IMG/VR virus record: IMGVR_UViG_3300014208_001442
Coordinates: 1-37,699 of that record
DNA length: 37,699 bases
DNA from: a virus
Taxonomy: Duplodnaviria; Caudoviricetes
Strand: one strand, 5' to 3'
Part shown: in pieces, positions 1-37,699 of the stretch
Position numbering within the stretch: the stretch's first letter is position 1
Layout of the letters: the number at the start of each line of letters is the position of its first letter
The notes under the pieces: generated by a model
The model's database searches: none
What the model was told of the DNA's origin: nothing
The model's input: the letters and a program-made list of their open reading frames with translations, nothing else
Position numbers and translations under genes: made by a program

Positions 1-89
1 TCAACGTCCCGCGCGCGCTTGGCGATGCGCATCTGGTTGAGCTTGCGCATGCGCTCGCTTATCGACTCCTTTGTTTGTTCCGTCTTCAT
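1..89 (-). CDS. 5' part of a probable next gene overlapping the recombinase 3' end (MKTEQTKESISERMRKLNQMRIAKRARDV...), runs off window
   Basis: ATG at 89 in A-rich TATG context (aaaacaacgtATG) like other starts; frame open to the window edge. Confidence 0.5.
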   Translation of the reverse strand, partial: MKTEQTKESISERMRKLNQMRIAKRARDV

Positions 90-1014
90 ACGTTGTTTTC
101 ATCTTACCACCTCCGAACGCCGCGCGGTAGGATTCCTCGATCTCGTTCTCCTGCGTGTGCAGGTAGACCTGCGTCGTCGCGACCTTCGCGTGTCCGAGCA
201 TCTTGGAGATATGGAGCATGTCGACGCGCCGCTGGTGCGCGAGCGTCGCGAAGCCGTGGCGGAACGAGTGGACGACGAGGTTGCGCGGCAGCCCGATCCG
301 GTCGCGAACGTTCCGGAACGACCGTTGGAGGTTCGCGTCGTCGAGCCTAATCCCAAGATTGTTGTCCGACAGGTTCACGAACAGCGCCTCCTGGGATACC
401 CGCGCGTCGACGAGGATCTGTCGCCGCGCGTCGAGCCATGCGAGCAGCTCCGCGTGCGCGAACTCGTCCCAGTAGATCGGCCGCGTGTGGTTGAGGCGCT
501 TCTCCGTCCTCACCTCGCCGCGCCGGGCCGCGAGGTTCAGATCCGTCACGTTCAGGGAAAGCAGCTCGTTAATCCGCATTCCGGTCGCGTAAAGGAGCGA
601 GAACGCGCACCGTTCCCGCACGCCGGTCGGGACGAACGTGGGAATGGCGCTCATCACGGCGGCGAACTCCTCCTCGCGGAGCGGCGGGAACGACACCTTG
701 TCGCGGATCGGCACCTTCGGGAACAGACGGCTGGGAAACGGCGTCCGATCAAGGTCCTCGTGGTAGCGCCAGAAGGACTTCACTGCGCAGAGGTACTGGT
801 TCCGCGTCCCCGACTTCAGTCCCTGCTCGGTCAGGTACTCGGTGTACGCGATGACGTCGGCGATCACGATTGAGAATACCGGCCGTTTTTCGAGCCAAAC
901 GATGAACCTCCGAAGCCCCCAGCGGAACGAATCGGTTCCCTGCTTCGTCGAAGAGATGGCCAGGTAGCGAATGTACTCATCCGCGAGCCGTTCGTTTTCC
1001 TTGTTGGTAGGCAT
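1..1014 (-). CDS. Tyrosine recombinase/integrase (XerC/XerD-like)
   Basis: Catalytic motifs TGMRINE (R), HSFRH (HxxR), LGH, TTQVY (Y); N-terminal SAM-like core-binding region. Confidence 0.95.
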   Translation of the reverse strand: MPTNKENERLADEYIRYLAISSTKQGTDSFRWGLRRFIVWLEKRPVFSIVIADVIAYTEYLTEQGLKSGTRNQYLCAVKSFWRYHEDLDRTPFPSRLFPKVPIRDKVSFPPLREEEFAAVMSAIPTFVPTGVRERCAFSLLYATGMRINELLSLNVTDLNLAARRGEVRTEKRLNHTRPIYWDEFAHAELLAWLDARRQILVDARVSQEALFVNLSDNNLGIRLDDANLQRSFRNVRDRIGLPRNLVVHSFRHGFATLAHQRRVDMLHISKMLGHAKVATTQVYLHTQENEIEESYRAAFGGGKMKTTYEDGTNKGVDKRAHAQAQPDAHRQARAGR

Positions 1015-1067
1015 ACGGTAGGTTGGAAATATCCTTCCTCCTGTGATATCCTCTTGAGTAAGAGGGC

Positions 1068-1096
1068 ACCCTAGCCGAAGGTAATCCGTTTGTCAA
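1068..1096 (-). promoter_or_regulatory. Putative sigma70-type promoter for recombinase operon
   Basis: Minus strand TTGACA-17 nt-TAGGGT, about 55 nt upstream of the ATG at 1014. Confidence 0.55.
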
Positions 1097-1116
1097 CTAT
1101 TGACAACCGGTTGACA
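1090..1116. promoter_or_regulatory. Clustered palindromes, putative operator for the adjacent HTH protein
   Basis: TTGTCAA-cta-TTGACAA (1090-1106) and CAACCGGTTG (1104-1113) between divergent genes, overlapping the -35 box. Confidence 0.5.
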
Positions 1117-1119
1117 CAT

Positions 1120-1347
1120 ATGATAGACCAATGCCGGACCACGACGGCGGCCGTCCAACGCCTCGACCGCGAGATCACGGCGGCCAAAAAGAAGCTCGGG
1201 CAGCTCCAAACGAAACGCATGCGCTTCGCCGACGAGCGGCGCGAAACCATCACCGCCGCGTTCAAGGACGGCCACAGCATCGCGGACATCGCGCGCGCGT
1301 GCAGCCTGTCCCGGCAGGCAGTGTCGAAAATGGTAAAGCAGGCGTGA
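1120..1347 (+). CDS. Small coiled-coil + helix-turn-helix DNA-binding protein (candidate repressor/regulator)
   Basis: GHSIADIARACSLSRQAVSKMV is a typical HTH; start refined to ATG 1120 (catATG); divergent from the recombinase. Confidence 0.8.
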   Translation: MIDQCRTTTAAVQRLDREITAAKKKLGQLQTKRMRFADERRETITAAFKDGHSIADIARACSLSRQAVSKMVKQA

Positions 1348-1390
1348 GCGCGGAAGATCCGCCCCGGAACTTATTTGTATTGCGGAACCG

Positions 1391-1419
1391 TTGACGGGCC
1401 ACAGCCCCTGCGGTAAAAG
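1391..1419 (+). promoter_or_regulatory. Putative promoter for plus-strand membrane-protein block
   Basis: TTGACG-17 nt-TAAAAG just upstream of ATG 1430; weak -10. Confidence 0.35.
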
Positions 1420-1429
1420 GCCGTAGGCT

Positions 1430-1753
1430 ATGGCAACGTTCAAAAAGACATTGCGTCAACTAAAGAAAGTGAAGGTCGCCGCTTGCCTGAGCTACATGGT
1501 CGGCACGTTGACACTCGGGTACCTCCTCGAACAGCTCGGAGGGCTCGGGAAGCTCTGGTATGTGTTCAGCAGCATCGGTATTCCTATATTCGTGAGCGTC
1601 GCCGACCAGATCAGCAAGACCAAACTAATCGACACATTCAAAGAGGAATGGGGAAACGCGGCACTATCGTTCCACATCAGTGTGATATCAACGTCCCTGC
1701 TAATTGTGTGTGCGGTGAGCAATGAGATATGGAAGAAAGAACCAAGCAAATAG
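1430..1753 (+). CDS. Small multi-pass membrane protein
   Basis: Basic N-terminus and three hydrophobic segments; TATG start. Confidence 0.65.
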   Translation: MATFKKTLRQLKKVKVAACLSYMVGTLTLGYLLEQLGGLGKLWYVFSSIGIPIFVSVADQISKTKLIDTFKEEWGNAALSFHISVISTSLLIVCAVSNEIWKKEPSK

Positions 1754-2388
1754 CGATCAACCTCGCGGTGCTCCTCGGTCTCGGGGTGCTTTCGATTATA
1801 ATTCTCGACAAAACGACAAGCATATTCGAACCCGAAAAGATTGAGATCATCAAGGAGGTTCCGGCTCCCGTCCAAGAACCGGCCGTATCAGAGTTCGTAG
1901 ACTACGATGCCACCAAGGAGATGAAGTCACTTGAAATCCTTTCGGACTTCACGACGTGGACGCCGGACGGAAAGACGCAGGACGACAAAAAGTTCGTCAC
2001 CTTCCTCGTCGACAAGGGTTCGGTTTCCCGCGCATACATCCTCGTCGACGCGTCGCTGGAAGACGGCAAACCGCTCACTGCGTGGGAAAGCGTGTACCTA
2101 ATCCTCAACTACCAGGGTGGCCACCTGTTCCGACCGTTGAGCCTCCCCGTGCCGAAAAGCGACACGACTGTACTGCTCTATGCGATCAACAGTGTTCCCT
2201 ACGTCACGAAGCCCTACTCTGAGCAGAAAACGCCACAGTATATCGACTGGTCTGGACTCTTCAAGCAGAACGCGGAGATCCGGGTCGAGACGTTCATCTC
2301 GTCATACAGCCGACCCGCGAAAATCAACAAGCTGGTGCTTTACTACGAGTGCGCGGATGGACCGGACTCGTGCGATGTAAAATTGTGA
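1729..2388 (+). CDS. Membrane-anchored extracytoplasmic protein, unknown function
   Basis: N-terminal TM (IAINLAVLLGLGVLSIIIL), beta-rich soluble domain, C-terminal Cys pair. Confidence 0.75.
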   Translation: MEERTKQIAINLAVLLGLGVLSIIILDKTTSIFEPEKIEIIKEVPAPVQEPAVSEFVDYDATKEMKSLEILSDFTTWTPDGKTQDDKKFVTFLVDKGSVSRAYILVDASLEDGKPLTAWESVYLILNYQGGHLFRPLSLPVPKSDTTVLLYAINSVPYVTKPYSEQKTPQYIDWSGLFKQNAEIRVETFISSYSRPAKINKLVLYYECADGPDSCDVKL

Positions 2389-2702
2389 TGGCCACTACTC
2401 GAATCTGTATCGTCTCTGTGACTTTGATGTTGCTAGTTGGCGGCGGAATGTTCTATTGGTTCCAATACCGACCGGCACAGATTCGGCATGACTGCTCATG
2501 GATCCACGTACAGCGGGACGAGGTTCCGGCGATTCCTCCGGATCCGACCGTGTGCAACCAGACGACGACGGTCGGAGGATTGGACCTGACCCCATTTCCA
2601 AGCAAAAAATGTTCGGGATCCCCCGGCAAAGCATCCGAGGATTATTGGACCGCCGCCGACGAGGATGAGTATAAATTTTGCCTTCACGACAAAGGGCTTT
2701 AA
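2388..2702 (+). CDS. Membrane-anchored Cys-containing protein
   Basis: TGATG coupling with upstream stop; TM ICIVSVTLMLLVGGGMFYWF followed by four Cys. Confidence 0.7.
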   Translation: MATTRICIVSVTLMLLVGGGMFYWFQYRPAQIRHDCSWIHVQRDEVPAIPPDPTVCNQTTTVGGLDLTPFPSKKCSGSPGKASEDYWTAADEDEYKFCLHDKGL

Positions 2703-2711
2703 TTATCAAAT

Positions 2712-2879
2712 ATGAAATTTCTCAAAAATTTGAGCCTGGTGTTCTGCATTCTTATTGCGATTACCGCCTGTGTATCGGTCGCCGTATTTGCATATGACGC
2801 GGTGGTTCCTTCAAATCAAAATGCACAGTCGGGCGACCAACCGTGCATTCCAAATTGGACTGAGAGCAACTGCCCCTAG
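2712..2879 (+). CDS. 55-aa membrane-anchored peptide (not in ORF track)
   Basis: MKFLKNLSLVFCILIAITACVSVAVFAYDAVVPSNQNAQSGDQPCIPNWTESNCP*; aaatATG start; fills the gap before the convergent gene. Confidence 0.65.
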   Translation: MKFLKNLSLVFCILIAITACVSVAVFAYDAVVPSNQNAQSGDQPCIPNWTESNCP

Positions 2880-2884
2880 TTTTT

Positions 2885-5119
2885 CTACGTTCGATATTTG
2901 AAGTGGTACGTCCTGAAGACCTCATCGACGATCTCCGCGTCCAGATCGTTGAGAAGCTCCAGTTTCTTGTCATCAGTGAGTTTTGTGTACGCGCGGCTGT
3001 CGATTGTCTTGATCAATTCCTTTCTTAGTTTCTCCCCGTACTGCTTTTGTGCCTCATCGTATTTTTCTGGCCCCACTTTTTCCGCGAATTGGGCCAGTTT
3101 TTTGCTTGATGTCTTGTCCCAGTCGGTGAAATTTAACGCCTTGTCGTTTGCCTCGATCAGTCGGTCGACCTCCTTCGTAATTTCATTCTCACGGTCAGTC
3201 CGAACCCGCGAGCCAAACAGAATCGTGACGAGTGGGTTTTCGGTTTTTAAGTCATTGCCGAACACGTCCTGCTTGACTGGAAGCCCCTGGCGAAGCAACG
3301 GAATGCGCGCACGGATACCTGCCGTGCCCTGCCCCGTCTCGCGCTGATATTGGTCCGTGGCTTTTGCGATGTCGCCGATGAAGCTTGGTACGAGACGGCT
3401 GAACAGTTGCTCAAGCGCATAATTTTGCGCGGAGCCGACCATCTCGTCGAACGACTGGCCCTTGTTGTACTGAGCCTCCTTGATGATATCGATGGCATCG
3501 GAAATACCTGGAAGATTGAGCACGCCAGACCACACCCCTTTGCCATATTGGAACGCGCGTTCCTGCGGCGTGGATCCATTCTGCTTCGCGTACATCATCG
3601 CCGTGACAGGGATCGAGAGTGGGCCGAGCCAGTCGGTGCTAATCCACTTGCCACCGATCCGAATTGCGTTGTAGTTGGATCCGCGCAGTTCCTCGTACTG
3701 GGCGCGGCGCGGGTCGTATGCACCCACGAAATCGTCGTCGTCGAGATTTGCTGCGATTACCGCCGCGCCGACCAGACCAATTCCGGCGCGAACAAGATCG
3801 CGAGAAATTCCCCGCACGAACTTTTCCGTTCCAAACTCCCCGCTCTTAATCGCGTCCACTGTCTTAACAACCACCTTGACTGCCGCCCCAACACCGGAAT
3901 AGTCCACCCCGGTAGCGATCACGTTTGCCGGGGTTTTTACGAACGGCATAACGTAATCCCCGACGCGCGCATCCCCCGTAAGATCGTTCAAAAGCTTTCG
4001 AATGCCCAACGCGAGCTGAGACGCCCACGTCTTGTCGGTCCACGTTGCAACCTGTGCGTCGAGGATCGCCTGCGCGCGCAGAAGCTCCCCCTCGTCGGTC
4101 TGGGGCTTTATCCGCATCGCGTCGCGCATCAGCTGGCGCGCGACGGCTGCGTCCCCGCTAGAAGCCTTGAGTGCGTGTACGTTCACGCTGTCGGCGAAAT
4201 GTGCGGCGGCAAATACGGCGTCTGGAGCGCCCATCATCTGCTTGAAAACAACATCCTCGAACAGCCGTCCTACACGACGAATATTTCCCGGGCCTTGCGC
4301 GCTGACGGTACTGTCCAGCACGCGACCGCCGGATCCCCCGGCGTCAGCCAATGTGACCATGCGCGAAATGTCGAACCCGGTCTCCTGGTACACGCGGTTG
4401 GCGAATTTCACGTACTCCACCGCCATCGCGTTGTCCGCGCCCTTGAAGGAAAAATCAGCGATGCGCCGCGAAAGCGCCTCGGTAAACCCAACCTCGATGT
4501 TCGACCCGATGTTGAGAAGCGGTGATTTTACCGACGCGAGCATCATGCCGCGACCGATCGTCCCGGTCAGAACCTTCAGGTTGCTGGCCGGGACGCGCGA
4601 CGCGATGTAGTCGTCCATCTCCCTTTTCGCCTTCAGGAAAGCGATATTTTCGTCGGCCATTTCCGGATTCCCCAGGTCCTCTCCAAGTTTCGCCTGCGCT
4701 TCCTGAATGACGGTCGCCCTCTCACTGATCTCCCTCGCCTCCTCCGCGCTGACGGTAATTCCGAGTTTTTCTGAAACGAGATCCTCCAAAAATGCCCGTT
4801 CGCTCGTTGGATCCAGTATGCCCAGGTCATCGAGCGCGTTGATTTTGTCCAAGACCGACTTGAACACGGGCATTTCCTGAGCCTTCGGCGTGAAGACGCT
4901 CTTCGCCCAGTCGAGCATCGCGTCCTTCTGGCTTGAGGCCAATGCCGCCTCGAACTTGGAATTGATGAACCGTCCGAGCTCGGGATCCGTCTTCTCCGCG
5001 AAGAATGCCCGGCGTTCCTCCGAGGACATTTCCGTCAGCTTTTGGAGATCGACCGCACCACTCAACGCCGACTCCTTGAGCGTCTTGAGAAGGTTTTTCG
5101 GAATGCAGAAAATGGCCAT
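2885..5119 (-). CDS. Large helical virion/ejection (internal core-like) protein
   Basis: 744 aa, end of structural operon; PFVKTPANVI and YNAIRIGGKWISTDWLGPL segments resemble C-terminal regions of podophage DNA-ejection/large polyvalent proteins. Confidence 0.6.
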   Translation of the reverse strand: MAIFCIPKNLLKTLKESALSGAVDLQKLTEMSSEERRAFFAEKTDPELGRFINSKFEAALASSQKDAMLDWAKSVFTPKAQEMPVFKSVLDKINALDDLGILDPTSERAFLEDLVSEKLGITVSAEEAREISERATVIQEAQAKLGEDLGNPEMADENIAFLKAKREMDDYIASRVPASNLKVLTGTIGRGMMLASVKSPLLNIGSNIEVGFTEALSRRIADFSFKGADNAMAVEYVKFANRVYQETGFDISRMVTLADAGGSGGRVLDSTVSAQGPGNIRRVGRLFEDVVFKQMMGAPDAVFAAAHFADSVNVHALKASSGDAAVARQLMRDAMRIKPQTDEGELLRAQAILDAQVATWTDKTWASQLALGIRKLLNDLTGDARVGDYVMPFVKTPANVIATGVDYSGVGAAVKVVVKTVDAIKSGEFGTEKFVRGISRDLVRAGIGLVGAAVIAANLDDDDFVGAYDPRRAQYEELRGSNYNAIRIGGKWISTDWLGPLSIPVTAMMYAKQNGSTPQERAFQYGKGVWSGVLNLPGISDAIDIIKEAQYNKGQSFDEMVGSAQNYALEQLFSRLVPSFIGDIAKATDQYQRETGQGTAGIRARIPLLRQGLPVKQDVFGNDLKTENPLVTILFGSRVRTDRENEITKEVDRLIEANDKALNFTDWDKTSSKKLAQFAEKVGPEKYDEAQKQYGEKLRKELIKTIDSRAYTKLTDDKKLELLNDLDAEIVDEVFRTYHFKYRT

Positions 5120-5123
5120 AGGT

Positions 5124-7487
5124 TTAGGCGCAAGCCAGGCTATCGATCAATTTTTGAGCGGCCTCCACGTCAAAGCGCTTCATCCGGTTTTTTTTCATCG
5201 CCGCCTGCGCTTCCTTCACGTCCGCGTCGATTTTCGCCATTGCCTTTTTTTGCGGGGTGGAATCCGGCTTGAACCGCTGGATACCCCTCATGAACTCCTC
5301 GCCGAGGGCCGCCATCCGCTCGCTGATCAGCTCCTTGACGTACCGCGCTGCGCTGTTCTCCGTGACACTTCCCTTCTCGGCCACGATCTCCTGGCCGCGC
5401 CGCGTCTGCGCAAGGCTGCGGGCCTTCGTAAGCTGGGCAAATAGGGCGGTATTTCCCGACTCCAGCGCCGCCTCCGCAAGCGCGATGTTCACGGACGTGG
5501 AGGTTTGGCCGGCCACGGTCTCCAATCCCATCGCCACACGATAGGCCTTTTGCTTATCAGACCCCACGAGATCAACGGCCTTCCGTGTGTCCTCCTTCAG
5601 ATTGATCGCGTTGTACGAGACGTCACCGGGCAGCTCCTGCGGCATCTCGGACTTCAGTCGCGCGTAAACACGGCTTTGGCGAGGGTTTTCTGGATCAATG
5701 GACGAGGCCGTGTCCAGCCCTGCCACGGTTGCTTCATTTTCTTTCGGTCCCGTCTCCCGTCGGAGGGTATCCGTCGGCACGGCCTCCTCCGCTATACTCT
5801 TGACGGTGGATCTAATTTCCTCGGCGCGCGTCGCCGAAACGATCTTTGCCACCTCGGTAGCAATGCGTTGCAGCACGGCTGCATCCGGCGCTTCAGGATT
5901 TTTTTGACGCTGGCGATTGGCATAGTTCAATACCTCGCGACGCGCCCTCTCTATGGCCGTCTCAGCGGAATCAGAAAGCGGGTTGACCGAGTATTCGGAC
6001 TGTATCCCGTTCTTCGGCGTTAAGACCTTGTAAGCGTAACCGAATTTTCCGTCCTCGTACTCCACAATCCTGATTGTCGCCACTTCATCGACCGCTATCA
6101 CCTCCCGCTCGTTTCGGGTGTAAAAGTCGTCCAAGGTCTGCTGCGCGCGCACGACGCTTTCCACGTTGGCGGAACGATTTCCGATTGAGGATGCCACGGT
6201 TTCGCGGGCGTCCACAACCGGCGTGCTTACCCTTATGGAATAGCCCTGGGCGAGCTTTTCCGGTTTCGTGGAATTTTCCCGAAGGAAGTTGCGCTCGGCC
6301 CGTTCGACGGAGGTAAGCATGGAGTAATTTGCCCGTTCGTCCAGCTCCTGCAGGCGTGCCTTTGCCGTCGATACCGTGGCCTCGTTCGCGGGCGCGGGCT
6401 TCAGGTTTCCGGACCGGGTGGATGCCTGCGGCTGCACGGCCTTGCTGCGCACCTTGTTGATCGAATCGACGAACGTGCTCATGCCGCCGCCGACCAGCGA
6501 CCCTCCGGCGAACGAGGTGACGTTGCGACCGGCGATTTCGTCCCAGTCGAGCTTCTTCCCGAGCACGGTTTCCGCTGCGACCTGCAGATCTTCCTGAATA
6601 ACTTCCTGCACGCCCTCCTTCGTCGCGGTTTTTAAACCCCCGAACAAGACGCCCCCGAACGACTTGGCAAGGTTCTCCTTGAGGACCGAGGTAAGATTTC
6701 CAGGCGTCTTTGAATCGATGAAACCGATCAGAAGTCCCGCCGTCAGCGCGACGGCATCGGACGTTCCCTCATCGACCCCGTTCTCACGGCCGATCCGCTT
6801 CATCTCGCCGACTGTCGGGGCCGTCGCCAGCAATAGGCCGGCCGGGGCGTTAAGCAGGATGGGAACCATGCTCCCGACGCCCTGCGACGAAAGCATGAAC
6901 GCGGTTTCCTTCAGATTTTCCGGCTTGAAACGGTCTTGCCACGACGCCTCCTGCCAGGACTTGCTCGGTGCGACATAATCGTTTGAACTCACCGTGCCGG
7001 CGAGCTTCTGCGCGTCCCCGATTGGTTTGTCCGAAACTTTCTGGATAACGCTCTTCACCGTTTTGTCGAATTTGCTGGACAGCGGATCCGTAACCTTCGA
7101 CGCAGGAAAACCAGCCGCGCCTGCGCCGGCATTCGCCGCAGTTTCCAACGTCTTGTTGAAAATGAAGTTCGAAAGATTACCACCACCTCGCAGAAGCTCG
7201 CCCGCATACCGGCTGGCGTAGTCCGTGACGACCGGAACAGTTTCAGCGATGCTGGTGAGAATCGTGGATCCCACGTTTGCAGCCCATCGCCCAAAACTGA
7301 GGGGCTTCTTCTCCACGGTTTTGGCTGCGGACACACGCGGTGACGTCGAAGCAGCCGTGTCCGCCGAAGCAGGCCTCTTCGCGGAGGCGTTGGCGGCGGC
7401 CCATCCGCCGGACTGAGCGCCGGACGGCACGACGGTCTGGACGGGTTTCGCCCCAGCAGATTTGTTCAGTTCATCCCAAGAGGACAT
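5124..7487 (-). CDS. Large Ala/Gly-rich probable ejection protein
   Basis: 787 aa; hydrophobic Gly-rich helices and EGVQEVIQE motif typical of podophage internal proteins; position. Confidence 0.55.
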   Translation of the reverse strand: MSSWDELNKSAGAKPVQTVVPSGAQSGGWAAANASAKRPASADTAASTSPRVSAAKTVEKKPLSFGRWAANVGSTILTSIAETVPVVTDYASRYAGELLRGGGNLSNFIFNKTLETAANAGAGAAGFPASKVTDPLSSKFDKTVKSVIQKVSDKPIGDAQKLAGTVSSNDYVAPSKSWQEASWQDRFKPENLKETAFMLSSQGVGSMVPILLNAPAGLLLATAPTVGEMKRIGRENGVDEGTSDAVALTAGLLIGFIDSKTPGNLTSVLKENLAKSFGGVLFGGLKTATKEGVQEVIQEDLQVAAETVLGKKLDWDEIAGRNVTSFAGGSLVGGGMSTFVDSINKVRSKAVQPQASTRSGNLKPAPANEATVSTAKARLQELDERANYSMLTSVERAERNFLRENSTKPEKLAQGYSIRVSTPVVDARETVASSIGNRSANVESVVRAQQTLDDFYTRNEREVIAVDEVATIRIVEYEDGKFGYAYKVLTPKNGIQSEYSVNPLSDSAETAIERARREVLNYANRQRQKNPEAPDAAVLQRIATEVAKIVSATRAEEIRSTVKSIAEEAVPTDTLRRETGPKENEATVAGLDTASSIDPENPRQSRVYARLKSEMPQELPGDVSYNAINLKEDTRKAVDLVGSDKQKAYRVAMGLETVAGQTSTSVNIALAEAALESGNTALFAQLTKARSLAQTRRGQEIVAEKGSVTENSAARYVKELISERMAALGEEFMRGIQRFKPDSTPQKKAMAKIDADVKEAQAAMKKNRMKRFDVEAAQKLIDSLACA

Positions 7488-7496
7488 AGGTATTTT

Positions 7497-9497
7497 TTAT
7501 TCAGTAGCCGCGCGTCCGACGAATTTTTGCGTCTTAGCGTCGTATCCTCCGCCAAGCATCTGGTCGATAAGTTCGTTGGATGCGTTGGGATACAGGATGT
7601 GCAGGGAGTCCCAGGCCGCGCCCCATTTAATGTCGCCGTCGTCCAGCTTCTGGACGAATGCCGCCGCGTCGTTGCGGAACTTTGCAATTTCCTTGTCTTC
7701 GTCCGTGGGTCCGGTGCTTCCGCCGCTTCCGCTACCGGCCACGCGATTTCTGATTCCCGTCGCGAACGTCTGCTGCGAACCGTCCTTGTAAATAACGGAG
7801 ACCGTAGAGTCGTCATCGCTGTTGATCGTCGTAAGAATTTCCTTGTTTGAGCTCGACGCGGCCACCATCTTGAAGAAATCCGCGCCGAGACCGGACTCGA
7901 CCCCCAGTCTCGTGAGCGTGGCCTGCTGCCCCGGGGAAAGCAGGTCGAAAGTCTGGTTGTTCGACGCCATCGAGTTGACCATGATCTGGGCGTTCGCGCG
8001 CGCGTTGTCCAAGGCACGTTGCTCCTCGGACTTGTTCGCCTCCTCGATGCCCTTCGCCGCGTTGAAGAGCGAGATGTTCTGCGCGAACTGCTTGTCGTAC
8101 GCCGCGCTGGCGTTGGCGTAGTCGGTCGCATCCGCCTTCATCAGAGTGTCGATGATCCCGTATTTCGTCTGGAGCAGGTTCGACGCGGCGGTGAGCTGGC
8201 GGTTCAGGGCGTCGATGCGCTCGTTCTCCTGCCGCTCGGCCTCCCCGATGCGTCCCGATATCACGTTGGTCGCCACGGCCTTTCCGCGCTCGGCGGCGAC
8301 GCGGGCGCGCTTGTTCGCCTCCACCTCGGCGAGCTGCGCCTGTAGGTCGTTTACCTGCGACTCAAGGTCCGTGACGCCGTATTCCGCGCGACGGTCCTCA
8401 AGCGCGGCTGAGGTGTCGGGAACCGTCGGGGCGGCCGTATCCGGGGTCACGGACTTCTCGATCTCAGCCATGATGTCCTCGACGGTCCTGCGGGTCGTGG
8501 GCGCGTCCGAGGTCGTCTTGGAGGCGATGTCGGCATCCTGGTCGCTGTTGATCGCGGCATTCGCGGCCTCTGCCGTGAGGATGCCGGACAGGTCCGAACC
8601 TCCGCCGGCTCCCGCTGCTGCGGCTTTTCCGGGGAGAGTCAGCGTCTTTCCGGCATAGATCTGGTTCGGGTTCGTGATCTGCGGGTTCAGTCGCATCAGC
8701 TCGGCTACCGTCGTCCCGTTCGCGAGCGCGAGCGCGGAGAGCGTGTCGCCGGACTTAATGACGTAGGATTCGCCGGGACTGACCGGGGCAGCCTTGCCGG
8801 ACTCCACGGTGGCGTTCGCGGCGTTTTGGGCTGCCGTCGGAACGGCCGTGTTCTGCGGCGTCGACACGGAACCTCCCGCCACGTTGGTTGCGACTCCGGC
8901 GTTTCGCTCGATGGTCGCCTGTCTCTCGGCGGCGGCGCTCATTCGCTGGTCGCGGGTGAGGTCAGCGGTCGGAATCACGTCGCCGGACGCGAGCTTGGTC
9001 GTGCCTCCGGAAGTGGCGTATCCGCCGGCGGCGAGGTCGGCATTCTTCTTGGCGGCCTCGGAGGTCATGCCGGCGGCCCTCGCCTCAAGCGCTGCGCGCT
9101 CGGCGGGCGTTCCCGTGAAGTTCGAGAAGTCGGTCAGGTTGGCCGCGTTCGATTCGAGGTTCGCGGCCTTCGCGGCATCCTCCGCCGCCGCGCCGGCGGA
9201 ACGGGAGAACATCCGGTCCGCCTTGTGCTTCTGCGCGGCACCCGTGATCCACGAGTACGCCTTGTCCAGCTCCTTCTCGGCCAGGTCGGTGCCGTGGTTG
9301 TCCAGGCGCGACGACTTGCCCGCGATCCGCTCGTCGTAAGAGTCGAGCTGCGCGATCGCGGTGTTCGCCCATCCCTGCAGGACGCTGTTGTTCGCCAGTG
9401 AAGAAACCTCGCCGGACAAAATTTTCTTTGCGGCCTCGCGGATGGCGGTCGGGTCCTTCTTGATCGACGAAAGATATTGTTTGAGGTCAAGTGCCAT
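7497..9497 (-). CDS. LysM-domain coiled-coil virion protein
   Basis: Clear LysM: YVIKSGDTLSALALANGTTVAELMRLNPQITNPNQIYAGKTLTLP; long coiled coil downstream. Confidence 0.8.
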   Translation of the reverse strand: MALDLKQYLSSIKKDPTAIREAAKKILSGEVSSLANNSVLQGWANTAIAQLDSYDERIAGKSSRLDNHGTDLAEKELDKAYSWITGAAQKHKADRMFSRSAGAAAEDAAKAANLESNAANLTDFSNFTGTPAERAALEARAAGMTSEAAKKNADLAAGGYATSGGTTKLASGDVIPTADLTRDQRMSAAAERQATIERNAGVATNVAGGSVSTPQNTAVPTAAQNAANATVESGKAAPVSPGESYVIKSGDTLSALALANGTTVAELMRLNPQITNPNQIYAGKTLTLPGKAAAAGAGGGSDLSGILTAEAANAAINSDQDADIASKTTSDAPTTRRTVEDIMAEIEKSVTPDTAAPTVPDTSAALEDRRAEYGVTDLESQVNDLQAQLAEVEANKRARVAAERGKAVATNVISGRIGEAERQENERIDALNRQLTAASNLLQTKYGIIDTLMKADATDYANASAAYDKQFAQNISLFNAAKGIEEANKSEEQRALDNARANAQIMVNSMASNNQTFDLLSPGQQATLTRLGVESGLGADFFKMVAASSSNKEILTTINSDDDSTVSVIYKDGSQQTFATGIRNRVAGSGSGGSTGPTDEDKEIAKFRNDAAAFVQKLDDGDIKWGAAWDSLHILYPNASNELIDQMLGGGYDAKTQKFVGRAATE

Positions 9498-9559
9498 ATA
9501 TGGGGTTAACCAGTTACCATGATTTCAGGATCATCTCGTCGATCGCGAAGGAAAGGTCG

Positions 9560-9760
9560 TCACTGCTCCTTTTGGTAATTCGTCGGAGGATAGACGCCAA
9601 GCTGTCGCATCATCCATTCGCCGAGGCAGGTCGAACACACCGCGAACATCGCCTTTCCCTCCTTTTCCTTTGGAAGAACCTTCCTAATGCGAAATTTGAA
9701 GACGGTTGCGTCAGCCTCTACGCATGAGCAGGTCGAGCACGGGATGGAATTCGTTGCCAT
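9560..9760 (-). CDS. Small Cys-rich (possible Zn-binding) hypothetical protein
   Basis: CSTCSC...CSTC; TATG start right after the upstream stop. Confidence 0.55.
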   Translation of the reverse strand: MATNSIPCSTCSCVEADATVFKFRIRKVLPKEKEGKAMFAVCSTCLGEWMMRQLGVYPPTNYQKEQ

Positions 9761-9762
9761 AG

Positions 9763-12345
9763 TTAGCTCTGCCGCATCGACAGGTAATAATTATTGTTGA
9801 GCCCGATGGTGCGCGCGACGGATGTTTGCGTCTCGATGCCGAAGCTCAGTTCCCAATCGGTAGCCCCGGTCGGAATGTTCGTGCTGATTGTCGCCACGGC
9901 CACGCCGTTTATGTAGAAGACGACCGAGGTCGCGGCCGTGTAGACGAACGAGTAGGTGTTCCACCGGTTGAGCGTTACGAAGCTTGAGATGTCCGTCCTG
10001 GTCTGGGTGGTCCCGTTCGCGACCGAGGCATAGAGTGTTCCGTCGTCGAGCAGGAACGCGATGTGGCGCTCCGTGGTGGTCGCGTCGTCCGGCACGTCCG
10101 GCGACGTTACCGTCGTTCGGCATCCGAGCCCCCAGATTCCGTTCTGGAGCGTAGTCGCATCAACGCGGATCTGGCATGAGAACCACGAGCTGTTGTCCCA
10201 GTCGAGATCCCCAGGAGACGAGTCCCACAGGAGGCCATCGTTGCCGTGGAGAGTTGCAGCGCGGCCGGCCACAGCACCCGTGGCGATGGTCGTCTGAGCC
10301 GGGTTGGTGCGCGCGATCGTAAATCCCGTGTCGCCCTCGGCAATCAAGCCGTCTGCTTTGTTGCCGATGAAATATGTGTCAGGGGATAACAGCTGAACCT
10401 TTGTAAAAATGGCGGAACCATCCTCGAACAAAACGAATGGTGCTGTCGCTCTGTTAGCAAAGGTCGAGCCAGCCCACCAACGTACGTCATTCCCTGCCGT
10501 TACCGTGGAAGCCATCCCAAAGCTGTCCGCGACATCCCGAACGTAATCAGAACCCAGGACGAAGCCCCCAAGGTTCCCAGAAGGCGCGGACAGAGTTCCT
10601 GCGAAAGTTGCTGCCCCGGTGGCGGCGTCGAGCGTAAAGGTGGCGACTCCCGCCGCCGCCCCGACAATTCCTCCCCGATACACCAACACGCCGGATCCGC
10701 CCGTGATGGCCCCGGTCGTCGTGTTCCAAGTTATCGTGCCGGAGCTGACGGCACCGGCGTAGTCCGACGCACCGAACGTGAATCCGGCGAGCATGGTTTT
10801 CGCGGACGAGTCCAGTCGCGCGTTGATCAGGTCTGTAATGACGTTTCCGGATGAATTGATCGCCGCCGCGACCGTGGCGGTGGACCTGCCGGAAATCGTG
10901 CCGGCAATAGTAGCGGTATTGGCGGTAAGATTTCCGGCTTCCGTCACGAAGAACGGGGCGGTAGCCCTGTTCGAGAAGGTAGAGCCCGCCCAAAAGCGAA
11001 CGTCGTCCGATCCGGAAACGGTCGACGCCATGCCCATCGAGTCCGCGGCATCGCGGATATAGTCGCTTCCAAGCACGAACCCGCCCAAGTTTCCGGACGG
11101 CGCTGAGAGGGTCCCGGCAAAAGTGGCGGCACCCGTCGCGGCGTCCAGGGTGAACGTAGCCACTCCCGCGCTCGCTCCGACGATGCCTCCTCGGTAGACA
11201 AGCGTGCCAGATCCACCGGTTATCGCTCCCGTGGTCGTGTTCCAGGTGATGGTTCCTGCGGACAATGCGCCAGAATAATCCGCCGCGCCGAAGGTGAATC
11301 CCGAAAGCATCGTCTTCGCGGAACTGTCGAGCCTGGCGTTGATGAGATCCGTGATGAGATTTCCGGACGAGTTGATCGCGGCTGCAACGGTCGCGGTGGA
11401 ACGGCCGGAAATGGTCCCGGTGATAGCGGCGGACGTGGCGGTGAGCGCGCCGGCCTGCGTGACGGTGAAGCTCGGGCTTCCGGTCGGGCCGGCCGAGAAC
11501 GCGGTGGAGCCCGAAGACATCGTGGTCGTGTTTCCTCCGGCCGACGCAGAAAGGGTGGTCGCCCCGATGTCGAATCCTCCGATTACGCCGTCCGGGGCGG
11601 AGAGCGTGCCGGCGAAGGTGGCGTCGCCCGTGGTCGCGTCTATGACGAAGGTTGCCACCCCGCCGGACGCGCCGATGATTCCTCCCCGGTAGAGCAGGAC
11701 TCCCGACCCACCCGTCAGCGCGCCGGTTGTGGTGTTCCACGTGATGGTTCCGGACGAGACGGCACCCGCGTAGTCGGCGGCACCGAAGGTGAATCCGGCT
11801 AGAAGCGTCTTGGCGGACGAGTTCAAGCGCGCGTTCAGGATGTCCGTGATCAGATTTCCGGAGGCGTCGATGGCCCCGGCAATGGTGGCCGTAGAGCGTC
11901 CGGAAACCGTTCCGACGATAGTCGCGGAGTTCGCCGTCAAGTTTCCCGCCTCGGTGACGAAGAAGGGCGCTACTCCCCTGTTGGCGAACGTATCTCCCGC
12001 CCAGAACCTCACGTCGTCGCCGACGGTGACGGTGGAGGCCATCCCAAAGTTATTGCCAGCGTCGCGGATGTAGTCCGTTCCGATGACGAAGCCGCCGATC
12101 GCCCCGGCAATCGCCGTGATCGTTCCCGAGATGATCGCGCCGGTCGCCATGAGAATCCCCAGCATCGACACGGAGAACGTCGCGTCGGCGAATCTCTTCG
12201 CGCCGAGCCAGATGCCGCTCTTGTCCGCATGGTACGAGGTATTTCCGTCCCCAACGTTCACCTCGCTCAGGCTCTGGCGCGAAGAATCGCCCGGTTCGGC
12301 GGGGGCGATGGGATCAAGGTTTCGAAAGTCGAGCTTCCTAGCCAT
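9763..12345 (-). CDS. Tail fibre / receptor-binding protein with internal repeats
   Basis: Gly/Thr/Ala-rich, ~3.3 tandem ~170-aa repeats, C-terminal LamG/lectin-like segment (WNTYSFVY...VVFYINGVAVAT). Confidence 0.75.
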   Translation of the reverse strand: MARKLDFRNLDPIAPAEPGDSSRQSLSEVNVGDGNTSYHADKSGIWLGAKRFADATFSVSMLGILMATGAIISGTITAIAGAIGGFVIGTDYIRDAGNNFGMASTVTVGDDVRFWAGDTFANRGVAPFFVTEAGNLTANSATIVGTVSGRSTATIAGAIDASGNLITDILNARLNSSAKTLLAGFTFGAADYAGAVSSGTITWNTTTGALTGGSGVLLYRGGIIGASGGVATFVIDATTGDATFAGTLSAPDGVIGGFDIGATTLSASAGGNTTTMSSGSTAFSAGPTGSPSFTVTQAGALTATSAAITGTISGRSTATVAAAINSSGNLITDLINARLDSSAKTMLSGFTFGAADYSGALSAGTITWNTTTGAITGGSGTLVYRGGIVGASAGVATFTLDAATGAATFAGTLSAPSGNLGGFVLGSDYIRDAADSMGMASTVSGSDDVRFWAGSTFSNRATAPFFVTEAGNLTANTATIAGTISGRSTATVAAAINSSGNVITDLINARLDSSAKTMLAGFTFGASDYAGAVSSGTITWNTTTGAITGGSGVLVYRGGIVGAAAGVATFTLDAATGAATFAGTLSAPSGNLGGFVLGSDYVRDVADSFGMASTVTAGNDVRWWAGSTFANRATAPFVLFEDGSAIFTKVQLLSPDTYFIGNKADGLIAEGDTGFTIARTNPAQTTIATGAVAGRAATLHGNDGLLWDSSPGDLDWDNSSWFSCQIRVDATTLQNGIWGLGCRTTVTSPDVPDDATTTERHIAFLLDDGTLYASVANGTTQTRTDISSFVTLNRWNTYSFVYTAATSVVFYINGVAVATISTNIPTGATDWELSFGIETQTSVARTIGLNNNYYLSMRQS
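10420..12097 (-). repeat. Tandem ~500-bp coding repeats within tail fibre
   Basis: GRSTAT...NARL(D/N)SSAKT...GTITWNTTTGA...ATFAGTLSAP occurs three times; GGFV(I/L)G.DY.RD...DVR(F/W)WAG occurs three times. Confidence 0.9.
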
Positions 12346-12346
12346 A

Positions 12347-14050
12347 TCAGTATGAGATTATGGCCTGTTCAACCTCCGGCGTGTCGTCGGCGCTCGTCAC
12401 CAGGACCACACGCCACTGGATCGTGTTCGCGCCGGTCACGGCGACTTCCACGTACACCAGGCTGTTGATCGAGTCGACGACGACCGTGTCCTCTGTCCAC
12501 GATCCGTTGTTGACCTTGTGGTAGACCTTGATGCTCGTTCCGGACGGGATCGACCGGTAAGGCACCTTGATCGTGCAATCCTTCGAGGTCTCCCGGTCCA
12601 TGTTGATGACCCTGCTTTCGAAGAACGGACCTGGCACGGTCGCGCCGTCTACCGTGAGTGATCCCTGCTTCGCCGCGTCGTCCACGGCGTCAACGCCGTA
12701 GGTCAGGGCCGTGTGCACTCCAGACTGACTGCCGGACGTGTTCACGCGTCCCGTCGAGCCGCCGGCGACGCCGTGCGCGGAAGTGTCATACAGATTGAAA
12801 GTGTCCGTGGCGACGTTTCCAACGTAGTAGACCGTCCCCGCTGTGATACCTGTCGGAAGCGCGCCGGTCGTGGAGAAAACGATGGCGTCCCCGTTCGAGA
12901 GTCCGTGCGCGGTGTATGTCACGACGCCCGGCGAGGCTATGGTCACGGTAATGGTCGCGCTTTGCCTCCATGAGATGAGCAGGGTGGACCCGTAAAGCGT
13001 GAGCGTCCCGATTTCCACGCCCGCGATGCGCCCTGTGCTGATCGGGTGCTCCAGGTTCAAAATCGTCGGGAAGGACGGGCTGAACCGCCCCAATGAGAAG
13101 ACGCCCTGGTCGCATGGGTCGCCTGACACGTTGGAAACCCCGAACAGCGACGTGCCGTTCTTGTTCTCGACCGCCTCGGGATTGATGGTCGCCGTCTTGC
13201 TCTTCTTCCAGTCCCCCGGAATGCGCCTGTACTGCGCGAGCTGGCTTCCGTCGTAGCCGTAGATAAACCCCTTCTCGCCGGCGGCGACGAGCGTCTGGTT
13301 GTCCCCGGCGAGGAACGCGGTGATTCCCACCTCCGGCACGTCGTCCGCGACGCTGAAAGAATCCGACCACGTGTTCCAACGGTAAATCTGGGTGCCCACC
13401 ACCTTCGTTCCGATGAATATCCCGCTCAGCACGTCCGTGAAGTAGCGTCCCAGCGCGGAGATGCGCTTCGAGAGGCCGATCGGCGTCGGAAAATCCAAAG
13501 CGTCGGCGGAAAAAGTCCCGTCGTCCACCTGCGCGATCAAATTTCCGTCCCCGATGTAGAGGACGAGGTTTTGCTCCGTCATCGGATGGAACGACGCGTC
13601 CGTCTTCGTGAAGGTGGCAAAGTCGAGGCCAGCGCCCGGAACCCATGTCGCCGTGAGCGCGTCGGCCGTGGAAATGCGATGCAGCCGGCTCTCGGTGGCC
13701 CAGAACACGTACCCGTTGTACTCGCGCGCGCCGGTGCAGACGGAGGAACCCGCGCCGGCGACCGTCGTGTACGCGAGCGAGTAGACGCCGGCCGAGGAAC
13801 GACGCCAAACCTTTCCCGAGTTGTTGGAGAACAGATATGTCTCGCCGTTCGAGCAGTTGACTCGCGCCTTGATGAAACCGTCGACCAGGCCGATCCCGCT
13901 TTTCCGCGCGGCGCGCTGGTTCGCCCTGATGATTCCCGGTTCGCCGTGCAGGTCGAGCCCGACCGCCCGCGCCACGGAATCCGCGAGGCCAAGATATTTC
14001 GTGTCCGCGATTCCCCCGAGGACTGGATCCTTTATGAAGATGTCGGGCAT
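12347..14050 (-). CDS. Tail nozzle/tubular beta-propeller-type virion protein with FCCH-like insertion
   Basis: Beta-rich repeats, size and position typical of a podophage nozzle; insertion ASPGVVTYTAHGLSNGDAIVF. Confidence 0.6.
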   Translation of the reverse strand: MPDIFIKDPVLGGIADTKYLGLADSVARAVGLDLHGEPGIIRANQRAARKSGIGLVDGFIKARVNCSNGETYLFSNNSGKVWRRSSAGVYSLAYTTVAGAGSSVCTGAREYNGYVFWATESRLHRISTADALTATWVPGAGLDFATFTKTDASFHPMTEQNLVLYIGDGNLIAQVDDGTFSADALDFPTPIGLSKRISALGRYFTDVLSGIFIGTKVVGTQIYRWNTWSDSFSVADDVPEVGITAFLAGDNQTLVAAGEKGFIYGYDGSQLAQYRRIPGDWKKSKTATINPEAVENKNGTSLFGVSNVSGDPCDQGVFSLGRFSPSFPTILNLEHPISTGRIAGVEIGTLTLYGSTLLISWRQSATITVTIASPGVVTYTAHGLSNGDAIVFSTTGALPTGITAGTVYYVGNVATDTFNLYDTSAHGVAGGSTGRVNTSGSQSGVHTALTYGVDAVDDAAKQGSLTVDGATVPGPFFESRVINMDRETSKDCTIKVPYRSIPSGTSIKVYHKVNNGSWTEDTVVVDSINSLVYVEVAVTGANTIQWRVVLVTSADDTPEVEQAIISY

Positions 14051-14054
14051 AGGA

Positions 14055-15251
14055 TTAACGGTTACGTTCGGTCGAGGACCACGATTTAACCGCGCGCGCA
14101 GTGCTGGTCCACGCCTTCGATGAGCGGATCGTGGAAGTCCACGACTTCGCGGCGCGGACCGTGCCTGTCCAGACCCTTGAGGAACGCACGGTGGAATTCC
14201 ACGACTTTGCCGCCCGGGCCGTCGAGGACCACGCGCCTGCGGTCATTCCGTTGAGCAGGATCAGGATCCGGGCCGCAGCAGTGACGGATTCGGTCAGCAT
14301 CTTGCCAAGTGTCCTGACGAAGGAATCGTGCGCGGTGACGGTCTCCGAAACGTTCCGTCCTTGAATGCGACCGACGAGCGACGATCCGGCGAGTACAAGG
14401 GCGTTCGCGATTGACTTTGAGACAGACCTGTATATGGAATCGGAGACCCCGAGGGACAGGTCGATGGACCTGCCGACCGTTTTGGAGAACGAGCCGACGA
14501 GCGTGACGGTTTGGGCAAGCGTCATCGCAAGCAGCCTTTGCGCCAGGAACGTCGTGACGAGCGTGACGGCTGCCGACAATGTTTTCGTGGTCGTCCGGAC
14601 GACGGACGCGGCCAGCGTGACCGCCTCGGAGATCGAGGCGTGCAGCAGTCGGGCGTTGGAAATAGCGTCCGTAAGAACCACAGACTGAGACAGGGAGCGC
14701 GTCAGCGTTCTGGCAAGCGATCCGACGACGGTTACTGTTGTTGAGATCACCTTGCCGGCGCCCCTGGCGACGGAATCGACGAGCGTCGCGATCTCCGTCC
14801 TCGTGACATAGGCCGTCCTCTGGTAGGCAAACGTCGCTGTAAGAACGAGCGTATCCGCGAGAGACTTGGAAGCCGATCGCGAGAAGGTAGCCACGAGCGT
14901 GACCGTTTCTGAAAGGAGCCTGAGCGGTCCCCTGACCAACGAGTCGACAAGAGCGACAGTTTGCGCGAATGCCTTTGCCGGAACGCGGACCATACCCGCC
15001 ACGAGCGTCAACGTTTGCTGCAGGGCCTTCGTCGGTCCCTTCGCCAGCGACGCGACCAACGTGATGGTCTCCGTGAGTGGCTGGGAGTAGGACGCGCCGC
15101 CGGAATAGTCATTCGCGACGAACGGACCGCCGAGATAGGCGTAGTCCATTCCAGCGAGCACCACGGCGGACTTAGCGGGAACATAAACGAACGGACCGCC
15201 CATATAGACGTAATCCATCGTCTGCAGATTCGTCGGGGTGGGCAGAGCCAT
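14055..15251 (-). CDS. Thr/Val/Ser-rich repeat virion protein
   Basis: ~19-21-aa repeats (xETVTLVxS); C-terminal 10-aa repeats W-x-S-T-x-R-x-x-K-S. Confidence 0.7.
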   Translation of the reverse strand: MALPTPTNLQTMDYVYMGGPFVYVPAKSAVVLAGMDYAYLGGPFVANDYSGGASYSQPLTETITLVASLAKGPTKALQQTLTLVAGMVRVPAKAFAQTVALVDSLVRGPLRLLSETVTLVATFSRSASKSLADTLVLTATFAYQRTAYVTRTEIATLVDSVARGAGKVISTTVTVVGSLARTLTRSLSQSVVLTDAISNARLLHASISEAVTLAASVVRTTTKTLSAAVTLVTTFLAQRLLAMTLAQTVTLVGSFSKTVGRSIDLSLGVSDSIYRSVSKSIANALVLAGSSLVGRIQGRNVSETVTAHDSFVRTLGKMLTESVTAAARILILLNGMTAGAWSSTARAAKSWNSTVRSSRVWTGTVRAAKSWTSTIRSSKAWTSTARAVKSWSSTERNR

Positions 15252-15254
15252 AGG

Positions 15255-15476
15255 CTATTCGGACGCGGCGAAGCGTCTCAGTTCCTCGATTTCCGCCTGG
15301 AGTCTGGCGACCTCCTGGCTCTTGAGGTAGATGTCCGCCTCCGCATCCACGCGTTCCGCGGATGGTTGCGCGTCGAAGCTCAGGTAGATCGATTCGTCGT
15401 CCGACACCGCCACGCGGAGGGTGCGGCGTTCTCCGCCGAGGTCAAGCTCGTTTTCCAAAATTTCGTACTTTGGCAT
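15255..15476 (-). CDS. Small acidic hypothetical protein (possible fibre chaperone)
   Basis: Tightly packed between fibre-like genes; TATG start. Confidence 0.6.
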   Translation of the reverse strand: MPKYEILENELDLGGERRTLRVAVSDDESIYLSFDAQPSAERVDAEADIYLKSQEVARLQAEIEELRRFAASE

Positions 15477-15477
15477 A

Positions 15478-17718
15478 TCAGGCTTGGGTTATGGTCATGT
15501 CGTCGACGTATCCGTTGTAGGTCGTGCCGCCGTAGGCTTCCGCCGTGATCTCCACGATCCCGGCCTCGTTCGGCGTGAACGTGATCGTCAGCTCCTCGTA
15601 GGTGTCGGCGGCTGCGGTCATGCTGGACGTTACGTCCGCCGCGACACCGCCGATCTGCCCGCCCTTGCATACGAGGCGCATGGTGAGGCCCGTGTTGCTT
15701 CGTCGCATCCACGCTTTGACCGTCACGAGCGCCGACGCGGCGCAGGCGATCTTCGCGATGGACAGGACGAGCGGATACGCTGCGTTTCTTGTCGTGCTGG
15801 TGGGTGACATCCTCCACGCCAGTCCGGATGCCGTATGCCGCACGGTCGCCTCCGACGCCATGCGTCCTCCGTCCGTGAATATCTGATGGTTATCCGCGGT
15901 CGTGTCGTGCTTGTGCGAAAAGACCGCGCTTCCGGTCAACGTGTCGCTGACCGCGACTTCCGTGGATTCCCCGATGCTGGCGTTGATGAGAAAGTGAATG
16001 CCGGTCCTCAGGCGGATGCCGCCCGTCCCGTTTCCGGAAGTCACCATGTCGATCACCCTCACTCCGTCCGTGCTCCCGATGAACTGCAGCCCGTATTCCC
16101 CGTTGTTCCGAAGCGACGGAAGGCTCTTGAAAATGTCGAATTTCCCGAAGGAATTTAGGCCGTCCGCCGCATTTCCGTTGGCGGCGTAGATGACGGGCAC
16201 GATATTTTTCCCGCCAGGAAAGGCGGACGCGAGCGTTCCAAGCCCGGTGTCTGCGTTGTAGTTCAGCGCGTATGCTGTGAGCGTAATGAGCGTTGATGTC
16301 CCCGAGACTGATATGCCGCGCCCGGAGTTGTTGTTGGAATGGACGTGGTCGATCGTGAATCCTTCCTGGTTTCCCAATGCGATCCCGTGGTTGTAACGGA
16401 CGAACGAGATGTAATCTAACGAAAGATAGTCGCCGCTATTCGCGACGGAGAACCCCGTACCAAGTCCGTTCAACCCGTCGAACCACGTCTCGATGTCTCG
16501 CGTCGTCATGGCCGTCCTGTCCCACCCGCCGCTGTAGGTGATATACGAGGCCGCCGTTCCGTCCTCGGTCGCGGCCTGCACAAGAGTGGTGGAGAGCGCC
16601 GCCATGTCCGTCTTTATCGTCTCTCGCTTGTACGCGGTGACCGTTTCCGAGACGCCGGAGTATCCGCGGTAAGTCGTCGCGGTCGGGAGGACGTTCTCCC
16701 CCTGGTCGAGCATCACTCGGGTGTCCTTGATGGACTGGATCGCGCACCAAGTCTCCGTCCCGGTGTTCTTTCCAATGAGACTCTGCAGCGAGAGGGAATC
16801 CGCGCTCGTCTTGTCCTTTACCGCCGTGATGTTGTCGATGAGGAACGTCTGCGCCCCGTTGTCGGTGACGACGTTGAACGACACGGACTGGATGGACGCG
16901 CCGAGGGCCGATCCCTTGTCCACGGTCACTGGAACCCATCGGTTGAGGGCCACGAGGTTCGGGATGTCGAAGGTGTCCACCGGGGTTGCCCCGGCAGCGT
17001 CGCTGCACAGCTTGATCTGCGTGGCCCCGGCCGCGCCGATGTTCCCGGCCGTCTGCTTGATCCAGAAGGAAATCTGTTTGTACCCGCTGAAGTCCGTCGC
17101 TCCCGCGAGGGCCTTGTATGCCGCCAGGCCCGTGCCGAATGCCCCCGCGATCACGATCGAGCTGGCACCGTAGCCCTCCTTGAAGTCCGCGGTCGTGATG
17201 GTCGCCGTGACGTTCGCGCTCTGCGTCCATGCGCCGGACTGGAATCCGCAGTCCTGAATTTCCTTCGTGACGGCGGAGGCGAGAGTGACGCGGCAGTTGT
17301 TTACCTTTCTGAACGTGCCGGACGCGCCGCCGACGCCGTTCCCCACCGAGCCGACAAGCTCGAACGTGGAGGACGTGAGCACGTTCACTTCCCACGTCCC
17401 GTTCGCGTTGGTGTTGGTCGTGTGCCCGGTGACGACGACGGTATCGCCCGTCGTGAGCCCGTGAGACGCACGGGTGATGACGATCGGCGTCGCGTTCGTG
17501 CTGCTTGTGATTGAAATGGTGGCGGGGAGGGGGCCGTCAGTCCAGGTCCCGTTGACGCCGAGGCTCGTAGGGGCCGGGGAACCCATTATGCGGACCGTGT
17601 CACCGGGGGCGATGCGCGCGGCCGTCGCGCCCAACGTCAAAGTTTTCCATCGGTTGGCGAAGGAAGTCCCGTCGGCGGCATCGCTGCCGCCCTCGTAGTC
17701 GAGATAGAACGTGGACAT
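15478..17718 (-). CDS. Tail spike/appendage protein with FCCH-like domain and probable beta-helix
   Basis: Start refined to ATG 17718; TNATPIVITRASHGLTTGDTVVVTG domain; Asn/Gly ladder repeats (NNNSGRGI, YNADTGL, GNAADGL, NNGEYGL, GNGTGGI). Confidence 0.65.
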   Translation of the reverse strand: MSTFYLDYEGGSDAADGTSFANRWKTLTLGATAARIAPGDTVRIMGSPAPTSLGVNGTWTDGPLPATISITSSTNATPIVITRASHGLTTGDTVVVTGHTTNTNANGTWEVNVLTSSTFELVGSVGNGVGGASGTFRKVNNCRVTLASAVTKEIQDCGFQSGAWTQSANVTATITTADFKEGYGASSIVIAGAFGTGLAAYKALAGATDFSGYKQISFWIKQTAGNIGAAGATQIKLCSDAAGATPVDTFDIPNLVALNRWVPVTVDKGSALGASIQSVSFNVVTDNGAQTFLIDNITAVKDKTSADSLSLQSLIGKNTGTETWCAIQSIKDTRVMLDQGENVLPTATTYRGYSGVSETVTAYKRETIKTDMAALSTTLVQAATEDGTAASYITYSGGWDRTAMTTRDIETWFDGLNGLGTGFSVANSGDYLSLDYISFVRYNHGIALGNQEGFTIDHVHSNNNSGRGISVSGTSTLITLTAYALNYNADTGLGTLASAFPGGKNIVPVIYAANGNAADGLNSFGKFDIFKSLPSLRNNGEYGLQFIGSTDGVRVIDMVTSGNGTGGIRLRTGIHFLINASIGESTEVAVSDTLTGSAVFSHKHDTTADNHQIFTDGGRMASEATVRHTASGLAWRMSPTSTTRNAAYPLVLSIAKIACAASALVTVKAWMRRSNTGLTMRLVCKGGQIGGVAADVTSSMTAAADTYEELTITFTPNEAGIVEITAEAYGGTTYNGYVDDMTITQA

Positions 17719-17776
17719 ACCGGCCAATACTTAGGTTATTCGAGGCAAGATTTTCAAAATGGCGGTTTCCACGGGC

Positions 17777-18454
17777 CTAGTCCACGTCGATCGTCCACGT
17801 GACGGAAAGGCTGTCGCCGCTCACCACGTTCACAGCGGAGAACACCTGGCGAGCAAGGAGCGTACCGGCCGCACCGGCGTTCAGCACCCCGGACTCGGTG
17901 ACCGCCTTCGTGCCGGACACCGAGAAGGTTGTCGTGAGGCGCGCCGAGTCGTTCGTCACGTCGGTCGTGACGCGCGAGGCGGTCGCGGAGACGCGCGCTA
18001 GGCCGGAATCCGTGATCTCTGACTCAAGCGTCGTGTCGGTCACGGCTGCGGCGGTCGTGCCGATGCCCACGGCGATGTAGACGAACGCGGCCTCAGCCCC
18101 CGAACCGTTGATGCGCGAGGCGACGCCCGCCGCGCCCGCGTTCGTGATCAGGTTGGCGACGACGCGCTTGTCCGACCAGAATCCGAGCAGGGGCGAGACG
18201 AGCCAGGCGAGCTTCCCGTTGATCCAGTTCGGGTTGAGAAGGTTCGACTTGAGCAGGAACCGGGCGAGCGCGTTCTCCTGAAACATCGGCTTCACGACGC
18301 CGTGCGCCGGGACCGGAAGGTCCTGGCTCTCGAAGAACTGCGCCTTCTTGCAGGAATTTTTCGCGCAGTCGGAACAGTGCAGGAGCTTGTACTCGACGTT
18401 TTCGGCGTTGCCGAGAGGCATTTTCGCGCCGACCTTCTTCTTCGATCCGATCAT
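17777..18454 (-). CDS. Phage structural protein (tail-fibre/collar N-terminal-like fold)
   Basis: NLITNAG...YIAVGIGTTAAAVTDTTLESE...TESGVLNA...LLARQVF...DSLSVTWTI pattern common in phage tail proteins. Confidence 0.65.
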   Translation of the reverse strand: MIGSKKKVGAKMPLGNAENVEYKLLHCSDCAKNSCKKAQFFESQDLPVPAHGVVKPMFQENALARFLLKSNLLNPNWINGKLAWLVSPLLGFWSDKRVVANLITNAGAAGVASRINGSGAEAAFVYIAVGIGTTAAAVTDTTLESEITDSGLARVSATASRVTTDVTNDSARLTTTFSVSGTKAVTESGVLNAGAAGTLLARQVFSAVNVVSGDSLSVTWTIDVD

Positions 18455-18465
18455 ATGCGTTTTGG

Positions 18466-18834
18466 TTATGATTCCTCTTCCGGTCCCATGAGCGCGGCGA
18501 CCGTCTCGCGCGCCTTCTCCTGCGCGGCGTCGTTGTCCGCGTTCTTCTCGGCAAGCACGGCGTCGGAATCGAGAACAGCCACCATCGCGTCCAGTTCGCG
18601 CGTGATGTCCTCCTTCGGCGTGGCGAGCGCGAATCCCAGGCTGCGCTCGCAGACGGGCACCTGGATCGTCTCGCCCACCTCGATTCCCTGCTCGACGAAA
18701 TCCGGGTTCGCGTCCATGTCCGCGTCGTCCACGATCCGGTCCTCGTAGACCTGTACCCGCACGTCGATGTAATCGGCGTCCTTCTCGTGGTCCCGGGCGA
18801 CCTTCGCCTCAAGTATCTCGTAGCTGTGTCGCAT
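18466..18834 (-). CDS. Acidic hypothetical protein
   Basis: In operon, aaaaaccctATG start, phage-like codon usage. Confidence 0.65.
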   Translation of the reverse strand: MRHSYEILEAKVARDHEKDADYIDVRVQVYEDRIVDDADMDANPDFVEQGIEVGETIQVPVCERSLGFALATPKEDITRELDAMVAVLDSDAVLAEKNADNDAAQEKARETVAALMGPEEES

Positions 18835-18844
18835 AGGGTTTTTG

Positions 18845-19549
18845 TTAATATTCCGATCCGTCGGACTCGGGGGCCGACACCGTCGTCGTACGGTCCAGGT
18901 TTCCCTGTCCGAGCGTCGCGAGGGCCTTTTCGAGATCGATGTCGTAGCGCAGCTCGCGCGGCGATAACGGGACTGGCTTCGGCCGGCTACCCTTCCACGT
19001 GATTGCGACGAGGCGCGCCAGCAGCTCGTGGAACGGGCGCGGCCAGCCGAACGTGGTCGTGGAGGGATCCACGGCCATGTCGGTCGTGAGCGAGAGGTCG
19101 GTGAAATCCGCCGGATAGATGATCGCGCGAAGCTTGAGGCCGTTCGTGACTGCGGCGATGGCGTCCCCGTTCAGGATGTACAGGGCGCGCCTCACGATGT
19201 CGTACGCCGGCTTGCGGTCGGCGAAGTTGAGCCGGATGTTGGTCTCGTCCATCGGGAATCCGAGGGAGTTCATGTCCGTCTCGACCAGGTGCTCAAGGTT
19301 CTCGCCGTCGAGCATCGCCTCCACGTACTTGATCTGCATCTGCTCGTCCGGCATCGCGTACTCGCGCGTGTCCGCCTCAAGGTCGCGATAAAACGGCATG
19401 AGGAACAAGTCCTCGTTCTTCTCGATGATCTGTCCGGCCAATTCGTCCTTGCCCGCGTTCGCCAACAGCAGAAGCTCGGTGTCCCCGAGCGTCGTGGAGT
19501 TGGTCTTGGTGTAGTTGCGTACCAGCGACGCGAATTTCGGGTATGTCAT
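18845..19549 (-). CDS. Head-tail adaptor protein (podophage type)
   Basis: Size and position after capsid; LEADTREYAMP and PRPFHELLA motifs typical of adaptors. Confidence 0.65.
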   Translation of the reverse strand: MTYPKFASLVRNYTKTNSTTLGDTELLLLANAGKDELAGQIIEKNEDLFLMPFYRDLEADTREYAMPDEQMQIKYVEAMLDGENLEHLVETDMNSLGFPMDETNIRLNFADRKPAYDIVRRALYILNGDAIAAVTNGLKLRAIIYPADFTDLSLTTDMAVDPSTTTFGWPRPFHELLARLVAITWKGSRPKPVPLSPRELRYDIDLEKALATLGQGNLDRTTTVSAPESDGSEY

Positions 19550-19586
19550 AGCGGTGGAGGATTAGGCGGTTTCCTTCCCGCCGGGA

Positions 19587-19994
19587 CTATGCGTCGACGG
19601 CGTCCTTGACCTTCGAGCTGGCCGCCAGAAGCGACTTCTGGCTGAGCGACATCTCGATCTTGTATTTCGCGGCGAGAAGCTCGGCCATCGCGACCGGGAT
19701 CTCGACCATGCTCCCCTTGAGGATCGTCAGCTTGTAGCCGTTGATCTGGACGATCTCCGTGGCCCCCGGCTGGTCGTCCGGGCTCATCGGGACCATGAAC
19801 ATGACCTGCGGGCCGCGCTTGAGGATCTGCTTCGTGTCCTCGACGATGTCCCCGGTCGGCACGAATCCTTCCGGCCAGTGCGCCTTGCGCGTTCCGGTAG
19901 AAACCGGGGCCGTGGATTTTGCCAGCTCCGAGACGGCCGGGGCCGCCTTCGTATCCTCCGCCTGTTCTTCCTCGGTCGTTTCTTTCTTTCCCAT
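19587..19994 (-). CDS. Conserved-type phage protein downstream of N4-gp56 capsid
   Basis: VQINGYKLTILKGSMVEIPVAMAELL motif; position. Confidence 0.6.
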   Translation of the reverse strand: MGKKETTEEEQAEDTKAAPAVSELAKSTAPVSTGTRKAHWPEGFVPTGDIVEDTKQILKRGPQVMFMVPMSPDDQPGATEIVQINGYKLTILKGSMVEIPVAMAELLAAKYKIEMSLSQKSLLAASSKVKDAVDA

Positions 19995-20042
19995 ACGGCT
20001 TTTATTAAGTTTTAAGGCTTTGACGGGCGGTTTCCCCTACCG

Positions 20043-20495
20043 TTAGGCGGTAACGGTGACGGCTGCGACGGCCGCGGCGGTCAGCGCGGCCGGGTTCGCG
20101 GCCGTGATAGCCGCGGGGTTGGCCGCGGTGATCGCGGCCGGGTTGGTTGCAACCGCGGTGGTCGCGGCCGCGTAGTCCGTGTCCGTCACGCCGCCGTCGC
20201 TGTTAAGCTTGGTGCGAAGCGTGTTGAAGTCGGTGACGCGGTTGGCGTTGTCCGTGACGAGGTCGACCACTTCCAGGCGCGTCGCCGTGAGGTCGGTCAC
20301 AAGCTTCACGACTTCCGCGCGGATGGCGGTGATGTCGGTCACGACCTTCACGATCTCGGCGCGGTTCGCAGTGAGGTCGGTGACGAGCTTGTTCACCTCG
20401 GCGCGAATCGCCGTGTAGTCGGTCAGGATGGCCTCAAGAACCTCCTTGGTGCTCTTGTGCTGCCCCGCCATGGAATCGCTGATGTCTTCTGACAT
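20043..20495 (-). CDS. Coiled-coil repeat protein (possible head fibre/decoration)
   Basis: Four 14-aa repeats TAIRAEVxKLVTDL and three ANPAAITA repeats; directly after capsid. Confidence 0.65.
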   Translation of the reverse strand: MSEDISDSMAGQHKSTKEVLEAILTDYTAIRAEVNKLVTDLTANRAEIVKVVTDITAIRAEVVKLVTDLTATRLEVVDLVTDNANRVTDFNTLRTKLNSDGGVTDTDYAAATTAVATNPAAITAANPAAITAANPAALTAAAVAAVTVTA

Positions 20496-20555
20496 AGGGA
20501 TGTGGCTATTTTTTTAACGGCGCTCGGCGGCGGTTTCCGTGACGTCATCCAACGA

Positions 20556-21524
20556 CTAGACCGACGCGCACATGATGCGCGTGAGGAAGTTGTCGTTGAG
20601 GATCTTCGCGACGAACGTGGCCTTCCAACCGGAGGTCGCGCGCTGGTCGAGCGGGTCGGCAGAACCGGCGGATCCAAGCGGCTTGACGATGTTCTTCATC
20701 GCCTCGCCGGAGACGCGCGTGGTGCCGTACGCGTTCGCACCGAGGATGAGCACCGAGTAAAGGTCGATGGACGAGGTGCCGGCCGCCGTGAACACCTTCG
20801 CGTTGGTGGACTCCACGAAGCGGACCTCGTCGTACTTGCCGATCTCGCCCGGCAGCACGCCCATCTGCGAGGAGTAGTTCTCCACCTTCGTGAAACCGGT
20901 CATGGCCTTCAGCGTCGTGGAGATGTTCGGGTGGACGATGCCGATGTACGACGCGGCCACCGGGGCGGTCGCGTAGCCCGTCGACGGCTCGATCATCTTC
21001 GTGACCTTGCGGGCGTTGTTATTCTTGAGCGTGGTGACGGCGGCGATGATGTTCGCCGTGGTCACGACGTCGCCGGCGGCCACGTGCGAGTTCTGCGTGT
21101 TGGCCGTGCCGGCGTAGGACACGGACGTACCCGCGTTGAGCACGTCGCGCGTGAGCTGGTCGATGGTGTCGCCGGCCTGGTCGCCCAAGATTTCAGCGGC
21201 CTCCATGAGCACCGGGTCGGCGGACTCGTAGTCGACGACGTCCGAGATGGTGATGAAGTCGCCGTACTGGAGAGCCGCGGCGGTGATGTCGGTCACGGAG
21301 AGCGCGGAGCCGTCCGGCGTGACGCCCTCTGTGAGGGCGGTAGTCGCGGCGGTCAGGTTCCCGTAGCGGCGGAACTTGGCAGTGGAACTGCCCCCGTTGC
21401 GCTTCACGTCCTTCGGCTGCGCCCAGTGCGTGTGAATGAACAGCGCAACCGCGCGCTCAAGGAGCGTCCGGTTATATACGCTGGCCACCTCAGCGGGAAT
21501 CTGTGTTCGAGTGGTGGTTGACAT
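20556..21524 (-). CDS. Major capsid protein, N4-gp56 family
   Basis: KFRRY...LTEGVTP...QYGDFITISD...GEIG...VRFVES...VKPLGSAGSADPLDQRATSGWK motifs. Confidence 0.92.
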   Translation of the reverse strand: MSTTTRTQIPAEVASVYNRTLLERAVALFIHTHWAQPKDVKRNGGSSTAKFRRYGNLTAATTALTEGVTPDGSALSVTDITAAALQYGDFITISDVVDYESADPVLMEAAEILGDQAGDTIDQLTRDVLNAGTSVSYAGTANTQNSHVAAGDVVTTANIIAAVTTLKNNNARKVTKMIEPSTGYATAPVAASYIGIVHPNISTTLKAMTGFTKVENYSSQMGVLPGEIGKYDEVRFVESTNAKVFTAAGTSSIDLYSVLILGANAYGTTRVSGEAMKNIVKPLGSAGSADPLDQRATSGWKATFVAKILNDNFLTRIMCASV

Positions 21525-21542
21525 ACGGTCTCTTTAATTTGT

Positions 21543-22232
21543 TTAAGAAGCGCCTTTCGTCCGGATTCTCTGCTGCTCGGCGGCGAACTCGGCGGGAGTC
21601 ATCTGCCACGGGTCCTTCGCGACGTCGCCGCGCGAGGTTCCTCCGCCGGCCTGGGTGCCGCGCGCCTTCTCGTCCGCCTTGCGCGCGCGTTCCGCCCCGA
21701 TTCGGAGCAGTCCCTCGCGCCCGACGACTTCGAGGAACACGGTCTCGACCGGAAGGTTCCGGCGGGACGGATGGTTCATCCACTTCATCGCCTTCTTCTT
21801 GTATTCGCGGAATTCCTCGTTCCCCTCCTTCGAGAGGAATTCGTCCACCTCCTGCGCGTCCTCGGCGGCGAGATGCTTCTCGATTAGCGGGCGGACCAGC
21901 TCGCCGGCAACCTTGCCGACGGTCTCCTTGTCCGAGTCCGTCATCTCGTCGTCATCCGCGCCGTCGTTGTCGGAACCGTCCGCAACCGTCGCCGCAGCGG
22001 CCTTCGCCGCCTTTCGTTCCTGCCGTTCCCTGATGAAATCGGCGGGGGTCTTGCGCTTGCGTTCCTCGGGCTCCCGGGCCTCGTCCGCGGCCTTCGCGTC
22101 AGCCGCCGACTTTGCGGCGTCCGTGTCGCCCGATTCGCCGCCTGCGTCCGTGCCTTCCTTCGCCGCCTCGCCCGCGTCGGCCGCGCTCGTCGTGTCGGCC
22201 GCCGTGTCGGTCACCGCTTCTTCGTCTGGCAT
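21543..22232 (-). CDS. Capsid scaffolding protein
   Basis: Acidic low-complexity N-terminus, C-terminal DPWQMTPAEFAAEQQRI, directly upstream of capsid. Confidence 0.75.
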   Translation of the reverse strand: MPDEEAVTDTAADTTSAADAGEAAKEGTDAGGESGDTDAAKSAADAKAADEAREPEERKRKTPADFIRERQERKAAKAAAATVADGSDNDGADDDEMTDSDKETVGKVAGELVRPLIEKHLAAEDAQEVDEFLSKEGNEEFREYKKKAMKWMNHPSRRNLPVETVFLEVVGREGLLRIGAERARKADEKARGTQAGGGTSRGDVAKDPWQMTPAEFAAEQQRIRTKGAS

Positions 22233-22408
22233 ATTTTTTGCGTTACTCGCGTCGTCCCGGTTGCCGAGACCGGAATTCGGCGGGACATCTCGGCCACGAG
22301 GGCCGGATTGGGCCTCCGCAGAGGCTCGGATGGACGGGACAAATTAGGTAGGAAACCGCCAAAGCCCCTTCCCTGTCCCGCCCGTCTGAGCCCCGCGAAG
22401 GCCGTTAT

Positions 22409-22843
22409 TTAGGATCGCGCCTTCCGTACGTCGTCGGCGGTTTCGTACGGGTCGTCCCTGTCATCCTCCTCGTCAGTCACGGACAGCTTGCCGATGATGC
22501 GCAGCGGCGTGTCCCTGACCGCCTGGGTCAGCTTCAGCCGGTACCGCAGCCGGTCCGCCTCCGCGTCGTCGATCTCGTTGCCGGTCAGCGGATCGGCCTT
22601 TTCGAGGACCGCGCGCGTCAGGTACGCGATGTTCTCGTCGAGGTCGCGTTCCACGATCTGCCAGCCCGGAGAAAGCCGCATGGATTCCAGCGCGGCGATC
22701 GTTCCCGCCGGATCGGTGGGAATCGGCATCTTTGCCAGCTCCACCACCATCACGCGGGACTTCTTCCTGGGAGGCACGCACTTGGCGCACGGCGTCAGCG
22801 GCGAATCTCCTCGCGTATGGTTGTAGGACGGTTTCTTTTTCAT
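22409..22843 (-). CDS. Hypothetical protein between portal and scaffold
   Basis: In operon; SPGWQIVERDL helix pattern seen in small portal-adjacent podophage proteins. Confidence 0.6.
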   Translation of the reverse strand: MKKKPSYNHTRGDSPLTPCAKCVPPRKKSRVMVVELAKMPIPTDPAGTIAALESMRLSPGWQIVERDLDENIAYLTRAVLEKADPLTGNEIDDAEADRLRYRLKLTQAVRDTPLRIIGKLSVTDEEDDRDDPYETADDVRKARS

Positions 22844-22846
22844 AGG

Positions 22847-24808
22847 CTATGCGGGGATAGGCATCGCGGGCATTCCCGGCACCGCGCGCTGCGACGCGAT
22901 CGGGGCACCCATGTTCGCCTCCTCCTGCGGGTCCGTCGGACGGTTCCGCGCGAGGTCGAGCGCCGGGTTGACGCGCTTGAGCATCATCGCCTTGCGGTGC
23001 GCGTTAATATGGGCGAACTTGGCCGGGGTGTCGGCGGCCTTGTTGTGGACCTGCATGTGCATGAAGTCGTCGTCGTAGACGTTGACCGGGACCTTCTCCC
23101 CGGCATCCAGCCCCTCGTTCTCGGCCTCGGCGGTAAGCTCGTCGACCGTCGGCGGGAGGATCTGCTCCACCTCGTCCTTCTGAAAGCCCGAGTACTCGCC
23201 GATCTTGCGGAGAGCCAGGCGGATGTTCGCGCTCTGCGGGTCCGTGGCCATGATGTCCTTGAGGAAAAGCCGGTACTTCTGGAGGTTGTTCGTCTTGATC
23301 TCCTCCGCGACGACGCGGGACTCGACCACCACGTCCGGGTCGTTCACCGCGATGATGTTCTCGCGCGTGAGCTTTCGCCATTTGAACCCCATCGCGCCCC
23401 GGATGCGGATCACCTTCTCGTCGATTCCGGCGGTGAAATGGTCCTTGTAAAGCTTGTACCAGTACTTCCAGAAGCGTTTCTCGGACCAACCCCAGATCTT
23501 CGCGGAAAGGGAGTAGCGGGTGTCCACCTTGTTGGAGACGAGGTTGAGCTCGGTCGCCGTGCGCTTCGTGCCGCCGGTCGCGCCCTGCTGGATGTCCGGC
23601 GTGGCCGTGGCCTTCTGCGCGGCGGCGTCGAGCGTTTCTAGGATCCATCCCACCTCCGCCTTCACCTCCGCGCGGGGGACGAGCTGGATGGCCCCCGAGG
23701 GGTTCCCGTCCACGCCGACGTGCTTGTTCATCGCGAGGTTGAGGTCCGCCTTGTTCTTGATCTTGTTGAAGTCATAGAGATACGTCGGGGTGAGCCCGGT
23801 CTTGATCCCCTGCAGCCCCATGTTCTGGAGCGACGCGCGCGCCCGCTGCTTGTCCTCCACGAGGTCGGGGATGGACACCCCGTCCCAGTCGTGGGCGATC
23901 GGGTAGAGCGGACGGTCTACGATGGGCCAGAACGACGTGTCGAGCTCTTGGTAGCGGACGACCTTCTTGCATTCGTCCCCGAGGGTGACGAGGACCTTCT
24001 TCCCGTTCCAGTTCGTGAACCATTCGAGCAGGCGGATCTCCGAGTTGTCGCCCGTCGTGCTTTCCTCGGTCTTGGACGAGCTGTCGAACCCCTGCGCCTC
24101 GCGCCGCGCCGTCACGTTCCTGTCGTACTGCTCGCGTCCGGTCGCCGAGTCGGCCTTCAGGCCCTCGAAGTCGAAATACACTCCCGCCTCGCGCATCTGG
24201 CCCTTCGTGAGGCGGATCTCGCGGCCGCCGTAGCGCATGGCACCGCGTCCCTTCCGGTCGCCGTTGACGCTCTTAGCGCGCGGGTCGCGGATCCAGGTCA
24301 TCGGGTCGATGATTTCCGGAATCGGGCACATCGCCTTGCGGTCGAACTCCATGATCAGCTTCAATCCGCGCCCGAAGAAACAGGTGTCGAAGTCCCACTC
24401 GTAGTCCAGAACGTCGTTCTCCATCTCCTCGTAGTCGAAGCGCGCGAGCGCGTCGATGTTGGAGCACGTCTCCTCGTCGCCCTCCTCGCGCCCCAGGTGC
24501 GTCACGCCGAGGCGGTCGCCGTACAGCGAGGCGAGCACGGTCTGCAGGATCGTGAACATCAGCGGGTCGCCGATGGCCGTCTTGTCGCGCTTCTGGTTAT
24601 TTAATAACTTGAGGCGCACGGCCCACTCGTCCACCTTGGGCTGCATGAAGCGGGAACCGATCTTGAACTCTTCCTTCACCTGGAGGGCCACCTTCGCGTA
24701 GTCCGAGGACTTCTTCCCCTTCTTGGGCTTCTCCTCGCGCGAAACGGAAGAATCCCCGGATTCGTTTCCGAGTTCGTCTTCCGCTTCCTCTTGCTTCTTT
24801 CGAGCCAT
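22847..24808 (-). CDS. Portal protein (P22/podophage-like)
   Basis: 653 aa after TerL; GVSIPDLVEDKQRA and TKRTATE motifs; DDDFMHMQVH C-terminal region. Confidence 0.85.
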   Translation of the reverse strand: MARKKQEEAEDELGNESGDSSVSREEKPKKGKKSSDYAKVALQVKEEFKIGSRFMQPKVDEWAVRLKLLNNQKRDKTAIGDPLMFTILQTVLASLYGDRLGVTHLGREEGDEETCSNIDALARFDYEEMENDVLDYEWDFDTCFFGRGLKLIMEFDRKAMCPIPEIIDPMTWIRDPRAKSVNGDRKGRGAMRYGGREIRLTKGQMREAGVYFDFEGLKADSATGREQYDRNVTARREAQGFDSSSKTEESTTGDNSEIRLLEWFTNWNGKKVLVTLGDECKKVVRYQELDTSFWPIVDRPLYPIAHDWDGVSIPDLVEDKQRARASLQNMGLQGIKTGLTPTYLYDFNKIKNKADLNLAMNKHVGVDGNPSGAIQLVPRAEVKAEVGWILETLDAAAQKATATPDIQQGATGGTKRTATELNLVSNKVDTRYSLSAKIWGWSEKRFWKYWYKLYKDHFTAGIDEKVIRIRGAMGFKWRKLTRENIIAVNDPDVVVESRVVAEEIKTNNLQKYRLFLKDIMATDPQSANIRLALRKIGEYSGFQKDEVEQILPPTVDELTAEAENEGLDAGEKVPVNVYDDDFMHMQVHNKAADTPAKFAHINAHRKAMMLKRVNPALDLARNRPTDPQEEANMGAPIASQRAVPGMPAMPIPA

Positions 24809-24850
24809 ATTCCGGGTTGGCGGTTTCCGGAATGGGGCTAATTAAGAACT

Positions 24851-25195
24851 CTAGGAACGCTTCGCCTGCTTTTGGATCTTCCTCGCCTCCTTGCCGGCCT
24901 CCCTCTCCATCTTTTTCAAATCCTGCTCGTATTGTTTCGAAAGGACGTAATCCGCTCGTTCCGAGGCCCTGCCCATCAGGACCGAGAGCACGTTCTGGAG
25001 AACGACTTCCCGATACGGGGTCCGCGCCTTCTTGAGAAAGAACATGATCCGTCCGGCCAGTCCCGGCTTGACGCGCACGTTGTCCGTGAAGATTTGCTGC
25101 CGCGCGACGAGCAGGTACTCGAACGTGTCGCCGAACTGCCTGAAATAGATGTTGCACCCCTTGTGCTTCGCGGCGCGGAACGTTCGAATCAGCAT
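24851..25195 (-). CDS. Basic hypothetical protein
   Basis: Start refined to MLIRTFRAAK (aaaaatATG at 25195); between TerL and portal. Confidence 0.6.
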   Translation of the reverse strand: MLIRTFRAAKHKGCNIYFRQFGDTFEYLLVARQQIFTDNVRVKPGLAGRIMFFLKKARTPYREVVLQNVLSVLMGRASERADYVLSKQYEQDLKKMEREAGKEARKIQKQAKRS

Positions 25196-25215
25196 ATTTT
25201 TGGTGTTAGGCGGTT

Positions 25216-26700
25216 TCAGGTCGTCGCGTAGGGGTCGGGGTTGTACTCCTCCCCGTAGGTTTCGCGCTGTGGCGGGGGCGGCTCGATCCACGTGGGACCC
25301 ATGAAGAGCGTGCGCCCGATCGTCTCGATGTAGTGGTCGTCCTTGTCCACGGTCTTCTCCTTGAGCCCGTGCTTTTCCACGGACTTGCCGACCCAGTTAT
25401 CCCAGGAATAGTGCTCAAGCTCGAAGATCGTGTTGACGCAGGTCTCGAAGACGAAAAGCTGCGGCGGCTTCAGGATCTCCTCCGTCCCAGGCGCGCGCCT
25501 GTACGAGAGGGCGTCCTCGATGCACTTGTCCGAGTCCGTGCGCGCCTTCGTGGCGGCCATGTAGGACACACCGAGCCCGGACAGCTTGAGCGCGAGGCTC
25601 TTCCCGCCGGGGCCGTTCGGGTTGTGCTGGTCCTCGTTGAACGCGGACGGGTCGATCACGCGGCGCTGTATGCGGAACCTGTCGGCCTTCGCCTTGACCT
25701 CGGTGGCCAGCCCCTCCGTCTCCCCGGAATATTTCAGCTCGTCGACGACGTACCAGTTGTTCTGCCGGTCCACGGCGATCCACGTCGCGGCGTCCGGATG
25801 GCGCGGGTGCACGTCGAGCGACTCATAAACGGTGAAGTCCTGCTTGTTGACGTGGAACGGCTTGATGACGTGGACCTTCCGGTTGAAATCCTTGAACCGG
25901 AGGCCGACGAGGTGCTGGAACTTCCCGTGCACGCGCGCCTGCTTCTCGTCCTCGGAGTATTCCGCGGTCATCTTCTCGATGTTGGCGTGCTCCAGGTGGC
26001 CGCGCGTCCCGTGCTGCTTGCACGCCGCCTCCACCCCGGCCTCGATGTAGACGCGCTGGCCCTTGTCGAGCAGGTCGCCGGTCGGATTCGCGATCACGTG
26101 GTCGTAGAGCCAGGCGGCAGACAGCGGCGTCTCGGAGATGAAGATGATCCCGCCCTTGCGCAGACGGCCGACGCACGCCTTGAAGATCGCCTCGGGCGGG
26201 GGCTCGTCGAACCAGATCCAGCCGAGCGTCGTGGACTCGAACTCCTTCACCTCCTGGTCGTACGTCATCACGTCGAAGCTCCAGCCGTTGTCCGTCTCGA
26301 ACGCGCTGTCGTAGCTCTTCCCGGCCTTGCGCGAGGTGTAGCGCCCAGTCGGCAGCCATTCCTTGAGCGTGGGGATGAGGTTCGACGTGAGGTTGGTGTG
26401 CTCCGAGACGATGCGGCCCTGCTTCGGGTACGGCCATTTCTTGTACAGCGGGTGGTCGAACCAAGGATTCTCGGAGTCGTTGCCGAACAGGATGTGCGCG
26501 ACCACGTTCGCGCTCACGCACGTCTTTCCGACGCCGTTCGCCGCGCTGAACAGCACGATGAAGTTCTCGCCGCTCCCGACCATCCTGATGTACTCCTCAC
26601 ACTTGGCGTTCGGCTCGTAGTAGCGGTACTTCTCGTGGGTCAAACGAAAGGCCCGTTCCTCCTTGAGCTCCCGCAGCGTTTTAGAGGCGTCATCGGGCAT
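25216..26700 (-). CDS. terL: Terminase large subunit
   Basis: Walker A AANGVGKT, Walker B WIWFDEPPP, RNase H-like C-terminus (SLDVHP, IDPSA, KDDHYIE). Confidence 0.93.
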   Translation of the reverse strand: MPDDASKTLRELKEERAFRLTHEKYRYYEPNAKCEEYIRMVGSGENFIVLFSAANGVGKTCVSANVVAHILFGNDSENPWFDHPLYKKWPYPKQGRIVSEHTNLTSNLIPTLKEWLPTGRYTSRKAGKSYDSAFETDNGWSFDVMTYDQEVKEFESTTLGWIWFDEPPPEAIFKACVGRLRKGGIIFISETPLSAAWLYDHVIANPTGDLLDKGQRVYIEAGVEAACKQHGTRGHLEHANIEKMTAEYSEDEKQARVHGKFQHLVGLRFKDFNRKVHVIKPFHVNKQDFTVYESLDVHPRHPDAATWIAVDRQNNWYVVDELKYSGETEGLATEVKAKADRFRIQRRVIDPSAFNEDQHNPNGPGGKSLALKLSGLGVSYMAATKARTDSDKCIEDALSYRRAPGTEEILKPPQLFVFETCVNTIFELEHYSWDNWVGKSVEKHGLKEKTVDKDDHYIETIGRTLFMGPTWIEPPPPQRETYGEEYNPDPYATT

Positions 26701-26713
26701 AGTTTCTCTCTAG

Positions 26714-27109
26714 CTAATCCTTTTTCCGCAGCTTCCTCTCGGCCTCCTCCACGGCGGCGTCCAGCTCCTCGTCGGTCATCTCGCTGAACTTGCGCATCAC
26801 CACGGTGGTCTGTTCAGGCGCGTAGCTCCCGCGAAGCTTGTACGCCATGTCGACGGCCCTCAGCCGAGCCGCGTTGTCCGGGTCGCCGTAGCCGTCCTCG
26901 GCGTCGAGCTGTGCCGCGTGAACCTGCGCGATCTTCTCTGGCTGGAGGTATTTGTCGAGCAATTCCTGCCACGACTTTTTCTTCTTGAACGACTGTGGGT
27001 TGTTTGCGTAGGTTTTTGAGTAGCCGGCGTCCCGCATGGCCTTCCCGACGCTGTGGCCCTTCTCAATCACCGCCTTCGCAACCTTCCTTGCCTTTGCAGA
27101 TGCAGCCAT
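26714..27109 (-). CDS. terS: Terminase small subunit
   Basis: HTH-like VGKAMRDAGYSKTYANNPQ; ARLRAVDMAYKLRGSYAPE; directly upstream of TerL. Confidence 0.75.
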   Translation of the reverse strand: MAASAKARKVAKAVIEKGHSVGKAMRDAGYSKTYANNPQSFKKKKSWQELLDKYLQPEKIAQVHAAQLDAEDGYGDPDNAARLRAVDMAYKLRGSYAPEQTTVVMRKFSEMTDEELDAAVEEAERKLRKKD

Positions 27110-27119
27110 ATGGTTTTGT

Positions 27120-27383
27120 TCAGAGGTTCTGCTCTTCGTCGATCTGTCCCTCGACTTTCAGGAACACCGCGTAAAACGTGCTTGCCGAGCCGAGTATGCC
27201 CAAGATCGTCTGCCAGAGGTTTGTGTCGCGCAGGAACCAGTAGACGGTCCCAACCACGATGGACGCGAGTACCACTACGAATCTCATGAGTTCCGGGTTC
27301 CGGCCGACCTTCGACCGGAGGAATTCCATCGACAGGGAGATCGCGACGCCGACGACCATTATTTGCGTGAAGTCCTGTTCCAT
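27120..27383 (-). CDS. Small membrane protein, holin-like
   Basis: Three hydrophobic helices in 87 aa, next to peptidase. Confidence 0.55.
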   Translation of the reverse strand: MEQDFTQIMVVGVAISLSMEFLRSKVGRNPELMRFVVVLASIVVGTVYWFLRDTNLWQTILGILGSASTFYAVFLKVEGQIDEEQNL

Positions 27384-27384
27384 A

Positions 27385-28311
27385 TCAGGTCGCGGGCTCG
27401 CCCTTAAGGTTCACGCGCGGGATTCCCACGATGTCGGCGGCTTTGACGTGGATCTCCGGAAACTCGCCGCACATCATCACGCCCTCCGCGTTCGGCTTGG
27501 CGTTCCGTGCCATCACCTCGGTGAGAATCTTTCCCGCGTCGTCCTGGTACAGCTTCGTTCCGTCCACGTTCATCAGGCGTTCCCCGTGGCCGTCGACGAC
27601 GACGACGAGGGAATTCTTCGGAAGTTCGATCATAGGCTTCGGGGCTAGGTGAATTGGAGTGAACGGAACCAGGTACGCGGCCGCGATCTTGTGCGCGTCG
27701 GAGAGCGGCCAGTGCCGTTTGCCGTCGCCCTGCAACGGGTAGGTGTCGAAGATGTGGATTCCCTCGTCGTCCACACGGTATATGACCATGGAGTGATCGC
27801 GCGTACAGAACCAGATCGGACCCTTTTTTAGCGCGGCTTTTAGGGATTCTACGTCCCCCGGCACGTATACCCGCATCCCGATTGACCATTTTTCCAGGAA
27901 CGCGGACATCTCCTTCTTCACGAAATCTGGAGGCTCCTCATTGTATTCCTCCCACGTCATCGGCCGGTCCCATGGCCATGTCTCCTCGGCGCACGCGCCC
28001 TTCTCGCGCAACGCGTGGTCGCATTTGGAGTAGGTGTTTCCATTGCGCGTGCATCCAGACGACCATGAGAAGGCACGGTCGGAAAGATTTATGGGACGGC
28101 CGTAAAAAATAGCATGAATCTCGCAGGTGTTGAACCGCGAACACTGCACGCAGTTCATCGTCTCCAGCCCGAACCTCTGCTGGCTCTCGAACACCGGCAG
28201 GTACGGCTCCCAATCCCCGGAAGGCAGGATGTCCGGCAGCTCGCCCCCCACGCCGCCTAGGAACCCCGTGTCGGGAGCGATCGGCTCGTGGATGATTCCG
28301 AGGTTCGGCAT
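27385..28311 (-). CDS. Papain-like (C1-type) cysteine peptidase, candidate lysin
   Basis: Q...ETMNCVQCS (Cys), LSDRAF...GN, ALKKGPIW, DHSMVIY (His), IFDTY (Asp). Confidence 0.7.
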   Translation of the reverse strand: MPNLGIIHEPIAPDTGFLGGVGGELPDILPSGDWEPYLPVFESQQRFGLETMNCVQCSRFNTCEIHAIFYGRPINLSDRAFSWSSGCTRNGNTYSKCDHALREKGACAEETWPWDRPMTWEEYNEEPPDFVKKEMSAFLEKWSIGMRVYVPGDVESLKAALKKGPIWFCTRDHSMVIYRVDDEGIHIFDTYPLQGDGKRHWPLSDAHKIAAAYLVPFTPIHLAPKPMIELPKNSLVVVVDGHGERLMNVDGTKLYQDDAGKILTEVMARNAKPNAEGVMMCGEFPEIHVKAADIVGIPRVNLKGEPAT

Positions 28312-28322
28312 AACGGTGTGGG

Positions 28323-28580
28323 TTACGGACGCCTCAGCAGGCCCTCGTTAAACCGGGAGATCGTGTCCGTGTTCTTGTCGAGGCTGGACGCGAACGACGA
28401 GATCGCGGTGATGTGCCGCTCGGTCGTCGCGTTGAACTTGCAGGCGAGGTCGTAGATCTGCTGGTCCTTCGTCTCCACCGCGTGGATGAAGTGCTTGACC
28501 ACCTGCTTGCCGAATACGAAAGCCATTCCGAGCACCAATACGCCTATTCCGTACTGCTGGAGGTCGGCCGGGAAATCCAT
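28323..28580 (-). CDS. Single-TM + coiled-coil protein, holin-like (BhlA/UviB-type architecture)
   Basis: QQYGIGVLVLGMAFVFG followed by coiled coil; first gene of late operon. Confidence 0.55.
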   Translation of the reverse strand: MDFPADLQQYGIGVLVLGMAFVFGKQVVKHFIHAVETKDQQIYDLACKFNATTERHITAISSFASSLDKNTDTISRFNEGLLRRP

Positions 28581-28609
28581 AATCGGTCGGTGCGAAATTA
28601 ATTCGGGCC

Positions 28610-28651
28610 TTACTTAACCCCCTTCACCGAAACGCCATGCCTTGTCAAGGG
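28610..28651 (-). promoter_or_regulatory. Putative late promoter, copy 1 of repeated motif
   Basis: CCCTTGACA-N11-TTCGGTGAAGGG-N5-AGTAA, just after a terminator and before the lysis/packaging operon. Confidence 0.6.
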
Positions 28652-28666
28652 ATGTTATCCACCGCG

Positions 28667-28697
28667 AAACGAAAAACAGCCCCGATGGGCTGGTTTC
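28667..28697 (-). terminator. Intrinsic terminator after VRR-NUC gene
   Basis: Minus strand CAGCCC-atcg-GGGCTG followed by TTTTTCGTTT. Confidence 0.75.
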
Positions 28698-28704
28698 ATT
28701 GGAT

Positions 28705-29049
28705 TCACGACAGCAGGGCCTTCGCGTCGTCGAGCGAACGGACGATCACGTAGCGTCCTCCCAATTCCTCGACCGCGCTCTGGAACCGCCTTTGCGCTGG
28801 AGACTGCCTGCCGGTCTTCGGCTTCTTCACCTCCATGAACAGCGTCTCGCAGAAGCCGCCGTCCCGCGCCGTGCGCCACACGAGAAAGTCCGGCGAGCCC
28901 TTCTTTCCGAACCGCAGCAGGCGCATCCTGCGGCCCCTGTCGGGAATCAGGACCGCCCCGCTGTTGTTCTTCTGGTACACGAGTTCGCCGCGCGCCTCCT
29001 TGCGCCGCAGGAACCGCTCGATGGCCGTCTGTATGCGCGATTCGAGCAT
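28705..29049 (-). CDS. VRR-NUC domain nuclease (Holliday junction resolvase-like)
   Basis: MLESRIQ...KGSPDFLV...FMEVKKP.TGRQSPAQ..FQ...GGRYVIVRSLDD; start refined to ATG 29049. Confidence 0.88.
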   Translation of the reverse strand: MLESRIQTAIERFLRRKEARGELVYQKNNSGAVLIPDRGRRMRLLRFGKKGSPDFLVWRTARDGGFCETLFMEVKKPKTGRQSPAQRRFQSAVEELGGRYVIVRSLDDAKALLS

Positions 29050-29138
29050 AATGTTTTGGAGCGCCCCTCGCGCCACCTGGTACCCGGCGCGAGGGAGCCT
29101 GTCACAGCCGAACTGTCACGTTCCGCGCTCCCGTCTCA

Positions 29139-29299
29139 ACACATCGGAAGGATTCGAACCTTCGGGACCCTGGGCCGGTGTAGTATCCCGGTGACGGCCC
29201 ACGAACCTGCTGGGACCTCTTGAACGCATCGCTCCTACCGGCTGCACGATACGTCCGGGTTAATAGCCAGCATGCCTTAGTCCTCTCGGCCACGATGCG
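29139..29299 (-). tRNA. Expanded tRNA-like element (161 nt) with 53-nt anticodon loop/insertion and long variable arm; identity uncertain
   Basis: Acceptor CGCATCG/CGATGTG, TG, D-arm GCC-GAGAGGACTAA-GGC, stem TGCTGG/CCAGCA, variable stem TGGGCCG/CGGCCCA, T-arm GAAGG-TTCGAAT-CCTTC; no encoded CCA. Confidence 0.7.
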
Positions 29300-29306
29300 T
29301 TGAAGC

Positions 29307-29519
29307 GGGAATCCACGGGTTGGGGTCTCCGCGAGGGAGCTGTCCCGTGTTCCCCGGCGCGAGGTGCAAGCGTGACCGCGTACTCGGCCGTTCGCTCACA
29401 TCACGCGCCGGAGAGCCCTCGGAGTGAGAGCTTCCGTTGACGGGCGCGGGTCGTGGACGGCGAGCCTGGCCGAGGGTCGAATCCCGCCAGTTCATCAACC
29501 GTCCGCGATCCGCGCCCGT
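29307..29519. ncRNA. Candidate structured RNA: four consecutive hairpins upstream of the tRNA-like element
   Basis: GGGAA..CACGGG/CCCGTG..TTCCC; CCGGCGCG/CGCGCCGG; GGA.AGC/GCTTCC; 21-bp stem 29440-29460/29499-29519. Confidence 0.55.
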
Positions 29520-29525
29520 GCGCGA

Positions 29526-29723
29526 CTATTTCTTCCCGCCCACCGGAAGGTGGAACCGGGCGCTGAATCTTCCCGTGGTGTATTGGTCGCCGCCCTTGCG
29601 GATCCCGTCTCCGACGCGGCGCAGCCAGTTTGCGACCTGGCTTCGGACCGCCGGGCTCATGCCCGCCACGTTCTGGATCAGGATTCCGCCGATGACCTTC
29701 CCAAGCGGTTTCTTGGCGGCCAT
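29526..29723 (-). CDS. Small basic hypothetical protein
   Basis: taatATG start 1 nt after the csp stop; Arg/Lys-rich 65 aa. Confidence 0.6.
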   Translation of the reverse strand: MAAKKPLGKVIGGILIQNVAGMSPAVRSQVANWLRRVGDGIRKGGDQYTTGRFSARFHLPVGGKK

Positions 29724-29724
29724 A

Positions 29725-29928
29725 TTACGAGACGAGCGTTACCTCGATAGCGCGCGGGCCCTTCTCGGAGTCCACGGCCTCGTATTCCACGCGGTCGCCA
29801 ACCTGCAGCTCGTTGTAGGTGATCCCTCCGGCGAGGCCGCTTGAGTGGAAGAAGATGTCCTTCGCGTCCTCGTCCTGCTTGATGAAGCCGAATCCCTTTT
29901 CCGTCAGCGTCTTGATGGTACCGAGCAT
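29725..29928 (-). CDS. csp: Cold-shock domain protein (CspA family RNA chaperone)
   Basis: RNP1 KGFGFI, RNP2 DIFFHSS, LQVGDRVEYE...KGPRAIEV; start refined to ATG 29928. Confidence 0.95.
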   Translation of the reverse strand: MLGTIKTLTEKGFGFIKQDEDAKDIFFHSSGLAGGITYNELQVGDRVEYEAVDSEKGPRAIEVTLVS

Positions 29929-29961
29929 ACGCACTGCGATTATTGGTCGGGTAAATCCCCG

Positions 29962-30002
29962 TTACTCCACTCCCTTCACCGAATCCTGAACGCTGTCAAG
30001 GG
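29962..30002 (-). promoter_or_regulatory. Putative promoter, copy 2 of repeated motif
   Basis: CCCTTGACA-N10-TTCGGTGAAGGG-N5-AGTAA upstream of csp. Confidence 0.6.
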
Positions 30003-30061
30003 TTGGGCTGTGCATTACTGTCACGGAATGCGCTCAATTCCCAACCTTTCCACACAACAAA

Positions 30062-30388
30062 TCATTCCACTCCATCGGCTTCTTTACGCCAGAGCAAAAC
30101 TTGCTCGGCGGCAAGATCCATTAGCTTCGCGGCCCTCTCGTACATCTCGTTGCTATTCACGTGCATCGACGGAAACGCCTTCTTGTTGGCCCTCAGTCCC
30201 TCCGCGCCCCACGCGAGAGCCGCCGCGTAAACGGATTTGATAAACCTCCGTACATCGTTTGGCGAAGCCGCGAACCCCTCGTCCCACTCCTGCGGATAGT
30301 TCCCTCCGGGCCCCGAGTCGCCTTTCGCAAACCATGTGTATTCCTTGTCGAACTCCTCGATAATATCCTCGAGTGATTTGGCCGTCAT
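30062..30388 (-). CDS. Hypothetical protein
   Basis: Start refined to MTAKSLEDII (tgatATG), coupled to upstream stop. Confidence 0.55.
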   Translation of the reverse strand: MTAKSLEDIIEEFDKEYTWFAKGDSGPGGNYPQEWDEGFAASPNDVRRFIKSVYAAALAWGAEGLRANKKAFPSMHVNSNEMYERAAKLMDLAAEQVLLWRKEADGVE

Positions 30389-30389
30389 A

Positions 30390-30866
30390 TCAGCTGTTGC
30401 TCCGGGCAAAAACCCAGACGCAATCGTGACCAAACCTCGCCTCTGGATTCACGGCGGCAGTGCCGAGCGAGAATCGATCCTCGTACCGCTCCACCGCGAA
30501 TACCTTCGTGTTGCCCCCGGCGTCGGGAACCGGGTCCATGGCAAGGACGCGCCAGTCGCCCTTCTTCTGCTCGGCGAATTGCAGCCGCAGGGCCGGCCCG
30601 ACTTCCGCCGGGCAGAGGCCGAGCCCGAACTCCTCGGCGCGTTCCGTGATTTCCACGAACGTAGCAAAATCCTTGAACCCAAGATTCTTGACGGACGCGC
30701 AGACCAGTTCGACTTCGGTCCCCTTCTGCGCGCACGCGATCTTCGGGAGGATCTGCGCGGCCCACATCCCTATGTCCATCCCGGCCGCATCGATTGAATT
30801 CGCGTAGGCTTCGGGGGATTCGTTCAGGCCGAGAGCCACAGTCTTCCATGTCGAGAAAGTTTTCAT
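30390..30866 (-). CDS. Hypothetical protein of the LCPAEVGP.LRLQ family
   Basis: VKNLGF...AEEFGLGLCPAEVGPALRLQ...AMDPV.D.GG...VF.V...WVFAR, a motif set I associate with Parcubacteria proteins (not verified). Confidence 0.7.
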   Translation of the reverse strand: MKTFSTWKTVALGLNESPEAYANSIDAAGMDIGMWAAQILPKIACAQKGTEVELVCASVKNLGFKDFATFVEITERAEEFGLGLCPAEVGPALRLQFAEQKKGDWRVLAMDPVPDAGGNTKVFAVERYEDRFSLGTAAVNPEARFGHDCVWVFARSNS

Positions 30867-31195
30867 ACAAGCTTGTTCTCAATGAGATAGATCAGCATCT
30901 TGGCTCTGGAATTGGCCTCGTCACGCATGTAAATGGCATCATTCATCCTATCCCGTATTTCCGGCAACCAAATTTCTTTTCTAAGATGGGGCCGAAGCAT
31001 CTCCCCCAACTCCGCGGCGGTGAAGGCGGCACATCGAGCTGGGTTGCCGTTCTCGCGGAATTTCTTTACCGTCCAACGCATCTTGTTCACGTCGGCCATG
31101 ATCCCCTCCCACATGAAATAGCTTTCCTGCGTAACGCCAAGTTTTTTCAAATGTTCTGACAACTCCATCGACGTGACCTGTTGCTCGATGGTCAT
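30863..31195 (-). CDS. Phage hypothetical protein
   Basis: QVTSMELSEHLKKLGVTQES.F.W...AFTAAELGEMLR...EANSRAKMLIYLIENKL, a recurrent phage family pattern; ATGA coupling. Confidence 0.75.
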   Translation of the reverse strand: MTIEQQVTSMELSEHLKKLGVTQESYFMWEGIMADVNKMRWTVKKFRENGNPARCAAFTAAELGEMLRPHLRKEIWLPEIRDRMNDAIYMRDEANSRAKMLIYLIENKLV

Positions 31196-31196
31196 A

Positions 31197-31367
31197 TCAA
31201 TCTTTTATAAGATCGAGCTCCGACCAACGATCGGACGATACCTTCTCGCCGAAGAAATATACCTCCGTCACCTGTTCCCAATGTCCGTTCGTCCTGTACG
31301 TCCGGAATTCAAGCGCCCTCGTCTCGTAAAGCCATTTCAGTACCAGCCGCTGAAGAAAATATTTCAT
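31197..31367 (-). CDS. Small hypothetical protein
   Basis: MKYFLQRLVLKWLY..., ATGA overlap with upstream stop. Confidence 0.5.
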   Translation of the reverse strand: MKYFLQRLVLKWLYETRALEFRTYRTNGHWEQVTEVYFFGEKVSSDRWSELDLIKD

Positions 31368-31786
31368 ACACCGATTGATTTTAGATAATCCATCACCGCT
31401 TCCATTTCCGGATTTCGCCAAACGCTAATGGCGAATGATCGCGGATTGCTGTAATGGTAACTGTTCGCGGCAATGTGCGCGTCGCAGGCGGCGGCTGTGA
31501 AGAAAACACCGGCGCGTAGATCAAACTCTTTTTCTATATTGAAATGATGAAATGCGTTCCAGTGACAATCTTCGCAATCTTCCGGCAATTCCTTTTCCTC
31601 ACCGTGCAAAACCAGACAGGCTTCGCACAAATTCAATTCGTCTGGCTCCTCTTTCCTTTCCTTGAATTCAGCATCTTGCTCTTCCGTGTATCGTTTTACG
31701 TCCACTTGTACAACGAACAGGGGACGTGACGTTGCTCGGTTGTCTTGGGTGATCATTTCCTTTCCGGTCTCTTGAAGAGTTGGCAT
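31364..31786 (-). CDS. Ead/Ea22-associated-like phage protein
   Basis: Start refined to MPTLQE; TQDNRATSRPLFVVQ...FFTAAACDAHIAANSYH...RNPEM resembles lambdoid Ead/Ea22 C-terminal domains. Confidence 0.65.
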   Translation of the reverse strand: MPTLQETGKEMITQDNRATSRPLFVVQVDVKRYTEEQDAEFKERKEEPDELNLCEACLVLHGEEKELPEDCEDCHWNAFHHFNIEKEFDLRAGVFFTAAACDAHIAANSYHYSNPRSFAISVWRNPEMEAVMDYLKSIGV

Positions 31787-31787
31787 A

Positions 31788-32216
31788 TTAAAATTTTTTA
31801 ACTCGTTCCAAAACATCCGAGCTCGTGTGTCCATCGAACTCAGGCCCGCGCTCCATCGTTTCCGCAAAATCAGTCTCGTCCCAGCGGGAAAGTGGAATGT
31901 GATACGTGATCTGCTCACCCGCCTTCTTGTTGAAACCAAGTACGAACCATCCCTCAAAGCTTGTCCCGTCCGAATGCAGCTTGGAACGCCAGACGTGGCA
32001 GTACGATTCGCCGTCGTCCGTCTCGACCATGAGACTGATCTTGCACAGTGCAATCCACAGAGTGAAGCGGTGGTCGTACAGCTCGTCCATCGTGTGGTAG
32101 CCATCAGAGACCTGCATGGAGTCGGTGCCGTCGAGCACGGCATTGAGAGACAGATTGAAACAATTCTCCGATTTTTTCATGCTCCGCGCGCCCGTGACAA
32201 TATAACGCTTCGTCAT
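31788..32216 (-). CDS. WDGH-type phage protein
   Basis: SDGYHTMDELYDHR...WRSKLHSDG...GWFVLG...QITYH...FDGHTSSDVLER; start refined to 32216. Confidence 0.75.
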   Translation of the reverse strand: MTKRYIVTGARSMKKSENCFNLSLNAVLDGTDSMQVSDGYHTMDELYDHRFTLWIALCKISLMVETDDGESYCHVWRSKLHSDGTSFEGWFVLGFNKKAGEQITYHIPLSRWDETDFAETMERGPEFDGHTSSDVLERVKKF

Positions 32217-32407
32217 ACGCAGATGGCAACGAGCCAAATTATCGAAATGATTGAACACGCAAACGTGGTCACGATCAACGCGGGAACCCATATTGCGCGC
32301 CGGTTCGTTTCCCAGCAGAGACGAATCTCCGGCCATGTATTGGCCAGGAACCCGACCAGAAGCCCGGCGTTGAGGCAGACCGCCGCGATTGAAATGATCA
32401 GGAGCAT
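32213..32407 (-). CDS. Small two-TM membrane protein
   Basis: MLLIISIAAVCLNAGLLVGFL...IWVPALIVTTFACSIISIIWLVAICV; cctATG start. Confidence 0.55.
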   Translation of the reverse strand: MLLIISIAAVCLNAGLLVGFLANTWPEIRLCWETNRRAIWVPALIVTTFACSIISIIWLVAICV

Positions 32408-32411
32408 AGGA

Positions 32412-32585
32412 TTATTTTTTAACGGTATAAATCGGCCGCCCAACGTCGCTGAGAAAAATCTGGCGCATCCGTTCGCTTAGCCACTGGTCCGACTTTTCCT
32501 GCAGGATCTGCGCTTGAAGCCCGGGGGAAATGTCATCCCACGTCCACCCGCCGAGCAGATGAATGATTCGTGTTCTTAGTCCCAT
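32412..32585 (-). CDS. Small hypothetical protein
   Basis: MGLRTRIIHLLGGWTWDD...; TATG start; fits operon packing. Confidence 0.5.
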   Translation of the reverse strand: MGLRTRIIHLLGGWTWDDISPGLQAQILQEKSDQWLSERMRQIFLSDVGRPIYTVKK

Positions 32586-32706
32586 AGAAATTTTTATGTT
32601 TCCGAACGACCGTGAACGCGACCGCCCGCGTACTCCGGGCACGACCGAGAATGCGTCCCGTGCGAGACGTAGACCAGCAGCAGCCAGAGACAGCAGCGGC
32701 AGCCGG

Positions 32707-33036
32707 TCATACCGCCGCAAGAGCTATTTTCACGCCAGGCTCTGGCTTGCCGTCCCTGAATAGGACACGCCGGCAAACAGGGCAGTTCTCGAAATAAGTC
32801 CGGTGAAGGTTCGGATCCGTCCAGAGCTTGCCGACATTCAGCGGATGGCCCATCTCCACAGAGCTCGCGCCGTCCGCCACTCCGCGGTAACCCGTCCACC
32901 TGCAGAATTCATCTGTGCACGCGACCCGCGCGTACCTTTGCCGCTGGATGTGTTCCCGCAGGAATTCGTTCTCGATCCGTTCGCCTCTCGCCTCCTCAAA
33001 CCTCGGAATCGGCGTCGCCGACGGTCTGCCCGTCAT
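32707..33036 (-). CDS. Zn-ribbon-like hypothetical protein
   Basis: CTDEFC...CPVC; TATG start. Confidence 0.55.
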   Translation of the reverse strand: MTGRPSATPIPRFEEARGERIENEFLREHIQRQRYARVACTDEFCRWTGYRGVADGASSVEMGHPLNVGKLWTDPNLHRTYFENCPVCRRVLFRDGKPEPGVKIALAAV

Positions 33037-33046
33037 ACTGGTATTG

Positions 33047-33256
33047 TTACGCGTCCGGGGACGTGCCGGTCGCTTGTGTTAGCGTTCCATCCGTCGTGCC
33101 GAACAGTCTCAGCTGATTCTCGTTTCCCGCCGTCTTCCGGCACTGGCGGCATCGCTGCTTCTTCGCACGGCTCCTGCGGTAGCTGTGCGCCTTGCGGGAG
33201 CAGTCCTGGCAGGTGAAGACGTACGTCCGCCGTTCCCTGTAGAGTCGTTCTGTCAT
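33047..33256 (-). CDS. Small basic Zn-finger protein
   Basis: Start refined to MTERLYRE; CQDC...CRQC; ATGA coupling. Confidence 0.65.
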   Translation of the reverse strand: MTERLYRERRTYVFTCQDCSRKAHSYRRSRAKKQRCRQCRKTAGNENQLRLFGTTDGTLTQATGTSPDA

Positions 33257-33567
33257 ATTGGTCCGTAAATCGATTCGAGATATTTTTTCTGCTGCCGGAA
33301 ATCCTCCCTCGGGAACTCGGACAGGTCGGACTCGCTGGCGCGCTGGAGCGCGAGGTGCCGGTTGACCTCCTTCGCGAGCCCCGCGCCGAGGTGGTGGAAC
33401 CAGCAGAGCGGCACGATGGCCCACGCCCGCTGTACCTGCCTGCCGGCGTAGTAAATCGCGTGTTCCCACGTGATCCGTCCGGAGCAGTCCGGCCCGTGGC
33501 GCGCGCACCGTCGCATCCTCGGCTGCAAGGCGAGCGCCGCGCGCAGTGCCTTTGGCATCTTGTTCAT
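33253..33567 (-). CDS. HNH-like (beta-beta-alpha-Me, Ref/NinG-like) small nuclease
   Basis: RCARHGPDCSGRITWEHA...IVPLCWFHH pattern. Confidence 0.65.
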   Translation of the reverse strand: MNKMPKALRAALALQPRMRRCARHGPDCSGRITWEHAIYYAGRQVQRAWAIVPLCWFHHLGAGLAKEVNRHLALQRASESDLSEFPREDFRQQKKYLESIYGPI

Positions 33568-33588
33568 ATTCGAAATGTTCAGTTCGCA

Positions 33589-33711
33589 GCCGCCTCGGGG
33601 GGATGGGCGGACGCCGCTGCCGTGGTGACGCGCCCGTTGGTTCCGTCGCGCCCGTAAGCCCTGCGGGTGCCACCGAACGGCCTAGCGCGCCGCCCACCTT
33701 CCCGAGACGGC
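33589..33711. ncRNA. Intergenic branched stem-loop (candidate RNA element)
   Basis: 22-bp closing stem 33589-33610/33690-33711 with internal stems CCGT-GGTG/CACC-ACGG and CCCGTA/TGCGGG. Confidence 0.45.
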
Positions 33712-33715
33712 CGCG

Positions 33716-34612
33716 CTAGCTGCTGATCCCCTGGTCCGACTTCGCCTTCTTCACCGCGTCGTGGCCGTACAAATTCCCGTATGAGAACGCTTCGTACGAG
33801 TAGCCGCCCCAGTCCTTCCACCCGTCGTGGCTCTTCACGCGGATCTTGCCCTGCTCGTCGATGAAGCACTGCTCGCCGGAGCACAGGAGCTTCGGCTTCT
33901 CCGCGCGCGCCGGCTGCGCGTGGGCGAAGTCGCGGCTGCGTCCGATCCAGTAGTCGAGCCGCCGGCCCACCTCGAAGGTCTTTTCCATCTGCCAGCGCTG
34001 CCTGGTTCCGGCCTTGTTCGGCTCCGTCCAATAGGCGACGAACCGTTCCATCTCGCCGCGCACCGCCGCCTCGGGCGATCCGGATTCCACGAGCCGCCGG
34101 ATCGCCGGTTCCCGCGAGGAAGGCTTTTCAAAGAAGTCGGATGCCGTATCTTTCGGAGTGAGAGTTTGCGGCAAGCTATCTAACTTCTTTTCATTCTCTA
34201 CATTCTTTACATTCTTGTTTGTGTTCGTTTGTTGTGCATCTGTTGTTCGTTTGTTGTTCGGGTGTTGTGCATTTTGTTGTTCATCCGTCTGATACTGCTT
34301 CCAGTTTTTGACCGTGATTAGCCTAAATTTGTTATTTTTCTGTTGTGCAATTTGTTGTGCATCCTCCAGTACATTTAGCCAACGTTCTACTTTCATTTCG
34401 GAAACATTCGTTTTCTCCGAAAATGACTTCCTTCCGGTGGCGAACTGGCCCTCCGAACAGGTGACGGATTGGTTGCCAAAGTAGAACGTCTTGCCCCTGT
34501 GGTTGGCCATCAGAAGGATCGTCGTCCAGAACCCCAACCGTTCCGCGTTCCCCTCGCAGAACGGGTTTTCCAGAACCTTCCGATACAGTTTCACCCACCC
34601 CTCGGTCTTCAT
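33716..34612 (-). CDS. Phage replication initiator (replisome-organiser-like N-terminal wHTH)
   Basis: EGWVKLYRK...LLMANH...GQFATGRKS...ITVKNWKQYQ followed by Q/N/T-rich linker; start refined to ATG 34612. Confidence 0.85.
   Translation of the reverse strand: MKTEGWVKLYRKVLENPFCEGNAERLGFWTTILLMANHRGKTFYFGNQSVTCSEGQFATGRKSFSEKTNVSEMKVERWLNVLEDAQQIAQQKNNKFRLITVKNWKQYQTDEQQNAQHPNNKRTTDAQQTNTNKNVKNVENEKKLDSLPQTLTPKDTASDFFEKPSSREPAIRRLVESGSPEAAVRGEMERFVAYWTEPNKAGTRQRWQMEKTFEVGRRLDYWIGRSRDFAHAQPARAEKPKLLCSGEQCFIDEQGKIRVKSHDGWKDWGGYSYEAFSYGNLYGHDAVKKAKSDQGISS
34190..34363. repeat. Iterons and AT-rich tract; putative replication origin
   Basis: TGTTGT(G/T)C at 34230, 34241, 34252, 34263, 34275, 34341, 34353 (11-12 bp spacing) plus CATTCT 9-bp repeats, inside the initiator gene as in lambda O. 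Confidence 0.75.
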
Positions 34613-34622
34613 ATGCGCTGGG

Positions 34623-34835
34623 CTATCCCATATATTTTTCAATGAGTTCCAACTCACGCTCCACCTGGTTTTGGGACACACGGCGCACCCACTTCAACGC
34701 GCGGATCTGTCCCTCCTTGATCGACTTGTGAACGAGTTTCTTCACCTTCGCCCTGTCTCCTGCCAGCGCGGCCTCGATTACCTTTTCGGCCGTCAGGTGC
34801 GCCTGGATCCTCCCCGCCTCCTCGATATTTTCCAT
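34623..34835 (-). CDS. Small helical hypothetical protein
   Basis: ccttATG start, packed between FtsK fusion and initiator. Confidence 0.6.
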   Translation of the reverse strand: MENIEEAGRIQAHLTAEKVIEAALAGDRAKVKKLVHKSIKEGQIRALKWVRRVSQNQVERELELIEKYMG

Positions 34836-34848
34836 AAGGTTCGTGCGA

Positions 34849-36921
34849 TTACGTGTTGTAGCCTTGGAGCCGCTGTACGCCGTGGTCCGTCGAGAAGAGC
34901 ATGTCGCCCTTCCCGAGGAGCTGCTCCGCGCCGTCCTCGTCTAGCATCACCTGGCTGTCGACCTTCTTGGCCATGCGGAACACCGCCTTCACCGGGAAGT
35001 TGACCTTCACGTCGCCCGTGACGATCTTGGTGCTCGCGCGCTGCGTTGCGAGAACGATGTGGATTCCCGCCGCGCGGCCCTTCTGGGCGAGACGCTGGAT
35101 GTTGTCCGCGATTGTCGCCTCGTCCCCCTCGGTCTCCCGCTTCGTGACCTTGCCCTTCTTCGTGACCGTTTCCGTCACCGTGACGGCGCGAGGCTTCCTT
35201 CGCTCGTCACCGCTCACGAGGTCCGCGTACTCGTCGACCATCAGGAAGATCGGGGTCCACCCGGCCTCGCGCGCGTCGCGCTTCTTGGCTTCCCTGAGAC
35301 GCGCGTAACGGGCTTCCATCTCGACGACGAGGCCGGCGATCATCGCCGCGATCTCGTCGCGCTCCGTGGCGGCCCCGTACTGCGCGAATTCGACCTGCTT
35401 CGGGTCCGCGAGCTTCAATTCCGCACCGGTCTGGGAAAGCTGTCTGATGATCGAATGCAGGAACACGGACTTTCCCGAGCCGGACGATCCGGCCACGAGC
35501 ATGTGCGGGGCGTCGCGCAGGTCGAATCGGCAGATGTCGCCGTTGATCGTCTCGCCGATGGCAATCTCGTAGCCGGCAGCTGCCGGAAGCGTCGGGAACC
35601 GGCGCGTCGCGCGCGGAACCTCGAAGCCGACCAATGTCGTTCCAGGGATAGGCGCGAGGACGCGCACGGTGGTCGCGCCGAGCACCTGCTGGATGTCCTC
35701 CGCGTACTGCTTGATCCGGCTCATCTTCACGCCGATAGACGGCGAAAACCGGTACAGGTCGACCGTGGCACCCTCGATCACGCTGTCGAAGCGCAGGACG
35801 ATGCCGTGCTCCAGAAACTTGGTCTGGATCTTGTCGTTGTTTTTCATAGAGTCGTAGTTCATGCTCTTCGCCTCCGTCAGCTGCCCTTCCACCGCGCTCA
35901 TGAGCTTGCGGACGTTCGCGGCGCTCTGCATTTCCGATTTAAGTACCTCGGTCAGCGTCGACACCTGGTGCTTCTTCATCTCCTTCGCCGCCTGTTCCGG
36001 CACGTCGAGGCGCTGGATGTACGCCACGATCGACACCTCGTTGTCGAACATCGTGCGGACGTTCGGGACGTAGACCATTTCGCCGTTCAGCGCGCGCACC
36101 ATGTCCGCGAACAGGCGGAAATAGAAGTCGAAATACAGCTCGTTGTCGCCGAACACGATCTCGTATTCGCGTACCTGCGGCCCGCCGTCCTTGTTCTTGG
36201 TCGTCTTCACCTCCTCGTAAGTCAGCGAATACGGGGCCTCGCCGTACGCGGCATAGGCCAGCAGGTAATATTCGACCGCCTGGATGATCTTGCAGCCGTC
36301 GATCTTGTCGAGGTCGGAGAACGACGAGCAGGTCTTGTAGTCGCGGATCTTGAGGCGTCCCTTCGCGTCGCGCGTCGTGCGATCGATGTATCCCTTGAGT
36401 GGGACCGGGAGCGTGACCTTCTCTCCGCGCCAGTCGATGTCCACATCCGTCACCAGCTTCTCCTCGCAGGCGACCGTCGTCTCCGCGTCGCGCTTGGCGA
36501 ACTTCACGTACTCCGTGACGGCGAAGCTCACGCGTTCCAATGCCTTCTGCCGCACGTCCACGGTCTTGGAGTAGTTGATGAACCCTTCCGGATACGCGGC
36601 CATGTATTCCATCCCGGCCTCCAGCGCGAGCCTGATCGCCTCGCCCTCGTCGGAAGGCCCGTCCTTCGCGTAATAGACCTCCATCGCGTGATGGAACGCC
36701 TTGCCGATGACGGCGCTGACGTTCGTCGTCGTGTCGATCTCGTCGCGGTTGAGATATTTGATCTTGAAGAGGATCGGGTTGGTGGAAAACGAGATCATGG
36801 AGCTGGCCGAGATGTGGTCGAGCGGGAAGGCGTCGACCGGCCTGTCCTCATTTGCCGGTCGGAGCGTCACCAACGGTAGGCGATTCAACTTCGATGACTT
36901 TTTCTTCGTCGCTTTGGGCAT
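34849..36921 (-). CDS. PD-(D/E)XK nuclease - FtsK/SpoIIIE alpha-beta translocase fusion
   Basis: Nuclease: HISASS, IGKAFHHAME, LKGYIDR, IRDYKT, IQAVEY. FtsK alpha: EGATVDLYRFSPSIGVKMSRI...VRVLAPIPGTTLVGFEVP. ATPase: PHMLVAGSSGSGKS, DPKQVE, LMVDEYADL, LAQKGRAAGIHIVLATQR, GAEQLLGKGDML. Start refined to MPKATKKK. Confidence 0.92.
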   Translation of the reverse strand: MPKATKKKSSKLNRLPLVTLRPANEDRPVDAFPLDHISASSMISFSTNPILFKIKYLNRDEIDTTTNVSAVIGKAFHHAMEVYYAKDGPSDEGEAIRLALEAGMEYMAAYPEGFINYSKTVDVRQKALERVSFAVTEYVKFAKRDAETTVACEEKLVTDVDIDWRGEKVTLPVPLKGYIDRTTRDAKGRLKIRDYKTCSSFSDLDKIDGCKIIQAVEYYLLAYAAYGEAPYSLTYEEVKTTKNKDGGPQVREYEIVFGDNELYFDFYFRLFADMVRALNGEMVYVPNVRTMFDNEVSIVAYIQRLDVPEQAAKEMKKHQVSTLTEVLKSEMQSAANVRKLMSAVEGQLTEAKSMNYDSMKNNDKIQTKFLEHGIVLRFDSVIEGATVDLYRFSPSIGVKMSRIKQYAEDIQQVLGATTVRVLAPIPGTTLVGFEVPRATRRFPTLPAAAGYEIAIGETINGDICRFDLRDAPHMLVAGSSGSGKSVFLHSIIRQLSQTGAELKLADPKQVEFAQYGAATERDEIAAMIAGLVVEMEARYARLREAKKRDAREAGWTPIFLMVDEYADLVSGDERRKPRAVTVTETVTKKGKVTKRETEGDEATIADNIQRLAQKGRAAGIHIVLATQRASTKIVTGDVKVNFPVKAVFRMAKKVDSQVMLDEDGAEQLLGKGDMLFSTDHGVQRLQGYNT

Positions 36922-37699
36922 ATTCGGTCTGTTCGTTTTTAAGTAAGACGGCCCCGAGCTTGAGCTTGGGCGCGATGTCGGTGGATTCATCGAGCCGGTC
37001 GCCGATCACGCTGTCCTTGTTGTCCTCGCCGATGGCCTGGATCAGCTTCTCGTTCTTCGGCACCAGCTTCGCGGCCTGTTTCAGTACCGTCTTCTTCCAC
37101 ATCCACAGCTCTGGGTCGTTCTTCGGGTTCCACGGCGAATCGGGCTTGTCGAACGCCTTAGAGAACTTCTTTCCATGAGCGAGAATGTCCGTCGCGTTCA
37201 TGTACTTCGTTGCGGTCTCGCCGGACGGAAGCATGACGCGGACGAATGCGCCGATGGGAGCTCCGCGCTCCTCCATGCTCTTGCGGAGGTCGATCTTATG
37301 CGTGAGCTCCCCGTCTACCATCTCGTAGGTGTCGTTCTCGCGGATGATCTCGCCGACAATCTTCTTCACCCCCGAGCGGTAGAACAGCGTCACGAGCCCC
37401 TGGTATCCGATCTGGAACTGCGCCACGCCGCCGTACGGGATCACGTACGCCTCGCCCGACACGTCGCTCGGCATGAGTTCCAGCTGGGCCATGATCATGA
37501 AGCTGTTGATGACGCTCTCGGCAGTGCACTCCATCAGCTTCGGCTTTCGCTGTACCGCCGCGACCACGCCCGAGAGGAACCGGAGCGCCCTCTTCTCGTC
37601 CCCAAAGAAATTTTTGATCTGCTTCTGGTACTGGTTGGCGATCACGGATTTCAGGTCAGTGATATCCGTGAAGGGTTTGCTAAGCTTGTTTTTTTCCAT
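36848..37699 (-). CDS. recT: RecT-family ssDNA annealing protein
   Basis: PKLMECTAESV...AQLELMP...GEAYVIPY...AQFQIGYQGLVTLFYRSG...SPW...MWKKTVLK. Confidence 0.93.
   Translation of the reverse strand: MEKNKLSKPFTDITDLKSVIANQYQKQIKNFFGDEKRALRFLSGVVAAVQRKPKLMECTAESVINSFMIMAQLELMPSDVSGEAYVIPYGGVAQFQIGYQGLVTLFYRSGVKKIVGEIIRENDTYEMVDGELTHKIDLRKSMEERGAPIGAFVRVMLPSGETATKYMNATDILAHGKKFSKAFDKPDSPWNPKNDPELWMWKKTVLKQAAKLVPKNEKLIQAIGEDNKDSVIGDRLDESTDIAPKLKLGAVLLKNEQTEYAQSDEEKVIEVESPTVGDAPTGK

Follow-up and report, generated by a model that had tools for sequence, protein, structure and literature searches.

A nuclease–FtsK fusion encoded beside a phage RecT annealase: a candidate motor-driven partner in recombination

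Phage exonuclease–annealase pairs such as Red and RecET drive genome mosaicism and underlie recombineering, and in those characterised the exonuclease is passive. In the 37,699-nt stretch of viral DNA analysed here (the window), a RecT gene is paired with a gene for a nuclease joined to an FtsK motor, which raises the question of what such a motor does beside an annealase. A first-pass annotation had read the fusion as the motor–nuclease partner of RecT, and the comparative sequence analysis below supports this reading. The features concerned are the following:

36848..37699, minus strand: RecT-family ssDNA annealase, 283 aa (PF03837, E 2.5e-34; phrog_148; TIGR00616 above cut-off)
36947..36964, minus strand: RecT tail peptide LKLGAV, residues 246-251, a variant of an LKMGNL-like motif and a predicted docking peptide
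36848..36921, minus strand: RecT/fusion overlap, 74 nt, encoding an acidic RecT tail and a basic fusion N-terminus in different frames
34849..36921, minus strand: nuclease–FtsK fusion, 690 aa, single open frame (Pfam, AlphaFold2)
36082..36828, minus strand: PD-(D/E)XK nuclease domain of the fusion, residues ~32-280 (H77, E153, D180, D194, K196, Q214), without Fe-S cluster motif; PDDEXK_1 at residues 36-258 (Pfam, E 4e-15)
35872..36081, minus strand: helical linker, residues ~281-350, conserved in the clade to which the window's fusion belongs, with a low-confidence hinge at 345-350
35614..35865, minus strand: FtsK alpha domain, residues 353-436 (Pfam FtsK_alpha; K399, R402)
34852..35568, minus strand: RecA-fold FtsK beta motor, residues 452-690 (K484, D563/E564, R616), without gamma domain; FtsK_SpoIIIE at residues 452-630 (Pfam)
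33716..34681, minus strand: replication-initiator/DnaD-like gene, downstream in the same early operon (phrog_2514, E 1e-35)

The RecT and fusion genes sit in a prophage whose host probably belongs to the Patescibacteria; a short RpoA is a trait of that group. Terminase and portal genes are encoded in the window itself (Pfam). The record ends at the RecT ATG, and in the parent contig (L142) an in-frame ATG lies 14 codons earlier. The overlap of RecT with the fusion start spans 36848-36921, as originally described, and a similar one is found in most relatives. An in-frame ATG is also present at 36990, 23 codons upstream of the fusion start at 36921; in 58 of 59 related loci this frame is closed by a stop codon ahead of the corresponding fusion start, which supports 36921 as the start. 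The fusion gene is located in an early recombination–replication block, in a position of conserved core synteny and not in a variable island. Downstream, one gene family reappears in 16 of 28 related loci, presumably the family of the replication-initiator/DnaD-like gene.

In line with the protein of about 690 residues initially proposed, the fusion is encoded by one open frame, and Pfam matches were obtained for all three domains predicted for it. The nuclease motifs quoted by the first-pass annotation are all present (SASS 38-41, G73..FH77..ME81, GYID180 and D194-Y-K196), except that the last one reads Q214xxxY218 and not QxxY. The motor half is intact, as claimed, with Walker A at 478-485, VDE at 562-564, the arginine finger R616 within KGRAAG and ATQR at 625-628. 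The three absences it had noted were also borne out. No TM segment was found in the fusion (top 19-residue Kyte-Doolittle mean, 1.32), and the gamma domain is missing, as the chain stops a few residues past RLQG (in 51 of 53 diverse members after 2-6 residues, against 80-124 in 79 cellular FtsKs). No Fe-S pattern was detected in the fusion, whose only cysteines are at 152, 198 and 210; none occupies an invariant or near-invariant alignment column, and the four cysteines of the Cas4/AddB cluster are not found. The AlphaFold2 model of the fusion has a mean pLDDT of 89.8. The best fold matches of the nuclease are nearly tied between AdnA (Z 15.0), the putative exonuclease 3l0a (Z 15.0) and E. coli RecE (Z 14.9, rmsd 3.3, 198 aligned residues), and the motor shares ~32% identity with chromosomal FtsK (PDB 6t8g; Foldseek E 1.5e-25). 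The nuclease is joined to the alpha (DNA-exit) face of the motor, always on that side.

The architecture is common. At least 457 protein clusters match the nuclease half at fusion length (the 1377 homology matches are no measure of family size, since ordinary FtsKs are among them), and all three domains were present in 120 of 120 homologues among the matches listed. At the level of loci, nuclease and motor sequence share one frame in 220 of 240, and three copies (L151, L164 and L177) are interrupted. No substitution was seen at H77, E153, D180, D194, K196, K484, E564 or R616 in any of 119 close or 53 diverse members; Walker B D563, which is D or E across members, shows the sole Asp/Glu exchange among the catalytic residues. 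Divergence in one half is also matched by divergence in the other (Spearman 0.80 over 3240 non-independent pairs). In a quick tree of 93 nuclease domains, 11 short proteins, which may be fragments, fell within the fused part. A distant member occurs in a cultured bacterium, Chryseobacterium indoltheticum (WP_076562377.1).

With regard to DNA contacts, the fusion matches P. aeruginosa FtsK at K377, R380, R632, S634, G640, K643 and K657, the DNA-exit residues K377 and R380 corresponding to K399 and R402. DNA loop II of the fusion carries R628/S630/G636/K639, and the loop II positions R632 and K643 are kept in 51-52 of 53 fusions. Loop I is relaxed, with Q657 in place of R661. Compared with 79 ordinary cellular FtsK loci recovered by a contig scan, which are mostly from Bacteroidota and less diverged than the fusions, the R661 position is R or K in 26 of 53 fusions vs. 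77 of 79 controls, and the alpha-exit R380 position in 28 of 53 vs. 72 of 79. Since loop I and the R380 position are unconserved, the fusion pump may differ from that of FtsK or be weaker.

The neighbourhood survey suggested at the outset showed a tight linkage to annealases. A co-oriented RecT/Red-beta gene precedes the fusion by less than 2 kb in 175 of the 179 evaluable loci (those whose upstream DNA extends to 2 kb or more), a count made in-sample with annealase profiles derived from the same loci; after grouping at 70% identity this corresponds to 74 of 78 groups, vs. none of 78 in the downstream control. Of the four loci that depart from this pattern, one carries RecT further off, at 2.4 kb, and another a gene of Rad52/Sak type (PF04098 above cut-off). 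In two fusion loci (L318 and L319) the partner is phrog_3657, which has no Pfam match and whose nearest named Atlas clusters, Rad52, RecT and Sak, score only 0.78-0.80; no RecT was found in these incomplete records. On a FastTree phylogeny of 81 fusions, the annealase subtype (RecT, Bet-like or divergent RecT-like) switches about 12 times, and the link between fusion and annealase thus outlives swaps of the partner.

Neither YqaJ (PF09588) nor DUF3799 (PF12684) was detected in any of 37 phage records, and PDDEXK_1 matches never exceeded one per record, with exactly one in 35 of the 37. Stand-alone sisters of the nuclease were collected by a profile search with alignment A5 only, giving seven loci; four of them lie directly behind Erf, Rad52/Mgm101 or Sak4, or two genes from Bet, and in L304 and L316 no annealase was found among the two upstream genes tested.

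A further element may connect the two proteins. Unrelated annealases that partner this fusion clade share an LKMGNL-like tail, present in 48 of the 66 (among them 7 of 12 of Bet type) vs. 1 of 36 in the other clade, in-sample values for a motif defined on the same loci. Its codons vary synonymously, in 58 of 59 loci it falls outside the frame of the fusion, and it is kept where annealase and fusion genes are 600-1250 nt apart. This pattern is suggestive of a nuclease–annealase contact; the peptide could instead bind a host factor.

On balance, we consider it reasonably probable, from these sequence comparisons, that the fusion is an ATP-driven end-resection enzyme that passes ssDNA to the annealase. 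It occupies the exonuclease slot of a phage exonuclease–annealase module and would assemble into an ATP-driven ring, presumably a hexamer. FtsK moves DNA from the beta ring to the alpha ring (PMC7321959, in part), and the motor would accordingly pump a dsDNA end into the nuclease domains on its exit side. There, in a presumably ATP-dependent reaction, the nucleases would chew back one strand, with a 5'-to-3' polarity suggested by the likeness to RecE and AdnA, leaving ssDNA for RecT, which may dock through its LKMGNL-like tail. Several points count against this reading: HerA-NurA of T. kodakarensis, whose geometry is the nearest among characterised systems, degrades both strands; with six nuclease sites, a ring would have more than a single 5' strand requires; loop I is relaxed; and ordinary Exo/RecE works without a motor, which leaves the reason for acquiring one unexplained. 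Only tentatively do we go further and propose an undescribed class of phage recombination machine, possibly widespread and found mainly in phages of Patescibacteria, in which a rebuilt FtsK ring, with loop II retained and loop I relaxed, holds mainly a single strand and feeds DNA ends into a crown of RecE-like nucleases, with interchangeable annealases docking by a transplantable tail peptide.

The two halves might also work uncoupled, the nuclease as an ATP-independent RecE-like exonuclease for RecT and the tethered motor on a separate task in the same place, for instance removing bound proteins, migrating the annealed joint or aiding recombination-dependent replication restart. The stand-alone sisters do serve beside annealases and have no motor, the model gives low confidence to the hinge at 345-350, a replication-initiator gene comes next in the window, and no phage DnaB was found in the 37 records. 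We nevertheless regard this arrangement as unlikely, given the co-divergence of the halves and the constant placement of the nuclease on the alpha side, the point of arrival of pumped DNA.

A processive two-strand shredder of host or competing DNA ends, resembling HerA-NurA or RecBCD, with an annealase merely co-expressed or using leftover tails, is quite unlikely. It would agree with the six active sites per ring, with the cutting of both strands by T. kodakarensis HerA-NurA (PMC12977600, in part) and with DUF4297-HerA being a dsDNA nuclease complex (PMC11291478, in part). Against it speak an annealase adjacency that is near-invariant across subtype swaps and a shared annealase tail peptide that tracks the fusion clade, and no recombination exonuclease of the two usual families, YqaJ and DUF3799, was found elsewhere in these genomes.

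Roles in segregation, packaging or injection (partition of a plasmid-like prophage, dimer resolution, or movement of DNA into or out of the capsid) resemble those guessed for stand-alone phage FtsKs (PMC3853050). The motor is nearest to chromosomal FtsK, and only 4 of 37 records gave an integrase match, hence most such phages may not integrate. Such roles are very unlikely for the fusion, which has neither a membrane anchor nor a gamma domain (a separate gamma gene occurs in only 1 of 42 records) and whose gene is placed in the early recombination–replication block; terminase and portal genes are already present in the window, and a single terminase family accounts for matches in 25 of 42 records.

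Even less credible is a phage-borne defence or superinfection-exclusion nuclease–translocase of the "HerA/FtsK capture" kind. Nuclease-coupled capture systems bearing an FtsK alpha domain have been predicted (PMC10853773, section 22, in part), bacterial clusters share the Pfam set of the fusion, and the SspH and mad8 profiles match it, in the motor part only. In contrast to such systems, the fixed neighbour here is an annealase in conserved core synteny, not a variable island, and Orc/Cdc6 (TIGR02928) was above cut-off in 0 of 42 records, where five of six weak matches fell in fusion-length frames and a very divergent Orc could escape. The three interrupted copies might point to an artefact of assembly or frameshifting, or to a fusion in decay, but this is refuted by the at least 457 clusters of fusion length and the invariant catalytic residues in both halves, and the fusion is genuine, as first supposed.

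If the fusion does resect DNA ends for the annealase, it would represent a third way to couple a motor with end resection, besides SF1 helicase-nucleases and HerA-NurA, and a re-use of the FtsK motor for recombination, and could offer faster or longer resection for genome editing. On the more tentative reading of a new class of machine, it would be a one-chain, ATP-driven equivalent of AddAB or HerA-NurA tied to single-strand annealing, capable of resection that is fast and proceeds through bound proteins. The system lends itself to direct study: it involves two genes, has clear catalytic residues to mutate and offers a candidate docking peptide of six residues. What is new lies less in the pairing of the domains as such than in its occurrence beside phage annealases, since bacterial clusters with the PD-(D/E)XK and FtsK Pfam set also exist and nuclease-coupled FtsK defence loci have been predicted (PMC10853773, in part). 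We found no published description of an annealase-linked nuclease–FtsK fusion in a literature judged mostly by abstracts; the supplement of PMC10853773 or the 2004 FtsK-HerA survey may list such an architecture.

Among known systems, chromosomal FtsK/SpoIIIE (6t8g; PMC7321959, in part) share with the fusion the alpha/beta motor, the ATPase residues and DNA loop II, but the fusion lacks TM and gamma domains, has a relaxed loop I and bears an N-terminal nuclease. Stand-alone phage FtsKs, as in the cluster J mycobacteriophage Optimus and Bacillus phage Pony (PMC3853050), are likewise soluble FtsK-like motors of tailed phages. The nuclease half had no match in 50,697 GenBank phage records, no stand-alone phage FtsK covers it, and no annotated annealase was found among 20 features neighbouring the Optimus FtsK gene.

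DUF4297-HerA (PMC11291478, in part) and the Orc/Cdc6-coupled capture systems predicted in 2024, some of them with an FtsK alpha domain (PMC10853773, section 22, in part), likewise link a nuclease to a HerA/FtsK motor, by coupling or fusion. These are host defence loci, section 22 itself makes no mention of RecT, and no Orc/Cdc6 was above cut-off here.

The nuclease fold of NurA differs from the PD-(D/E)XK fold of the fusion, whose motor is FtsK alpha/beta by best sequence and fold matches, and not HerA. Similar to the fusion, HerA-NurA has an FtsK-HerA superfamily ring that feeds dsDNA to an exit-face nuclease; it consists of two polypeptides at 6:2 and works with Mre11-Rad50, whereas the fusion is a single chain, phage-encoded and annealase-paired, and the T. 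kodakarensis enzyme cleaves both strands without producing a 3' overhang (PMC12977600, in part).

AdnAB, AddAB and RecBCD, one of which (AdnA) is a joint-best fold match, also carry a motor and a PD-(D/E)XK nuclease on one chain. They have SF1 helicase motors with C-terminal nucleases, while in the fusion the nuclease is N-terminal, lacks an Fe-S staple and is joined to a ring-type dsDNA translocase.

RecE and lambda Exo are not known to include an ATPase. The known phage pairs are RecE-RecT, lambda Exo-Red-beta, YqaJ-RecT and DUF3799-RecT (PMC11611040, PMC8093625), and FtsK is not mentioned in the portions of these two reviews consulted. As in Red/RecET, a RecT/Red-beta annealase is here linked, in an early replication block and with conserved linkage, to one PD-(D/E)XK nuclease with an intact active site, and the C-terminal annealase element may bind the nuclease, by analogy with Red-beta's C-terminal domain, which binds lambda Exo. 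Unlike in those pairs, the nuclease is neither YqaJ nor DUF3799 and does not stand alone, as it carries an intact FtsK motor.

The tailed-phage provirus in the window is 37.7 kb long, 98% complete according to CheckV, and carries integrase, portal, terminase and capsid genes. Its main features, together with the domains of the fusion protein, are as follows.

1–1014, integrase
7497–9497, LysM protein
20556–21524, major capsid protein
22847–24808, SU10-type portal
25216–26700, terminase
28705–29076, VRR-NUC gene
34849–36921, minus strand, fusion ORF (690 aa)
36848–37699, minus strand, RecT (283 aa; PF03837, TIGR00616), at the right end of the window
fusion residues 36–258, PDDEXK_1 (Pfam)
fusion residues 353–436, FtsK_alpha (Pfam)
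fusion residues 452–630, FtsK_SpoIIIE (Pfam)

RecT and the fusion ORF overlap by 74 nt. Several genes of 700–860 aa without a significant Pfam family lie at 2885–12345. The three domains expected by the first-pass annotation were recovered by Pfam, and all the motifs it had listed were present in the fusion, with the correction that the Q motif reads QxxxY. The absences it had reported were also borne out: neither a gamma domain nor a hydrophobic segment was found (hydropathy maximum 1.32), and the lack of an Fe–S cysteine pattern was reflected in the absence of any conserved cysteine.

Fusion homologues carried the three-domain set in 120/120 of the matches listed. A profile of the nuclease half matched at least 457 clusters of at least 581 aa at E ≤ 1e-10, with fusions accounting for 120/120 among the matches listed; at the level of 50%-identity representatives, it also reached fusions at greater distance together with stand-alone nucleases (about 260–330 aa), and it had no match in 50,697 GenBank phage records. 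Automatic database names for relatives include 'DNA translocase FtsK' and 'RecB family exonuclease'. Across 53 diverse full-length members, H77, E153, D180, D194, K196 and Q214 of the nuclease and K484, E564 and R616 of the motor were invariant, so both halves are under selection. Divergence of the nuclease half tracks that of the motor half. One family member, P0126, is a 984-aa fusion with a motor insert of about 300 aa before profile position 48, which could be a divergent intein; no Pfam intein match was found in it. A separate FtsK gamma-domain gene (G007:C1:29015–29179, a 90-aa frame) was seen in one fusion-bearing provirus out of 42 records.

The genomic neighbourhood was surveyed in 240 viral and metagenome loci, 79 cellular FtsK loci being excluded from the count. 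These comprised 220 fused loci (including two further interrupted copies), 10 cut by a contig end, seven stand-alone nucleases, one split fusion and two without the nuclease part. In line with the RecT pairing proposed initially, and with annealase profiles built from neighbours of these same loci, a RecT/Red-beta gene lay within 2 kb upstream on the same strand in 175 of the 179 loci, fused or cut, whose upstream sequence reached that far; by groups at 70% identity, it was upstream in 74/78 vs. 0/78 downstream. Pfam and PHROGs confirmed the assignment of representative partners to the RecT, Bet-like and divergent RecT-like classes, the last being the weakest (Pfam RecT matches in 3/7, PHROG RecT-like matches in 7/7). 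Among the exceptions, L237 has RecT at 2.4 kb and L320 a Rad52/Sak-type gene, while in two loci the annealase slot holds a phrog_3657 gene of about 280–290 aa with no named function, a candidate for an annealase that is new or highly divergent:

L318:3129–3965, phrog_3657 gene
L319:3090–3965, phrog_3657 gene

Partner type switches 12 times on a FastTree phylogeny of 81 fusions. Among 37 records from the window's clade, of which 23 reach a completeness of 90% or more, none had YqaJ, DUF3799, DnaB or a second PDDEXK_1 gene, and only 4/37 had an integrase. A GroEL-like gene was seen near the fusion in a related phage group (family F10, 16 loci; e.g., L262:11155–11949), and in L231 recT and the fusion are separated by a DNA polymerase III beta-like gene (L231:4133–4735).

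Partners in the window's clade frequently share an LKMGNL-like tail peptide, found in 48/66 non-redundant sequences (RecT-type 40/53, Bet-type 7/12, divergent 1/1) with a motif defined on the same data; background was 0.008 per 75 residues. The window's RecT has LKLGAV at residues 246–251, and its alignment to a Bet-type partner is confined to the tail region (23.9 bits). In the other clade, the peptide occurred in 1/36 partners, at a cut locus that the search for the first clade had retrieved. Its codons vary synonymously, the fusion's frame carries a stop there in 58/59 loci, and it is retained at gene spacings of 611–1255 nt. It looks like a protein-level docking signal retained through annealase swaps. 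Alternatively, it could interact with a protein of the host or indicate an internal start; its third position is an ATG in 44/48.

Of the stand-alone sister nucleases, 36 form one branch (quick tree, SH-aLRT 95). The sisters of L306, L307 and L305 lie directly behind Erf, Rad52/Mgm101 and Sak4, respectively, and that of L303 two genes away from Bet; of the seven loci, two had no annealase among the neighbouring genes tested and one was cut. The nuclease lineage thus fills the place of the exonuclease in annealase modules, whether the motor is present or absent. Two sisters (L304:3983–4948 and L316:4007–4816) are open only with TGA as a residue, and several of these TGAs fall where the family profile has Gly, which points to hosts that use table 25 (Gracilibacteria/SR1).

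An AlphaFold2 model of the fusion (119 sequences) had a mean pLDDT of 89.8 with a low-confidence hinge at 345–350, and its top structural match was P. aeruginosa FtsK on DNA (6t8g, E 1.5e-25). As modelled, the nuclease half is matched about equally well by AdnA (Z 15.0, rmsd 3.7, 222 aligned), by E. coli RecE (Z 14.9, rmsd 3.3, 198 aligned) and by 3l0a, a putative exonuclease (Z 15.0, rmsd 7.1). For the motor, the fusion was aligned to the FtsK chain 2iuu_A, where an offset of 245 matches the numbering of PMC7321959 at ten named residues, S383 being off by one. Of the residues described in that study, the arginine finger R620 corresponds to fusion R616, loop II R632, S634, G640 and K643 to R628, S630, G636 and K639, and alpha-exit K377/R380 to K399/R402. 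The basic loop II positions are kept in 51–52/53 fusions. Loop I appears relaxed: against a taxonomically narrow and less diverged control of 79 cellular FtsKs, the R661 position is R/K in 26/53 fusions (Q in the window) vs. 77/79, and K657 is K in 6/53 vs. 43/79.

In FtsK, DNA travels from the beta to the alpha ring (PMC7321959, in part). Because the alpha domain is the one that carries the nuclease, the motor would deliver pumped DNA onto the nuclease at the alpha side, as in HerA–NurA. We favour, with moderate confidence, a predicted ATP-driven end-resection enzyme serving single-strand annealing. Ordinary RecE works without a motor, which counts against motorised resection. A nuclease and motor that act uncoupled is an unlikely alternative. 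Also counted against resection is that T. kodakarensis HerA–NurA cleaves both strands (PMC12977600), and a two-strand shredder is an unlikely reading of the fusion. A segregation or packaging motor is highly improbable, given the missing membrane anchor, a gamma gene in just 1/42 records and the phage's own terminase. Host defence loci with FtsK motors coupled to nucleases have been predicted (PMC10853773), but Orc/Cdc6 was above the cut-off in 0/42 records and we give a defence role very little credence. That the fusion is an artefact is a negligible prospect.

With regard to the host, alaS, ribosomal-protein genes and RpoA lie directly upstream of the phage on its parent contig, L142. L142:3057–7594 includes a short AlaS (631 aa, PRK01584), and the 238-aa RpoA spans only profile positions 1–229 of 320, without the C-terminal domain; we take these short forms to fit a Patescibacteria host. 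Named fusion relatives trace to Ca. Collierbacteria and to a MAG of the Patescibacteria, with a distant member in Chryseobacterium indoltheticum. Because of these host genes, the named relatives and the apparent TGA-as-Gly in the two sisters, the host is probably a member of the Patescibacteria. In both proviruses with visible host flank, the 3' end of a ribosomal-protein gene (names by eye from translation) is immediately followed by the start of the phage, with a few small ORFs and recT next on the same strand and the integrase at the opposite end; integration into such gene ends may occur.

L142:8317–9130, rpsI end and a terminator-like hairpin (8770–8799), just past window position 37699
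L163:7936–9000, rplK after nusG, then the phage start

No description of such a fusion beside an annealase was found in the literature searched. Within the text available, FtsK is mentioned neither in an exonuclease–annealase review (PMC11611040) nor, by term search, in a 2026 RecET mining paper (PMC13490951), and the pairing is absent from PMC12839542, PMC8190038, PMC3853050 and PMC11291478. YqaJ and DUF3799 are among the annealase neighbours named in a survey (PMC8093625, in part). Bacterial clusters with the same Pfam set as the fusion exist. The fusion falls outside RecE/YqaJ, FtsK proper, HerA–NurA and AddAB, and is predicted to act like the exonuclease of a Red/RecET pair.
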